Assembly: GCF_050320075.1 (NCBI RefSeq)
Contig: NZ_CP190018.1
Reading direction: 5' to 3' (one strand)
Source: Escherichia coli
GTDB taxonomy: Bacteria > Pseudomonadota > Gammaproteobacteria > Enterobacterales > Enterobacteriaceae
Length of the DNA: 64,000 bases
A model generated the notes under the pieces. That model was not told where the DNA came from. It saw only the letters and a list, made by a program, of their open reading frames with translations, and made no database searches. Shown piece after piece: positions 1 through 64,000 of this stretch. A program made the position numbers and the translations under genes. How positions within the stretch are numbered: the stretch's first letter is position 1; each line of letters begins with the position of its first letter.

Positions 1-1497
1 ACGCTGCCGAACTTCCCGATTGAAGGGCGCGACCTTAACCCGCTGTTGCAGGATCCGGGGTTGATCTTCCATCCGCCTCTGCTCTATATGGGGTACGTCG
101 GCTTCTCGGTGGCGTTTGCTTTTGCCATTGCTTCTTTGTTGAGCGGGCGTCTGGACAGCACTTATGCGCGTTTTACTCGTCCGTGGACACTGGCAGCGTG
201 GATCTTCCTGACGCTCGGCATCGTGCTCGGTTCCGCATGGGCCTATTACGAACTCGGCTGGGGTGGCTGGTGGTTCTGGGATCCGGTAGAAAACGCCTCG
301 TTTATGCCGTGGCTGGTGGGGACTGCGCTGATGCACTCACTGGCGGTCACTGAACAACGCGCCAGCTTCAAAGCGTGGACATTACTGCTGGCAATCAGTG
401 CCTTCTCGTTGTGTCTGTTGGGGACTTTCCTCGTGCGTTCCGGCGTGCTGGTATCGGTACACGCGTTTGCCTCTGATCCGGCGCGCGGCATGTTTATCCT
501 CGCCTTTATGGTGCTGGTGATTGGCGGTTCGCTGCTGCTGTTTGCTGCGCGTGGACACAAAGTTCGCTCACGCGTAAACAATGCGCTGTGGTCGCGGGAA
601 TCTTTGCTGTTAGCGAACAACGTTTTGCTGGTCGCCGCGATGCTGGTGGTGTTGCTGGGGACGCTGTTGCCGCTGGTGCACAAGCAACTGGGACTGGGCA
701 GTATTTCGATTGGCGAACCGTTCTTCAACACCATGTTTACCTGGCTGATGGTGCCGTTTGCGCTACTGCTTGGTGTCGGTCCTCTGGTGCGCTGGGGGCG
801 CGATCGCCCACGTAAAATCCGCAATTTATTGATTATCGCCTTCATCTCTACGCTGGTGCTGTCTCTGCTGTTGCCGTGGCTGTTCGAAAGCAAAGTTGTG
901 GCGATGACGGTGCTCGGCCTGGCAATGGCCTGCTGGATTGCGGTGCTGGCAATTGCGGAAGCTGTGCTGCGTATTTCACGCGGCACGAAAACCACCTTCA
1001 GTTATTGGGGAATGGTGGCGGCTCACCTGGGGCTGGCAGTGACAATTGTTGGTATTGCCTTTAGCCAGAACTATAGCGTTGAGCGTGATGTGCGCATGAA
1101 GTCCGGTGATAGTGTCGATATTCATGAATATCGCTTCACCTTCCGTGATGTCAAAGAGGTGACTGGCCCGAACTGGCGTGGCGGTGTGGCGACTATCGGC
1201 GTAACGCGCGATGGCAAGCCGGAAACGGTGCTGTATGCGGAAAAACGTTATTACAACACTGCTGGGTCGATGATGACCGAAGCGGCAATTGACGGCGGCA
1301 TCACGCGTGACCTGTACGCCGCGCTCGGTGAAGAGCTGGAAAACGGCGCGTGGGCCGTGCGTCTTTACTACAAACCGTTTGTTCGCTGGATTTGGGCGGG
1401 CGGGCTGATGATGGCATTGGGCGGGCTGCTGTGTCTGTTTGATCCTCGCTATCGTAAGCGCGTGAATCCGCAGAAAACTGCGCCGGAGGCTGTATGA
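1..1497 (+). CDS. ccmF: Cytochrome c-type biogenesis heme lyase CcmF, 5'-partial (frame is open from base 1; gene runs off the window start)
   Basis: Long polytopic membrane protein ORF with WWFWDPVENAS motif typical of CcmF; stop overlaps start of next gene (ATGA); synteny with ccmG/ccmH. Confidence 0.9.
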   Translation, partial: TLPNFPIEGRDLNPLLQDPGLIFHPPLLYMGYVGFSVAFAFAIASLLSGRLDSTYARFTRPWTLAAWIFLTLGIVLGSAWAYYELGWGGWWFWDPVENASFMPWLVGTALMHSLAVTEQRASFKAWTLLLAISAFSLCLLGTFLVRSGVLVSVHAFASDPARGMFILAFMVLVIGGSLLLFAARGHKVRSRVNNALWSRESLLLANNVLLVAAMLVVLLGTLLPLVHKQLGLGSISIGEPFFNTMFTWLMVPFALLLGVGPLVRWGRDRPRKIRNLLIIAFISTLVLSLLLPWLFESKVVAMTVLGLAMACWIAVLAIAEAVLRISRGTKTTFSYWGMVAAHLGLAVTIVGIAFSQNYSVERDVRMKSGDSVDIHEYRFTFRDVKEVTGPNWRGGVATIGVTRDGKPETVLYAEKRYYNTAGSMMTEAAIDGGITRDLYAALGEELENGAWAVRLYYKPFVRWIWAGGLMMALGGLLCLFDPRYRKRVNPQKTAPEAV

Positions 1498-2051
1498 AGC
1501 GCAAAGTATTGTTAATTCCGTTGATTATCTTCCTGGCGATTGCCGCGGCGCTGCTGTGGCAGCTGGCGCGTAATGCCGAAGGGGATGATCCGACCAATCT
1601 GGAATCGGCGCTCATTGGCAAGCCAGTGCCGAAGTTTCGTCTCGAATCACTGGACAATCCGGGGCAGTTTTATCAGGCGGATGTGCTGACTCAGGGCAAA
1701 CCAGTGCTGCTTAACGTCTGGGCGACCTGGTGTCCGACCTGCCGTGCGGAACATCAATATCTGAATCAGCTTTCTGCGCAGGGCATCCGCGTGGTCGGCA
1801 TGAACTATAAAGACGATCGCCAGAAGGCAATCAGCTGGCTGAAAGAGCTGGGCAATCCTTACGCACTAAGCCTGTTTGATGGCGACGGCATGTTAGGACT
1901 GGATCTCGGTGTCTATGGCGCGCCAGAAACGTTCCTCATCGACGGCAACGGCATCATTCGCTATCGCCATGCGGGCGATCTCAATCCTCGCGTCTGGGAA
2001 GAAGAGATCAAGCCGCTGTGGGAGAAATACAGTAAGGAGGCCGCACAATGA
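1494..2051 (+). CDS. ccmG: Thiol:disulfide interchange protein CcmG/DsbE
   Basis: 185 aa, N-terminal membrane anchor, thioredoxin-like WCPTC active site (WATWCPTCR), translationally coupled to ccmF and ccmH. Confidence 0.9.
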   Translation: MKRKVLLIPLIIFLAIAAALLWQLARNAEGDDPTNLESALIGKPVPKFRLESLDNPGQFYQADVLTQGKPVLLNVWATWCPTCRAEHQYLNQLSAQGIRVVGMNYKDDRQKAISWLKELGNPYALSLFDGDGMLGLDLGVYGAPETFLIDGNGIIRYRHAGDLNPRVWEEEIKPLWEKYSKEAAQ

Positions 2052-3100
2052 GGTTTTTATTGGGCGTGCTGATGCTGATGATCTCCGGCTCAGCGCTGGC
2101 GACCATCGACGTGTTGCAGTTTAAGGATGAAGCGCAGGAGCAGCAGTTCCGGCAACTCACTGAAGAACTACGCTGCCCGAAATGCCAGAACAACAGCATT
2201 GCCGATTCCAACTCGATGATTGCCACCGACCTGCGCCAGAAAGTGTATGAACTGATGCAGGAAGGTAAAAGTAAGAAAGAGATTGTCGATTATATGGTGG
2301 CGCGTTACGGCAACTTCGTCACTTACGATCCGCCGTTAACGCCGCTGACCGTGCTGCTGTGGGTGCTTCCGGTAGTGGCTATTGGCATTGGCGGTTGGGT
2401 CATTTACGCCCGTTCGCGGCGTCGGGTACGCGTGGTGCCGGAAGCGTTTCCTGAACAAAGCGTGCCGGAAGGTAAGCGTGCCGGATTTGCTGTTTACCTG
2501 CCGGGTATTGTTGTGGCGTTAATTGTGGCTGGCGTCAGCTACTACCAGACTGGCAACTATCAGCAGGTGAAAATCTGGCAGCAGGCCACGGCACAGGCTC
2601 CGGCGTTACTGGACAGGGCGCTGGATCCGAAAGCCGATCCGCTCAACGAAGAAGAGATGTCGCGCCTGGCGCTGGGGATGCGTACTCAACTGCAAAAAAA
2701 TCCGGGAGATATAGAAGGCTGGATTATGTTGGGCCGCGTTGGCCTGGCGCTGGGTAACGCCAGTATCGCCACCGATGCATACGCTACTGCGTATCGCCTC
2801 GATCCGAAGAACAGCGATGCTGCACTGGGATACGCTGAAGCGTTGACACGTTCATCTGATCCCAACGACAACCGCCTCGGCGGCGAACTGCTGCGCCAGT
2901 TGGTGAGAACGGACCATAGCAATATTCGTGTGTTAAGCATGTATGCGTTTAACGCCTTTGAGCAGCAGCGATTTGGCGAAGCCGTTGCCGCGTGGGAGAT
3001 GATGTTGAAACTCTTACCTGCCAACGATACTCGCCGTGCGGTGATTGAACGTAGTATCGCGCAGGCGATGCAACATTTGTCGCCGCAGGAGAGTAAATAA
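2048..3100 (+). CDS. ccmH: Cytochrome c-type biogenesis protein CcmH (fused CcmH/CcmI type)
   Basis: 350 aa; N-terminal LRCPKCQNNSIADS motif, transmembrane segments, TPR-like C-terminal half; last gene of ccm operon. Confidence 0.85.
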   Translation: MRFLLGVLMLMISGSALATIDVLQFKDEAQEQQFRQLTEELRCPKCQNNSIADSNSMIATDLRQKVYELMQEGKSKKEIVDYMVARYGNFVTYDPPLTPLTVLLWVLPVVAIGIGGWVIYARSRRRVRVVPEAFPEQSVPEGKRAGFAVYLPGIVVALIVAGVSYYQTGNYQQVKIWQQATAQAPALLDRALDPKADPLNEEEMSRLALGMRTQLQKNPGDIEGWIMLGRVGLALGNASIATDAYATAYRLDPKNSDAALGYAEALTRSSDPNDNRLGGELLRQLVRTDHSNIRVLSMYAFNAFEQQRFGEAVAAWEMMLKLLPANDTRRAVIERSIAQAMQHLSPQESK

Positions 3101-3103
3101 AAA

Positions 3104-3136
3104 GAGGCCCGATGGTGATGCCATCGGGCTGTTTTT
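3104..3136. terminator. Bidirectional stem-loop between convergent ccmH and narP
   Basis: GCCCGATGG ... CCATCGGGC inverted repeat followed by T-run; located between two convergent stop codons. Confidence 0.5.
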
Positions 3137-3782
3137 ATTGTGCCCCGCGTTGTTGCAGGAACAGAATGGTGGCCGCCACGCGTGAGCGGACATTGAGTTT
3201 ACGCAGCAGATTGCGAATGTGTACTTTTACTGTCTGCTCGGAAATATTCAACACCGAGGCAATCTGTTTATTTGACAGCCCCTGTGCCAGCTCGTGCAGA
3301 ACATCCAGCTCGCGCTCCGTCAGCACGCTGAAGGGATCTTCTTCCGCGCCAAACATTTCACGTTCACGTAAGTACTGATTGACGCGTTCGCTAAAGACTT
3401 TGCTGCCTTTCGCTCCGGCACGAATCGCTTCCAGCAACACTTCCGGGTCGCTGTCTTTCAACAGATAACCGTCTGCGCCTGCGTCTATCAGCGCAAAGAC
3501 ATCGCTGGAGGCATCGGATACGGTCAGGATAATAATTTGCGCGGTAACGCCATCCCTGCGCAAGGCATTGAGGGTATCCAGGCCACTCATACCTTTCATA
3601 TTGAGATCCAGCAAGATCACGTCGATATCCAGTCTATTCGCCAGATCGATCGCGCTCGCGCCGTCGCCCGCTTCGGCGACCACTTCAAAGCCAGGATCAA
3701 GCTCCAGTAACTGACGAACACCGCGTCGCATAAGTGGATGATCATCCACAATCATCACCTGAAAAGGCGTTGCTTCAGGCAT
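3135..3782 (-). CDS. narP: Nitrate/nitrite response regulator NarP (LuxR/FixJ family)
   Basis: Protein begins MPEATPFQVMIVDDHPLMRRG (receiver domain) and ends with LuxR-type HTH; the six-frame ORF 3135..3812 is an upstream in-frame extension, start placed at the MPEAT methionine. Confidence 0.85.
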   Translation of the reverse strand: MPEATPFQVMIVDDHPLMRRGVRQLLELDPGFEVVAEAGDGASAIDLANRLDIDVILLDLNMKGMSGLDTLNALRRDGVTAQIIILTVSDASSDVFALIDAGADGYLLKDSDPEVLLEAIRAGAKGSKVFSERVNQYLREREMFGAEEDPFSVLTERELDVLHELAQGLSNKQIASVLNISEQTVKVHIRNLLRKLNVRSRVAATILFLQQRGAQ

Positions 3783-4101
3783 AGTAGTCTCCTGAGGTTT
3801 TATTAGAATCATTATGTTTGAGCGTAGCGTTGGTAACGCTACCAGGCGCGTGAATGTTACCCCATTTTATGTATGGACATGTAGCGAAAACTACAACCTT
3901 GTCGTTCGCTTTGGCATCACTTTCATTATAAAGACGGAATTTTGCATCAGCTTCTCATCAAGAAAAACAACTAAAAAATCAATCACAATACTTGTGCATT
4001 TCTTTAAACAGTTTTTAAAAACTGACTCCGGGTATGGAGCTATGGGTATTTTCTCTACCCAATGCTTTTAACAGCAATTAATTTCATAGGATGAAAGCTC
4101 A

Positions 4102-6693
4102 ATGCATCAATCTGGTTCTGTTTCTCTTTGTCGTTCCGCAATATCTGTTCTGGTGGCTACAGCGTTATATTCACCCATAGCATTGGCATCAACAGTTGAG
4201 TATGGTGAGACAGTTGATGGTGTTGTCCTGGAAAAAGATATCCAGCTGGTTTATGGGACCGCCAATAATACGAAAATCAATCCTGGCGGAGAACAGCATA
4301 TTAAAGAATTTGGTATAAGTAGTAATACTGAAATTAACGGCGGGTATCAGTACATTGAAATGAATGGCACCGCAGAATACTCAATATTAAATGATGGTTA
4401 TCAAATTGTTCAAATGGGTGGTGCGGCAAACCAGACTACCCTCAATAATGGTGTGTTACAGGTTTATGGCGCAGCGAATGAACCTACGATTAAAGGCGGG
4501 CGCTTAATTATTGAAAAAGATGGGATTACCGTCTTTGCCGCTATCGAAAAGGGAGGATTACTGGAGGTTAAAGAGGGGGGATTAGCATTTGCGGTAGATC
4601 AGAAAGCCGGCGGTGCGATTAAAACAACCACCCGGGCCATGGAGGTATTCGGAACAAACCGTCTCGGTCAGTTCGATATCAAGGATGGTATTGCTAATAA
4701 TATGCTGTTGGAAAACGGCGGAAGTTTGCGAGTTGAAGAAAATGACTTCGCTTATAATACCACTGTGGATAGTGGCGGCTTACTGGAGGTTATGGATGGC
4801 GGGACTGCAACTGGCGTTGATAAAAAAGCAGGCGGAAAATTAATTGTCTCAACGAATGCGCTGGAAGTGAGTGGTACAAACAGTAAAGGCCAATTTAGTA
4901 TAAAAGATGGTGTGTCAAAAAATTATGAACTGGATGATGGTTCCGGGCTCATTGTTATGGAGGACACGCAGGCCATTGATACTATCCTTGATGAGCATGC
5001 CACTATGCAATCGCTGGGAAAGGATACTGGTACGAGAGTGCAGGCAAATGCGGTATATGATCTCGGTCGATCAGATCAGAATGGAAGTATCACGTATTCC
5101 TCAAAAGCCATCTCTGAAAATATGGTTATCAACAATGGCCGCGCTAACGTCTGGGCTGGCACAATGGTTAACGTTTCAGTCAGAGGGAATGATGGCATTC
5201 TTGAGGTCATGAAGCCGCAAATAAATTATGCGCCCGCAATGTTGGTGGGTAAGGTAGTGGTTTCTGATAGCGCTTCTTTTAGAACGCATGGTGCCGTGGA
5301 TACCAGCAAAGCGGATGTTTCGCTCGAAAATAGCGCATGGACCATCATTGCCGATATCACTACGACGAACCAAAACACTCGCCTCAACTTAGCCAACCTT
5401 GCGATGTCTGGCGCAAATGTGATTATGATGGCTGAGCCAGTGACTCGTTCATCTGTGACGGCAAGTGCGGAAAATTTCATTACGTTGACCACCAATACCC
5501 TGTCGGGAAATGGCAATTTTTATATGCGTACCGATATGGCTAATCATCAGAGCGATCAGCTCAACGTCACCGGTCAGGCAACAGGTGATTTCAAAATATT
5601 CGTGACGGACACCGGTGCCAGCCCGGCAGCAGGAGATAGCCTTACACTGGTAACAACGGGCGGCGGTGATGCTGCATTTACGTTGGGCAATGCCGGAGGC
5701 GTTGTTGATATCGGTACGTATGAATATACCTTGCTGGATAATGGCAACCATAGCTGGAGCCTCGCAGAGAATCGCGCGCAAATTACCCCTTCAACCACTG
5801 ATGTGCTGAACATGGCAGCAGCACAACCGCTGGTATTTGATGCAGAACTGGACACCGTGCGTGAGCGTCTTGGTAGCGTAAAAGGCGTTAGTTACGATAC
5901 GGCGATGTGGAGTTCGGCAATTAACACCCGCAACAACGTGACCACTGATGCGGGAGCTGGCTTTGAGCAAACATTGACGGGCCTGACGCTCGGTATCGAT
6001 AGCCGTTTCTCCCGTGAAGAAAGCAGCACAATTCGCGGCTTGTTCTTTGGTTACTCTCATTCTGATATTGGTTTTGATCGCGGCGGCAAAGGTAATATCG
6101 ATAGCTACACCCTGGGGGCTTATGCCGGTTGGGAGCATCAGAACGGTGCCTATGTTGATGGAGTGGTGAAAGTTGACCGTTTTGCCAACACCATCCATGG
6201 CAAGATGAGTAATGGAGCAACAGCGTTTGGCGATTACAATAGTAACGGCGCGGGTGCTCATGTCGAGAGCGGGTTCCGTTGGGTTGACGGATTGTGGAGT
6301 GTTAGACCCTATCTGGCCTTTACCGGCTTTACCACAGATGGTCAGGACTACACGTTATCAAATGGCATGCGCGCGGATGTGGGAAATACCCGGATATTAC
6401 GCGCTGAAGCGGGAACGGCGGTAAGCTATCACATGGACCTGCAAAACGGTACGACGTTGGAACCCTGGCTGAAAGCCGCCGTGCGTCAGGAATACGCCGA
6501 TTCTAACCAGGTGAAAGTTAATGACGATGGCAAATTTAATAATGATGTGGCTGGAACCCGTGGCGTTTATCAGGCTGGGATAAGGTCATCGTTTACCCCG
6601 ACGTTAAGCGGTCATTTGTCAGTCAGTTATGGCAATGGCGCAGGGGTAGAATCGCCGTGGAATATTCAGGCGGGTGTGGTCTGGACGTTCTGA
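4102..6693 (+). CDS. yejO: Autotransporter (type Va) outer membrane protein, intact 863 aa
   Basis: N-terminal signal peptide, long Gly/Thr/Asn-rich repetitive passenger, C-terminal beta-barrel ending in WTF; SD-like AGGATGA upstream of the ATG. Confidence 0.75.
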   Translation: MHQSGSVSLCRSAISVLVATALYSPIALASTVEYGETVDGVVLEKDIQLVYGTANNTKINPGGEQHIKEFGISSNTEINGGYQYIEMNGTAEYSILNDGYQIVQMGGAANQTTLNNGVLQVYGAANEPTIKGGRLIIEKDGITVFAAIEKGGLLEVKEGGLAFAVDQKAGGAIKTTTRAMEVFGTNRLGQFDIKDGIANNMLLENGGSLRVEENDFAYNTTVDSGGLLEVMDGGTATGVDKKAGGKLIVSTNALEVSGTNSKGQFSIKDGVSKNYELDDGSGLIVMEDTQAIDTILDEHATMQSLGKDTGTRVQANAVYDLGRSDQNGSITYSSKAISENMVINNGRANVWAGTMVNVSVRGNDGILEVMKPQINYAPAMLVGKVVVSDSASFRTHGAVDTSKADVSLENSAWTIIADITTTNQNTRLNLANLAMSGANVIMMAEPVTRSSVTASAENFITLTTNTLSGNGNFYMRTDMANHQSDQLNVTGQATGDFKIFVTDTGASPAAGDSLTLVTTGGGDAAFTLGNAGGVVDIGTYEYTLLDNGNHSWSLAENRAQITPSTTDVLNMAAAQPLVFDAELDTVRERLGSVKGVSYDTAMWSSAINTRNNVTTDAGAGFEQTLTGLTLGIDSRFSREESSTIRGLFFGYSHSDIGFDRGGKGNIDSYTLGAYAGWEHQNGAYVDGVVKVDRFANTIHGKMSNGATAFGDYNSNGAGAHVESGFRWVDGLWSVRPYLAFTGFTTDGQDYTLSNGMRADVGNTRILRAEAGTAVSYHMDLQNGTTLEPWLKAAVRQEYADSNQVKVNDDGKFNNDVAGTRGVYQAGIRSSFTPTLSGHLSVSYGNGAGVESPWNIQAGVVWTF

Positions 6694-6755
6694 TAACAGA
6701 AAATAAACAGGCCGTGATGTGTCGCGGTCTGTTTATCGAATTAAATGCAGATATA

Positions 6756-6788
6756 AAAAAACCAACCGTAAAGGTTGGTTTTTTTTGG
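6756..6788. terminator. Bidirectional intrinsic terminator (ACCAACC-GTAAA-GGTTGGT flanked by A-run and T-run)
   Basis: Perfect 7-bp stem with A7 upstream and T8 downstream; directly followed by a degenerate copy of the tRNA-Pro 3' end, so it likely marks the island's right junction. Confidence 0.6.
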
Positions 6789-7162
6789 GATTTTTGGCAC
6801 GAGAGTAGTTTAATTGAGCCTGTAACTGTATGATTTTAAAGATGTAGATTAATTGAGTTTTGAAATCGTATATCCAAACGTATAACTAAAATGATTTGCT
6901 GCAAAAATGTACAGCTTTAACCGTTATCATTTTCCGGCTATTCGCTATGAAGCTGGCTGGTGGATAAGCACGGATAACCTGACATCTACAGCCGCCTTAA
7001 AAGCTGAACCCGACAAGCATATCGGCATCATGCCCACCAGCGTGACGCATTTTTTTAATTGCGCGGGCGTAAAAATTTGACGGGGCGGACAGTTCCATAA
7101 GTAATGGATTGCAGGAATTTCGCCCCCCCTCCTGAATGCAATTTTTCGTATATATATACAAA

Positions 7163-7290
7163 ACCACCCGTCCCACCTGTCCCGCCTGTCCCACTGGCAC
7201 CTAACAAATTGATTTTGTTAGAAATAAATTAGGTAAGGTAGGACAAGTCCAGGCTGTTTTGGGACAAGTTGGGGGGGAGGTGGGACAAGT
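7163..7290. repeat. Iteron block 1: three GTCCC units at ~10-bp spacing, 8-bp palindrome CTAACAAA-N5-TTTGTTAG, three GGGACAAGT units at ~21-bp spacing
   Basis: Read directly: TCCCACCTGTCCCGCCTGTCCCA at 7169-7194; palindrome at 7201-7221; G(G)GACAAGT at 7241, 7261, 7282. Confidence 0.6.
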
Positions 7291-7824
7291 CGAGCGAGTG
7301 AATCAAGCCGTGTTAGCGCGGTAAAGCGACAGTGCCGCCGCAATTTTGCGTTGTCGGGAGGCCACCGTAACAGCCACCATACGCGCACAATCTTCGGTGG
7401 TAACGCAATCCAGACGTGCGCAACATCCCCAGATAGGAAATCATTACCTAGCACAGCTAATTGCGCCAGAATCGATTACAGCGCGTTTCTGTGGCATTCA
7501 AGAACGGCTATCACTAGTGTATTGATATGTAATCCGCATATGAGTTTAAGCAACAAAATGATCCCCTTTCGAAAAAGGCACTAACCGTTTTTTCCGAAAT
7601 GATCCGTTGGTGATTTTGTAACTTATTGTTTTGTAGATGTAATTTTAAACTTGATAGGGTTATAAATAGGGGGCGTTTTTGTCAAGAATTGCAAATAATG
7701 CTCGTTTATTGTTCTTTGTTTGTTTGTTTTCTGTTCGTTGATGGGGGATCATTTTGCACTTTTTGGGGGATCATTTCGGAGGGGGGGGGCTGGCAACACG
7801 CCAGCACCCTCGATGCGTTTGTTT

Positions 7825-8034
7825 TTAGCAGTACTCCCAGTCTGTGGCTAGTAGGCTCTCAGGAGATAGCGTAACGCTATCCTCTGTGACGGGATTCAAC
7901 GCAATCAAATCGTTTCCGCGCCGTTCGAGAAAGACGATGTACGGAAGATGCCAGGCACTGCGGCGAGCTGGCACGCGTCGGCCTGGCTGCAACTTGTCGA
8001 GAATATCCACCAGCGAAACGTTCATGTGATTCAA
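7825..8034 (-). CDS. Hypothetical small protein (69 aa with TTG start; 66 aa from internal ATG)
   Basis: ORF with AGGAG about 5 nt upstream of the TTG; last gene of the ssb-finO-perC cluster; no recognisable family. Confidence 0.35.
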   Translation of the reverse strand: MNHMNVSLVDILDKLQPGRRVPARRSAWHLPYIVFLERRGNDLIALNPVTEDSVTLSPESLLATDWEYC

Positions 8035-8090
8035 AAAACTCCTGAAACGCTCTACAACTCAATAACACAAAAAATAATGCAGAACTGCCA

Positions 8091-8375
8091 CTATAAAACC
8101 TTGTCTGTCTGGTAGTTCCGCCAGACAGATTTTGCGATTTCTATCCCCATATCCGCCTGTGTGCGGTGTGCTGCCTCTCTCAAGCTCCCGAAATTATCCA
8201 GCATGACGGGCGAACGTGCTGCCTTGTGGATACATTTCGCGCGACGCTTTACTGCCTGTTCGCGCTCCTTATCGGTGTTCACCTGTTGCATGACCTCAGC
8301 CCATCGGGCCGCCGCTCTCCGGTACAGGCCTTTAGCCTCCAGATCTTCCGCTTTGCTGTCGTGAATCATACTCAT
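8091..8375 (-). CDS. PerC-family transcriptional activator-like protein (94 aa)
   Basis: Motif EDLEAKGLYRRAAARWAEV resembles the PerC family signature; start ATG overlaps stop of upstream gene (ATGA coupling). Confidence 0.5.
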   Translation of the reverse strand: MSMIHDSKAEDLEAKGLYRRAAARWAEVMQQVNTDKEREQAVKRRAKCIHKAARSPVMLDNFGSLREAAHRTQADMGIEIAKSVWRNYQTDKVL

Positions 8376-8908
8376 ACGCCAGCTTGCTCCTTGTTCGACT
8401 TACGTTTGCGCTTCTCTTTCAGTGCCATCAGTCGTGCTTCCGCGTCCTGCTGTTCCTGTTGTGTCACCTCGCCGCATGGCTGGCTATTCAGATCGTAACG
8501 CACGCCACCAGCCATTAAGGCACGGTAATAACGCGGAGAATGAGCATAAGATGCTAGCGCCGCACGTAATGCCCCTGACCCAAAAGCCAGCGCCCTGACG
8601 GCAATATCCTGTATCAGGTCTTCAAATATTCCTACCTTAAGCGGCTTCGGTGATTCCAGGCTGAATAATTCAGGCCATAGTTCAATAAGACGGTTAACGC
8701 GCCTGCGGTTTTTGCCCTGGCGTTTGGTCATATGCCGCCACGGTGTCGCCCCTGTGGGCTTCTGTTTGCGGCTCTGCTGTGCGTTCTGATTGCCGGGTAT
8801 CACTTTATGCGCTGATGTGGTTTTATCCTGCTGCTGTGTCGTCTGTGTCTTTTTCTGTGGTATGCCGTAAATGCCTTTCGGTTTTCTGCTAATAGTCAGT
8901 GTAGTCAT
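8372..8908 (-). CDS. ProQ/FinO-domain RNA-binding protein (178 aa) with basic low-complexity N-terminal extension
   Basis: C-terminal two thirds align by eye with E. coli ProQ N-terminal domain (PLKVGIFEDL..., LRAAL.SY..S.RY...GG.RYDL...PCGE). Confidence 0.6.
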   Translation of the reverse strand: MTTLTISRKPKGIYGIPQKKTQTTQQQDKTTSAHKVIPGNQNAQQSRKQKPTGATPWRHMTKRQGKNRRRVNRLIELWPELFSLESPKPLKVGIFEDLIQDIAVRALAFGSGALRAALASYAHSPRYYRALMAGGVRYDLNSQPCGEVTQQEQQDAEARLMALKEKRKRKSNKEQAGV

Positions 8909-8943
8909 TATTTGTTAACCTCTGTTAGTGAATCCACTGGCAG

Positions 8944-9369
8944 TTAAAATGGTATTTCGTCCTCATACGGGTCATCCTGCTGGCCCGTCTGCTGCTTTGT
9001 TCTGTTCAGTGCGTCAGTAGCCTGCCCTTGCTGTCCTTTCCTGCCTCCTGGTCGCACGGTTCGCGCACTGATTACGCTGCCTGCGATGACCTGCCAGCCC
9101 TGCCGCATTTCCCCGTTCTGGTCTGTCCACTGGCTTATCTGCATGTTACCCGCCACGCTCACCAGTTCGCCTTTCTGGTGTTTTGCCAGTGCATCGGCCT
9201 GTCTGCCAAACGCCAGGACGGATAACCACATCGTCGCTGTTCCGTCATATGCCTGACTGCACGGAAGGGGAACAGCCATACTCACCAGCGCCATTGGTGT
9301 TCCCTTGCTGGTGGTTTTTAACTGCGGGTCAGCCACCAACCGCCCGTAAGCTGATATTTGTGCCGTCAT
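8944..9369 (-). CDS. ssb: Single-stranded DNA-binding protein (SSB-like, 141 aa)
   Basis: OB-fold pattern similar to E. coli SSB (W..V.AFG, WTDQNG) and acidic C-terminal tail EDEIPF (cf. DDDIPF). Confidence 0.6.
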   Translation of the reverse strand: MTAQISAYGRLVADPQLKTTSKGTPMALVSMAVPLPCSQAYDGTATMWLSVLAFGRQADALAKHQKGELVSVAGNMQISQWTDQNGEMRQGWQVIAGSVISARTVRPGGRKGQQGQATDALNRTKQQTGQQDDPYEDEIPF

Positions 9370-9444
9370 ATTGTCTGCTCTCCGGTTTTAAATGTTGGTT
9401 GGATTTTTAATGTCCACCAGCCAGGCAAAAAATAACGCCTGCTG

Positions 9445-9580
9445 ACTTGTCCCAAAATGCTCCTAACTTGTCCCAAAATCACCTTAACTTGTCCCGCTCT
9501 TGTCCCACTTTTTCTGATATTACCCAATATAATTCAGTATGTTATGTGTGTTTCTCACAGGTTGGGACAGGTGGGACAAG
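9445..9580. repeat. Iteron block 2: four ACTTGTCCC units (~21-bp spacing) plus GGGACAGGTGGGACAAG; inverted copy of block 1
   Basis: ACTTGTCCC at 9445, 9466, 9487; TTGTCCC at 9500; GGGACAGGTGGGA at 9564-9576 is the exact reverse complement of TCCCACCTGTCCC in block 1. Confidence 0.6.
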
Positions 9581-9605
9581 AGTCTTTAAACCTACACGCG
9601 AGAGA

Positions 9606-11741
9606 TTAACCACCTTCATCATCATGATCCTGTGCAAGTAAAAGGCCGTACACCCTTAGTCGTGCCCCCTTCATGTGCTTAAGACGTGGTGTTCTGATTT
9701 GCCATCCTTCCCCGCTGGCTGGCTTTTTCAGCATTCCGGCTTCGTGAAGGGCTCTTGCTACGGCATCCTTGTTAAATCCCTTCGCCACATGCGATTTAAA
9801 TGGCTCCGGCAGGACGTAAAACAAAACAGGCTCACCGTAACGCCCCTCGCTTTCCCTGTAGCCGTACAGTTCTGAAATCGGCAGGCTTGCAGGGTCATAA
9901 TTGACAGGCGCAAACCTGCTCATGCCGTAGGCAGTAAGAAATGCCTCTGCCTGTTCAATAATCTGCCTGTGTTCCTTGTTACCCGTGCCGAACTCCTTCA
10001 CCCAGGCATTAAAGTTATGCTGAATGGCATCACAGCACGTCTGAACATTCCAGCCCGTAACATGACCGGACAGCACAAGCGCGGCCTCCAGTATGGCGAA
10101 TCGTTCCCCTACGCGATGAACCTGTTCGCCGTAGCTCTCCGGTATTAGGTTGCGCCACCGTTCACGGCACGCCCTTACCGTGTCCTTAGCCTCCTGCTGG
10201 TGGGCTGCCAGCCATTTAACCCATTCACGACCCGCCGCCCCGTGGTTTTCTGTCCAGGCGGCTTTTAACGCGTCTGCGTGCGCCTTTCCTGTGCTGTATT
10301 CGTGAAACTGCGTAGACTTCTCCATCGGCACGTTAAGCAACCTGACAAGCTGCCCCGCCTTGACTTTTATCCCCTCACTTTTGAGGAATGTTTCAACATC
10401 CATTTCTCCGGTACTGATCGCCACCGTGCGCCAGTGTTTTATCTCCCGGTTGCCGCCGTCCTTCGCCCCCTGTAATTTCCCGGAACCGTTAAACAGCGTA
10501 TAGGCTGACGTGGACACCTCCCGCGCGTTTCCGGCCTGGCCTATTTCATCCAGGGGTAACAGCCCGTCGTTGTGCGCCTCTGCCTCGTTAGCGATACCTA
10601 ACGCTGTGCCGTACCAGGTCAGCCGTTGCGCGTCCGGCTCTCCCCATAAACTTGATGCGATGTTCTGTGTGGTGGTTTTCCCTGCCGATGATTGTTCGAA
10701 AAGATGTACCCCGAAGCCGTCAGCGCCCACCAGCCCGATTAATGGTGCTGATAACGATACCGCCACACCCAGCATCATGGACGGATTACCACCAGCCAGT
10801 CGCGCCACTGTATCGCGCCAGCCCTCTGTCGTTCCTGCTACGGAATAACCATTAACGGCAGCCGTTTTTCCGGTAAACAGGATCGGTTTTTCAGACTCAC
10901 CAATGACTGAACCGTCCGGCATGATGTACGCGCCAAAATGCCACCCCGTTGTTGTGCTTAACTGCCATTCCTCATGGTTTCCGTTTAACTGCATCCAGTC
11001 AGCCAGGATAGCCCTGTATTTGCCGTTGGTTGTCACATTGAGTCCGTGGTCTTTCAGCAGCCGCCAGCCGTCACGGTCGCCAATGCCACCGCACGGGATC
11101 GCCATTGTGATGACTTCATGATTTGCTAATTTTTTCCAGCGCATCACGCGGTAATGCTCTTTACCGATCGTTCCCGTTCCCAGTAGTTCAAGCGGGGAAC
11201 ATAACCACGCCTCAGGCCGGATAATTTCGCCTGACTGTTTGTCAACTTTGGGCGTTACCCAGAAAACACCATCGGCGCGACTTTCAACGCGGGGTTTTAA
11301 TTCATCATCGCCCTGGCTTTCTGTGATTTTTTTCTTTAAGGGCAACACCAGACTTTCCCCGCGCTCGTATTCGTCTTTGAGGCGAGGCAACTGGTCGGAT
11401 AAATCCGCCGGGCTGGTGTCAGTTATCCCCGCATATTCGTATACGGTCTTCACGCCAGCCACAGCCAGCAATGTGACGATCTGTGTAAGGCTACGTTCAG
11501 TGATGTGCCCTGCGCGGTAAACACGCACACACTGACGGCTATCATCAATAATCTGATAACCGGTAATATCTTTCAGGTGTTCATCTGACAGAACGACAGG
11601 CGGCACATTGTCGGCGGCAATATGCTTACCTGCCCATTCCTGCCACTCTTTCGCATGGCTCCACGCATCACTACCCGCAAAAATGATAACCTCCGTCATT
11701 TTGTCGGCTGGCTGGTGCTTTAAGTTCGGTGCGCGTTTCAT
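9606..11741 (-). CDS. Replicative primase-helicase (TOPRIM-like N-terminus plus P-loop NTPase, 711 aa)
   Basis: Walker A-like SSAGKTT, large size, position downstream of int/alpA as in P4 alpha-type and PICI pri-rep genes; start overlaps upstream small ORF. Confidence 0.75.
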   Translation of the reverse strand: MKRAPNLKHQPADKMTEVIIFAGSDAWSHAKEWQEWAGKHIAADNVPPVVLSDEHLKDITGYQIIDDSRQCVRVYRAGHITERSLTQIVTLLAVAGVKTVYEYAGITDTSPADLSDQLPRLKDEYERGESLVLPLKKKITESQGDDELKPRVESRADGVFWVTPKVDKQSGEIIRPEAWLCSPLELLGTGTIGKEHYRVMRWKKLANHEVITMAIPCGGIGDRDGWRLLKDHGLNVTTNGKYRAILADWMQLNGNHEEWQLSTTTGWHFGAYIMPDGSVIGESEKPILFTGKTAAVNGYSVAGTTEGWRDTVARLAGGNPSMMLGVAVSLSAPLIGLVGADGFGVHLFEQSSAGKTTTQNIASSLWGEPDAQRLTWYGTALGIANEAEAHNDGLLPLDEIGQAGNAREVSTSAYTLFNGSGKLQGAKDGGNREIKHWRTVAISTGEMDVETFLKSEGIKVKAGQLVRLLNVPMEKSTQFHEYSTGKAHADALKAAWTENHGAAGREWVKWLAAHQQEAKDTVRACRERWRNLIPESYGEQVHRVGERFAILEAALVLSGHVTGWNVQTCCDAIQHNFNAWVKEFGTGNKEHRQIIEQAEAFLTAYGMSRFAPVNYDPASLPISELYGYRESEGRYGEPVLFYVLPEPFKSHVAKGFNKDAVARALHEAGMLKKPASGEGWQIRTPRLKHMKGARLRVYGLLLAQDHDDEGG

Positions 11742-12025
11742 TTCTTGCCCCCAGTAACCAGCATTTCGCGGATTTTGCGGATATATCTTGCTGCACGGTT
11801 CTGATTTACGGTTTCACGATGATCCACCAGCGTAAAATCACGCTGGAACTGATAAACAGGCATCACGCAGTCATATTCGTATCCTTCACGGCGGTAGGTC
11901 ATGCGTCGTTCACTCACGCCCTTAATCATTACCGTGCTGCCGTATTTATCGCGGTAAATATCGCCGTGCATGAATTCAGGACGAGTTTTACCGCTGGCAG
12001 TAAAGCCAGAATTTTTTGCTTTCAT
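11738..12025 (-). CDS. Hypothetical protein (95 aa), translationally coupled to primase-helicase
   Basis: ORF stop overlaps primase start codon; coding-like composition; no family recognised. Confidence 0.45.
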   Translation of the reverse strand: MKAKNSGFTASGKTRPEFMHGDIYRDKYGSTVMIKGVSERRMTYRREGYEYDCVMPVYQFQRDFTLVDHRETVNQNRAARYIRKIREMLVTGGKK

Positions 12026-12064
12026 TTATCGAATTACGTTTTTGTTAAAGCTGTATTAATGAGA

Positions 12065-12250
12065 TTAATGAACTGTCGCCACTTCAATTACGGCACGGAT
12101 CATCACCTGCGTGAACCCACAGCCGATTAACTCTTCTTTCAATATTGCGATAGCTGCATTAACGCTGGTGGCGTTCACGTTTTGCTGATTATCAATAACG
12201 TGGCCTTGATGATTTACAGCGCGTGCGGTTATCTGAAATCGCTTAAGCAT
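12065..12250 (-). CDS. Hypothetical small protein (61 aa)
   Basis: ORF preceded by GGGGTGAGG SD-like sequence; start overlaps stop of upstream small ORF. Confidence 0.4.
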   Translation of the reverse strand: MLKRFQITARAVNHQGHVIDNQQNVNATSVNAAIAILKEELIGCGFTQVMIRAVIEVATVH

Positions 12251-12431
12251 GCCTCACCCCCTGACGAATACGGGCAGCGAATACAGCAACACAGCCGGAC
12301 GGGCAACAGTTACGCGCTTCTCGTTCGGTTGATGCCTCGACGTGAACAATACGGGAATCAGTCGGATTAAAGATGACAAAGCGCCAGATAAATGTGTTTT
12401 GAGAATGTTCGAGGGTAGGGGTAGTAGCCAT
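12243..12431 (-). CDS. Small protein (62 aa), possibly Icd-like (host cell division inhibitor-like) as annotated in P4-like elements
   Basis: Strong SD AGGAGG 7 nt upstream of ATG; FIWRF and FAAR motifs recalled from Icd-like annotations (memory-based, uncertain). Confidence 0.45.
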   Translation of the reverse strand: MATTPTLEHSQNTFIWRFVIFNPTDSRIVHVEASTEREARNCCPSGCVAVFAARIRQGVRHA

Positions 12432-12640
12432 TTGGCAGCCTCCTGTAACGTTGGGATATACCCACCGCCGGAGGTGGTAAGCTCGATGGCGGTGGACTGT
12501 ACAGGGTTACCACAACTGGTGTTACAGGAAACCAGCCTGACCGAAGTCAGCCCCATACAGCCCACCATTGATAAGGCGTGCGCGTGCGCCGATACAAAAA
12601 AAGACGCCTGGCGCGTCTGTATCGCCTGTAACTCCAGCGG
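12432..12640 (-). ncRNA. Candidate structured regulatory RNA / leader (P4 immunity-like seqA-seqB-seqC arrangement)
   Basis: On the minus strand: GTTACAGG (12632-12625), intrinsic terminator, UUCG-tetraloop hairpin (12550-12537), complementary CCTGTAAC (12528-12521), then GTTACAGGAGG (12449-12439) overlapping the SD of the first ORF. Confidence 0.3.
12595..12618 (-). terminator. Intrinsic terminator inside the leader region (AGACGC-loop-GCGTCT followed by T7 on minus strand)
   Basis: 6-bp GC-rich stem, 5-nt loop, run of seven T on the transcribed strand. Confidence 0.5.
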
Positions 12641-13077
12641 GGTGGTAATCCCGACACCCGTTTTATGAGGTGCGCAGGGAGTATATCCCGTTTTCTTGCT
12701 CATGTGGTCGGATGTGTTGAAGGTGTGCCCACCACACAAATCACATTGCTCACCAGCCGGAAATATGGCATTGTTGGCGATGCATTCAAGTTTAATATAT
12801 GCCTTCTGGCGACCCTCTGCGGTCGCCTTTGTTTTATTCGTAAGCAACATATTTCTTTTGTCGTTTAAGCTATGCGATTGTACGTTTCCGTTTAAAACGG
12901 AAGTGCTATTAGTTCAATTAATTCGTTCGTACGGTTTGAACTGAATAATAACATCAGCCATAATTTTTTATGGTTGAACGAAAACCTGCCCCTGTTTGGG
13001 CATTTTTGCCAGTATTCATAATGTTCTCTCTTAATTGTTTTGTTGCTTGATAGTAATCAGGCCAGCGTTAATCACAC

Positions 13078-13269
13078 TTATGCTTCACGAGTTTCTCTCT
13101 CACGTTCTTTCAACCAGGCGAGTACCTCATCTTCATACCAGCCAATGCGACGCAGCCCGATACGGAATCCTTTGGGGAACCCGCCTTTGTTAACCATCTC
13201 CGTTAGGGTCGAATCAGATTTAATGCGTAGCAAGGCCTTTACCTCTGGTCGTAAAAGAATAGCCCTCAT
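13078..13269 (-). CDS. alpA: AlpA-family phage transcriptional regulator / excisionase-like (63 aa)
   Basis: Small HTH protein with LLR..EV......S.ST......G.FP....IG.R.IGW...EV..WL pattern; position between integrase and replication genes. Confidence 0.7.
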   Translation of the reverse strand: MRAILLRPEVKALLRIKSDSTLTEMVNKGGFPKGFRIGLRRIGWYEDEVLAWLKERERETREA

Positions 13270-13474
13270 CCTATTTCTCCTCTGGACAGCAAAATATCGC
13301 TTTTTGAATGAAAATAACGGTAAGTAATGTAATAAGCATACAAATCTATAAAAAAGACAGTCAAGAATTATTTAATAAGAGCTATGTGATTGGTTATTTT
13401 TTAATTTTCTAACATAAAAAGAATTTAAATGTTTCTCAAAATGAGACAGTATTGAGAAAGTAATGAGACACAAA

Positions 13475-13506
13475 TTAGCTCCTAACTGATACCAATTAGG
13501 AGCTAA
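13475..13506. promoter_or_regulatory. Perfect 11-bp inverted repeat TTAGCTCCTAA-N10-TTAGGAGCTAA in the AT-rich int-alpA intergenic region
   Basis: Read directly; lies just downstream of int stop and upstream of alpA promoter region; could be int terminator and/or operator. Confidence 0.35.
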
Positions 13507-13522
13507 TAATTTTTTAAATATT

Positions 13523-14767
13523 TTATTTTATTCCGCGTAATCCTCTGTGCCCGCTGGCGATGGTTGTTCCGGTTGCGGCTGCTTCCACAAAATCACCCCA
13601 CCAGCACATTAACACTTTACGTTTTTCCAGGTAGTTGCTTCGGTTGTATGCCCGTCTAACTTCGTTTGTGTCCACGTGGGCTAGTGCGGCTTCGATCACG
13701 TCAGGTTCAAATCCTTCTTCATTCGCCGCCGTGCTGAATATTGCGCGTAGTCCGTGAGATACCAGCACACCAGCGTAACCCATTCGTCGTAATGCTGCGT
13801 TTGCTGTCTGGCTGCTCATTGATTGCACTGGATTTTTAAGACTTGGGAAAACATGCTCCCTTCGTGCGCTAATCGGCTTCATGGCTTCAAGCACTGCCAT
13901 CGCCTGAGCGCAAAGGGGGATCACATGATCACGGCGCATCTTCATGCGTCCGGCTGGTATCGTCCAGGTTGCCGCCTCAAGGTTGATTTCTTCCCACCGT
14001 GCGGCGGAGGCTTCGGCTGGGCGGGTTGCGGTTAACAACTGCCACTCAATCAGCAATCTGGTTTGCCGTTCTATGCTGGCGATCGATAAATCGTGCATTA
14101 GCTGCGGTAGTTGTTCCGGTCGGATGGTTGGCATGTGCTTTTTGGTGGGGGAAGGGAATGCCTTGCGAACGTTCGCGGCGGTGTTGATGTCAATCAGTCC
14201 ACTGTTGGCAGCAAAATCCATCACTTCATTGATGCGCTGTAAAACGCGTTTCAGTGTTTCCAGGTTGCCACGTGCCTTGATGGGCGTGAGTATCTCAACA
14301 AAGCGGCGAGCGGTGAGAGTATCTATCGGTGTGTTTCCGATATACGGGAATACATATTTCTCTAGCGAGCGCCAGATGTCCTTGATCGTATTGTGGGCGA
14401 GATTCTGGTTTTTTTTCATTTCGTACCACAATGCGGCCACATTTTCGAACGTGTTGCCCTGTCGTCGAGCCTCTGCTTCGAGTTTTTGCCGTTCGTATTC
14501 CTGCGGGTCGGTTCCTGCCGCAATTAACGTCCTGTACTCGCTACGGCGTTTTCTGGCATCAGCCAGGGAGACTTCATCAAGCGAGCCCAAACTAATGATT
14601 GTTCGTTTTTTGTTCGATGGTCGATAGTAGTTGAATCGCCATAGTTTCGAACCAGACGGCTTAATAACGAGAAAAAGCCCGCCGCCATCCTGTAAGGTGT
14701 ATTCTTTTTCCGCTGGTTTAGCTGCTTTGATCTGTGTGGTGGTGAGTGGGGTCGCCTTTCTTGCCAT
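13523..14767 (-). CDS. int: Tyrosine site-specific integrase, P4-type (414 aa)
   Basis: N-terminal arm-binding-like domain (LTTTQIKAAKP...GGGLFLVIKPSGSKLWRF), C-terminal catalytic region with HGLRA and terminal tyrosine region; adjacent to tRNA gene. Confidence 0.85.
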   Translation of the reverse strand: MARKATPLTTTQIKAAKPAEKEYTLQDGGGLFLVIKPSGSKLWRFNYYRPSNKKRTIISLGSLDEVSLADARKRRSEYRTLIAAGTDPQEYERQKLEAEARRQGNTFENVAALWYEMKKNQNLAHNTIKDIWRSLEKYVFPYIGNTPIDTLTARRFVEILTPIKARGNLETLKRVLQRINEVMDFAANSGLIDINTAANVRKAFPSPTKKHMPTIRPEQLPQLMHDLSIASIERQTRLLIEWQLLTATRPAEASAARWEEINLEAATWTIPAGRMKMRRDHVIPLCAQAMAVLEAMKPISARREHVFPSLKNPVQSMSSQTANAALRRMGYAGVLVSHGLRAIFSTAANEEGFEPDVIEAALAHVDTNEVRRAYNRSNYLEKRKVLMCWWGDFVEAAATGTTIASGHRGLRGIK

Positions 14768-14973
14768 ACGTTTATGAATCCACGGGAAAAAACAGGTTCT
14801 AGTTATACGGATTTAGCTATGCGCCAGCCCGTATAACTAAACATATAACTAAAAAAAACGGCTGAAAACCACTGTTACCGTCGAATAACGATGACTAAAA
14901 ACAATAAAAAAACCCGCTATTCAATGAATTAGCGGGCTTATTTCATAAAAACGATAATTAATAATGGGCGATT

Positions 14974-15050
14974 TGGTCGGCACGAGAGGATTTGAACCTC
15001 CGACCCCCGACACCCCATGACGGTGCGCTACCAGGCTGCGCTACGTGCCG
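14974..15050 (-). tRNA. proL: tRNA-Pro (anticodon GGG), 77 nt with encoded CCA
   Basis: Reverse complement reads CGGCACGTAGCGCAGCCTGGTAGCGCACCGTCATGGGGTGTCGGGGGTCGGAGGTTCAAATCCTCTCGTGCCGACCA; cloverleaf with GGG in anticodon loop. Confidence 0.9.
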
Positions 15051-15124
15051 ACTCGTGGCTGTTAATACTACCGTTTTCCACACCGATTGCAAGTAAGATA
15101 TTTTGCTAACTGATTTATAATTAA

Positions 15125-16885
15125 TCAGTTAGCGATAAAACGCTTCTCGTCTGTCAGTACTTGCAATAACAAACTTAACTGTGGTTTTTCATCTTTCACT
15201 CTTTCACCACGTAAGTTGTAAGTACGGTATTTACCGTTATTGTTCAGCACCAGCGTCTTTTTCGGGGTGGTAATTGCCAGCGTATCGTTATCCGCGGCGG
15301 TAACCCAGTAATGACGGCGTTGAGAGTTGAACAAATCCTGACCTTGCGAATATTCGCTGGCAGGTGTGCTGACATGTAGCAGGCGTTGCATCAGCGTCGT
15401 CATCAGATCGGTATGATCAGTCAGAGCATTAATACGCTGCGCCGGCGTACCTGGCCAGTGAATCACTAATGGCACCTGCAGATGACCGTGGGACCAGTCA
15501 AAGGTTTCTTCCTCTTCGCTCAGCGGAATACCCCGACCGGCAGTGATAATCACCACCGTATTGTCCAGTTTGCCAGAATCACGTAGTGCATTGAGCACGC
15601 GGTTGATCTGGTCATCGACATTGCTTGCCGCCCGGCTATATTTCCGTGCAAATGCCTGCTGATTGCTGTCGTCAATGTTAGTGCCATTGAAAGAAACCCA
15701 CGAGAACCAGCGGTTATCTTCTTGTGCGTAGCGGCCCAGCCAGTTGATCCACTGCGTGGCGGTCTGCTCGTCGGATTGGGTGCGTACGCTCGGCATCGAG
15801 AAATCTGACAACAATGCCTGGCGATACAGCGGGCTGGTAAAGCCATCTGACGAGAATAACCCCAGCTGATAGCCTTGCTGATTAAGCGCAGTAATTAACG
15901 CCGCAGGCGTACGGGTCGACAGAATGCCGTCCATATAGCTCGGCGAGATGCCATAGAACAGGCCAAAGATGCCGTTGTCTGTAGTGTTGCCGGAGCTCAT
16001 ATGGCGCGTGAACGAAATATTTTGCTCAGCAAAACCTGCCAGCGCAGGCATCTGCTTCTCGAAGCGTGAGTAGTTCAGGCCATCGACAGTAATCAACAAG
16101 ACATTCTGCCCGGTGCCCATATCGCGATAGCGCAGTTCGCTTAACGGATACTGAACGGAAACGGCGTCTGGATTACCTTGCTCAATGAGACGGCGTTGAT
16201 ACTCCTGCGCATCAAGCAGACCATGCTTCTCAAGAAAACGTCGCGCCGTCATCGGGTACGAAAGCGGTAGGTTAGCGCGCTGCATGGTGATCGGGCGATA
16301 GAAGTTGGCATCGGCCCAGATATACACCACATGCGAGGCGATAAAGGCGATAAATAAGAATGCGGCCAGCGGGCGCGCGAAGCGCCGACGACGCGTCAGG
16401 CTGCGTAGCTTTTGCCAGCTCCACGTCGCAAACACCAGTTCAAGCAATAAAATAACCGGCACGCTGATGAACATCAGCTGCCAGTCGCGCGCCATCTCAT
16501 TTTCGTCTGGGTTGATAACCAGTTGCCAGACGATGGGATTAAGATGGAGATGGAAACGAGTAAAGACTTCGCTATCGATCAGTAATAGCGTCATTCCCGC
16601 CGTTGCCAGAATGACGGACAAAAACCTCATCAGCCTCTGGGAGCCGACGATAAAGGTCAGCGGGAAGAGGATCAGCAAGTAGGTGGCGAACACCAGGAAG
16701 CTGAAATGGCCGATAATGCTTACGTAGGAATAAATGCGACCAGCAAGCGTTGTCGGCCAGTCGGCGATAAACAGGTAACGGCTGCCAATGACGAGCGAAA
16801 GCAGAATATTGAACAGTGCAAACCAGTGCCCCCAACTGACCATCTGGGAGACTTTTTCACGGTAGCGCTGACGATGAGTTACCAT
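15125..16885 (-). CDS. yejM: Inner membrane protein YejM/PbgA (sulfatase-like periplasmic domain, 586 aa)
   Basis: N-terminal five TM helices plus large C-terminal domain; position next to proL. Confidence 0.8.
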   Translation of the reverse strand: MVTHRQRYREKVSQMVSWGHWFALFNILLSLVIGSRYLFIADWPTTLAGRIYSYVSIIGHFSFLVFATYLLILFPLTFIVGSQRLMRFLSVILATAGMTLLLIDSEVFTRFHLHLNPIVWQLVINPDENEMARDWQLMFISVPVILLLELVFATWSWQKLRSLTRRRRFARPLAAFLFIAFIASHVVYIWADANFYRPITMQRANLPLSYPMTARRFLEKHGLLDAQEYQRRLIEQGNPDAVSVQYPLSELRYRDMGTGQNVLLITVDGLNYSRFEKQMPALAGFAEQNISFTRHMSSGNTTDNGIFGLFYGISPSYMDGILSTRTPAALITALNQQGYQLGLFSSDGFTSPLYRQALLSDFSMPSVRTQSDEQTATQWINWLGRYAQEDNRWFSWVSFNGTNIDDSNQQAFARKYSRAASNVDDQINRVLNALRDSGKLDNTVVIITAGRGIPLSEEEETFDWSHGHLQVPLVIHWPGTPAQRINALTDHTDLMTTLMQRLLHVSTPASEYSQGQDLFNSQRRHYWVTAADNDTLAITTPKKTLVLNNNGKYRTYNLRGERVKDEKPQLSLLLQVLTDEKRFIAN

Positions 16886-16904
16886 AACCTGTTATCTGTT
16901 TCCC

Positions 16905-17132
16905 TTAGTGCGCTTTGTCTTCGTTGATAGAGGACTGTAAGGCGCGGGCAAAAGAGTTGGCAATTGCCTGGCGTTGGGCCGGGGCAATGCTGGTGTTGAT
17001 AAGGTTAGTGACCATGTTGCCTAACACCATCAGGGAAAGGTCGGTCGGAGCCTTATGTTTTTCCAGTACGTTGAGCAGCTCTGCGAGCAATTGTTCAACC
17101 TGTTCATCACTGTAGCGGGAAATTTGTGGCAT
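16905..17132 (-). CDS. yejL: UPF0352 small protein YejL (75 aa)
   Basis: Conserved small ORF in synteny between yejM and yejK. Confidence 0.7.
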
Positions 17133-17313
17133 AAATCGAAATCAGTTAGTTGATGAAAGGGCAACATATTACCGTAGCAACGGTTTTTTTTCTGCTTTTT
17201 TATGCGTTAAATCATTCTCGTTACGCCGCCTTCTGTAAAATGACCGCCATCTTTTATTGCGTCGCTTAACCGGCGGTGGTTGAATACCGCCCGGTCTTAA
17301 AGGAGAGTTTATC

Positions 17314-18321
17314 ATGAGTCTGGATATCAACCAGATTGCTCTGCACCAGCTTATCAAGCGTGATGAGCAGAACCTTGAGCTGGTGTTGCGCGATTCATTG
17401 CTGGAACCGACAGAAACCGTCGTTGAGATGGTGGCAGAACTGCATCGGGTCTATAGCGCCAAAAATAAAGCTTACGGCTTGTTTAGCGAAGAGAGTGAAC
17501 TGGCGCAGACACTGCGCTTACAGCGTCAGGGCGAAGAGGACTTTCTGGCATTTAGCCGCGCGGCAACCGGTCGCCTGCGTGACGAATTAGCGAAATATCC
17601 TTTTGCTGACGGTGGATTCGTGCTGTTTTGCCACTATCGCTATCTGGCGGTGGAGTATCTGCTGGTGGCAGTTCTGAGCAACCTGAGCAGTATGCGTGTT
17701 AACGAAAATCTCGACATCAACCCAACCCATTATCTTGATATCAATCATGCGGATATTGTTGCGCGTATCGATTTAACCGAGTGGGAAACCAATCCAGAGT
17801 CGACCCGCTATCTCACTTTCCTGAAAGGGCGAGTAGGGCGCAAAGTGGCGGATTTCTTTATGGATTTCCTCGGGGCCAGCGAAGGGTTAAACGCGAAAGC
17901 GCAAAACCGTGGGCTGTTGCAAGCGGTTGATGATTTCACTGCCGAAGCACAACTGGATAAAGCAGAGCGACAGAACGTGCGCCAGCAGGTTTATAGCTAC
18001 TGTAATGAGCAGCTGCAGGCAGGCGAAGAGATTGAACTGGAATCGCTGTCGAAAGAGCTGGCAGGCGTCAGCGAAGTGAGCTTCACGGAGTTTGCGGCTG
18101 AAAAAGGCTACGAACTGGAAGAGAGCTTCCCGGCAGACCGTAGCACACTGCGTCAGTTGACGAAGTTTGCCGGTAGCGGCGGTGGCTTGACTATTAACTT
18201 TGATGCGATGCTGTTAGGTGAACGCATCTTCTGGGATCCAGCAACCGATACCCTGACCATTAAAGGCACGCCGCCGAATTTGCGCGATCAATTGCAGCGC
18301 CGGACGTCTGGCGGCAATTAA
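17314..18321 (+). CDS. yejK: Nucleoid-associated protein YejK (NdpA), 335 aa
   Basis: Begins [19 protein letters not shown]; synteny. Confidence 0.8.
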
Positions 18322-18415
18322 TCGGTTTTGTGTTCTGAATGCCAGATGCGGCGTGAACGCCTTATCTGGCCTGCAAAAAATAGCAATACCGTAATCAGGC
18401 ATATTCTGCAGATAC

Positions 18416-18443
18416 AAAAAACCCCGCCGGAGCGGGGTTTTTT
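18416..18443. terminator. Bidirectional intrinsic terminator between yejK and rplY (CCCCGC-CGGA-GCGGGG with flanking A/T runs)
   Basis: Read directly at AAAAAACCCCGCCGGAGCGGGGTTTTTT; a REP-like palindrome lies just upstream (about 18336-18372). Confidence 0.6.
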
Positions 18444-18459
18444 ACAACTTATTCAGCAA

Positions 18460-18852
<393 letters not shown>

Positions 18853-18868
18853 TCAATCAAAACTACCA

Positions 18869-20629
18869 TTAACCGCGTAATTCGTGCGCCCGACGAAAAC
18901 GACCTTCGTAATCGAACACTTTTTCACGCACTTGCCAGTACTGACCTTTCATGCGGGCGACGACAAAATCCGGGTGTCGCAGTAATGCTTGCTGGGCGAG
19001 GATATCAGCGGCGGTGATCCAGCGCAGAGGGATGCCCGGTGTGCGCGTATGCGGGCGGATAAAAAGCTGCTCGAAGGCGGTACGCTGAGCGGGCGTTTGC
19101 AGACGGAAACGCTCACTCACATCCGCGCCGTCTTCATCGTAATAGGTGATTTTCAACCATTCGCCTTTCTCGTCGTGCCCATGCTGCAAAGACATGCCGC
19201 TACAGCGTAATACCAGCGCGTCTTTCAGTCGTAGCGCCGCTTTTAACATATCATCCGGATCAACCAGTACGGTGTCACATTCGCGGCAGCGGCGGGCGGC
19301 AATATCGTTTTCCGCGTTACATTGCGGGCAATTTTTAAAACGGAAACGGAAATCACACTGTTCTCGATGACCGTCGTCATCTTCAAACCATCCCTGACAG
19401 CGGCGACCAAAGTGTTCAATCAATGTCCCGTCGGCGGTCGTTTTCCCCCAAAAGGTGTTGGCAAAACCGCAGGCAGGGCAGAAAACCTGTACCGGAACGT
19501 TGTCACTTTTGCCTTTCGGTGTACCAACTTCCGGCGCGTAGAGATCGTGAGGGTTACCCGCATAATCAAGAATTAAGCAATCAGTCTTGCCTGGAGCGAG
19601 ACGCAGACCGCGCCCGACAATTTGTTGGTAAAGACTCACCGATTCGGTAGGGCGCAGAATAGCAATAAGATCGACGTGCGGGGCGTCAAATCCAGTGGTC
19701 AGTACCGCGACGTTGACCAGATAGCGAAAACGCTGGGCTTTAAAATCTTCAATTAACACATCGCGCTCAGCGCCGGGTGTGTCGCCAGTAATCAGTGCTG
19801 CATCTTCGGCAGGCAGCAGTCCCACTATCTCCTTGGCGTGTTCAACGGTGGCGGCGAAAATCATCACTCCTTTACGCTTTTCGGCGAACTCCATAATCTG
19901 GCTGATGATGTGCGGGGTAATACGTTGCTGTTTTTTCAGCTCGCGGTTGAGATCGGCTTCGCTGAAAAGCCCGTTACTCTGTGCCTGCAAGCGGCTGAAA
20001 TCGTATTGCACTACTGGCATATCCAGTCGTTCTGGCGGCGTCAGATAGCCGTGTTTAATCATATAACGCAGCGGCAGCTCATAAATGCAGTCACGGAAAA
20101 GGGCTTTCTCATCGCCGCGTACCATGCCGTGATAATGGAACTGGTAGATCCAGCCTTTGCCCAATCGAAAAGGCGTGGCAGTCAGCCCCAGCAGGCGTAA
20201 GTGGGGATTCACTTTTGTCAGGTGAGTGAGGATTTGCTGATACTGGCTCTCTTCATCGTCACCAATACGGTGACATTCATCGACAATCAACAGCGAAAAT
20301 TCACCCTGAAAGGCATCAAGATTACGGGCGACCGACTGCACGCTGCCAAATACCACTTTACCGTGGCTCTCTTTGCGCTTTAGCCCGGCGGCAAAAATAT
20401 CGGCTTCCAGCCCCAGCGCCTGATATTTTGCATGGTTTTGCGCCACCAGTTCTTTAACGTGTGCCAGCACCAGCACGCGACCACGCGCCAGCCGCGCCAG
20501 TTCCGCTATCACCAGGCTTTTACCTGCACCGGTGGGCAGCACGATAACGGCAGGGGTTTTATGACGACGAAAATGGTTGAGCGTGGCATCCACGGCTTCT
20601 TGCTGATATGGGCGGAGTGTAAAAATCAT
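18869..20629 (-). CDS. radD: ATP-dependent DNA helicase RadD (YejH), superfamily 2, 586 aa
   Basis: Walker A PTGAGKS, DECH box, C-terminal zinc-finger-like Cys cluster. Confidence 0.8.
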
Positions 20630-20778
20630 GGTCTCGCGTAGGTAGATTATTCTGCTAATAGTATGCCACGGATCTTTTTCCCTTGAGGGAAGTTATTAGA
20701 CCGCTATACTGGGCAGACAACAGTTCAGATTTTCGGGTCATTACCCGACCTCCGTTTTTTACAGGCAAAATCACACAC

Positions 20779-21474
20779 ATGCGACTTGATAAATTTATCG
20801 CACAGCAACTCGGCGTTAGCCGTGCTATTGCCGGGCGTGAAATCCGCGGCAATCGTGTCACCGTCGATGGCGAAATCGTCCGTAATGCAGCGTTCAAACT
20901 GCTCCCTGAACATGATGTCGCTTACGATGGCAACCCGCTGGCGCAGCAACACGGTCCACGTTACTTCATGCTCAATAAACCTCAGGGCTATGTTTGCTCC
21001 ACGGACGACCCGGATCACCCAACGGTGCTCTATTTTCTTGATGAACCGGTAGCGTGGAAACTGCACGCTGCAGGGCGTCTGGATATCGATACCACCGGTC
21101 TGGTACTAATGACAGATGATGGTCAGTGGTCGCACCGCATTACTTCTCCGCGCCATCATTGCGAGAAGACCTATCTGGTGACGCTGGAATCACCCGTAGC
21201 TGACGATACGGCAGAGCAATTTGCTAAAGGCGTGCAGCTGCATAACGAAAAAGATCTCACTAAGCCGGCGGTGCTGGAAGTGATTACCCCAACGCAGGTT
21301 CGTTTGACCATCAGCGAAGGGCGTTATCATCAGGTGAAACGTATGTTCGCCGCCGTGGGTAACCATGTGGTTGAGCTGCATCGTGAACGTATTGGCGGCA
21401 TTACGCTGGATGCTGATTTAGCTCCCGGTGAATATCGTCCGTTAACTGAAGAAGAAATTGCCAGCGTCGTCTAA
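20779..21474 (+). CDS. rsuA: 16S rRNA pseudouridine(516) synthase RsuA (231 aa)
   Basis: Begins [15 protein letters not shown] (S4 domain) followed by pseudouridine synthase catalytic region; longer six-frame ORF is an alternative-start extension. Confidence 0.8.
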
Positions 21475-21501
21475 CTTTTCAATGACTTTCAGGAGCCCGT
21501 T

Positions 21502-22692
21502 GTGACCACCCGACAGCATTCGTCGTTTGCTATTGTTTTTATCCTTGGCCTGCTGGCCATGTTGATGCCGCTGTCGATTGATATGTATCTGCCCGCGCTA
21601 CCGGTAATTTCAGCGCAGTTTGGCGTACCGGCAGGCAGTACGCAGATGACCCTCAGTACTTATATTCTGGGCTTTGCGTTGGGGCAGTTAATCTACGGGC
21701 CGATGGCAGACAGCTTCGGGCGTAAGCCGGTGGTTCTTGGCGGTACGCTGGTGTTTGCCGCCGCCGCGGTGGCGTGTGCGTTGGCAAACACCATCGATCA
21801 GCTGATTGTGATGCGTTTCTTCCACGGGCTGGCTGCGGCTGCGGCCAGCGTGGTCATTAATGCCCTGATGCGCGATATTTACCCGAAAGAAGAGTTCTCG
21901 CGGATGATGTCGTTTGTCATGCTGGTGACCACTATTGCACCGTTGATGGCACCGATTGTCGGCGGTTGGGTGCTGGTGTGGCTGAGCTGGCATTACATCT
22001 TCTGGATCCTGGCATTAGCGGCGATTCTGGCTTCGGCAATGATTTTCTTCCTGATTAAAGAAACGTTGCCGCCAGAGCGTCGTCAGCCATTTCACATTCG
22101 TACCACTATTGGTAACTTTGCGGCGCTGTTCCGTCATAAGCGTGTCCTGAGTTATATGCTTGCCAGTGGTTTCAGCTTTGCCGGGATGTTCTCGTTCTTA
22201 AGCGCCGGACCGTTTGTCTACATTGAAATTAACCACGTCGCGCCGGAAAACTTTGGTTATTACTTTGCGCTAAACATTGTTTTCCTGTTCGTGATGACTA
22301 TCTTTAACAGCCGCTTCGTCCGCCGAATTGGCGCGTTAAATATGTTCCGCTCGGGGTTGTGGATACAGTTTATTATGGCGGCGTGGATGGTCATCAGTGC
22401 GCTGCTGGGGCTGGGATTCTGGTCGCTGGTGGTTGGCGTTGCGGCGTTTGTGGGCTGCGTGTCGATGGTGTCATCTAATGCGATGGCGGTCATTCTTGAT
22501 GAGTTTCCCCATATGGCGGGAACGGCATCTTCGCTGGCAGGAACCTTCCGTTTCGGCATAGGGGCAATTGTTGGCGCATTACTTTCTCTTGCGACCTTTA
22601 ACTCTGCATGGCCGATGATTTGGTCAATTGCATTCTGCGCAACCAGCTCCATTCTCTTCTGTCTGTACGCCAGTCGGCCGAAAAAACGGTGA
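21502..22692 (+). CDS. bcr: MFS efflux transporter Bcr (bicyclomycin/multidrug), 396 aa, GTG start
   Basis: 12-TM MFS protein beginning [20 protein letters not shown]; GTG start 9 bp after AGGAG. Confidence 0.8.
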
Positions 22693-23024
22693 TCTATTGC
22701 ACAACGAGGAAGCTAAAAGGCTTCCTTTGTTGATGCATGTCAACCACAAATCCATCATTCCCCCGATATATGTTTATTTTATGTAAAATCAATTTATGTA
22801 AAAAGTCACATCATTGTAGTTAAAAAGGTTGAGTTAGATCGCAGAAACGGGTACATATAGCCCCGCAAACGTGACCACGCCCGCAGATATTATTTAAATC
22901 AGAGCCATAGAGGCCACGCTGGCGAGGCATCAATCTTTACGATCTGTATAAAGACGGATTGTTGATGATGTGTTAAAATTGATGTAAACAAATTGTGAAG
23001 TAAATGTGCTTCCGGGGAAAATAA

Positions 23025-23369
23025 GTGACTTCATTACAACTCTCAATCGTCCATCGACTGCCGCAGAACTATCGCTGGTCTGCTGGTTTCGCAGGTTCGA
23101 AGGTTGAACCGATTCCGCAAAATGGACCGTGCGGTGACAACAGCCTGGTGGCGCTTAAATTGCTTAGCCCGGATGGTGATAATGCATGGTCGGTGATGTA
23201 CAAACTCAGCCAGGCGTTAAGCGACATCGAAGTTCCATGTTCGGTACTGGAGTGTGAAGGTGAGCCGTGCCTGTTTGTAAATCGCCAGGACGAGTTTGCT
23301 GCAACATGCCGATTGAAAAATTTTGGTGTGGCAATTGCCGAACCCTTCTCAAACTACAATCCTTTTTAA
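23025..23369 (+). CDS. yejG: Uncharacterised protein YejG (114 aa)
   Basis: Conserved ORF in synteny between bcr and yejF. Confidence 0.7.
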
Positions 23370-23372
23370 GCG

Positions 23373-24962
23373 TCAGCTCAACGCCAGTAGCTGACGCGTA
23401 TACTCCTGCTGCGGTGCGGCAAACACGCGCGCGCACGGTCCTTGTTCCACTACTTCCCCTTGTCGCAGTACGATAACCTGATGACATAACGCGCGGACAA
23501 CGTGCAAATCGTGACTGATAAACAAATAGGCCAGTTGATGCTTTTGTTGCAATGATTTCAATAGCGTCAATATTTGCGCCTGTACCGTTTTGTCGAGCGA
23601 TGATGTTGGTTCATCAAGAATGATCAGCGAGGGCTTAAGAATTAACGCCCTGGCAATCGCAATACGTTGCCGCTGACCACCAGAGAACTCCGCCGGATAA
23701 CGGTGGCGTGTTTCAGGATCTAATCCCACTTCATGCATCACGGCTATCACTTGTTGTTCGCGTTGTGCGGCAGAAAGCGTCGGCTGGTGAACCCGTAAGC
23801 CTTCCTCAATAATCTGCAAAACGTTGAGTCGTGGGTTGAGCGAGGAGTTTGGATCCTGAAATACCACCTGAATGCGATGACGAATAGGTAACAGCTGGCG
23901 ACGATTTAAATTTTGCAGTGGCTGACCGTCAAAGATAATGCTGCCCTGAGAGTTAATCAGTCGCAGCAGCGCCAGTCCCGTCGTGCTTTTCCCGGAACCT
24001 GACTCGCCTACTAAACCCAGTGTTTCACCCGCTCGTAGCGTAAAACTGATGTTTTTCACCACCACATTATGATCCACAATGCGCTTCAAAATCCCTTTGC
24101 GAATGGGGAAGGCAACCTGAAGCTGTTCAACATCCAGCAACGTTGAGGCAGGTTCTGGCAATGGTACCGGGTCGCCTGACGGTTCACTGTTGAGTAGCTT
24201 TTGTGTGTAAGGATGAGTGGGTGAGGCAAATAGCGTAGCGGCGTTATTTTGCTCGACACAGCGACCGTTTTGCATTACCGCCACGCGATGGGCCAGTTTT
24301 CTGACAATGCTGAGGTTATGAGTAATAAACAGCATACCCATATTCAGCTCGCCTTGCAGTTCGCGCAACAGCTGTAAAATTTGCGCCTGAACAGAGACGT
24401 CCAGTGCGGTGGTTGGTTCATCGGCAATTAATAATTCAGGTCGCGTTAACAGCGCCATCGCAATCATCACCCGCTGGCGTTCGCCGCCGGAGAGCTGATG
24501 CGGATAATCTGTCAGCCGTTTTGCCGCCTGGCGGATACCGACGCGATCAAGGCAGTTAAGAATTTCGCCACGAGCCGCTTCCCGACGCATCCCGCGGTGG
24601 AGTGAAAGCACTTCATAAAGCTGTTTTTCCAGGGTATGCAATGGATTTAATGACACCATCGGCTCCTGAAAAATCATGGCGATCTTATTACCGCGTACAC
24701 CGCGCAACGTTTGATCGCTGGCATGAAGCAGCGATTCGCCATGAAAACGAATATCGCCGGAGAGATATTCAACCGGCGGGGAAGGGAGCAGGCGTAAAAT
24801 TGACAGCGCGGTAACGCTTTTGCCTGAACCTGACTCACCCACCAGCGCCAGCGTTTCGCCAGCCTCAATCTGAAGTGAAACATCATTGACTACTGTACGT
24901 ACGGTTTGCTGATGGCGAAAACCCACCGACAAATTTTCAATCGCTAACAGAGTTTGCGTCAT
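23373..24962 (-). CDS. yejF: ABC transporter ATP-binding protein YejF (two ABC domains)
   Basis: Duplicated Walker A GESGSGKS and LSGG signature motifs; start placed at [11 protein letters not shown]. Confidence 0.8.
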
Positions 24963-24963
24963 G

Positions 24964-25989
24964 CTACACCGCCTTATTAGGATCAAATGCGTCGCGGACG
25001 GCTTCACCAATAAAGATCAGCAAAGACAACAATATCGCCACCGACAAGAAGGCGGTGATCCCAAGCCACGGGGCCTGAAGGTTATTTTTCCCTTGTAACA
25101 GCAGTTCGCCGAGTGACGGTGAACCGAGCGGCAGACCGAAGCCGAGGAAATCGAGTGAGGTCAGGGTGGTGATCGAACTACATAAAATAAACGGTAAAAA
25201 GGTGAGGGTAGCGACCATGGCATTTGGCAACATATGACGCAGGATGATACTGCGATCGCTGACGCCAAGCGCCTGCGCCGCGCGGATGTAGTCGAAATTA
25301 CGGGTACGTAAAAACTCCGCCCGCACCACGCCGACCAGACTCATCCAGCCAAACAAGACGGTAATTGCCAACAGCCACCAGAAGTTAGGCTGTACGACGC
25401 TGGAAAGTAAAATAATCAAAAACAGCGTCGGCATCCCCGACCATACTTCAATAAAACGTTGCCCCCAGAGATCGACTTTACCGCCGTAATAGCCTTGTAG
25501 CGCCCCCGCCAGCACGCCCATCACGCTGGAGCAGAGGGTCAGCATCAGGCCAAACAGAACTGAGATCCGCGTGCCATAGAGAATACGTGCCAGCACATCG
25601 CCGCCATTGGCATCCGTTCCCAGCCAGTTTTGCCGGGAGGGTGGGGAGGGGAAGGGCTTGTCGGTAGAAAAGTTGATACTGGTAGCGCCAAAGCGAATCG
25701 GTGCCCATAGTACCCAGCCTTTATCTTCCAACCGCTGTTTCAGCCACGGGTCCTGATAATCAGCCTGGCTTGCCAGCGGGCCGCCAAAATCGCTTTCGCT
25801 GTAGTTTTTCAACAACGGGAAATACCAACTGCCGTCATAACGTACCAGCAACGGTTTATCGTTGGCGATCAGTTCAGAACACAAACTCAAACCAAACAAA
25901 ACGAGGAAAATCCATAACGACCAGTAGCCGCGACGGTTATGACGAAAACGCGCCCAACGGGCCTGATTGACGGGGCTGAGTCGCGACAT
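24964..25989 (-). CDS. yejE: ABC transporter permease YejE
   Basis: Polytopic permease, synteny in yejABEF operon. Confidence 0.8.
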   Translation of the reverse strand: MSRLSPVNQARWARFRHNRRGYWSLWIFLVLFGLSLCSELIANDKPLLVRYDGSWYFPLLKNYSESDFGGPLASQADYQDPWLKQRLEDKGWVLWAPIRFGATSINFSTDKPFPSPPSRQNWLGTDANGGDVLARILYGTRISVLFGLMLTLCSSVMGVLAGALQGYYGGKVDLWGQRFIEVWSGMPTLFLIILLSSVVQPNFWWLLAITVLFGWMSLVGVVRAEFLRTRNFDYIRAAQALGVSDRSIILRHMLPNAMVATLTFLPFILCSSITTLTSLDFLGFGLPLGSPSLGELLLQGKNNLQAPWLGITAFLSVAILLSLLIFIGEAVRDAFDPNKAV

Positions 25990-27083
25990 TAACGTCCCTC
26001 AAAATCTATACGCGGATCGACCAGCGTATAGCTGATATCACTGACAATATTCAGCAGCAGGCCAATCAGGGTGAAAATATACAAGGTACCAAACATTACA
26101 GGATAATCGCGCGAGACGGTCGCTTCGTAGCCCAGTAAGCCAAGACCATTGAGTGAAAACATCACCTCAATCAGCAGCGAGCCGGTAAAAAACATGCTGA
26201 TAAACGTCGCCGGAAAACCGGCAATCACCAGCAGCATGGCGTTGCGGAACACATGTTTCCAGAGAATATTTTTTTCACTTACCCCTTTCGCACGGGCGGT
26301 CACCACGTATTGCTTGCGCACTTCATCAAGGAATGAGTTTTTTGTCAGCATGGTCAGCGCCGCAAAGCCGCCAATCACTGTCGCCAGCACCGGCAGCGTG
26401 ATATGCCACAGATAATCGGTGATTTTCTGATACCACGGCAGCGAATCAAAGTTAGCGGAAACCAGGCCGCGTAGAGGGAACAGGTCGAAATAGCTGCCGC
26501 CTGCGAAGAAGACAATCAGCAGGATGGCAAACAAAAAGGCCGGAATGGCGTAGCCGATGATGATAAATGCACTACTCCAGACGTCAAAGCGACTACCATT
26601 ATAAACAGCTTTGCGAATGCCTAACGGAATCGACACCAGATAGATAATCAGCGTGCTCCATAATCCGAGGGTGATGGAAACCGGCAGACTATCTTTAATC
26701 AGCGTCAGTACCGAGGCGCTGCGAAAAAGGCTGTCGCCAAAATCAAAGCGGATGTAGTCCCAGAGCATTTTGAAGTAACGTTCGTGGATCGGCTTATCGA
26801 AACCGTAGCGATGAGTGATCTCGGCGATCACTTCTGGATCTAATCCGCGTCCGCCACGGTAATTACTGTCGCTGATATTGCCGACGCCCGTTTGCGCATG
26901 GCTGGCGCGAACACCTTCACCGCCTGCGCCGGGTAATACTCCGGCATTACCAAACTCAATGGCGGCGATGGCCTGGTCGACCGGACCGCCAGGCGCAATT
27001 TGCACGATGAAAAAGTTGATAGTGATAATCGCCCATAACGTTGGGATCACCAGCAACAGACGGCGAATCAGATAAGCGCCCAT
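25989..27083 (-). CDS. yejB: ABC transporter permease YejB
   Basis: Polytopic permease, translationally coupled in yejABEF operon. Confidence 0.8.
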
Positions 27084-28898
27084 CTACTCTCCCTGTTGTC
27101 TGGCTGACGGCAGTTTGGCCGCTTTATTAACGTCATACCACCAGGTATCGATACCCAGGCTGTAAACAGGGCGTACAGCGGGTTGGGAGAATTTATCCCA
27201 CCAGGCGAGACGGTCTTCCGCCATGTACCACATTGGCAGCATGTAATAATTCCACGTTAATACGCGATCCAGTGCTCGCCCCAACGGCAGTAATTTTTCT
27301 TTATTTCCCTGCGCGGCAATAATTTGGTTGATCAGCGAGTCGATAACCGGGCTTTGCACGCCGGGGGCATTATAAGTGGAATTGATATATTCCGATGACC
27401 AGGAAATCTGTAAATCGGAACTGGGCCACGGCATCGCCCGCCATACGCGCGGCATCATGTCATAGTCGCGACTGCGCATGCGGTTGGTGATTTGCGAGTT
27501 ATCCACTTTGCGAATGTCCATGTTGATACCCAGCCGTTGCAGGCTGTGCTGGAACGGCAATACCCACTGACTATTGCTGCTCGAAGGTAGCAATAACTCA
27601 AAGCTGAGCGGCTGACCCGTTGTGGCATTTACGCGTTGCTGACCCTTCAGCACCCAGCCCGCTTCGTTGAGAAGTTTGTCGGCTTTTAACAGGTTGTCAC
27701 GATCGTAGCCATCGCCTTTGGATACCGGCGGCTGGTAGATTTGCGTGAAGACTTCTGGCGGTAGATCTTTTTTCATTGGTGCCAGAAGCACCAGCTCCGC
27801 GGCGTCGGGGTAATTTCTGGCCGCGTATTCGGTATTCTGAAAATAACTGTTCGTGCGACTCCAGGCATTGTAAAACAACGCTTTGTTCATCCATTCAAAG
27901 TCAAAGGCGAGAGTGATCGCTTCCCGCACCCGGCGATCGCTGAATACCGGACGTTGGATATTAAACGCCAGCCAGCGCGTATCCTGGGCTGATTCGTTCT
28001 TTTGCTCATCTTTGATGATGTATTTCTTATCGAAATTTTTACCGGTATAGCGCGTGGCCCAGTTTTTGGCGTCGTTTTCCATACGCAAATCAAAGGCACC
28101 GGCTTTAAACGCTTCAAAGGCGACATTATCATCGAGGTAATAATCGTAGCGAATGGTGTCGAAATTCCAGCGTCCACGGTTTACCGGTAAGTTTGCTGCC
28201 CAGTAATCTTTCACGCGGGAATAGACAATATTTTGCCCCATTTTCCAGGACGTAATTCGGTACGGACCACTGGCAAGCGGAGGCGTGGCGAGCGGGTCGC
28301 TAAGTTTGTGATTCTTCCAGTACTTTTCTGGAAACACCGGCAGCGAAAACAGACTCAGCATATCTTCTTTGCCGGGTTTAGCTAACTCAATGCGCACGGT
28401 TAACGGCGCAATGGCTTTGACGGTGGTGCCTTTGTAGACCAGACGAAATTGCGGCACGCCTTCGGTCATAAATTTTTGAAAAGTAAACTCTACATCGCGG
28501 GCAGTAATGGGCGAACCATCATGAAAACGGGCGAGCGGATTAATAGCGACCTCCACCCAGGAATAATCGTCAGCATAGCGTGCACTTTCAGCAATCAGCG
28601 GGTAATAACTGCCTGGTTCGTCATCGGAAGTTGTAAATAGCGTGTCGTACAGCTGCTCGGTGCGTGCGCCCGGGTTGCCGCGCAGTGCATAGCGGTTGAA
28701 ATTATCGAAGGTGCCGAGGGCTGACAACGTTATCTGCCCCCCTTTTGGCGCGGCGGGGTTCACATAATCAAAATGGTTGAAATTAAACGCGTACCGGGGT
28801 TCGCCCAGCACGGCAAAGGCATAGCTTTCCTTGATAGCCTGCGCCTGCGCACCAAAGGTGAACAGAGCGATAAACAGCAGCAGTATGCGCACAATCAT
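27084..28898 (-). CDS. yejA: Periplasmic oligopeptide-type substrate-binding protein YejA
   Basis: Signal peptide [19 protein letters not shown] followed by family 5 SBP domain. Confidence 0.8.
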
Positions 28899-28979
28899 CT
28901 GCAACGGATTTCCTTTTACTCATCATTAGCCGCAATCCGGCATGCTTTCACTATGAATAATAAGGGACGTAAGCACACC

Positions 28980-30536
28980 TTACCACTGCGGCGTATACGG
29001 TTTCTTCAGCCAGCGGACAAAATCGTCCAGCGGTAACGGGCGACTAATCCAGTAGCCTTGCATGAAATTAACGCCGCGTTCGCTTAGCCATCGCGCCTGT
29101 TCCGGCGTTTCGACCCCTTCAGCAACCGTCAGCATATTGAGACGTTTCGCCAGCGTCAGCACCGCGTCAAGTACGGGTGAAGTGATCGTTTCCGTACCGA
29201 TGGCGTTGATAAATCCACGGTCAATTTTCAGATAATCGAGCGTAAAACGCTCAAGGTAGATAAGCGCGCTGTGCCCGGTACCGAAGTCATCAATAGCAAT
29301 TTCTACGCCGACCGAGTGTAGCCAGGCAAAGAGTTGCGTGGCTTCTTGCTCTTTCAGCATATCGCGCTCGGTAATTTCCAGCACAATCTGGAAATGGTGT
29401 GCGGGCAGGGAAGTGAGCAGTTTCTGGATATCTGCTTTAAAGCTTTCGCTGTGCAGATGGTCCGGCGCAATGTTAATGCCAAATTTGACGCCTACCGGCA
29501 GTACTTTTTCTAATTCTGCGGCATCGCGGGCAATCAACTCAAACAGGTGCTGAGTCAGTGGCACAATCATCTTTTGCGATTCGGCAAAGATAATGAAGGC
29601 ATCCGGGGGTATTTCTCCCGCGACAGGATGCCGCCAGCGTAGCAGTACTTCCAGGCCCGTTACTCGCAAAGATTGTGTATCCACCACCGGTTGATACGCC
29701 ACGTAAAATTGTTCGCGCTTGATGGCGGTCATGATTTCTCTGCCGGGGCGCATACGTACGCTCATCAGGTAATAGCAGAGCAGGCCAACGACAGTTCCAC
29801 TCATGCCGCCCAGTAAAAATGCGTACCACACATCGTTCCATGTCCAGTCATCTGCATAAAGCCGAACGGTCAGAGGAATGCCCGCAATTTTAGTTTCACG
29901 GACCGGCATGTCGGTTAATTCATTAACGTTCATCAAACGTGAAGCAAAGGTAGATAGCGCAGTATTGCCAATAATGAGGGCGACGCCATCGTAATCTTCC
30001 TGCCGTGAACTATAAAAGAGAGAAGGCGTCAGATTGAGATTCAGAGCGGCAAACACGCCGCTATTTTTCAGCAAAGGGTTGCGATACCAGATGACGATTG
30101 CGGGTTTGTTCGGCACCATCGGCGTGCCGGGTAAGATCGCCATATCGACGTTTTTATTAATGTCGAGCGCCGGAATCAATTCATTGAGTGGAATGTCCAT
30201 CTCACCAGTCGCAGATGAACAGAATGTTTTTTTATCTTTTACCAGCACAAACGTACGGACATTCATGCTAAATGCCGCGCGGGCAGTCAGTTCGGGGTTA
30301 GCCTGCTGGCAGGTATCTAAGGTCAGCGGCTGGAGCCGGTCAGTAGTGGATTTCAGGTCGGCAAAATAGGTATCGAGATATTTTTGTACGTCGGTAATCA
30401 GTGTGTCGTATTTGACTTCGTGCTTATGCCAGGCCACTAAAAACTGAAGGCAGCTCACCAGTATCGCAATCATCACGCCTGCAACAATGCAGGTAAGCAG
30501 GAGCTTACGTCCAGAATTGGGAGCGCGTATGAACAT
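28980..30536 (-). CDS. rtn: Membrane-anchored EAL-domain protein Rtn (c-di-GMP phosphodiesterase-like), 518 aa
   Basis: N-terminal TM segments with periplasmic region and C-terminal EAL domain (EVLLRW, DDFGTG motifs). Confidence 0.7.
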   Translation of the reverse strand: MFIRAPNSGRKLLLTCIVAGVMIAILVSCLQFLVAWHKHEVKYDTLITDVQKYLDTYFADLKSTTDRLQPLTLDTCQQANPELTARAAFSMNVRTFVLVKDKKTFCSSATGEMDIPLNELIPALDINKNVDMAILPGTPMVPNKPAIVIWYRNPLLKNSGVFAALNLNLTPSLFYSSRQEDYDGVALIIGNTALSTFASRLMNVNELTDMPVRETKIAGIPLTVRLYADDWTWNDVWYAFLLGGMSGTVVGLLCYYLMSVRMRPGREIMTAIKREQFYVAYQPVVDTQSLRVTGLEVLLRWRHPVAGEIPPDAFIIFAESQKMIVPLTQHLFELIARDAAELEKVLPVGVKFGINIAPDHLHSESFKADIQKLLTSLPAHHFQIVLEITERDMLKEQEATQLFAWLHSVGVEIAIDDFGTGHSALIYLERFTLDYLKIDRGFINAIGTETITSPVLDAVLTLAKRLNMLTVAEGVETPEQARWLSERGVNFMQGYWISRPLPLDDFVRWLKKPYTPQW

Positions 30537-30716
30537 GATTCCGTTAATTTCCTGAAATTACGACAACATTTAAAAGATAACAATGACCGGACTATAGCCT
30601 GGATCAAGACGCGGAAACATCATTTTCTCTGATGAATGAAAACAAAAAAGCACTGCCTAAGCAGTGCTTTCAGTTAACTCGTCAGGATAGCCAAGGGATT
30701 GCATCCAAACGGTTTA

Positions 30717-31283
30717 TTAGCTGCGGCTGAGAACCCGGCGTGCTTCGTTGTAACGCTTCTTCCAGTACGGTTCATTCATGCTGGAAATAATAACACCACT
30801 GCTGGTGGAAGCATGGACAAACTGATTGTTGCCGATATAAATACCGACATGGCGTCCCGTTGAACCGGCACGGAACAGAACTAAATCACCCGTACGCAAA
30901 TTACTGCGGGAAACAGATTTACCCATTTCCTGCTGTTCGTAAGTCGAACGCGGAAGTTCTAAGCCAAATTGCTCACGGAATGTACGCTGTACGAAACCAG
31001 AACAATCGATACCTTTTTTAGTGCTGCCGCCCAGGCGATAACGTACGCCTTTCCAGTCAGCATACTGATCCATAATTCGCGATTTTACGTCGACATTACG
31101 AACCAGGTTTTCAAATTCATCCTGAGAAGCTTGCAGTGATGATGTTTCACTACCCACTGCACGTGTCTCAGGATGCATATTCTTTGCGGTGTTATTTGCA
31201 CTACATGCAGAAAGCAGAACCGCTACTGCAATCGCGGGAATCCCGCGCAAGATATATCTCAAAATCGGTTGAGATTTGACCAT
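30717..31283 (-). CDS. mepS: Peptidoglycan DD-endopeptidase MepS (Spr), NlpC/P60 lipoprotein, 188 aa
   Basis: Lipobox LLSAC, NlpC/P60 catalytic motifs (DCSGFV, H..GIYIG). Confidence 0.8.
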
Positions 31284-31694
31284 GTTGTTTGTTTTCCCTT
31301 GAAGTCCTTAACGACAAATATCGTTATAAAAAAATGCCAAGCGACACGAGACTAATTACCTGGGCATGTTGAAACAATTCCTTAAGGCCAAATCTGTGGA
31401 CTAACGCACAAAATTATATGCTGTGAGGATAATCTACCGCCGAGGCAAAACGAGTTCGAGATTACCCGATTGGTGCGGTCTTGGCGAGCGGTTTTACATG
31501 ATTTTTTATAAGAAAAAGTGATACAGAAAGTTAATAAGCGGGATTGGTCAATTAAAGTACGATTGAGTGAAGCGCATGCAATCCATTCATTTACTTAGAG
31601 AATGATTTTTGCGTTCGATAGATGAAAGCACGGTGCGCATCATCAGGATTATCCTCACTATAAAAATAACCCTGATGATGTTAATTACTGTGAG

Positions 31695-32408
31695 TTATTT
31701 GTTTTGGAAATGTTTGTTTTTTCCCGGTAGTGATTTGTCAAAAAAGGTGATTAATCGATCACTTAATGGCGTCAGCAACACCCAGGGCAAACCGATCAAT
31801 ATCACGGTCATCGAACCTACAATGATGTCAGTAAACCAGTGTGCGCCAATCATTACTCTGGGAAATGCAAAAACCACAAAAATAATAAGGGCGATAAGGC
31901 CTGCAACTTTGCCGAAATAACGCCACATGAATGCCGAAAAAATAAGCAGCATCATACCGTGATCACCGGGAAAGCTATCTCGTGAGGCATCTTTCGTGGG
32001 GACAGAGAGCAGTTCGCTGACGCGGTTAATATTGGTAAAAGTCAATGTTGGGCTGGCCCGTTTTACAGGAATTAATGCCTGACCCAGCTGGTTTAATACC
32101 ACTGCAGTTAATAGCATGACCAGACCAATAATCACGATACGTCGTCTGCCAGGGGCGTTTTCTTTCAGCCAGAAACTCAGCATCAACATTCCCATCGCCA
32201 GCAGAGAACAACCGTCGAAAGCGCGATTGTTGGTCAATGCAACCAGCCACAAAAAGGCCTTACTTTCGACCAGTTTCTGATTAAAGAAATAAAAAATATC
32301 CGCATCAATCGGCAACCAGAATCCATGATTAACGGGAATATACCAGGAAAGAAACAGCGCGAGGCCGACAATATTCAACAACACTATTTGCGGCAAATTT
32401 TTAATCAT
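31695..32408 (-). CDS. lpxT: Lipid A 1-diphosphate synthase LpxT (PAP2 family), 237 aa
   Basis: Begins MIKNLPQIVLLNIVGLALF; PAP2-type membrane phosphatase pattern; six-frame ORF has 12-codon upstream extension. Confidence 0.7.
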   Translation of the reverse strand: MIKNLPQIVLLNIVGLALFLSWYIPVNHGFWLPIDADIFYFFNQKLVESKAFLWLVALTNNRAFDGCSLLAMGMLMLSFWLKENAPGRRRIVIIGLVMLLTAVVLNQLGQALIPVKRASPTLTFTNINRVSELLSVPTKDASRDSFPGDHGMMLLIFSAFMWRYFGKVAGLIALIIFVVFAFPRVMIGAHWFTDIIVGSMTVILIGLPWVLLTPLSDRLITFFDKSLPGKNKHFQNK

Positions 32409-32446
32409 ATTTTCTCTAATTATCTTACTGAAAAACGCAGGCAACC

Positions 32447-33433
32447 TTACGCGGTAGTCGCTAAACGAAGCTTCAACAGCGCGCTCTGCAAGGCATTCCA
32501 GTCAGCTTCGCTGCTGGAAATCAGCTCAATACGACTGTCCGGTGGCGCAACGTTTTGCGTTTCAATGTGCAGGTCATCGCCCTGACGGTTGATTCGCACC
32601 AGCCCTTCGGGAATACGCATCACGCCTTTGACGCGTTCCACCGGTGCAAGTCGCGCCCATTCCAGAATGCCAATGGTGTCGAATACCGTATCAGCGTCGA
32701 ATATCCAGCCACAAGCCTGATGCCCTTGTCCGCTGTTCAGACTGCGACGCCAGCGTTGATGCTCTGGCAGGCTTAACGCTGCTAACCCTTTTTTCACGCT
32801 ATGATGATGAGAATGTGCGGCGCTGGCGGGCAACTCGGCTAAATTGCGACGCGGCAAATCCAGAAGATGACCGTCAATTTTCCCATGCTCGCTGTGAATT
32901 AATTGCCGATCGCCACCATTTTGCTGCCACCAGCGCTGTAGCGCTTGCTCACTTTCGGGCGTCGCACGGTCGGATTTATTGGCGACAATAATGTCTGCGG
33001 CAGCCAGCTGGTCACGGAAGTTTTCATTGCTGGCGCTTTTTTCGTCCAGCAGCAGGCGTGGATCGAGAATGCACAACGTGGCGCGCAGATCTATCCACGG
33101 TTCATAGACTGGTGCGGTTAAGAGATCGAGGATTTGTTTCGGATGGCCCAGCCCGGTCGGCTCTATCAACAAGCGGTCTGGTTTTCCCTGACGCAGTAAG
33201 GTATTCAATCCTACCTGCATGGGTAAACCATTAACGCAGCACATGCAGCCGCCGGGGATCTCTTTCAGCAATGCGCCGCTATCGGCGAGCAAAGCACCAT
33301 CAATTCCGACTTCCCCAAATTCATTAACCAGTACCGCCCATCTTTCGTTGGGATCTTTATGGGCTAACAGATGAAGAATCGACGTAGTTTTCCCGCTGCC
33401 GAGAAAACCGGTGATGAGGTTGGTCCTGGTCAC
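32447..33433 (-). CDS. yeiR: CobW/G3E-family GTPase YeiR (zinc-associated)
   Basis: N-terminal GFLGSGKTT P-loop, CxCC motif (GGCMCCV), His-rich stretch. Confidence 0.7.
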   Translation of the reverse strand: MTRTNLITGFLGSGKTTSILHLLAHKDPNERWAVLVNEFGEVGIDGALLADSGALLKEIPGGCMCCVNGLPMQVGLNTLLRQGKPDRLLIEPTGLGHPKQILDLLTAPVYEPWIDLRATLCILDPRLLLDEKSASNENFRDQLAAADIIVANKSDRATPESEQALQRWWQQNGGDRQLIHSEHGKIDGHLLDLPRRNLAELPASAAHSHHHSVKKGLAALSLPEHQRWRRSLNSGQGHQACGWIFDADTVFDTIGILEWARLAPVERVKGVMRIPEGLVRINRQGDDLHIETQNVAPPDSRIELISSSEADWNALQSALLKLRLATTA

Positions 33434-33550
33434 AACGGCTCCGCAATACTCTTAAAAGTTAACTGAGCGTTAATCCTGGCTAAAAAAGGCAGAAAAGAGA
33501 AGGGGGGAGCGGACGAAGGCGAGCTTCATCCGCTTTAACCGCAGAAATCG

Positions 33551-35017
33551 TTAAATTTTGAGGGTGTTTAATAGCGCCTGATGCGCGCCGAATTGTGCGA
33601 TTTGTTGCCAGGCTTGTTCGATAGCCTGCACAAAATGCGGGTTATCTGGCAGATCATCACCGAAAACTTCACGCAGGGAAAGCAGGGCGGTGACGCGTTG
33701 TTCACTGCTACTGCCCGCAACAAGTTCGCGAATTTTATCGCTAAGCGGATCGCGAACATCAATGGCATTTCCGGCATCATCAACGCCGCTGACGTAACGC
33801 ATCCAGCCTGCAACGCCTAATGCCAGCAACGACCAGTCCGTTTCGCGCGCCAGATGTATGCGAATACCTGCCAGCATACGTTGCGGTAATTTCTGGCTAC
33901 CATCCATTGCGATTTGCCAGGTCTTATGTTTCAGCGCCGGGTTAGCAAAACGTGCAATTAACTTATCCGCATATTGTGTTAAATCGACATCTTTAATTCG
34001 CAGTGTTGGCGCTTGCTCATCCAGCATTAATGTTCTGGCGGCATGGCGAAATGCGCGATCCTGCATGCAATCACTGATATGGGCGAATCCTGAGAGGTAA
34101 CCCAGATAAGCGAGAAAAGAGTGGCTGCCATTAAGCATACGCAGTTTCATCTCTTCCCATGGCAGGACATCATTCACCATTTGTACACCTGCGACTTCCC
34201 AGGCAGGACGCCCAGCGACGAAGTTATCTTCCACCACCCACTGGATAAACGGTTCGCAGCTAATCGCGCAGGGATCATTCACCCCCAGATGCTGGCTGAT
34301 TTCCGCTAGTGATTCGTCGGTTGCAGCCGGAACAATGCGGTCGACCATGGTTCCCGGAAAACTGACGTGTTCTTTTATCCACCCGGCGAGTTCTGGTGAA
34401 CGTTTTTCCGCCATCCCCAGCACCGCGTTTTTCACCACATGGCCATTGTCGGGAATATTGTCGCAGGAGAGTACGGTAAACGGTGCAAGGCCGCGTTCAC
34501 GGCGTCGTTTCAGTGCTTCGACGAGAATACCCGGCGCGGAGTGAGGTTCTTCAGGGTTTTGTAGATCGTGAATAATCCGCGGATTGCTGGTGTCGAGTGC
34601 ACCGGTGGCCGGGTCAATACAATAGCCTTTTTCGGTAATCGTCAGGGAAACAATTGCCACCTGTGGCTCGCAAAACTTCTCAATAATTGCCGCTAAGGAA
34701 TCCAGTTTTGCATTCAGGCATTCGTGAACGGCACCGACAATTATCGCCTGATTGCCGTCCGCCCCTTTCTCCAGCACGGTATATAAATGGTTCTGTGCGC
34801 GGAGCTGGCTCATCAGTTGATCGCCGCTGAACAAGCTGATTTCACAGATCCCCCAGTCGCCGCCCTGGGCATTCAGCACACGATCGGTCAGTAATGCCTG
34901 ATGTGCGCGGTGAAAGGCACCAAAGCCAAAATGAACGATACGTGATTGCAACTGCTGGCGATCGTAGCGTGGAGCGTGTACATGATGCGGGAGCGTAACG
35001 GAGGCGATTGTATTCAT
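33551..35017 (-). CDS. yeiQ: Mannitol dehydrogenase-family oxidoreductase YeiQ
   Basis: Rossmann GFGAFHRAHQ motif near N-terminus; synteny. Confidence 0.7.
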   Translation of the reverse strand: MNTIASVTLPHHVHAPRYDRQQLQSRIVHFGFGAFHRAHQALLTDRVLNAQGGDWGICEISLFSGDQLMSQLRAQNHLYTVLEKGADGNQAIIVGAVHECLNAKLDSLAAIIEKFCEPQVAIVSLTITEKGYCIDPATGALDTSNPRIIHDLQNPEEPHSAPGILVEALKRRRERGLAPFTVLSCDNIPDNGHVVKNAVLGMAEKRSPELAGWIKEHVSFPGTMVDRIVPAATDESLAEISQHLGVNDPCAISCEPFIQWVVEDNFVAGRPAWEVAGVQMVNDVLPWEEMKLRMLNGSHSFLAYLGYLSGFAHISDCMQDRAFRHAARTLMLDEQAPTLRIKDVDLTQYADKLIARFANPALKHKTWQIAMDGSQKLPQRMLAGIRIHLARETDWSLLALGVAGWMRYVSGVDDAGNAIDVRDPLSDKIRELVAGSSSEQRVTALLSLREVFGDDLPDNPHFVQAIEQAWQQIAQFGAHQALLNTLKI

Positions 35018-35239
35018 AGGAGTCACGTCTTAGTAACGATTAATTAACAATGACAGTGTAAAGTTATATGACAGCAATTGAAATTGGTCTGGATTGTTAA
35101 TGCGATGAAGTGTGAGGGCGATCAATCAACGAGTGAATATTGCGGGCGTAAGGTGTTCAGGAAGCGCAAAATAGAAGATTGGTATAATAAATTAAAAAAG
35201 GGACAGCCTGAGCTATCCCTTTTCTGCATGCGGCTGAAG

Positions 35240-35812
35240 TTAGTCAGCACGCCCCATATAACGGCGTTCTTCGATATGGATACGAATTTTTTCGCCCGGG
35301 CTTAAGTATTCTGGTACCTGAATCACCAGACCAGTGCTCAATGTCGCCGGTTTGTTACGGGCGCTGGCAGATGCCCCTTTGATGCCAGGTGCGGTTTCAA
35401 CGATTTCCAGATCAACGGTCTGCGGCAGCTCAAGCGCCAGCAGTTGACCGTCCCAGGTCAGCACCTGCATGTCCGGCATGCCGCCCTCTGGCATAAACAG
35501 CAACTCTTCTTCAATCTGATCTTTGGTGAAGGTATACGGGGTATAGTCTTCTTTATCCATAAAGACATATTCGTTACCATCGACATAGGAGAAGTCAACG
35601 TAACGGCGGGTCAGAGTCACGGTGTCAACGATATCATCTCCTTTGAAACGCTCTTCTACTTTCAGCCCGGTACGGACATCAGAAAAACGCATTTTGTACA
35701 GCGTAGCGGCACCGCGGGCAGTGGGCGACTGAATATCAATGTCCTTAACCAGCAGCAGTTTGCCGTTGTAATTCAGTACCATACCTTTTTTAATTTCGTT
35801 CGCTCTTGGCAT
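35240..35812 (-). CDS. yeiP: Elongation factor P-like protein YeiP (190 aa)
   Basis: Begins [30 protein letters not shown]; six-frame ORF 35240..36067 is an 85-codon upstream extension. Confidence 0.8.
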
Positions 35813-35966
35813 CGAAAAATTCCTGTAGTCGAAAATGTCAAAAATATCGCGACAAAGTACTCGCGACGGGCCTTTCGGGCAAGTGGTATTCGCACTTTTG
35901 CTGGTGCAAAAAAGGTGGTACTGTGCGCGCTCATCAATCCGGTGGTTAACCTTAAGAGAACAACGT

Positions 35967-36221
35967 ATGGAATGCCGTCCGGGTTGCGGGGCGTGTTGCA
36001 CTGCCCCTTCAATTTCCAGCCCTATTCCCGGTATGCCAGATGGCAAGCCCGCCAATACGCCCTGCATTCAGCTTGATGAACAGCAACGCTGTAAAATTTT
36101 CACCTCGCCACTGCGACCGAAAGTTTGTGCGGGCTTACAAGCCAGCGCTGAAATGTGCGGTAACTCGCGTCAGCAGGCAATGACCTGGCTTATCGATCTG
36201 GAAATGCTGACCGCGCCTTAA
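35967..36221 (+). CDS. yeiW: Cys-cluster small protein YeiW (84 aa)
   Basis: Begins [15 protein letters not shown]; internal start within longer six-frame ORF. Confidence 0.6.
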
Positions 36222-37399
36222 ACATCTTTAATCCGCAGTAAGCAAAACAGAGTGGCGATAATCATCACCATCGCAAACCAGAACACAGCGTGATAATTCC
36301 AGATCTCGGCGACGATGCCCGCCACTGATCCTGCGATGATCCAGCCCACGCGCGAAGTGTTGGTATAGAGCGTGGTGGCTGAACCTGCCTGACCGGGCAT
36401 CAAATCCTGAAAATAGAGCATCCCGATGCCGCCCAGAATGCCAATAAAAATAGCATTAAGCAGCTGCAAGCCCAACAGAATGACAGGTGAATGCGCCATC
36501 AGCATTCCTGCGTAAAAACAGACGCCACCCACGGCAGCAACGCGCATTAAGAAACGCTTACCCAAACGTTTGGCGAAATATCCGGCAATCAACATGGTCG
36601 GGATTTCCAGCCCGGCGGCGGTCCCCATCATCACACCGGCCAGTTTCTCGGGAAGATGCAGTTCGTTGATAATAAATAGCGGCATGTTGATGATGTACAG
36701 GCTGTTCGAGCCCCACATCAATGTACAAATGACAAACAGCAGCAGCGTATCGCGACGGTTACGGCGCGGCGCTTCAACCGTGCCGGTCGCCAGTGGAAGT
36801 TCTTTTTGCATCGACGGTAAAAACAGCCACACCATCACACCGCAAACAATAAACGCTACCGCTGCGCTCAGATACATTACCGTAAAGCTGAAACCCATCG
36901 CTAAGGCATAAGCCAGCGGCGGGCCAATGACCCATGCCAGTGAAACCTGAGCGCGTAAAAAAGAGCTGAACATCACCGCTTCACGTCCGGTTTTGTCAGC
37001 ATGTTCACGGGCGAGGGCAAACATTTGCGGGTTAGCAGTCGAGCCAAAGCTGCTAAGAAAGACGCCAACGAATAGCAAAACAAAGTAGTTGCGATTCCAG
37101 GCAAAAAGAGTGCAGGCCAGCACGCCTAACAGGCAGCAAAAGACAATCAGCGATTTGCGATCGCCGCGCTTATCAGAGCGCCCGGCGAGAAACTGACTTA
37201 CCAGAATCCCAATGACAGCGCTGCCGGTAAAGAAGAATCCCACCATCGCCGGGCGGGCATGTACTTCATCAGTAAGAAAAATACTGAGTGTCGGGGTTTG
37301 TAGAGCGCCCGCAATACCGGTGAGAAAGGCAACGATTAAAAACGCCATCGAGGTCAGGTCAAACGATTTCGCGCTGGAGACTGCGGGGGAGTTATGCAT
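36218..37399 (-). CDS. setB: Sugar efflux transporter SetB (MFS), 393 aa
   Basis: 12-TM MFS protein; synteny next to fruB. Confidence 0.75.
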
Positions 37400-37663
37400 G
37401 CTGGTCGATCACTGGAAGAGGAAGACGCGGAGTTTACGCTGCTTGTCAGAAAATAAACAGACAGCGAAATCAAAAGCGCCACGAATAATCAAAATGCCAT
37501 TTCACTGTTGCTGATTGGCTGCTGACGCTGCTGAAATGAAATTGCTGATAACGGATTTTCCCATCAGCAATTAGGAAAAATGACAAAAAATTGTGCAGCA
37601 CATCAAACTTTTGCTCATAACTTTACGGCTTTCCTTGCGTGCTGAAACAGAAGTATTATGCTT

Positions 37664-37745
37664 TCTTGAAACGTTTCAGCGCGATCTTGTCTTTAACCCT
37701 AAGCCAGGTTGGCGCTTTTTTTCTCATAGAAGCTGAATCGTTTCA
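37664..37745 (+). promoter_or_regulatory. fruBKA promoter region with two Cra (FruR) operators
   Basis: CTTGAAACGTTTCAGC at 37664-37679 and GCTGAATCGTTTCAAT at 37730-37745 match the Cra half-site palindrome TGAA(A/T)CGTTTCA. Confidence 0.6.
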
Positions 37746-37766
37746 ATTCAGCAAGAGAGGAGAACT

Positions 37767-38897
37767 ATGTTCCAGTTATCCGTACAGGACATCCATCCGG
37801 GCGAAAAGGCCGGAGACAAAGAAGAGGCGATTCGCCAGGTCGCTGCGGCGCTGGTGCAGGCCGGTAATGTAGCTGAAGGCTACGTCAATGGCATGCTGGC
37901 GCGCGAACAGCAAACCTCTACGTTCCTCGGCAATGGTATTGCTATTCCACACGGCACTACCGACACCCGCGATCAGGTGCTGAAAACCGGCGTTCAGGTA
38001 TTTCAGTTCCCGGAAGGCGTCACCTGGGGTGACGGCCAGGTAGCGTACGTGGCGATCGGTATTGCTGCCAGCTCGGATGAACATTTGGGCCTGCTACGCC
38101 AGCTGACCCACGTACTGAGCGATGATTCCGTTGCTGAACAACTGAAGTCAGCAACAACAGCAGAAGAACTTCGCGCATTGCTGATGGGCGAAAAGCAGAG
38201 TGAGCAGCTGAAGCTCGACAACGAAATGCTGACGCTGGATATCGTCGCCAGCGATCTGCTGACTCTTCAGGCGCTGAACGCTGCTCGTCTGAAAGAGGCG
38301 GGGGCAGTTGACGCCACTTTCGTCACCAAAGCCATCAATGAACAACCGCTGAACCTCGGACAGGGTATCTGGCTGAGCGATAGCGCCGAAGGCAATCTGC
38401 GTAGCGCGATTGCGGTAAGCCGTGCGGCAAATGCTTTTGATGTGGACGGCGAAACGGCAGCCATGCTGGTGAGTGTGGCGATGAATGACGATCAGCCCAT
38501 TGCGGTTCTAAAGCGTCTCGCTGATTTGTTACTCGACAATAAAGCTGACCGCTTGCTGAAAGCGGATGCGGCAACGTTGCTGGCGCTGCTGACCAGCGAT
38601 GATGCGCCGACCGACGACGTGTTAAGCGCGGAGTTTGTGGTGCGCAATGAACACGGCCTGCATGCTCGTCCAGGTACCATGCTGGTCAATACCATTAAAC
38701 AATTTAACAGTGATATTACCGTGACAAACCTTGATGGCACCGGCAAACCGGCAAACGGACGTAGTCTGATGAAAGTTGTGGCACTTGGCGTTAAGAAAGG
38801 TCATCGCCTACGCTTTACCGCCCAGGGTGCAGATGCTGAACAGGCGCTGAAAGCCATTGGCGACGCTATCGCTGCTGGTCTTGGGGAGGGCGCATAA
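37767..38897 (+). CDS. fruB: Fructose PTS multiphosphoryl transfer protein FruB (IIA-FPr), 376 aa
   Basis: N-terminal EIIA domain and C-terminal HPr-like domain (GLHARPG); SD GAGAGGAG upstream. Confidence 0.9.
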
Positions 38898-39835
38898 TGA
38901 GCAGACGTGTTGCTACTATCACCCTTAATCCGGCTTATGACCTTGTTGGTTTCTGCCCGGAAATTGAACGCGGCGAAGTGAACCTGGTGAAAACCACCGG
39001 TCTGCATGCGGCGGGTAAAGGCATCAACGTGGCCAAAGTGTTAAAAGACCTGGGAATTGATGTCACTGTTGGCGGCTTCCTCGGTAAAGACAATCAGGAT
39101 GGTTTTCAGCAACTGTTCAGCGAGCTGGGCATTGCCAACCGTTTCCAGGTTGTACAGGGGCGCACCCGAATTAACGTTAAGCTGACGGAAAAAGACGGCG
39201 AAGTGACCGACTTCAACTTCTCGGGTTTTGAAGTCACTCCCGCCGACTGGGAACGCTTTGTGACTGATTCTCTGAGCTGTCTCGGTCAGTTCGATATGGT
39301 CTGTGTCAGCGGAAGCTTACCGTCAGGCGTCAGCCCGGAAGCGTTCACCGACTGGATGACTCGCCTGCGTAGTCAGTGTCCTTGCATTATCTTTGATAGT
39401 AGCCGTGAAGCGTTAGTAGCAGGTTTGAAAGCGGCACCGTGGCTGGTGAAACCTAACCGCCGCGAGCTGGAAATCTGGGCAGGCCGTAAACTGCCTGAAA
39501 TGAAAGATGTGATTGAAGCTGCACATGCGCTACGTGAACAAGGTATCGCGCATGTCGTTATTTCACTGGGTGCCGAAGGCGCGCTTTGGGTTAATGCCTC
39601 CGGCGAATGGATCGCCAAACCACCGTCAGTCGATGTCGTAAGCACCGTTGGCGCAGGGGATTCTATGGTTGGTGGCCTGATTTATGGCTTGCTGATGCGT
39701 GAATCCAGTGAACACACACTGCGTCTGGCGACAGCTGTTGCAGCCCTGGCGGTAAGTCAAAGCAATGTGGGTATTACCGATCGTCCGCAGTTGGCCGCAA
39801 TGATGGCGCGCGTCGACTTACAACCTTTTAACTGA
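38897..39835 (+). CDS. fruK: 1-phosphofructokinase FruK (PfkB family), 312 aa
   Basis: PfkB ribokinase-like motifs (GKGINVA, GAGDSMVGG); ATGA coupling with fruB. Confidence 0.9.
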   Translation: MSRRVATITLNPAYDLVGFCPEIERGEVNLVKTTGLHAAGKGINVAKVLKDLGIDVTVGGFLGKDNQDGFQQLFSELGIANRFQVVQGRTRINVKLTEKDGEVTDFNFSGFEVTPADWERFVTDSLSCLGQFDMVCVSGSLPSGVSPEAFTDWMTRLRSQCPCIIFDSSREALVAGLKAAPWLVKPNRRELEIWAGRKLPEMKDVIEAAHALREQGIAHVVISLGAEGALWVNASGEWIAKPPSVDVVSTVGAGDSMVGGLIYGLLMRESSEHTLRLATAVAALAVSQSNVGITDRPQLAAMMARVDLQPFN

Positions 39836-39851
39836 CAGCAGGAGAGGCATA

Positions 39852-41543
39852 ATGAAAACGCTGCTGATTATTGACGCTAATCTCGGTCAGGCACGCGCCT
39901 ATATGGCGAAGACCCTGCTGGGCGCGGCGGCGCGAAAAGCAAAACTGGAAATCATCGACAATCCGAACGACGCTGAAATGGCGATTGTTCTCGGTGATTC
40001 CATCCCGAACGACAGCGCGCTGAACGGTAAAAATGTCTGGCTGGGCGATATTTCCCGGGCAGTTGCGCACCCTGAGCTGTTCCTGAGTGAAGCCAAAGGC
40101 CATGCGAAACCTTACACTGCGCCGGTCGCTGCGACAGCACCGGTTGCCGCCAGCGGTCCGAAACGCGTAGTTGCGGTGACTGCTTGCCCGACTGGCGTAG
40201 CACACACCTTTATGGCGGCTGAAGCCATTGAAACCGAAGCGAAAAAACGTGGCTGGTGGGTGAAAGTTGAAACCCGTGGTTCGGTTGGCGCGGGTAATGC
40301 AATCACCCCTGAAGAAGTAGCCGCAGCAGATCTGGTGATTGTGGCGGCAGATATTGAAGTGGATCTGGCGAAATTTGCTGGTAAACCGATGTATCGCACC
40401 TCTACCGGTCTGGCGCTGAAGAAAACCGCGCAGGAACTGGATAAAGCGGTTGCTGAAGCAACGCCGTATGAACCGGCGGGCAAAACTCAAACAGCGACCA
40501 CTGAAGGTAAGAAAGAGAGTGCAGGCGCTTACCGTCACTTGCTGACGGGCGTCTCTTACATGCTGCCGATGGTCGTTGCAGGTGGTCTGTGTATCGCGCT
40601 TTCTTTTGCTTTTGGTATCGAAGCGTTTAAAGAGCCGGGTACGTTGGCTGCGGCGCTGATGCAGATTGGTGGTGGTTCAGCCTTTGCGTTGATGGTGCCG
40701 GTACTGGCAGGTTATATTGCCTTTTCCATTGCCGATCGTCCGGGTCTCACGCCGGGTCTGATTGGCGGTATGCTGGCGGTCAGCACCGGTTCTGGCTTCA
40801 TTGGCGGTATTATTGCGGGCTTCCTGGCTGGTTACATTGCGAAGTTAATCAGTACGCAATTGAAACTGCCACAGAGTATGGAGGCGCTGAAACCGATTCT
40901 GATCATTCCGCTAATTTCCAGTCTGGTGGTCGGTCTGGCGATGATCTACCTGATCGGTAAACCGGTTGCTGGCATTCTCGAAGGGTTGACTCACTGGCTG
41001 CAGACCATGGGGACTGCGAATGCGGTTCTGCTGGGGGCGATCCTCGGTGGCATGATGTGTACTGACATGGGCGGTCCGGTAAACAAAGCAGCGTACGCGT
41101 TCGGTGTGGGTCTGCTGAGTACTCAAACCTATGGCCCGATGGCGGCGATTATGGCGGCAGGTATGGTGCCACCGCTGGCAATGGGCCTGGCAACAATGGT
41201 GGCGCGTCGTAAATTCGACAAAGCGCAGCAGGAAGGTGGCAAAGCCGCTCTGGTATTGGGACTGTGCTTCATTTCGGAAGGTGCAATTCCGTTTGCTGCC
41301 CGTGATCCGATGCGAGTGCTGCCGTGCTGTATCGTGGGTGGGGCGCTGACTGGCGCAATCTCAATGGCGATTGGTGCGAAACTGATGGCACCGCACGGTG
41401 GTCTGTTTGTTCTGCTGATCCCTGGCGCGATTACGCCGGTATTGGGTTACCTGGTAGCCATTATTGCCGGTACGCTGGTGGCGGGTCTGGCCTATGCCTT
41501 CCTGAAACGTCCGGAAGTGGACGCAGTAGCGAAAGCAGCGTAA
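39852..41543 (+). CDS. fruA: Fructose PTS EIIB'BC component FruA, 563 aa
   Basis: Duplicated IIB domains with CPTGVAHT cysteine motif and C-terminal IIC membrane domain. Confidence 0.9.
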   Translation: MKTLLIIDANLGQARAYMAKTLLGAAARKAKLEIIDNPNDAEMAIVLGDSIPNDSALNGKNVWLGDISRAVAHPELFLSEAKGHAKPYTAPVAATAPVAASGPKRVVAVTACPTGVAHTFMAAEAIETEAKKRGWWVKVETRGSVGAGNAITPEEVAAADLVIVAADIEVDLAKFAGKPMYRTSTGLALKKTAQELDKAVAEATPYEPAGKTQTATTEGKKESAGAYRHLLTGVSYMLPMVVAGGLCIALSFAFGIEAFKEPGTLAAALMQIGGGSAFALMVPVLAGYIAFSIADRPGLTPGLIGGMLAVSTGSGFIGGIIAGFLAGYIAKLISTQLKLPQSMEALKPILIIPLISSLVVGLAMIYLIGKPVAGILEGLTHWLQTMGTANAVLLGAILGGMMCTDMGGPVNKAAYAFGVGLLSTQTYGPMAAIMAAGMVPPLAMGLATMVARRKFDKAQQEGGKAALVLGLCFISEGAIPFAARDPMRVLPCCIVGGALTGAISMAIGAKLMAPHGGLFVLLIPGAITPVLGYLVAIIAGTLVAGLAYAFLKRPEVDAVAKAA

Positions 41544-41554
41544 TAAAAGGTGTG

Positions 41555-41584
41555 TTACAGGGCAGAAATTTCCTGCCCTGTAAC
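41555..41584 (+). terminator. Stem-loop downstream of fruA (12-bp perfect stem GTTACAGGGCAG...CTGCCCTGTAAC)
   Basis: Read directly; a second hairpin GGGCAGA..TCTGCCC plus T6 follows at about 41701-41727. Confidence 0.6.
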
Positions 41585-41810
41585 ATTTGATGCGCGCAAA
41601 GAGAATGACCGGTTTGTGAATGTAATTTTATGAATTTAAATGGTTTTATCTTTTAGTGGAAACCTGAAACTTTCATCAAACACTAAGGTTATTTCCTCAA
41701 GGGCAGATTAATTTCTGCCCTTTTTTAGTGTTCCTGTTCTGTGCATCCCGTCACAGGTGATGCTGCCAACTTACTGATTTAGTGTATGATGGTGTTTTTG
41801 AGGTGCTCCA

Positions 41811-42086
41811 GTGGCTTCTGTTTCTATCAGCTGTCCCTCCTGTTCAGCTACTGACGGGGTGGTGCGTAACGGCAAAAGCACCGCCGGACATCAGCGCTAT
41901 CTCTGCTCTCACTGCCGTAAAACATGGCAACTGCAGTTCACTTACACCGCTTCTCAACCCGGTACGCACCAGAAAATCATTGATATGGCCATGAATGGCG
42001 TTGGATGCCGGGCAACTGCCCGCATTATGGGCGTTGGCCTCAACACGATTTTCCGCCATTTAAAAAACTCAGGCCGCAGTCGGTAA
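41811..42086 (+). CDS. insA: IS1 InsA (91 aa)
   Basis: [43 protein letters not shown]... zinc-finger/HTH protein of IS1. Confidence 0.9.
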
Positions 42087-42508
42087 CCTCGCGCATACAG
42101 CCGGGCAGTGACGTCATCGTCTGCGCGGAAATGGACGAACAGTGGGGATACGTCGGGGCTAAATCGCGCCAGCGCTGGCTGTTTTACGCGTATGACAGGC
42201 TCCGGAAGACGGTTGTTGCGCACGTATTCGGTGAACGCACTATGGCGACGCTGGGGCGTCTTATGAGCCTGCTGTCACCCTTTGACGTGGTGATATGGAT
42301 GACGGATGGCTGGCCGCTGTATGAATCCCGCCTGAAGGGAAAGCTGCACGTAATCAGCAAGCGATATACGCAGCGAATTGAGCGGCATAACCTGAATCTG
42401 AGGCAGCACCTGGCACGGCTGGGACGGAAGTCGCTGTCGTTCTCAAAATCGGTGGAGCTGCATGACAAAGTCATCGGGCATTATCTGAACATAAAACACT
42501 ATCAATAA
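42005..42508 (+). CDS. insB: IS1 InsB reading frame (expressed as InsAB' transposase by -1 frameshift)
   Basis: Frame contains [22 protein letters not shown]...[13 protein letters not shown] typical of IS1 InsB; listed start is the open-frame boundary, not a true initiation codon. Confidence 0.8.
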
Positions 42509-42523
42509 GTTGGAGTCATTACC

Positions 42524-43391
42524 ACATCCGGCAATAGATTTATTAGGCATCACCATTGTGGCGGGTAATCAGACGCTTGATAAAACATTAATTAATGGCC
42601 TGAATGTTTGCCAGAAACTGGAGATTAATGTTCCGGTTTATGCGGGGATGCCACAGCCCATTATGCGTCAACAAATCGTTGCCGATAATATTCACGGTGA
42701 AACCGGACTGGATGGCCCGGTATTCGAGCCGCTGACCCGCCAGGCAGAAAGCACTCATGCGGTGAAATATATCATCGATACCCTGATGGCAAGCGATGGC
42801 GATATCACTCTGGTGCCGGTTGGTCCGCTTTCAAATATCGCGGTGGCAATGCGCATGCAGCCCGCAATCCTGCCGAAAATCCGTGAAATTGTGCTGATGG
42901 GCGGCGCTTACGGTACTGGCAACTTTACGCCATCCGCCGAGTTCAACATCTTTGCTGACCCGGAAGCCGCACGCGTGGTGTTCACCTCCGGCGTTCCGTT
43001 GGTGATGATGGGCCTCGATCTCACCAACCAGACCGTTTGCACCCCGGACGTGATTGCCCGGATGGAAAGGGCAGGCGGCCCTGCCGGAGAGCTGTTCAGC
43101 GACATCATGAACTTCACTCTCAAAACCCAGTTCGAAAACTATGGCCTGGCTGGCGGCCCGGTGCACGACGCCACCTGCATCGGTTATCTGATCAACCCTG
43201 ATGGCATTAAAACCCAGGATATGTACGTCGAAGTGGATGTTAACAGTGGCCCTTGCTATGGGCGTACCGTCTGCGACGAGCTGGGCGTTCTTGGCAAGCC
43301 AGCCAATACCAAAGTCGGCATCACTATTGATACCGACTGGTTCTGGGGCTTAGTCGAAGAGTGCGTGCGCGGCTACATCAAAACCCATTAA
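42524..43391 (+). pseudogene. rihB: rihB (pyrimidine-specific ribonucleoside hydrolase), 5'-truncated by IS1; lacks the N-terminal DxDxxxDD region
   Basis: Translation matches RihB from about residue 21 onward ([19 protein letters not shown]...); apparent TTG start of the six-frame ORF lies inside the IS1 end. Confidence 0.75.
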
Positions 43392-43490
43392 GTGTTGATA
43401 ACAAGCCGGGCCGGTATCGCAAGATGCAGGCCCGGCTATTTCTGATGGGCAGAAAGCCGTCGCCCAAAATGACATGAAGAGATAATAACT

Positions 43491-44741
43491 ATGGATGTCA
43501 TGAGAAGTGTTCTGGGAATGGTTGTATTGCTGGCAATTACGTTTTTGCTGTCAGTAAACAAGAAGAAGATCAGCCTGCGTACCGTTGGCGCGGCGTTAGT
43601 GTTACAGGTCGTGATTGGCGGCATTATGCTTTGGTTACCACCAGGGCGTTGGGTCGCAGAAAAAGTCGCTTTTGGCGTGCATAAAGTGATGGCGTACAGC
43701 GATGCAGGTAGCGCATTTATCTTTGGTTCTCTGGTCGGACCGAAAATGGATACCTTATTTGATGGCGCAGGATTTATCTTTGGTTTCAGGGTATTACCGG
43801 CAATTATCTTCGTTACAGCACTGGTGAGTATTCTCTACTACATCGGTGTGATGGGGATCTTAATTCGCATTCTCGGCGGTATCTTCCAGAAAGCATTAAA
43901 TATCAGCAAGATCGAGTCATTCGTCGCGGTCACTACCATTTTCCTCGGGCAAAACGAAATTCCGGCAATCGTCAAACCCTTTATCGATCGGCTGAATCGC
44001 AATGAATTATTTACAGCGATTTGTAGTGGCATGGCCTCGATTGCTGGTTCGACAATGATTGGTTACGCTGCACTGGGCGTGCCTGTGGAATATCTGCTGG
44101 CGGCATCGTTAATGGCGATCCCCGGCGGGATCTTGTTTGCCCGCCTGTTAAGCCCGGCTACCGAATCTTCGCAGGTTTCCTTTAATAACCTCTCTTTCAC
44201 CGAAACTCCGCCAAAAAGCTTTATCGAAGCAGCGGCGAGCGGTGCGATGACCGGACTGAAAATCGCCGCAGGTGTGGCGACAGTGGTGATGGCATTTGTT
44301 GCAATAATTGCGTTGATTAACGGTATTATCGGCGGCGTTGGCGGCTGGTTTGGTTTTGAACATGCCTCGCTGGAGTCCATTTTAGGTTACCTGTTGGCTC
44401 CACTGGCGTGGGTGATGGGGGTTGACTGGAGTGATGCGAATCTTGCCGGGAGTTTGATTGGACAGAAACTGGCGATTAATGAATTTGTCGCTTACCTCAA
44501 TTTCTCACCTTATCTGCAAACAGCTGGCACTCTGGATGCTAAAACCGTGGCGATTATTTCCTTCGCGTTGTGCGGTTTCGCTAACTTTGGTTCTATCGGG
44601 GTGGTGGTGGGGGCGTTTTCTGCGGTTGCGCCACACCGTGCGCCGGAAATCGCCCAGCTTGGTTTACGCGCGCTGGCGGCGGCGACACTTTCTAACCTGA
44701 TGAGTGCCACCATTGCAGGATTCTTTATTGGCTTAGCGTAG
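43491..44741 (+). CDS. nupX: Concentrative nucleoside transporter NupX (CNT family), 416 aa
   Basis: Polytopic membrane protein with CNT-family motifs; synteny with rihB. Confidence 0.8.
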   Translation: MDVMRSVLGMVVLLAITFLLSVNKKKISLRTVGAALVLQVVIGGIMLWLPPGRWVAEKVAFGVHKVMAYSDAGSAFIFGSLVGPKMDTLFDGAGFIFGFRVLPAIIFVTALVSILYYIGVMGILIRILGGIFQKALNISKIESFVAVTTIFLGQNEIPAIVKPFIDRLNRNELFTAICSGMASIAGSTMIGYAALGVPVEYLLAASLMAIPGGILFARLLSPATESSQVSFNNLSFTETPPKSFIEAAASGAMTGLKIAAGVATVVMAFVAIIALINGIIGGVGGWFGFEHASLESILGYLLAPLAWVMGVDWSDANLAGSLIGQKLAINEFVAYLNFSPYLQTAGTLDAKTVAIISFALCGFANFGSIGVVVGAFSAVAPHRAPEIAQLGLRALAAATLSNLMSATIAGFFIGLA

Positions 44742-44796
44742 TGCGCGATTTATGAGCCGGATAAGACGCGGTCAAGCGTCGAATCCGGCAAGATTG

Positions 44797-45885
44797 TTAC
44801 ACCATCGGCACTAATGAAAGCGCGTTATCGGCAGACAGGGTAGGGTTGTTTAAGCTGCCGCTGGCGCGTGAAATTGCCGCGCAGGCCATCGCAAAACGGG
44901 CGCTGTCACGGAAATTGTTTCCTTCCAGAAAGCTATATACCAGGCCCGCCATAAAACCATCGTCAGCACCAAAACTGTCTACTGTCGTATGCGCTGGTGC
45001 GGTCAGCAAAAATTGTTCTCCATCCTTTTCGCTGCAATAAACTGACTCATCGGGCAAATAAACAAACAGTTGCTGAACGTCTTGCTGATGCAACGCATTC
45101 ACTGCGGTATTACGGTCAGCATCGCTGGTGATCGCCTGTCCCCATAAAATTTCCAGCTCCGGTAAAGTGGGTTTCAGGGTGTGAATATGCGCCAGCCAGT
45201 GTTTGATTTTGCCCGCTTTGAATTCTGAAACGGTATCGACAAACACCGGGATTTCATCAGCGAGGGTAAAGACCCACTCCAGCGCCTCGGCTGTCAGGTT
45301 GCAATCAGCCAGTACCACGCCCGCATGACGAAGTAAATCGCGCGACCCGTTCAGTAGTTGCGGTGTCAACTGTTCCAGCAGATGGGTATCGTTAATCGCC
45401 AGCACGGTTTGATCGTCTCGATTGGCAATTGCCAGATACGTCGATGTGCTTTGACCATGTAAACGAACGCAGCCGGAGACATTCACGCCGGCGCGGCGCG
45501 TTTCTTCCAGGAGCATTTCGCCATAAAAGTCATCGCCAATCACTGAAAGCAAATGGACGTCGCGGCCTAACAGCGCCAGATTGTGGGCGATATTGCGTCC
45601 AACGCCGCCTGCCGAGCAATGAATTGTACCGGGATGAGAAGCCGCTTGCGGGTAACGGATATCCGCCATCCCGCGAATATCCATATTGATTGTCCCCACC
45701 ACTACGCAGTATTCCTGCTCGGTGAGAATGTAACCTTTGCCTTTAATCCGACCTTTGCGCATTAAATCCATAATATGCGCCGCAACGCGCGAACGGCTGA
45801 TTTGCAGCATATCAGCAATTTCGTTCTGCTGAATCAGCGGGTTACGCCGTAAAATTGCAAGGATCTCCTTCTCCCGGTTGTTCAT
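44797..45885 (-). CDS. yeiI: PfkB-family sugar/nucleoside kinase with N-terminal HTH, YeiI
   Basis: N-terminal winged-helix (MNNREKEILAILRRNPLIQQNEIADMLQISRSRV) fused to ribokinase-like domain. Confidence 0.7.
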   Translation of the reverse strand: MNNREKEILAILRRNPLIQQNEIADMLQISRSRVAAHIMDLMRKGRIKGKGYILTEQEYCVVVGTINMDIRGMADIRYPQAASHPGTIHCSAGGVGRNIAHNLALLGRDVHLLSVIGDDFYGEMLLEETRRAGVNVSGCVRLHGQSTSTYLAIANRDDQTVLAINDTHLLEQLTPQLLNGSRDLLRHAGVVLADCNLTAEALEWVFTLADEIPVFVDTVSEFKAGKIKHWLAHIHTLKPTLPELEILWGQAITSDADRNTAVNALHQQDVQQLFVYLPDESVYCSEKDGEQFLLTAPAHTTVDSFGADDGFMAGLVYSFLEGNNFRDSARFAMACAAISRASGSLNNPTLSADNALSLVPMV

Positions 45886-45887
45886 CT

Positions 45888-46745
45888 TCAGGCTACCGCT
45901 TTTTCAGTTTGTTGCGCTTTCAGCCAGGCGATCTCTTCTGCCCAGATATCCGGGTTGATGGTTTCAAGGATCAGCGGAATGCCGTCGAAACGGTCGTCCT
46001 GCATGATCCAGCGGAACGCATCATGACCGATATTGCCTTCACCGAGGCTATGATGGCGGTCAACGCGGCTGCCAAAGGTGCTTTTCGCATCGTTAAGGTG
46101 CATCCCGCGCAGATACTTAAAGCCGACAATACGGGCAAAATCCGCGAACGTTTTCTCGCATTCGGCTGGAGTACGCAAATCATACCCGGCAGCAAAAGCA
46201 TGGCAGGTATCAATGCAGACGCCGACGCGGGATTTATCTTCCACGCCGTCGATAATCGCCGCGAGATGTTCGAATTTAAACCCTAAGTTACTGCCCTGAC
46301 CGGCGGTGTTTTCAATCACCGCTGTCACACCTTGAGTTTTATCCAGCGCAATGTTGATGGATTCGGCAATACGCGCAAGGCAATCCTCTTCTGAAATCTG
46401 CATCAGATGGCTGCCAGGGTGGAAGTTGAGCAAAGAAAGCCCCAGCTGTTCGCAACGCTGCATTTCATCTATAAACGCATCGCGCGATTTTTCCAGAGCT
46501 TCAGCGACCGGATGTCCGAGGTTAATCAGATAACTGTCGTGGGGAAGAATTTGCGCCGATGTGTAGTGATATTTTTCACAGGCGGCTTTGAATTCATCGA
46601 TGGTTTGCGTCGTGAGCGGTGCGGCACGCCACTGACGTTGGTTTTTGGTGAACAAGGCAAACGCGGTTGCGTCGATTTCGGCGGCGCGAATTGCGGCATT
46701 TGCCAGACCGCCAGCAGCACTAACGTGCGCTCCAATGTATTTCAT
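45888..46745 (-). CDS. nfo: Endonuclease IV (AP endonuclease), 285 aa
   Basis: [39 protein letters not shown]... TIM-barrel AP endonuclease. Confidence 0.9.
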
Positions 46746-46818
46746 GCGAGGACTCCTGTTAAACCCGCTGGAGGAAAACGGTAATGATAGCGGGTTAACA
46801 GGAGCAAGATGTAGTGGT

Positions 46819-47868
46819 TTATGCGATGACGCTTTGAATCACATAGTTAATCGCACCACCACCAACAATCAGCCAGGCAAACAGTACCAGTGCCATCAGC
46901 AGAGGTTTCGCCCCGGCTTTTTTCAGCGCGCTGACGTGAGTGGTCAGACCCAGCGCCGCCATCGCCATTGCCAGCAGGAAGGTATCCAGCGTTACCAGCA
47001 TGTTCACCACGCTCTGCGGTAACAGGTGGAACGAGTTAAAGATGGCAACTACGATGAACAAGATGGCAAACCACGGAATAGTGATTTTGCTTTTCTCGCC
47101 GCTGTTCGCCCCAGACAGCTGTTTAACACGCGCCGCCAGCAGGATGAGGAACGGAGCCAGCATCATCACGCGCAGCATTTTGGAAATAACTGCTGCGTTT
47201 TCTGCATCCGGGCTGATGGCATGACCTGCCGCCACCACCTGCGCCACTTCGTGCACAGTAGAACCAATGTAGATACCGAAAGTTTCCGGACTAAACCATT
47301 GAGACATCAGCGGATATATCGCCGGGTAGAGGAAAATCGCGACGGTCCCGAAGATAACAACGGTCGCAACAGCCACGGTTACTTTACTGGCTTCCGCTTT
47401 CACTACCGGCTCAGTCGCCAGTACCGCGGCAGCACCACAAATACTGCTACCGGCACCGATCAACCAGCTGGTGTGCTTATCCAGACCAAACACTTTCTGC
47501 CCCAGGAAGCAAGCCAGCAGGAAGGTACTGGACAGCGTCAGCACGTCAATGATGATCCCACTGATACCGACATCGGCAATTTGCGAGAACGTCAGACGGA
47601 AGCCATAAAGAATGATACCCAGACGTAATAAATATTGCTTGGCAAACAGCACACCACCGTCACAGCTTTTCCAGATGTGCGGATAGATGGTGTTGCCTAA
47701 AACCATCCCCAACAAAATTGCGAGGGTGAGGGCACTAAACCCGGCACCCGCAACCGCGGGAATGGAACCACCCCACAGGGCGACCCCGGTGATAACTGCA
47801 CTCAGGGCTAACCCCGGAATAAAATGCCACAGTGTACGATGTTGTTTCTGTAAGGTGATATTCGTCAT
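46819..47868 (-). CDS. yeiH: UPF0324 inner membrane protein YeiH
   Basis: Polytopic membrane protein; divergent from LysR regulator yeiE. Confidence 0.7.
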
Positions 47869-47966
47869 AACCCTCTCCTTTAACCGGGCATAAGGTTACG
47901 ACTAACTGGTTTAAAAATAAAATTGATTATATATTTATAATTAATCTTTATAAGTGGTAAGCGACT

Positions 47967-48848
47967 ATGCACATCACCCTCCGGCAGTTGGAAGTTTTTG
48001 CAGAAGTATTGAAAAGTGGATCAACCACCCAGGCGTCGGTGATGCTGGCGTTGTCGCAATCAGCAGTGAGCGCAGCCTTGACCGACCTGGAAGGGCAGCT
48101 TGGCGTTCAACTGTTTGATCGCGTGGGGAAAAGACTGGTAGTTAATGAACACGGGCGACTGCTCTATCCGCGCGCGTTGGCACTGCTTGAACAGGCGATC
48201 GAAATCGAACAACTGTTTCGCGAAGACAACGGTGCGATTCGTATCTATGCCAGTAGTACCATCGGTAACTACATTCTGCCTGCAGTTATCGCCCGTTATC
48301 GCCATGATTATCCGCAGTTGCCGATTGAACTTAGCGTTGGGAACAGCCAGGACGTGATGCAAGCGGTGCTGGATTTCCGCGTTGATATTGGCTTTATTGA
48401 AGGACCGTGCCACAGCACTGAAATCATCTCAGAACCGTGGCTGGAAGACGAGCTGGTGGTTTTCGCCGCGCCGACTTCACCATTGGCTCGTGGACCTGTC
48501 ACCTTAGAACAGCTGGCCGCTGCGCCGTGGATCCTGCGTGAACGCGGCTCCGGCACGCGGGAGATTGTCGATTATCTGTTGCTGTCACATTTACCGAAGT
48601 TTGAGATGGCGATGGAATTAGGTAACTCCGAGGCAATCAAACATGCGGTGCGTCATGGGTTGGGAATTAGTTGCCTGTCGCGGCGGGTGATTGAAGATCA
48701 ATTGCAGGCAGGCACATTAAGTGAAGTTGCGGTCCCTCTGCCGCGCCTGATGCGTACGTTGTGGCGTATACATCATCGGCAAAAACACCTTTCCAACGCG
48801 CTACGGCGCTTTCTGGACTATTGCGATCCCGCGAATGTACCGCGTTAA
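47967..48848 (+). CDS. yeiE: LysR-type transcriptional regulator YeiE
   Basis: N-terminal HTH ([40 protein letters not shown]) and LysR substrate-binding domain. Confidence 0.7.
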
Positions 48849-49052
48849 GTTGCTGTACAAGAACATGCTGGTGCTGTGTCGATTTCGTGACGCAGCGCCC
48901 TCAGCATGCATTCGCCAGAAAAGAGATTGGCTGCTTTACTTATAATCCCTGGGCGATCATGAAGGTGTCTTATAACCGTGTATTTCTGCCGGAAGGATTG
49001 CCAATCGTCTGCTACAATCGCGCCTCATTTTTAAGATGGATAGCATTTTTGT

Positions 49053-50522
49053 ATGGGTTCCGAAACTAAAACTACAGAAGCGCCGGGCTTACGCCGTGAA
49101 TTAAAGGCGCGTCACCTGACGATGATTGCCATTGGCGGTTCCATCGGTACAGGTCTTTTTGTTGCCTCTGGCGCAACGATTTCTCAGGCAGGTCCGGGCG
49201 GGGCATTGCTCTCGTATATGTTGATTGGCCTGATGGTTTACTTCCTGATGACCAGTCTCGGTGAACTGGCTGCATATATGCCGGTTTCCGGTTCGTTTGC
49301 CACTTATGGTCAGAACTATGTTGAAGAAGGCTTTGGCTTCGCGCTGGGCTGGAACTACTGGTACAACTGGGCGGTGACTATCGCCGTTGACCTGGTTGCA
49401 GCTCAGCTGGTCATGAGCTGGTGGTTCCCGGATACACCGGGCTGGATCTGGAGTGCGCTGTTCCTCGGCGTTATCTTCCTGCTGAACTACATCTCAGTTC
49501 GCGGCTTTGGTGAAGCGGAATACTGGTTCTCACTGATCAAAGTCACGACAGTTATTGTCTTTATCATCGTTGGCGTGCTGATGATTATCGGTATCTTCAA
49601 AGGCGCGCAACCTGCGGGCTGGAGCAACTGGACAATCGGCGAAGCGCCGTTTGCTGGTGGTTTTGCGGCGATGATCGGCGTAGCTATGATTGTCGGCTTC
49701 TCTTTCCAGGGAACCGAGCTGATCGGTATTGCTGCAGGCGAGTCCGAAGATCCGGCGAAAAACATTCCACGCGCGGTACGTCAGGTGTTCTGGCGAATCC
49801 TGTTGTTCTATGTGTTCGCGATCCTGATTATCAGCCTGATTATTCCGTACACCGATCCGAGCCTGCTGCGTAACGATGTTAAAGACATCAGCGTCAGTCC
49901 GTTCACCCTGGTATTCCAGCACGCGGGTCTGCTCTCTGCGGCGGCGGTGATGAACGCAGTTATTCTGACGGCGGTGCTGTCAGCGGGTAACTCCGGTATG
50001 TATGCGTCTACTCGTATGCTGTACACCTTGGCGTGTGACGGTAAAGCGCCGCGCATTTTCGCTAAACTGTCGCGTGGTGGCGTGCCGCGTAATGCGCTGT
50101 ATGCGACGACGGTGATTGCCGGTCTGTGCTTCCTGACCTCCATGTTTGGCAACCAGACGGTATACCTGTGGCTGCTGAACACCTCCGGGATGACCGGTTT
50201 TATCGCCTGGCTGGGGATTGCCATTAGCCACTATCGCTTCCGTCGCGGTTACGTATTGCAGGGACACGACATTAACGATCTGCCGTACCGTTCAGGTTTC
50301 TTCCCATTGGGGCCGATCTTCGCATTCATTCTGTGTCTGATTATCACTTTGGGCCAGAACTACGAAGCGTTCCTTAAAGATACCATTGACTGGGGCGGCG
50401 TAGCGGCAACGTATATTGGTATCCCGCTGTTCCTGATTATTTGGTTCGGCTACAAGCTGATTAAAGGAACTCACTTCGTACGTTACAGCGAAATGAAGTT
50501 CCCGCAGAACGATAAGAAATAA
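49053..50522 (+). CDS. lysP: Lysine-specific permease LysP (APC family), 489 aa
   Basis: 12-TM amino acid permease beginning MGSETKTTEAPGLRRELKARHLTMIAIGGSIGTGLF. Confidence 0.9.
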   Translation: MGSETKTTEAPGLRRELKARHLTMIAIGGSIGTGLFVASGATISQAGPGGALLSYMLIGLMVYFLMTSLGELAAYMPVSGSFATYGQNYVEEGFGFALGWNYWYNWAVTIAVDLVAAQLVMSWWFPDTPGWIWSALFLGVIFLLNYISVRGFGEAEYWFSLIKVTTVIVFIIVGVLMIIGIFKGAQPAGWSNWTIGEAPFAGGFAAMIGVAMIVGFSFQGTELIGIAAGESEDPAKNIPRAVRQVFWRILLFYVFAILIISLIIPYTDPSLLRNDVKDISVSPFTLVFQHAGLLSAAAVMNAVILTAVLSAGNSGMYASTRMLYTLACDGKAPRIFAKLSRGGVPRNALYATTVIAGLCFLTSMFGNQTVYLWLLNTSGMTGFIAWLGIAISHYRFRRGYVLQGHDINDLPYRSGFFPLGPIFAFILCLIITLGQNYEAFLKDTIDWGGVAATYIGIPLFLIIWFGYKLIKGTHFVRYSEMKFPQNDKK

Positions 50523-50542
50523 GTTTCCTCCCTTCCTTGCTA

Positions 50543-50570
50543 AGCCCTCTCAACCGAGAGGGCTTTTTCA
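50543..50570 (+). terminator. lysP intrinsic terminator (AGCCCTCTC-AACC-GAGAGGGCT plus T5)
   Basis: Read directly downstream of lysP stop. Confidence 0.6.
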
Positions 50571-50611
50571 ATTCCATTTCCCTGACAAATCATGCGGATA
50601 TAAAATTTAAC

Positions 50612-50648
50612 ATTTGGATTGATAATTGTTATCGTTTGCATTATCGTT
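50612..50648 (+). promoter_or_regulatory. Putative Fur box(es) upstream of cirA
   Basis: TGGATTGATAATTGTTATCGTTTGCATTATCGTT resembles GATAAT-type Fur consensus; cirA is a known Fur-regulated gene. Confidence 0.45.
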
Positions 50649-50814
50649 ACGCCGCAATCAAAAAAGGCTGACAAATCAGAGGCTGTTCCGGCTTTCTGGG
50701 ATGATCACCTGCATACAAATAAGTCCACCGCGATGCTGCCGTACGCAAGGGGACATGAAGAAGATGTGAGCGATAACCCATTTTATTTTCGTAGTTACCT
50801 CATGGAGATATGGA

Positions 50815-52167
50815 ATGTTTAGGTTGAACCCTTTCGTACGGGTCGGGCTGTGTTTGTCCGCTATTTCTTGTGCATGGCCTGTGTTAGCGGTCGATGATGA
50901 TGGCGAAACGATGGTTGTCACTGCATCTTCCGTTGAGCAAAACCTTAAAGATGCACCCGCCAGTATCAGCGTCATTACCCAGGAAGACCTGCAGCGAAAA
51001 CCGGTACAGAATCTGAAGGATGTCCTCAAAGAAGTGCCTGGCGTACAACTGACGAACGAAGGGGATAACCGTAAGGGCGTTAGTATTCGTGGTCTGGGCA
51101 GCAGCTACACCCTGATTCTCGTCGACGGTAAACGCGTTAACTCCCGCAATGCCGTCTTCCGCCACAATGATTTCGATCTGAACTGGATCCCGGTCGATTC
51201 CATCGAACGTATTGAAGTGGTCCGTGGCCCGATGTCGTCGCTGTACGGTTCCGATGCGCTCGGCGGTGTAGTGAATATCATCACCAAAAAAATCGGTCAG
51301 AAATGGTCGGGTACCGTTACCGTCGATACCACCATTCAGGAACATCGCGATCGCGGTGATACCTATAACGGTCAGTTCTTTACCAGCGGACCATTAATTG
51401 ACGGCGTGCTGGGAATGAAAGCTTACGGCAGCCTGGCAAAACGTGAAAAGGATGACCCGCAAAACTCAACGACCACCGATACCGGAGAAACGCCGCGTAT
51501 TGAAGGATTCTCCAGCCGCGACGGCAATGTGGAATTTGCCTGGACACCGAATCAAAATCACGATTTTACTGCCGGATACGGTTTCGACCGTCAGGATCGT
51601 GATTCCGACTCGCTGGACAAAAACCGCCTGGAACGCCAGAACTACTCCGTCAGCCATAATGGGCGTTGGGATTACGGCACCAGCGAACTGAAATACTACG
51701 GTGAGAAAGTCGAGAACAAAAACCCTGGCAACAGCAGCCCGATAACTTCCGAAAGCAATACGGTCGACGGCAAATACACGTTGCCGCTGACGGCGATTAA
51801 TCAGTTTCTCACGGTTGGCGGTGAATGGCGTCACGACAAACTTAGCGATGCGGTGAACCTGACCGGGGGAACCAGTTCCAAAACGTCTGCCAGCCAGTAC
51901 GCGCTGTTTGTGGAAGATGAATGGCGGATCTTCGAGCCGCTGGCGCTGACGACCGGCGTACGTATGGACGATCATGAAACCTACGGTGAACACTGGAGTC
52001 CGCGTGCCTACCTGGTTTATAACGCCACCGACACCGTAACGGTGAAAGGGGGCTGGGCGACGGCATTTAAAGCACCTTCTCTGTTGCAACTTAGCCCTGA
52101 CTGGACGAGCAATTCCTGCCGTGGCGCATGTAAGATTGTGGGTAGCCCGGATCTGAAACCAGAAACC
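50815..52167 (+). pseudogene. cirA: cirA 5' segment (catecholate siderophore / colicin I receptor), interrupted by IS150
   Basis: TonB-dependent receptor with signal peptide and plug domain; frame continues across the IS with 3-bp duplication. Confidence 0.85.
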
Positions 52168-52193
52168 TGTACTGACCCCAAAAAGTTGGACAG

Positions 52194-53045
52194 TTAAACA
52201 CGAGGCATATAGGTCTGATTCCGATATTCAATTGGAGTCAGACCTTTTAATTTCAGGCTAATTCTTCTGCTGTTGTAGTATTCAATATATTCCGTAACAG
52301 CATCCTTCAGTTCGCTTATATTACTGAACTCATCAAGATAAAAACACTCCGACTTTAAGGTTCCAAAGAAACACTCCACCACAGCATTATCCAGACAATT
52401 GCCTTTTCTGGACATGCTTTGTTTAATACCATGTTCTTTAAGGATATTTTGATATCTTCTCATACGATACTGCCATCCCTGGTCAGAGTGCAGAACAGGA
52501 TGCTCGTGAGGATTAAGCTTTTTGAATGCCTGATCGAGCATATTCTCAACCATGTTCATCACTGGTCTTTCCGAAAGGCTGTAAGAAATAACTTCGTTGT
52601 TGAAGAGATCTATTACTGGAGACAAATACAGCTTGCGCCCATTGACTACAAATTCAGTAACATCGGTAACCCACTTCTCGTTTGGCCGCGTAGCCTTGAA
52701 ATCTCTTTGGAGAACATTAGGGGCGGTTTGCCCTACCTCTCCTCTGTAAGAGCGGTATCGCTTGACCTTAATCGCTGCTTTAAGTGAGAGGGTTCCCATC
52801 AGGCGCTGAACAGCTTTATGGTTAATCTGTTTCCCTTCTCGATGAAGAGACAGCGTTACCCTACGGTATCCGTATCGGCCTCTATTCTCGTGATAAATCT
52901 CACCAATACGCTTTTTAACGTCCGCATACTTGTCAGGCTTGCTGAGAGCCTTTAGATGGTAATAAAACGTACTGCGCGGTATCTCCGCAGCCCTGAGAAG
53001 CTCATCAAGAGGATAAAACTGCCTTAGCTCGTTGAGTACTTTTAC
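52194..53045 (-). CDS. insK: IS150 orfB (InsK, DDE transposase domain; fused to orfA by -1 frameshift)
   Basis: Integrase-core motifs (HSDQGWQY...); upstream boundary approximated at the orfA/orfB overlap. Confidence 0.75.
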
Positions 53046-53563
53046 TTTTTCGTGGGATGAGCTAAGGCTTTCAGCTTTTTTAGATACATAAGCCGCGTTT
53101 CAAGAAATCGAACTTGCCTTTCAAGATCCTCAATGCGTCGGTCTTTTGACAGCTCCAATGCTGATGCCGCTTTTTCTGGATCAACTGATATTGCAATGTT
53201 TCTTTTGGTGCCAATCTTGAGCGCGCGTAAACCAGCTTCTCCGCGCTCTTCATAGACCTTCAGCCACCTGGCTACAGAACCACTACCAGCAAGCATAAAG
53301 TGAGCAGCAGCCTGATTAAGGGACATGTGCTGCTCGATCACAGCTTTCACGACCTTAATACGCAACTCTGGATCAGCACTAACGCCTTTAGGTTTGGGAA
53401 TTAAACCTTTTTCTCCATGTTTTTCATAGAGGGCAACCCATGTCCTGACCTGGGTTCGGGGGACACCAAAACGTGCCGAGATGATCCTGTAACCATCATC
53501 AGTTGTGAAGTAGTGATTCACGACTTCAAGGCGCTTTTCAAAAGGGTATTTTGGCTTTGACAT
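53042..53563 (-). CDS. insJ: IS150 orfA (InsJ, HTH protein), 173 aa
   Basis: MSKPKYPFEKRLEVVNHYFTTDDGYRIISARFGVPRTQVRTWVALYEKHG... matches IS150 InsJ as recalled. Confidence 0.9.
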   Translation of the reverse strand: MSKPKYPFEKRLEVVNHYFTTDDGYRIISARFGVPRTQVRTWVALYEKHGEKGLIPKPKGVSADPELRIKVVKAVIEQHMSLNQAAAHFMLAGSGSVARWLKVYEERGEAGLRALKIGTKRNIAISVDPEKAASALELSKDRRIEDLERQVRFLETRLMYLKKLKALAHPTKK

Positions 53564-53610
53564 ATTAGGGGCTATTCCATTTCATCGTCCAACAAAATGG
53601 GTGCAGTACA

Positions 53611-54240
53611 ACCAGCGAAAGTTGGGAACTGGGGCTTTACTACATGGGCGAAGACGGCTGGCTGGAAGGGGTAGAGTCCAGCGTTACCGTTTTCCGTAAC
53701 GATGTGAAAGATCGCATCAGCATCAGCCGTACGTCTGACGTCAATGCTGCACCGGGCTACCAAAACTTTGTTGGTTTTACAGCGAACGGTGTGCCGGTAT
53801 TTAGCTACTACAACGTTAACAAAGCTCGTATTCAGGGCGTGGAAACCGAACTGAAAATTCCGTTCAACGATGAATGGAAACTGTCGATCAACTACACCTA
53901 CAACGATGGTCGTGATGTCAGCAACGGCGAAAACAAACCGCTATCCGATCTGCCGTTCCATACTGCTAACGGTACGCTGGACTGGAAACCGCTGGCGCTG
54001 GAAGACTGGTCATTCTATGTTTCTGGTCACTATACCGGGCAGAAACGAGCCGACAGCGCGACGGCTAAAACACCGGGCGGTTATACCATCTGGAATACCG
54101 GCGCGGCCTGGCAGGTGACTAAAGACGTCAAACTGCGCGCAGGCGTGCTGAACCTTGGCGACAAGGATCTCAGTCGTGACGACTACAGCTATAACGAAGA
54201 CGGACGTCGTTACTTTATGGCAGTGGATTATCGCTTCTGA
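53611..54240 (+). pseudogene. cirA: cirA 3' segment (C-terminal beta-barrel, ends ...AVDYRF)
   Basis: In-frame continuation of the 5' segment after removal of IS150 plus one ACC copy; terminal aromatic residue typical of outer membrane barrels. Confidence 0.85.
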
Positions 54241-54271
54241 TGAGAAGATGCCCGGCGAACCGGGCGGACTT

Positions 54272-55141
<870 letters not shown>

Positions 55142-55365
55142 TCATCATACCGTTTATTCAATGTGCTGTGAGTAACTTTCACTTCCGTATTTGCATAACG
55201 ATGTTTTAACATCTGCTGATGAAAGGCAGCGGCAATTACAATAATTATCGCTGTGAATACTGGATTATGTGCGCCGCCTCACGCACAATAATCAGGCTGT
55301 AAATCAGCTTAATAACTTTGCCCCCACGCAGGGCGGAGGCGTCACACCTGCAGGAGAAATCATAA

Positions 55366-56034
55366 ATGCCATCACTCAGTAAAGAAGCGGCCCTGGTTCA
55401 TGAAGCGTTAGTTGCGCGAGGACTGGAAACACCGCTGCGCCCGCCCGTGCATGAAATGGATAACGAAACGCGCAAAAGCCTTATTGCTGGTCATATGACC
55501 GAAATCATGCAGCTGCTGAATCTCGACCTGGCTGATGACAGTTTGATGGAAACGCCGCATCGCATCGCTAAAATGTATGTCGATGAAATTTTCTCCGGTC
55601 TGGATTACGCCAATTTCCCGAAAATCACCCTCATTGAAAACAAAATGAAGGTCGATGAAATGGTCACCGTGCGCGATATCACCCTGACCAGCACCTGTGA
55701 ACACCATTTTGTTACCATTGATGGCAAAGCGACGGTGGCTTATATCCCGAAAGATTCGGTGATCGGTCTGTCAAAAATTAACCGTATTGTGCAGTTCTTT
55801 GCCCAGCGTCCGCAGGTGCAGGAACGTCTGACCCAGCAAATTCTCATTGCGCTACAAACGCTGCTGGGCACCAATAACGTGGCTGTCTCTATCGACGCGG
55901 TGCATTACTGCGTGAAAGCGCGTGGCATCCGCGACGCAACCAGTGCCACAACAACGACCTCTCTTGGTGGATTGTTCAAATCCAGTCAGAATACGCGCCA
56001 CGAATTTCTGCGCGCTGTGCGTCATCACAACTGA
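55366..56034 (+). CDS. folE: GTP cyclohydrolase I FolE, 222 aa
   Basis: Conserved CEHH motif region ([21 protein letters not shown]). Confidence 0.9.
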
Positions 56035-56050
56035 TTAAAAGGCAGGAACC

Positions 56051-57208
56051 ATGGAGCGCAACGTCACGCTCGATTTTGTTCGCGGCGTCGCCATTCTGGG
56101 GATCCTGCTATTAAACATCAGCGCCTTTGGGCTACCAAAGGCGGCTTATCTCAATCCCGCCTGGTACGGCGCTATTATGCCGCAGGATGCATGGACCTGG
56201 GCATTTCTCGATCTCATCGGCCAGGTGAAATTCCTCACGCTTTTTGCGCTGCTGTTTGGTGCTGGCCTGCAAATGTTGCTGCCCCGTGGCAGACGCTGGA
56301 TCCAGTCGCGGTTAACGCTGTTAGTCTTGCTGGGCTTTATTCACGGTTTATTGTTCTGGGACGGCGATATTCTGCTGGCTTACGGGCTGGTGGGCTTAAT
56401 CTGCTGGCGGCTGGTGCGCGATGCGCCATCAGTAAAAAGCCTGTTTAATACAGGCGTCATGCTTTATCTGGTGGGGCTTGGCGTTTTGATGTTATTGGGG
56501 CTGATTTCCGACAGCCAGACCAGCCGCGCCTGGACGCCGGATGCATCGGCTATTTTGTATGAAAAATACTGGAAGCTTCACGGCGGCGTTGAAGCGATCA
56601 GTAATCGTGCCGACGGTGTTGGCAACAGTTTACTGGCACTGGGCGCACAGTATGGCTGGCAACTGGCAGGGATGATGCTCATTGGTGCGGCGCTGATGCG
56701 CAGCGGCTGGCTGAAAGGGCAGTTCAGCTTACGTCACTATCGTCGTACTGGTTTTGTGCTGGTGGCGATTGGGGTGACCATTAACCTTCCTGCCATCGCC
56801 CTGCAATGGCAGCTGGACTGGGCGTATCGCTGGTGTGCCTTCTTACTTCAAATGCCGCGGGAACTGAGTGCGCCGTTTCAGGCGATTGGCTATGCGTCGC
56901 TGTTTTATGGTTTCTGGCCGCAATTAAGCCGCTTTAAGCTGGTGCTTGCGATCGCCTGCGTCGGACGGATGGCGCTGACCAACTATCTATTGCAAACGCT
57001 GATTTGTACCACGCTTTTTTACCACCTCGGTTTGTTTATGCATTTTGACCGCCTGGAGCTGCTGGCGTTTGTTATTCCGGTATGGCTGGCGAATATCCTC
57101 TTCTCTGTTATCTGGCTGCGTTACTTCCGCCAGGGGCCGGTGGAATGGCTCTGGCGTCAGTTAACTTTGCGTGCTGCCGGACCGGCAATATCTAAAACAT
57201 CAAGATAA
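56051..57208 (+). CDS. yeiB: DUF418-family inner membrane protein YeiB
   Basis: Polytopic membrane protein; synteny after folE. Confidence 0.7.
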   Translation: MERNVTLDFVRGVAILGILLLNISAFGLPKAAYLNPAWYGAIMPQDAWTWAFLDLIGQVKFLTLFALLFGAGLQMLLPRGRRWIQSRLTLLVLLGFIHGLLFWDGDILLAYGLVGLICWRLVRDAPSVKSLFNTGVMLYLVGLGVLMLLGLISDSQTSRAWTPDASAILYEKYWKLHGGVEAISNRADGVGNSLLALGAQYGWQLAGMMLIGAALMRSGWLKGQFSLRHYRRTGFVLVAIGVTINLPAIALQWQLDWAYRWCAFLLQMPRELSAPFQAIGYASLFYGFWPQLSRFKLVLAIACVGRMALTNYLLQTLICTTLFYHLGLFMHFDRLELLAFVIPVWLANILFSVIWLRYFRQGPVEWLWRQLTLRAAGPAISKTSR

Positions 57209-57349
57209 CGATCTGGATCACATTCGTTAACAAAACGGCTGTAACCGTTTCCATTGCTGTGACTCGATTCACGAAGTCCTGTATTCAGTGCTGACAAAAT
57301 AGCCGCCAGCAAGCAGTCATTTACTGCAATCTCATAACAGGTAGTGAAT

Positions 57350-58390
57350 ATGATCACCATTCGTGATGTAGCGCGTCAGGCTGGCGTCTCTGTGGCAACG
57401 GTTTCCCGAGTGCTCAATAACAGTACGCTGGTCAGTGCCGACACGCGTGAAGCAGTAATGAAAGCCGTTAGTGAGCTGGATTATCGACCAAATGCCAATG
57501 CCCAGGCGCTGGCAACTCAGGTTAGCGACACCATTGGCGTGGTGGTGATGGACGTTTCTGATGCGTTTTTCGGCGCGCTGGTAAAAGCGGTGGATCTGGT
57601 CGCCCAGCAGCATCAGAAATACGTGCTAATCGGCAATAGCTATCATGAAGCGGAAAAAGAGCGTCACGCCATTGAGGTGTTAATTCGCCAGCGTTGTAAT
57701 GCATTGATTGTTCACTCAAAAGCATTGAGTGACGATGAACTGGCACAATTTATGGATAACATTCCCGGTATGGTGTTAATCAACCGCGTTGTGCCGGGGT
57801 ACGCCCATCGTTGCGTTTGCCTGGATAATCTCAGCGGTGCCCGAATGGCGACGCGCATGTTGCTGAATAACGGTCATCAACGTATTGGTTATCTTTCTTC
57901 CAGTCACGGCATTGAAGATGACGCCATGCGTAAAGCAGGCTGGATGAGTGCGTTGAAAGAGCAGGATATTATTCCGCCGGAAAGCTGGATTGGCACTGGC
58001 ACGCCGGACATGCCGGGCGGTGAGGCGGCGATGGTTGAACTGCTGGGGCGCAATCTACAACTTACCGCTGTATTTGCTTATAACGACAATATGGCCGCTG
58101 GCGCACTGACAGCATTAAAAGATAATGGCATTGCGATTCCGTTACATCTCTCAATCATCGGTTTCGATGATATTCCCATCGCCCGTTACACCGACCCGCA
58201 ATTAACGACTGTGCGTTATCCCATTGCTTCAATGGCGAAATTAGCCACCGAACTGGCCTTGCAGGGGGCAGCAGGCAATATTGATCCGCGTGCCAGCCAC
58301 TGTTTTATGCCGACGTTAGTGCGTCGCCATTCTGTCGCAACGCGCCAGAATGCGGCGGCGATCACTAACTCAACAAATCAGGCGATGTAA
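57350..58390 (+). CDS. galS: LacI/GalR-family repressor GalS (mgl/gal isorepressor), 346 aa
   Basis: [28 protein letters not shown] plus periplasmic-binding-like domain; six-frame ORF starts two codons earlier at GTG. Confidence 0.85.
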
Positions 58391-58669
58391 CCGCTTTCAA
58401 TCTGTGAGTGATTTCACAGTATCTTAACAATGTGATAGCTATGATTGCACCGTTTTAACGTTGTAACCCGTATGTAACAGTGAATAATCACTTTCACCGA
58501 GGTAATAGCGTCATAACAACAATTAAAGCCGTTTTCTGGAGCGTTACCGGGCATGGAAGAACGAATTTTAAAAAGTGAGCTTCGGCGTTCAGTAACACTT
58601 CATTAACTCTACTGCCCCGCCGAGCATTTATCTCAAGCACTACCCTGCATAAGAAAAACCGGAGATACC

Positions 58670-59668
58670 ATGAATAAGAAGGTGTTAACCCTGTCTGCTG
58701 TGATGGCCAGCATGTTATTCGGTGCCGCTGCACACGCTGCTGATACTCGCATTGGTGTAACAATCTATAAGTACGACGATAACTTTATGTCTGTAGTGCG
58801 CAAGGCTATTGAGCAAGATGCGAAAGCCGCGCCAGATGTTCAGCTGCTGATGAATGATTCTCAGAATGACCAGTCCAAGCAGAACGATCAGATCGACGTA
58901 TTGCTGGCGAAAGGGGTGAAGGCACTGGCAATCAACCTGGTTGACCCGGCAGCTGCGGGTACGGTGATTGAGAAAGCGCGTGGGCAAAACGTGCCGGTGG
59001 TTTTCTTCAACAAAGAACCGTCTCGTAAGGCGCTGGATAGCTACGACAAAGCCTACTACGTTGGCACTGACTCCAAAGAGTCCGGCATTATTCAGGGCGA
59101 TTTGATTGCTAAACACTGGGCGGCGAATCAGGGTTGGGATCTGAACAAAGACGGTCAGATTCAGTTCGTACTGCTGAAAGGTGAGCCGGGCCATCCGGAT
59201 GCAGAAGCACGTACCACTTACGTGATTAAAGAATTGAACGACAAAGGCATCAAAACTGAACAGTTACAGTTAGATACCGCTATGTGGGATACCGCTCAGG
59301 CGAAAGATAAGATGGACGCCTGGCTGTCTGGCCCGAACGCCAACAAAATCGAAGTGGTTATCGCCAACAACGATGCGATGGCAATGGGCGCGGTAGAAGC
59401 TCTGAAAGCACACAACAAGTCCAGCATTCCGGTGTTTGGCGTCGATGCGCTGCCAGAAGCGCTGGCGCTGGTGAAATCCGGTGCACTGGCGGGCACCGTA
59501 CTGAACGATGCTAACAACCAGGCTAAAGCGACCTTTGATTTGGCGAAAAACCTGGCCGATGGCAAAGGTGCGGCTGATGGCACCAACTGGAAAATCGACA
59601 ACAAAGTGGTCCGCGTACCTTATGTTGGCGTAGATAAAGACAACCTGGCTGAATTCAGCAAGAAATAA
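58670..59668 (+). CDS. mglB: Galactose/glucose-binding periplasmic protein MglB, 332 aa
   Basis: Signal peptide [23 protein letters not shown] followed by type I SBP. Confidence 0.9.
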
Positions 59669-59728
59669 GACTGATTGGGCGCAGTCGTTTACTGCGCCCT
59701 TATTGTATGGCCAACAAGGTAAAATTAT

Positions 59729-61249
59729 ATGGTCAGCTCAACGACTCCGTCTTCCGGGGAATACTTGTTGGAAATGAGCGGTATCAACAAGTCTTTTCCT
59801 GGTGTTAAGGCACTTGATAACGTTAATTTAAAAGTCCGGCCACATTCTATCCATGCATTAATGGGGGAAAACGGCGCAGGAAAATCAACATTATTAAAAT
59901 GCCTGTTTGGTATTTATCAAAAAGACTCCGGCACCATTTTATTCCAGGGTAAAGAGATCGATTTCCATTCTGCCAAAGAAGCGCTGGAAAATGGTATTTC
60001 GATGGTACACCAGGAGTTAAACCTGGTATTACAACGTTCGGTGATGGATAACATGTGGCTGGGGCGATATCCCACCAAAGGCATGTTTGTCGATCAGGAC
60101 AAAATGTACCGCGAAACCAAAGCGATTTTTGATGAACTGGATATTGATATCGATCCGCGTGCGCGCGTCGGCACATTATCCGTTTCGCAAATGCAGATGA
60201 TCGAAATCGCCAAAGCGTTTTCCTATAACGCGAAAATTGTGATTATGGATGAACCGACTTCTTCGTTAACCGAAAAAGAGGTCAATCATCTGTTCACTAT
60301 TATTCGTAAATTAAAAGAGCGCGGCTGCGGTATTGTTTATATCTCACATAAAATGGAAGAAATCTTCCAGTTATGTGATGAAGTTACCGTATTGCGCGAC
60401 GGTCAGTGGATCGCCACTGAACCGCTGGCAGGACTGACGATGGACAAGATCATCGCCATGATGGTTGGGCGTTCTCTTAACCAGCGTTTCCCTGACAAAG
60501 AAAACAAGCCGGGCGAAGTGATTCTTGAAGTGCGTAACCTGACGTCGCTGCGCCAGCCGTCGATTCGCGATGTCTCGTTTGATCTGCATAAAGGGGAGAT
60601 CCTCGGTATTGCCGGTCTGGTGGGGGCGAAACGTACCGATATTGTTGAGACGTTATTTGGTATTCGCGAGAAATCGGCTGGCACCATTACGTTGCACGGC
60701 AAAAAGATCAATAACCATAATGCCAACGAAGCCATAAACCACGGATTTGCACTGGTAACTGAAGAGCGCCGCTCAACGGGAATTTATGCCTATCTGGATA
60801 TCGGTTTTAACTCGTTAATTTCCAATATTCGCAACTACAAAAATAAAGTTGGTTTACTGGATAACTCGCGGATGAAAAGTGATACCCAGTGGGTGATTGA
60901 TTCGATGCGGGTAAAAACACCGGGGCATCGGACGCAAATTGGTTCGCTCTCCGGTGGTAATCAGCAAAAGGTGATTATTGGTCGCTGGCTGTTAACGCAA
61001 CCAGAAATATTAATGCTCGATGAACCGACGCGCGGTATTGATGTCGGGGCGAAGTTTGAGATCTATCAGTTAATTGCCGAGCTGGCGAAGAAAGGCAAGG
61101 GGATTATTATTATCTCCTCCGAAATGCCAGAGTTGTTAGGGATAACAGACCGTATTCTGGTCATGAGTAATGGTCTCGTTTCCGGAATTGTCGATACAAA
61201 AACAACAACGCAAAACGAAATTCTGCGTCTTGCGTCTTTGCACCTTTAA
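59729..61249 (+). CDS. mglA: Galactose/methyl galactoside ABC transporter ATPase MglA (two ABC domains), 506 aa
   Basis: GENGAGKST Walker A and duplicated LSGG signature. Confidence 0.9.
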
Positions 61250-61264
61250 GATTAGGGGCTTCCC

Positions 61265-62275
61265 ATGAGTGCGTTAAATAAGAAAAGTTTTCTTACTTAC
61301 CTGAAAGAGGGCGGTATTTACGTCGTTCTTTTAGTTTTGCTGGCAATTATTATTTTCCAGGATCCTACATTTTTAAGTCTGTTGAACTTAAGTAATATTC
61401 TCACCCAGTCATCGGTGCGTATTATTATCGCGCTTGGTGTGGCAGGGTTAATTGTCACCCAGGGGACCGACCTTTCTGCGGGGCGTCAAGTAGGGCTGGC
61501 GGCAGTGGTGGCAGCGACATTATTGCAGTCCATGGATAACGCCAACAAAGTGTTCCCGGAAATGGCGACGATGCCGATTGCGCTGGTTATTCTGATTGTC
61601 TGTGCCATTGGTGCGGTGATCGGTTTGATCAACGGTCTGATTATCGCCTATCTCAACGTGACGCCGTTCATTACCACGCTCGGCACGATGATCATCGTCT
61701 ATGGCATCAACTCGCTCTATTACGACTTTGTCGGGGCGTCGCCGATTTCTGGTTTCGACAGTGGCTTCTCTACCTTTGCTCAGGGCTTTGTCGCGCTGGG
61801 GAGTTTCCGTCTCTCTTACATCACCTTCTACGCGCTGATTGCGGTGGCGTTCGTCTGGGTGTTGTGGAACAAAACCCGCTTCGGCAAGAACATTTTTGCT
61901 ATCGGCGGTAACCCGGAAGCGGCAAAAGTTTCTGGTGTCAACGTCGGCCTGAACCTGCTGATGATCTACGCGTTGTCTGGTGTGTTCTATGCCTTCGGCG
62001 GGATGTTAGAAGCCGGACGTATCGGCTCTGCCACCAACAACCTCGGCTTTATGTATGAACTGGATGCTATCGCGGCGTGCGTGGTGGGCGGCGTATCGTT
62101 CAGCGGCGGTGTGGGGACGGTGATTGGCGTGGTGACCGGGGTAATTATTTTTACCGTCATCAACTATGGCCTGACGTACATCGGTGTAAACCCGTACTGG
62201 CAGTACATCATCAAAGGGGCGATTATTATCTTCGCCGTGGCGCTGGATTCACTGAAATACGCGCGTAAGAAGTGA
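61265..62275 (+). CDS. mglC: Galactose ABC transporter permease MglC, 336 aa
   Basis: Polytopic permease; last gene of mglBAC. Confidence 0.9.
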   Translation: MSALNKKSFLTYLKEGGIYVVLLVLLAIIIFQDPTFLSLLNLSNILTQSSVRIIIALGVAGLIVTQGTDLSAGRQVGLAAVVAATLLQSMDNANKVFPEMATMPIALVILIVCAIGAVIGLINGLIIAYLNVTPFITTLGTMIIVYGINSLYYDFVGASPISGFDSGFSTFAQGFVALGSFRLSYITFYALIAVAFVWVLWNKTRFGKNIFAIGGNPEAAKVSGVNVGLNLLMIYALSGVFYAFGGMLEAGRIGSATNNLGFMYELDAIAACVVGGVSFSGGVGTVIGVVTGVIIFTVINYGLTYIGVNPYWQYIIKGAIIIFAVALDSLKYARKK

Positions 62276-62289
62276 TGTGATTGTGGGTA

Positions 62290-62342
62290 TTGCCGGATGC
62301 GTCGCATCCGGCAATCGGTGCCAAATGCCGGATGCGTCGCTG
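62290..62342. repeat. REP-type palindromic units (GCCGGATGCGTCGCATCCGGC and a second partial copy)
   Basis: Read directly between convergent mglC and preA. Confidence 0.5.
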
Positions 62343-62345
62343 GTT

Positions 62346-63581
62346 TTACAATGTTACAGAGTGTTCTTTCTCTCCCTTCTTAAACTTCACTTCCCCAAGC
62401 TCAATACAACCCACCGGGCAGACGTGACCACAAAGCAGACAACCCACGCATTTCTCGGTATTACAATGCGGCGTGCGTGTTTTCTCGCTCCATTCCATCG
62501 CCTGGTGACCGCCGTCGTAACAGGAAATATAACAGCGTCCACAGCCAACACATTTATCGAGATTGATACGGGGATAGACAATATAACTGCGGTCTAAATC
62601 TTCCGCCGGAACAATATTGTTATTCGCCAGACCTACCATCTCCTGCAACGAATCAAATCCCTGATCGGCGAGATAATGCGACAACCCGCTCGCCATATCT
62701 TCCACTATCCGATACCCGTACTGCATAATGCCGGTGGTCACCTGTAACGTTGCTGCGCCGAGCAATAAAAACTCCGCCGCATCCTCCCAGGTTTCAATGC
62801 CGCCGATACCGCTGATCGGGAAATCGCGCAGCTCTGGATGGGTACGTATTTGCTGAATGAAGCGCAGGGCGATCGGTTTTACCGCTTTACCGGAATATCC
62901 GGAAATACTCGATTTACCGTTAACGATCGGCATACCGATTTTCTGATTAAGATCGATATTGGTGATGGATTTAACGGTGTTAATCGCCGCAATGCCATCT
63001 GCGCCGCCGCGCTTCGCCGCCAGCGCCACTTCGCACATATCACCGATATTCGGCGTCATCTTCGCCAGCATTGGCAGCGTGGAACCACGTTTTACTGCCC
63101 GACAATATTTTTCTACCAGCTCCGGGCTTTGCCCGACATCGCTACCCATCGCATGAGAAGTCATTTGCGGACAGGAGAAGTTACACTCGATCATATCCGC
63201 GCCAGCTTCTTGCACCAGACGCGCCAGCTCTTCCCATTGCTGCTCATTTTCGCCCATGATTGAAGCGATCAATACTTTGTCCGGGTAATCTTCTTTCAGC
63301 CGACGCAGGGCGGCCAGATTATCTTCCAACGGATGTTCAGCAATCTGCTCCATATTTTTGAAGCCGATAAAACCGGTATCTTCTTTCACCAGATGATCAA
63401 AACGCGGCGAGACTTCGTTGGCGATAAAAAAGCCGATCGTTTTAAACACCACGCCGCCCCAGCCAGTGTCGTAGGCTTTGGCACACATCTCATAGCAGTT
63501 GCCTACCGGCGAAGAAGAGAGGCAGAACGGGTTGGGAAACTTCACGCCGCAAAAAGTAATCGAAAGATCTTTCGTTAACAT
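62346..63581 (-). CDS. preA: NAD-dependent dihydropyrimidine dehydrogenase subunit PreA (YeiA), with C-terminal 4Fe-4S ferredoxin motifs
   Basis: Dihydroorotate dehydrogenase-like TIM barrel plus CxxCxxC..CP motifs ([23 protein letters not shown]); start placed at MLTKDL. Confidence 0.8.
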
Positions 63582-64000
63582 GAGCAAGCTCCCTCTAAAT
63601 AGTGATGAATCGCCTCGGCGGCTTCTTTCCCGGTTTTCACGGCATAGACCACGGTTTTGTCCCCCTCAACAATATCGCCAGCAGCAAAGACTTGCGGATC
63701 GCGGGTCTGGTAATTTTGTGTATTGATGGTGTTACGCTGCGGCTCTAACTCCGCAAAGGCATCCAGTCTGGCATGCTGACCGACGGCGAGAATAATTTTA
63801 TCTGCCGCCATCGTCAGTTCGCCCGGTAACCGTACATGCTTAAACGTGACTTTATTGCCTTCCACGGCTACTGGCGTGAATCCATCGATGATCGAAACGC
63901 CCAGCTCCCGAGCGCTGGCAAACTCTTTTTCGCTTGCCGGAAACTCATCTAACTCTTCACGCGCTACGCAAGTTACCGCCTGACAGCCGAGAACTTTCAG
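63575..64000 (-). CDS. preT: Dihydropyrimidine dehydrogenase subunit PreT (YeiT), C-terminal part; gene continues past window end
   Basis: C-terminal FAD/NAD-binding-like sequence (VFAAGDIV...); frame is open to the window edge. Confidence 0.75.

Follow-up and report, generated by a model that had tools for sequence, protein, structure and literature searches.

An IS1 element without target-site duplication in place of psuK-psuG-psuT-yeiL and the 5' end of rihB in Escherichia coli

Introduction

A simple insertion of IS1 leaves a short direct duplication of the target on either side of the element. The locus described here raises the question of how a complete IS1 can lie between fruA and rihB of Escherichia coli with no such duplication, with the beginning of rihB missing and with none of the genes that separate fruA from rihB in E. 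coli K-12. The DNA analysed was a single stretch of 64,000 nucleotides (hereafter the window). A preliminary description of the window, made from its letters alone, proposed that IS1 had replaced psuK, psuG, psuT, yeiL and the 5' end of rihB, either through an IS-mediated adjacent deletion or through recombination between two IS1 copies.

Both processes are well documented. IS1 is a classic source of adjacent deletions, and the element that remains after such a deletion is not flanked by direct repeats (PMC9330008). When a duplication is missing, the usual causes are adjacent deletion and recombination between IS copies, and it is common for deletions to grow stepwise from a resident IS (PMC11708052). 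None of the papers found in the literature links psuK, yeiL or rihB with IS1 deletions.

The IS1 element and its flanking sequences

The element between fruA and rihB has the length (about 768 bp) and the imperfect inverted repeats (about 23 bp) by which IS1 is recognized (Table 1). Its terminal repeats, GGTGATGCTGCCAACTTACTGAT and GGTAATGACTCCAACTTATTGAT, match at 18 of 23 positions, and its insA and insB' frames are joined at the A6C run to give the 232-aa InsAB' that characterizes IS1. The NCBIfam model for IS1 transposase (NF033558) matches both frames (E = 1.8e-25 and 6.4e-42), and the corresponding RefSeq protein, WP_095033700.1, is annotated with a programmed frameshift. The length of the element, its terminal repeats and the organisation of its frames follow the layout of active IS1 (PMC12428005) and, both frames being open, the copy in the window looks competent for transposition. 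The preliminary description had rightly called the ends of IS1 intact, but it had placed the right end at 42540; the element ends at 42523 and the extra 17 nt belong to rihB.

Table 1. Features of the fruA-rihB-nupX region of the window (positions in the window; a dot marks features to which no strand applies).
Feature	Position	Strand	Description
fruA	39852-41543	+	PTS fructose IIBC, intact; closes the fruBKA operon order; full-length match to NCBIfam NF007984 (1173.7 bits); RefSeq annotation of YZLc1-3
Second hairpin downstream of fruA	41553-41585	+	Predicted, consensus scan
Terminator-like hairpin and T-run downstream of fruA	41699-41728	+	Predicted, consensus scan alone
Left flanking 9-mer CCCGTCACA	41747-41755	.	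Equals 8062-8070 of M217 locus L004, in the fruA-psuK spacer
Complete IS1	41756-42523	+	768 bp, IS1B-like per RefSeq; IRL 41756-41778, IRR 42501-42523
insA	41811-42086	+	91 aa, open frame (ORF list)
insAB' transposase	41811-42508	+	232 aa via -1 frameshift at A6C, 42062-42068; reconstructed, open
Right flanking 9-mer ACATCCGGC	42524-42532	.	Last base of rihB codon 25 through codon 28; 12463-12471 of M217 locus L004
rihB remnant	42524-43391	+	nt 75-942 of 942; promoter, start codon and residues 1-25 missing
nupX	43491-44741	+	Intact NupC-family nucleoside transporter; TIGR00804, 501 bits; RefSeq annotation

The 9 bp on the left of the element (CCCGTCACA) differ from the 9 bp on its right (ACATCCGGC), as had been reported, and IS1 is therefore without the 8-9 bp duplication of a simple insertion. 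No duplication of another length or offset appeared when the flanks were inspected again; directly at both ends only three nucleotides (ACA) are identical, which is at the level of chance (1/64). A missing duplication is expected after an IS-mediated deletion and is no argument against the identification of the element as IS1. Nor are missing duplications a general property of this assembly, since an IS150 that interrupts cirA elsewhere in the window (52168-53610), and that serves as an internal control, is flanked by a clean 3-bp duplication (ACC). If the fruA-psuK spacer was the first landing site of IS1, CCCGTCACA would be the target duplication of that insertion.

The missing interval

The genes of K-12 MG1655 run in the order fruA, psuK, psuG, psuT, yeiL, rihB and nupX, which confirms the order given in the preliminary description. 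Alignment of the window to MG1655 showed that 4,395 bp (2,255,113-2,259,507 of MG1655) are absent and that the flanks are collinear at 96.7-97.6% identity. When the near-identical strain M217 was used as the reference, 4,392 bp (8071-12462 of its locus, L004) were absent and the flanks were 99.94-99.98% identical. The missing interval abuts both termini of IS1 exactly, and the flanks have the order and orientation of the reference; inversion and translocation were rejected because the flanks are collinear. The lost DNA comprises the psuK promoter, psuK, psuG, psuT, yeiL, the yeiL-rihB spacer and the first 74 nt of rihB, so the replacement that had been proposed for these genes is borne out. 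Its left edge lies 211 bp upstream of the psuK start codon. The genes for pseudouridine kinase and pseudouridine-5'-phosphate glycosidase, located between fruA and yeiL, are absent from the window, and the only psuT-related match in the window is the paralogue nupX (80%). A single IS, a novel joint, collinear flanks and an interval that abuts the ends of the IS are the features expected of an adjacent deletion, and all of them are found here.

To the left of IS1, fruB, fruK and fruA are intact and fruA stops at 41543. The statement that the fruA terminator region runs straight into IS1 holds in part: a terminator-like hairpin with a T-run is predicted there, but IS1 starts 28 nt past it. A scan of 41-44 kb of the window with Rfam gave no match, and no att repeat of the tRNA-Pro island of at least 14 nt was found.

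The rihB remnant

The first base of the rihB remnant is the third of codon 25, and His26 is its first whole codon. With 74 nt lost, the gene resumes at codon 25/26 and not at about codon 21, where the preliminary description had placed it. Its translation is identical to residues 26-313 of M217 RihB, and in the NCBIfam comparison residues 4-293 align to positions 24-313 of the 313 positions of the profile NF007417. RihB proteins are recognized by an N-terminal DxDxxxDD motif that provides Ca2+ ligands; the remnant lacks it, since D9, D11, D15 and D16 all lie in the deleted residues 1-25, in agreement with the earlier claim that the metal-binding aspartates had been lost. Asp10 and Asp15 of the homologue RihA, which are the equivalent residues, are ligands of the catalytic Ca2+ (PMC2898832). 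RefSeq marks the remnant as incomplete, with its N-terminus missing, in near-identical genomes. Judged by its sequence, the remnant is a pseudogene. A mechanical open reading frame that begins at a TTG within the right inverted repeat (42510) is in frame with the remnant; a functional IS1::rihB fusion from this codon was rejected because the catalytic motif is gone and there is no sign of expression.

A derived state confined to one clone

Queries that span the junctions (70 nt of flank and 27 nt of IS1) were run against 5,426 complete E. coli genomes. Each junction was found in two of them, YZLc1-3 (chicken faeces, China) and Ec-U3 (human urine, Burkina Faso), and in no other. The window differs from YZLc1-3 by one base in 64 kb and from Ec-U3 by two bases over the 41.4 kb aligned; at position 39280 it is unlike both. 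The same two genomes are the only ones that are 100% identical to the window over nupX-yeiH. These sequence comparisons place the window in the YZLc1-3/Ec-U3 clone, as its third and near-identical member. Ec-U3 has the same IS1 junctions and an uninterrupted cirA, so the deletion is older than the IS150 insertion.

Over nupX-yeiH the next relatives (Sanji, C1, AR_0150 and others) show 99.9% identity, and they have the interval; it is intact in M217, AR_0150, C1 and Sanji, relatives whose junction flanks are 100% identical to those of the window. Of the 5,426 complete genomes, 5,386 (99.3%) have the interval with at least 80% coverage, and only 18 are wholly without psuG. Since the interval is nearly universal and is present in the nearest relatives, the state of the window is derived, rare and specific to the clone. 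Together with the collinear flanks and an interval that abuts IS1, its presence in 99.3% of genomes supports the proposal of an IS-mediated adjacent deletion or an IS1-IS1 recombination.

The same comparisons bear on the possibility that no deletion took place, either because the assembly collapsed across IS1 repeats or because psuKGT-yeiL was never present in the lineage. Misjoins often arise at IS copies, but exactly the same junctions are found in the window and in two complete genomes that were sequenced independently and come from different hosts and continents, and with three independent sequences in agreement an assembly artefact was rejected; the 18 genomes without any psuG are likewise compatible with true loss. 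Ancestral absence was rejected because rihB is cut in the middle of a codon, which indicates that the gene was once whole, and because relatives with identical junction flanks retain the interval. An explanation of this kind is accordingly extremely improbable.

Recurrent IS1 events between fruA and rihB

A query that contained just the two flanks retrieved 11 genomes in which fruA and rihB have been brought together, and in 11 of 11 a single IS1 lies between them. When mapped onto M217 these genomes show nine distinct junction pairs, which are read as at least nine independent deletions in E. coli; the genomes surveyed were picked by similarity to the fruA-rihB locus and are not an unbiased sample. 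The left junctions are at 8070 (that of the window), 8076, 8112, 8175 (two genomes), 8238, 8300, 8324 and 8565 and the right junctions at 12257, 12296, 12314, 12335, 12463, 12613, 12669, 12716 and 12900. Six of the nine left junctions thus fall within 8070-8238, while the right junctions are spread over 12257-12900, which includes coding sequence of normal GC content. Both orientations and several variants of IS1 are represented, none of the deletions has a duplication and each is limited to one or two genomes.

Eight genomes (EC23HZZ201, HZ13, 2017.10.01CC, CP61_Sichuan, NH-21, 2018-11-3CC, X14-3 and 3502) have, like the window, lost the same genes and retained a single IS1 without a duplication. 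Their junctions all differ from those of the window, and with several IS1 variants in both orientations they represent independent events. In four of the eight rihB is intact, and in others it is cut deeper than in the window. Smaller IS1 deletions within yeiL are also present. The nine or more fruA-IS1-rihB events and the partial deletions account for most of the 18 genomes that lack psuG.

Simple insertions of IS1 are found in the same place. The fruA-psuK spacer is 423 bp long with 62% AT, and at least five unrelated genomes have simple IS1 insertions in it with 8-9-bp duplications, at sites (8033-40, 8055-63, about 8070-78, 8086-94 and 8167-75 of L004) that bracket the left junction of the window. 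The insertions in PigCaeca_1, VG1046-3E9, CX21, J-8 and RIVM_C037791 lie in the same 140-bp region as this junction but, in contrast to the window, these genomes retain the duplications of 8-9 bp and an intact psuKGT-yeiL-rihB, and none has its IS1 at the exact site used in the window. The IS1 of PigCaeca_1 differs by 2 nt from the copy in the window and is inserted 7 bp away in the same orientation.

The polarity of the events can be read in one lineage. CP61_Sichuan and 2017.10.01CC are identical over 1,380 bp of flanking sequence, and their IS1 copies are 1 nt apart; the two genomes have a common left junction (8175) and right ends at 12669 and 12257, respectively. As their sequences indicate, the two are one lineage with nested deletions from a fixed left end of IS1. 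The 9-bp site used by this lineage is also occupied in J-8, by an unrelated IS1 variant that is flanked by a duplication. In the window's own clone, both relatives have junctions identical to those of the window.

Route of the deletion

An IS1-mediated deletion of some kind almost certainly replaced the 4.39 kb of core E. coli chromosome that is missing from the window. As for its route, adjacent deletion from an IS1 that had first inserted on the left, downstream of fruA, is probable, though modestly so. In a first step IS1 would have inserted into the AT-rich fruA-psuK spacer, a recurrent target, with duplication of CCCGTCACA. In a second step this resident IS1 would have undergone intramolecular replicative transposition into codon 25 of rihB. 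The element would keep its original left junction while its right end was joined to the new target, and the intervening DNA, together with the right-hand copy of the duplication, would be released as a non-replicating circle and lost.

Three observations favour an element anchored on the left: independent IS1 insertions are densely clustered around the left junction of the window, the right junctions are scattered into ordinary coding sequence, and the only lineage with a readable polarity, that of CP61_Sichuan and 2017.10.01CC, is left-anchored. Against it, the right junction of the window also lies in a stretch of 60% AT, which is acceptable to IS1. Local AT content was rejected as a guide to the end that was hit first since both junctions are at about 60% AT. 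Insertion first on the left, insertion first on the right and recombination between two copies all yield an identical final structure.

Single-junction precursors, that is, genomes with one of the two junctions of the window but not the other, were absent from the 5,426 complete genomes. The junctions specific to a precursor would be AGTTGGAGTCATTACC+CCCGTCACA+AATTCC on the left and GCGAA+ACATCCGGC+GGTGATGCTGCC on the right. Precursor-specific k-mers of both polarities gave zero exact matches in JGI metagenome contigs.

RecA-dependent recombination between two direct IS1 copies, one in the fruA-psuK spacer and one in rihB, would loop out the interval and leave a hybrid IS1 with one half of each original duplication, which is exactly the structure observed. 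The ends of the interval are both recurrent IS1 targets, about 20 places per chromosome match IS1 in this lineage, and inter-IS recombination is a frequent cause of missing duplications (PMC11708052). Furthermore, 2017.10.01CC pairs the left junction of the simple insertion in J-8 with the right junction of strain 35 (12257), although 2017.10.01CC and strain 35 have different left junctions, and such re-use of a right site fits IS1-IS1 recombination at two hot spots equally well. However, this route needs two prior independent insertions in the same orientation 4.4 kb apart, and no genome with IS1 at either site, let alone at both, was found among the 5,426 complete genomes or in the JGI contigs. 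Simple IS1 insertions within the rihB coding sequence were also absent from the genomes examined. Analysis of the IS1 in the window for a mosaic indicative of recombination gave no informative pattern, the copy being 2 nt from several others. Recombination between two copies is thus possible but on the unlikely side.

In the mirror image of the preferred route, IS1 would have inserted first at codons 25-28 of rihB, with duplication of ACATCCGGC, and a deletion would then have extended leftward into the spacer. The outcome would be identical, the 5' region of rihB is 60% AT, and the fruA-psuK spacer, as a preferred IS1 target, would attract intramolecular transposition. Besides the lack of a precursor among the sequences searched, the clustering of left junctions and scattering of right ones and the fixed left end in CP61_Sichuan and 2017.10.01CC speak against insertion first in rihB, which is considered improbable.

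A further possibility is that a new IS1 was captured in one step, without a duplication, at a chromosomal break or deletion joint, as has been proposed for some IS5 and IS481 events (PMC11708052). This too would leave a duplication-free IS at the centre of a deletion, but the process is hypothetical and has not been proposed for IS1. In the long-term evolution experiment, all deletions associated with an IS were explained by a resident IS and a subsequent adjacent deletion (PMC11708052), and the nested deletions at fruA-rihB fit a two-step route. One-step capture is therefore regarded as very improbable, and adjacent deletion from an IS1 in the fruA-psuK spacer is retained as the preferred reading.

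Comparison with other IS-mediated deletions

Deletions of the gal region are the classic case of IS1/Tn9 adjacent deletion. In the IS1/Tn9 deletions, as in the window, one IS1 is kept, with one end at the original junction and the other at a new nearby target, and the intervening DNA is lost along with one copy of the 9-bp repeat so that no duplication remains (PMC9330008). Nothing differs mechanistically between these events and that in the window, which is inferred from natural isolates.

The IS150 deletions in the E. coli long-term evolution experiment are similar in that the IS lies at the centre of the deletion without a duplication; they start at a resident IS and often proceed stepwise (PMC11708052), a pattern like the nested deletions of CP61_Sichuan and 2017.10.01CC. 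The two cases differ in the element, IS150 being a member of the IS3 family and not IS1, and in the evidence for a precursor, which comes from time-series proof in the experiment and from comparison of genomes here.

Consequences and significance

Uracil and ribose-5-phosphate are the products of pseudouridine breakdown by PsuK and PsuG (PMC9247573), and RihB has been reported to be physiologically silent in K-12 (PMC2898832). Judging from gene content, the deletion should abolish pseudouridine catabolism, as the only known route to uracil and ribose-5-phosphate is lost, and RihB would be inactivated. The putative transporter PsuT and the CRP/FNR-type regulator YeiL are lost too. In the sequence, fruBKA and nupX are structurally intact. 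The prediction for the clone, which comprises the chicken isolate from China, the human urine isolate from Burkina Faso and the window, is that it can neither degrade nor salvage pseudouridine; its allele could act as a lineage marker.

The feature itself is already known, since RefSeq annotates it in two genomes as IS1 and a partial rihB, and it is an ordinary, textbook footprint of an IS1-mediated deletion, of a kind that is rare in E. coli but has arisen there repeatedly. A mildly interesting addition is that IS1 deletions have removed this gene block on at least nine separate occasions in the species. Because the events are confined to one or two genomes each and the interval is kept in 99.3% of genomes, the pattern points to a mutational hot spot checked by purifying selection and not to an adaptive sweep. 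It is improbable that fruA-rihB is an IS1 fragile site between two AT-rich hot spots at which the loss of psuKGT-yeiL is selected in some niches. If that were true, the benefit could lie in the shedding of pseudouridine catabolism or of control by YeiL, or, as in the four genomes with an intact rihB, in the presence of IS1 immediately in front of rihB-nupX, genes that are normally silent. The locus illustrates that an absent target duplication flags an IS-mediated deletion and that an IS1 hot spot beside dispensable genes leads to the same gene loss repeatedly.

Other features of the window

The window differs from strain YZLc1-3, which has the same IS1 deletion junctions, at a single position over 64 kb, 39280. 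The base here is T, while G is found in YZLc1-3, Ec-U3 (another genome with those junctions), the near-identical strain M217, K-12 and six further strains. The change converts fruK codon 128 from TGG to TGT (Trp128Cys), and the rest of FruK is invariant among the strains compared. The T could be a true private variant or a sequencing error.

An IS150 element flanked by an intact 3-bp target duplication (ACC) interrupts cirA. The IS150 is younger than the IS1 deletion that replaces psuK-psuG-psuT-yeiL and the 5' end of rihB, since Ec-U3 carries the deletion as in the window and has an empty IS150 site.

A P4-like integrative island (about 6.7-15.05 kb) adjoins tRNA-Pro. Besides the integrase, it encodes a truncated ash, an Icd-like protein, a DUF927 primase-like protein, SSB, ProQ/FinO and PerC, and a 1.4-kb stretch (6694-8090) contains no annotated gene. 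A search for att repeats of at least 14 nt found none for this island. The yejO autotransporter at 4102-6693 is an unbroken 863-aa ORF.

Feature coordinates in the window and in loci of other E. coli strains (own numbering)
Feature	Location	Description
Integrase	window 13523-14767	in P4-like island
C4 antisense RNA	window 12485-12572	Rfam; in P4-like island
isrK	window 12597-12673	Rfam; in P4-like island
tRNA-Pro	window 14977-15050	beside P4-like island
cirA	window about 50.8-54.2 kb	encodes the receptor for catecholate siderophores and colicin I; split by IS150
IS150	window 52168-53610	1,443 bp; transposase on minus strand
J-8 IS1	L019 2162-2929	fruA-psuK spacer
Strain 410 IS1 copies (identical)	L022 726-1493 and 1501-2268	within yeiL

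IS1 between fruA and rihB in other strains

In four independent deletions that leave rihB intact (EC23HZZ201, L005; HZ13, L007; 2017.10.01CC, L012; NH-21, L013), an IS1 end lies 54-132 bp upstream of the rihB start codon, and yeiL and the native region upstream of rihB are missing. The rihB-nupX genes, downstream of IS1 in these strains, are normally silent and might be switched on by this rearrangement.

In strain 410, a 7-bp gap separates two IS1 copies in head-to-tail orientation, and the duplication CGGACGGTA is on their outer flanks, a tandem dimer-like arrangement.

The simple IS1 insertion in J-8 occupies the same 9-bp target, AAACATGCA, as the fruA-IS1-rihB deletions of the CP61_Sichuan/2017.10.01CC lineage (L006 and L012). 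The J-8 element differs by 24 nt from that in L006/L012, and the lineages are distinct; the target was struck independently by two IS1 variants. This independent use points to an IS1 hot spot at the level of the site.

Follow-up and report, generated by a model that had tools for sequence, protein, structure and literature searches.

The insertion sequence IS150 has hot spots at the hok/sok and ldr toxin-antitoxin loci (trg/mokB, hokC/nhaA and hokE), as seen in evolution and mutation-accumulation experiments with E. coli B (PMC5289635, PMC5419217), and sequence-programmed hot spots have been described for IS186, at GGGG(N6/N7)CCCC, some of which lie within the coding sequences of fimA and menC (PMC5009759). 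CirA, the receptor for colicin Ia/Ib and microcin V (PMC3879352, PMC12511343), has been found disrupted in other ways: by an IS26 composite transposon in ST131 (PMC10591226) and, in cefiderocol-non-susceptible Enterobacterales, by frameshift or stop mutations, in NDM-5 E. coli ST167 among others, or as an incomplete CirA in K. pneumoniae (PMC10319620, PMC12480463, PMC12054181). Literature searches that paired cirA with IS150 in the sense of a hot spot returned nothing relevant. The E. coli window described here, which is the whole stretch of 64,000 nucleotides that was analysed, carries a cirA gene that is probably a null allele produced by simple transposition of IS150 into a motif-directed and repeatedly used hot spot. 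For the strain itself this is a routine pseudogene that RefSeq already annotates as such; what is new is that IS150-mediated loss of cirA is recurrent and predictable to the base.

The insertion in cirA consists of an intact IS150 of 1,443 bp (52168-53610) flanked by a 3-bp duplication of ACC, the first copy being cirA codon 451 (Thr; 52165-52167) and the second lying at 53611-53613. The clean, simple insertion with an ACC duplication put forward in the original prediction is exact to the base, with ACC at both junctions, and the predicted antisense orientation is likewise borne out, since the transposase genes run on the minus strand and cirA is a plus-strand gene; the split itself is real but falls at codon 451 and not, as proposed, near codon 452. 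The 5′ fragment (50815-52167, plus strand, codons 1-451), evident from the ORF list and its translation, comprises the signal peptide, the plug and the barrel strands as far as the end of loop 7, and its open frame continues into IS150 to 52197, adding a 9-residue tail (CTDPKKLDS). The 3′ fragment (53614-54240, plus strand, codons 452-659 and the stop), recognised from its ORF, translation and a structure match, holds loop 8, in which R490 lies, and the rest of the barrel strands at the C-terminus, and has neither a signal peptide nor a promoter of its own. On identical DNA, RefSeq labels the two pieces 'cirA, incomplete, missing C-terminus' and 'TonB-dependent receptor domain-containing protein, missing N-terminus'. 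The frame is not uninterrupted, stopping 9 codons inside IS150 and cutting off residues 452-659, and cirA as it stands is a pseudogene. In-silico excision of IS150 and one ACC, joining 50815-52167 to 53614-54240, restores a stop-free open frame of 659 codons, as had been predicted, and it is only after this excision that the protein reaches membership of the NCBIfam CirA equivalog NF007478 (1441.9 bits against a cut-off of 745, residues 1-659 on profile positions 1-663); it is near-identical to the colicin I receptor structures PDB 2HDF and 2HDI. Given that the excised DNA is a 100% match to the natural uninterrupted cirA of strain Ec-U3 (H46) and that the IS is intact and identical to copies elsewhere, the original prediction's view of the insertion as recent is supported. 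By eye, a Fur-box-like sequence, GATAATTGTTATC, is found upstream of cirA at 50621.

The element, on the minus strand with its right end (IRR) at 52168 and its left end (IRL) at 53610, shows all of the features of IS150 (IS3 family): length, end repeats, near-identity to the K-12 element, a two-frame transposase with a frameshift, and a duplication that is 3 bp here and 3 or 4 bp at other copies. Its terminal inverted repeats are imperfect and about 24 bp long, both starting TGTACTG and agreeing at 18 of the first 24 terminal positions. It differs at 4 of 1,443 nt from the IS150 of the K-12 derivatives HMS174 and W3110 and matches the copies of strain ST2747 and locus L032 exactly. The first frame, an insJ-type orfA of 173 residues (53042-53563, minus strand) taken from the ORF list, encodes a helix-turn-helix protein, Pfam HTH_28 being found on an identical protein. 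A slippery heptamer, A AAA AAG (53075-53081, minus strand; IS nt 530), marks a programmed -1 frameshift into the orfB frame (52194-53081, minus strand, stop codon 52194-52196), which holds the DDE/rve catalytic part, and the OrfAB fusion is predicted to be 456 residues long. For identical DNA, RefSeq gives the product as 'IS3-like element IS150 family transposase' and notes the programmed frameshift; a close OrfB variant, not the OrfB of the window itself, scores 347.9 bits against the IS3-family transposase model NF033516 (cut-off 160).

A complete genome, that of E. coli YZLc1-3 from chicken faeces in China (NZ_CP123240.1), differs from the window at a single base, at 39280, and has the identical cirA/IS150 junction, where RefSeq annotates two pseudogene fragments of cirA on either side of an IS150 transposase. 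The arrangement does not reflect chance. Given that IS elements are often sites of misassembly, it might be argued that a repeat was collapsed into cirA and that the junction is an artefact. This is wholly improbable: first, the 3-bp duplication is perfect and the IS ends are exact; second, the identical structure is present in the finished YZLc1-3 genome and in 15 further finished genomes, which come from unrelated laboratories. In all 16 the lysP-cirA-yeiG chromosomal context is the same as in the window. There is also no second copy of cirA, with exactly one cirA locus in NZ_CP123240.1 and no cirA on any plasmid among 5,426 genomes, and so neither of the two objections raised with the original prediction, a second intact copy and a faulty assembly, holds.

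What the original prediction missed is that the site is an IS150 hot spot, used repeatedly, and not the place of a single event. Of 5,426 complete E. coli genomes, 16 carry IS150 in cirA (15 found by the main query and one by a query with the IS flipped), an occupancy of 0.3% as against about 10% at the hok/sok hot spots, and all 16 insertions fall inside a single 5-bp stretch, AACCA, in three duplication registers (AAC, ACC and CCA), in an orientation ratio of 15:1 and on five flank haplotypes. IS150 was found nowhere else in cirA in these genomes. When the IS was misplaced within cirA in a control query, the same 15 genomes were still recovered, now as 4 pieces, and given that out-of-order pieces were joined in this way, IS150 at another cirA position would have been seen. 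The junctions take the form of three k-mers, ending in CCAGAAAC, CCAGAAACC or CCAGAAACCA, each then followed by TGTACTGACCCC, together with the flipped form. The carriers are isolates from poultry or chicken, cattle, water and human blood and urine, include ST131-type backgrounds and have no documented drug exposure.

Genome counts are not event counts. The AAC register on an ST131-type flank accounts for ten genomes, whose 4.4-kb flanks are identical and which may be one clone, and XJW9B277/DETEC-E223 and G5 have the ACC register and an IS variant in common; given that the nearest SNPs that separate them lie at -599 and +779, they could, judging from these sequences, represent a single event moved by a short recombination tract. 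Both observations would be expected if a single ancestral cirA::IS150 allele had been passed on by descent and by homologous recombination, with no hot spot at all. However, three registers and a copy in the opposite orientation cannot stem from one event, alleles of the same register on different flanks differ at SNPs only 15 bp from the junction, and the IS of the window is identical only to that of YZLc1-3, with 4-5 differing sites between it and the remaining fifteen cirA copies. As a full explanation a single ancestor is refuted, and its probability is very low, but it could still reduce the number of events from about seven to six. The three registers, the two orientations and the five flank haplotypes together point to at least six independent insertions of IS150 into AACCA.

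Comparison with IS150 sites outside cirA identified a motif, AGCCY, 22-27 bp from the left-end junction. With its G at -22 to -27 from the IRL junction, AGCCY occurs at 10 of 22 non-cirA IS150 sites (9 of about 20 once the repeated hokA and hokB-1 loci are merged) against a chance rate of 0.0087 per site (0.9%), and sites fetched after the motif had been proposed carry it in 4 of 5 and 1 of 5 cases (5 of 10 independent test sites). The sites with AGCCY at this distance include hokA, hokE, tctA, dsbL, xdhC/yqeB, DUF4224 and the loci L033 and L061. Exact-pattern scans for the IS150 left end gave 7 stretches from genome contigs and 5 from viral contigs, of which only L046 and L047 provided usable full sites, and when encoding contigs were sought with the L028 variant of OrfB, a single AlpA-island site came up eight times over. 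At cirA the motif is a perfect AAAGCCCCAG on the minus strand (53629-53640; CTGGGGCTTT on the plus strand, the 12-nt stretch ending in AC), the only AAGCCCC in the gene, with its G 25 nt from the IRL junction (24-26 nt by register); the IS150 hot spots at hokA and hokE carry the same motif at an equal distance. A second, weaker copy, AGCCC, lies on the IRR side (52144-52148, plus strand), with a distance of 23 nt between its G and the end of the left copy of the duplication, and over 62.5 kb of the window the cirA site is the only one with both motifs. The commonest feature of the other sites, NNRGGC directly after the duplication on the right-end side (14 of 22), is absent from cirA, which has TTCTGG there.

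Two further accounts of the target were considered and set aside. A likeness between the target and the right end of IS150, through a common 8-mer, AAAGTTGG, which would suggest IS911-like end-targeting, was dropped given that the register does not fit and the match is missing at other sites; its chance probability is estimated at about 7%. AAGCCCC alone was also rejected as a predictor of hot spots: in the 5,426 genomes, none of its five other occurrences in the window (nfo, yejO, rihB, yeiB and the mglA-mglC spacer) carries IS150 in the favoured orientation, and this includes the nfo site, which is unoccupied despite a resemblance of about 20 nt to the cirA site. The motif alone is consequently insufficient for targeting, the distal AGCCY is missing at half of the test sites and the motif distances vary. 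Predicted folds at the cirA target, viewed without a shuffled comparison, are unremarkable.

The empty motif-bearing sites in nearby non-essential genes indicate that something beyond the 7-mer matters, and this raises the possibility that position is fixed by selection alone, with IS150 landing anywhere in cirA and only truncations at codons 450-452 being kept, either because the 451-residue fragment is harmless or useful or because others are toxic. Loss of cirA is plausibly selected by colicins, microcin V and catechol drugs (PMC3879352, PMC12511343, PMC12480463). Nevertheless, selection as the sole determinant is unlikely: disruptions elsewhere in cirA, such as an ISEc35 insertion and a 35-bp insertion, persist in finished genomes and frameshift and stop alleles of cirA are common in clinical isolates (PMC10319620, PMC12480463), which argues that the position of truncation is unconstrained. 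Moreover, the three registers and two orientations give differing C-terminal tails, and selection on CirA cannot explain a rare positional motif common to cirA and unrelated IS150 sites. A motif-directed hot spot is therefore the preferred reading, in which selection for CirA loss, or tolerance of it, probably plays a part too.

In this preferred reading, an intact IS150 transposed into codon 451, at the end of extracellular loop 7, in YZLc1-3 or a near-identical isolate. IS150 would favour targets with AGCCY some 22-27 bp from the left-end junction, often with RGGC just past the duplication on the opposite side, and at cirA the perfect AAAGCCCCAG at 25 bp and the mirrored AGCCC at 23 bp, flanking the target, would lead the element to land within a stretch of 5 bp, in most cases with the left end towards the stronger motif. 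A more specific proposal, that codon 451 is a sequence-programmed landing pad formed by two inverted AGCCC motifs about 24 bp to each side of AACCA, and that a previously undescribed code of AGCCY, about 20 nt, the duplication and NNRGGC also explains the hok/sok hot spots, is offered tentatively and is, on balance, doubtful. The 5′ product would retain the plug and part of the barrel; since loop 8, R490 and the final 208 residues are missing from it, no closed TonB-dependent barrel is expected to form, and colicin Ia/Ib, microcin V and the catecholates that CirA carries would no longer be taken up.

The predicted resistance to colicin Ia/Ib is backed by the published work on the receptor cited above, to which microcin V may be added. 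Literature look-ups gave no support for CirA as a phage receptor, on which a further prediction of resistance to CirA-dependent phages relied. Reduced uptake of cefiderocol was also predicted, and this was overstated: knockout of cirA alone in E. coli leaves the cefiderocol MIC unchanged or shifts it about 2-fold, and larger effects need loss of fiu or NDM together with PBP3 changes (PMC12480463, PMC10319620). Colicin Ia/Ib and microcin V enter the cell through CirA, which also serves cefiderocol-type drugs as one of their two gates, and a way of losing it at a high rate would consequently bear on gut competition and on stepwise resistance in NDM/PBP3 backgrounds. Were codon 451 indeed a landing pad, receptor loss would be a high-rate mutation in every IS150-carrying lineage, ST131 included, and given that precise excision of IS150 restoring pflB is on record (PMC5289635), it may be reversible, making cirA in effect a contingency locus. 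The junction sequences provide a simple k-mer marker for surveillance, and the positional AGCCY motif is a testable lead on target choice by an element that is very active in E. coli B and in the long-term evolution experiment.

Set against the known systems, the truncated and non-functional CirA predicted here resembles that of the cefiderocol-linked alleles, but it arises from an IS at a fixed site and not from a frameshift or stop, and its effect alone on the cefiderocol MIC would be expected to be slight. The likeness to IS186 is one of principle: in both cases a motif flanking the duplication, and not the duplicated bases, appears to set a few highly reused sites, some of them intragenic. 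IS186, however, belongs to the IS4 family and has a different motif that abuts the duplication and is near-sufficient, whereas that of IS150 is separated from it by about two helical turns and does not suffice. The closest parallel is with the hok/sok hot spots, at which the same IS150 uses the same few base pairs repeatedly and independently, with a strong orientation bias (556:13 at hokB/trg, compared with 15:1 at cirA), slightly variable registers (GTT or GTTG at sokB) and AGCCY on the side of the left end, at -24 to -27. The two differ in that the hok/sok sites lie in the terminator hairpin of a small RNA, whereas the cirA site is inside the coding sequence of an outer-membrane receptor and, in place of the proximal TGRGGC half-site of hok/sok, carries a mirrored copy of the distal motif.

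The plus-strand gene cirA, which encodes the catecholate siderophore and colicin Ia-Ib receptor, is divided into a 5' fragment (50815-52167) and a 3' fragment (53614-54240) by an IS150 of exactly 1,443 bp (52168-53610, from the sequence of 50400-55400 and the ORF list). The target-site duplication, ACC, directly abuts both ends of the element (52165-52167 and 53611-53613) and the transposase frames lie on the minus strand, so the clean, antisense insertion of the original prediction is confirmed. The IS150 termini are imperfect inverted repeats, the element starting TGTACTGACCCC and finishing GGGTGCAGTACA; between them, on the minus strand, are a helix-turn-helix ORF of 173 aa (53563-53042), the slippery site A AAA AAG (53081-53075) and a downstream DDE frame ending at 52194, with a frameshift fusion product of 456 aa predicted. 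This copy differs from the IS150 of K-12 derivatives at 4 of 1,443 nt; other E. coli have copies of exactly this sequence, and RefSeq names the product of the same DNA an IS150-family transposase with programmed frameshift.

In-silico excision, joining 50815-52167 to 53614-54240, gives an open frame of 659 codons. Its product scores 1441.9 bits along the whole of the NCBIfam CirA equivalog (cut-off 745) and can be aligned to the colicin I receptor structure 2HDF; at the DNA level, the joined gene shares 100% identity with the uninterrupted cirA of strain Ec-U3 across 1,983 bp. Given the intact frame, the CirA match and this identity, IS150 and the 3-bp duplication are the sole lesion of cirA, which is consistent with the recent simple insertion that had been proposed. 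The predicted insertion point, codon ~452, was close, but the duplicated ACC is codon 451. Uninterrupted reading from 50815 on the plus strand yields a 460-codon frame of 451 CirA codons followed by 9 codons of inserted DNA. With residues numbered on the precursor, as in the Cir/microcin V paper (PMC12511343), R116 of the plug and R436 of loop 7 lie 5' of IS150 and are kept, whereas R490 of loop 8 and the C-terminal 208 residues are lost; a closed 22-strand barrel would be impossible for such a product. Compared with the crystallised K-12 CirA, the allele carries D95G (codon 95, 51097-51099) and a loop 8 (53789-53810) four residues shorter than the crystallised form GFETGANGRRIPVF; this loop is one of two that shift when colicin Ia or microcin V binds, and the allele is common to many genomes at 99.9-100% identity.

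The window corresponds to 1829584-1893583 of NZ_CP123240.1 (E. coli YZLc1-3, chicken faeces, Yangzhou), one base apart; the difference is at 39280, within fruK, T in the window versus G. The 5' 1,353 bp of cirA occur once in the NZ_CP123240.1 chromosome and on no plasmid among 5,426 complete E. coli genomes, and therefore the second intact copy that could have refuted the disruption is absent. The window has one more pseudogene created by an IS (41811-43391): rihB, which lacks its N-terminus (42525-43391), lies directly against a copy of IS1B (transposase 41811-42508). Between yejO and yejM, beside tRNA-Pro (14974-15050), an integrated element (8091-15050) encodes an integrase, DUF927, Icd-like, truncated Ash-family, SSB and ProQ/FinO-family proteins and a PerC-family regulator and, judged by annotation, looks like a P4-type satellite.

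Colicin Ia/Ib uses CirA as both receptor and translocator, and microcin V uses it as receptor (PMC3879352, PMC12511343), so the expected resistance to colicin Ia/Ib is a sound prediction and extends to microcin V. The suggested effect on cefiderocol is overstated: in published work on E. coli, a cirA knockout alone changes the MIC ~2-fold or not at all, the double deletion with fiu changes it 16-fold, and frank resistance is mainly found in combination with NDM-5 and PBP3 insertions (PMC12480463, PMC10319620). For CirA-dependent phages, no evidence was found. In summary, the observation was correct and its interpretation essentially so; as a single locus, cirA::IS150 is ordinary and already annotated.

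A 200-bp left-junction query found the same junction in 15 of the 5,426 genomes. Reading of the 14 that were fetched identified three registers, each one base apart: AAC in nine fetched genomes and, by inference, AREA_R505; ACC in YZLc1-3, XJW9B277, DETEC-E223 and G5; and CCA in AZ 191, all in the same orientation. Given that a junction-based search is biased, three further queries were run. The whole cirA::IS150 unit recovered 15 genomes (at least 80% coverage), and the unit with the IS flipped recovered one, isolate 602 (Madrid), with a CCA duplication and the IS in sense orientation. In the control, the query had the IS at cirA nt 600, and the 15 genomes came up again, every one as four joined pieces. 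The search thus joins out-of-order pieces and would have detected an IS150 at any other cirA position; none turned up in the 5,426 complete genomes. All 16 insertions lie inside AACCA, cirA nt 1350-1354.

With the IS removed, 4,393 aligned flank columns resolve five haplotypes: the window with YZLc1-3 (A, ACC); XJW9B277 with DETEC-E223 (B, ACC); G5 (ACC) with VTB96816v (AAC), one SNP apart (C); nine fetched AAC genomes sharing an ST131-type flank with AZ 191 (CCA) (D); and isolate 602 (E, CCA, sense orientation). Between alleles of one register in different haplotypes, a SNP sits 15 bp away from the junction (A versus B for ACC, D versus C for AAC), and there are differences at 4-5 sites among the IS150 copies in cirA. 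The ACC alleles of haplotypes B and C could represent one event shared via a short recombination tract. At least six independent insertions into cirA are counted, and the chance of five further events in the same 5 bp is ~1e-13 if insertion is uniform over 1,983 bp.

Among the same genomes, IS150 lies between hokB and trg in one orientation in 556 and in the opposite in 13, at two or more sites: the interior of the SokB terminator hairpin (GTT or GTTG duplication) and another 68 bp off (GGC); the strain C9 junction there has three extra bases and no duplication. Further copies occur at hokA, hokE, an ldr locus and in various genes. When flanks are compared with the IS150 left end on the left, many have a distal AGCCY, its G 22-27 nt from the left-end junction, and many a proximal NNRGGC directly past the duplication on the opposite side. 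AGCCY at this distance was fixed as the motif before new sites were fetched; it is present at tctA (-26), dsbL (-24), xdhC/yqeB (-26) and a DUF4224 gene (-22), absent from one plasmid site, and present at one of five sites in a second set. Given a background rate of 0.0087 per site, from the window, the probability of five in ten is ~1e-8. Across 22 non-cirA sites, some paralogous, the distal motif is present in 10 and the proximal in 14. Within IS150 itself, the left end (53565-53575, IS nt 36-46, minus strand) includes AATAGCCCCTA, with the AGCCCC core of the target motif ~38 nt inward from the tip, and GAGGC occupies nt 35-39 of the right end.

The cirA target carries the motif as AAAGCCCCAG, the form also present at hokA and hokE, 24-26 nt out on the left-end side; this is the only AAGCCCC in cirA. 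A mirrored AGCCC lies 22-24 nt away on the other side, the proximal RGGC is absent, and in the 62.5-kb window no place but the cirA target is flanked by the motif to left and right. AAGCCCC occurs at five further places in the window, in or beside non-essential genes (nfo, yejO, rihB, yeiB and the mglA-mglC spacer), and IS150 occupies none of them in any of the 5,426 genomes, searched in the favoured orientation; the 7-mer is therefore not sufficient for targeting. Either the paired motif matters, or loss of CirA is tolerated or favoured so that insertions are kept, or both. We know of no protein-DNA contact that accounts for a motif lying two helical turns away from where the target is cut. 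In the minus-strand gene nfo, AAAGCCCCAGCTGTTCGCAACGCTGC (46437-46470) is similar to AAAGCCCCAGTTCCCAACTTTCGCTG of the cirA target over ~20 nt, and no complete genome has IS150 there in the favoured orientation. Hot spots of IS150 have been described in E. coli B experiments at the hok/sok and ldr loci (PMC5289635, PMC5419217); that of cirA is base-precise, previously unreported and in a medically relevant receptor gene, and provides a lead on the IS150 target code that can be tested.
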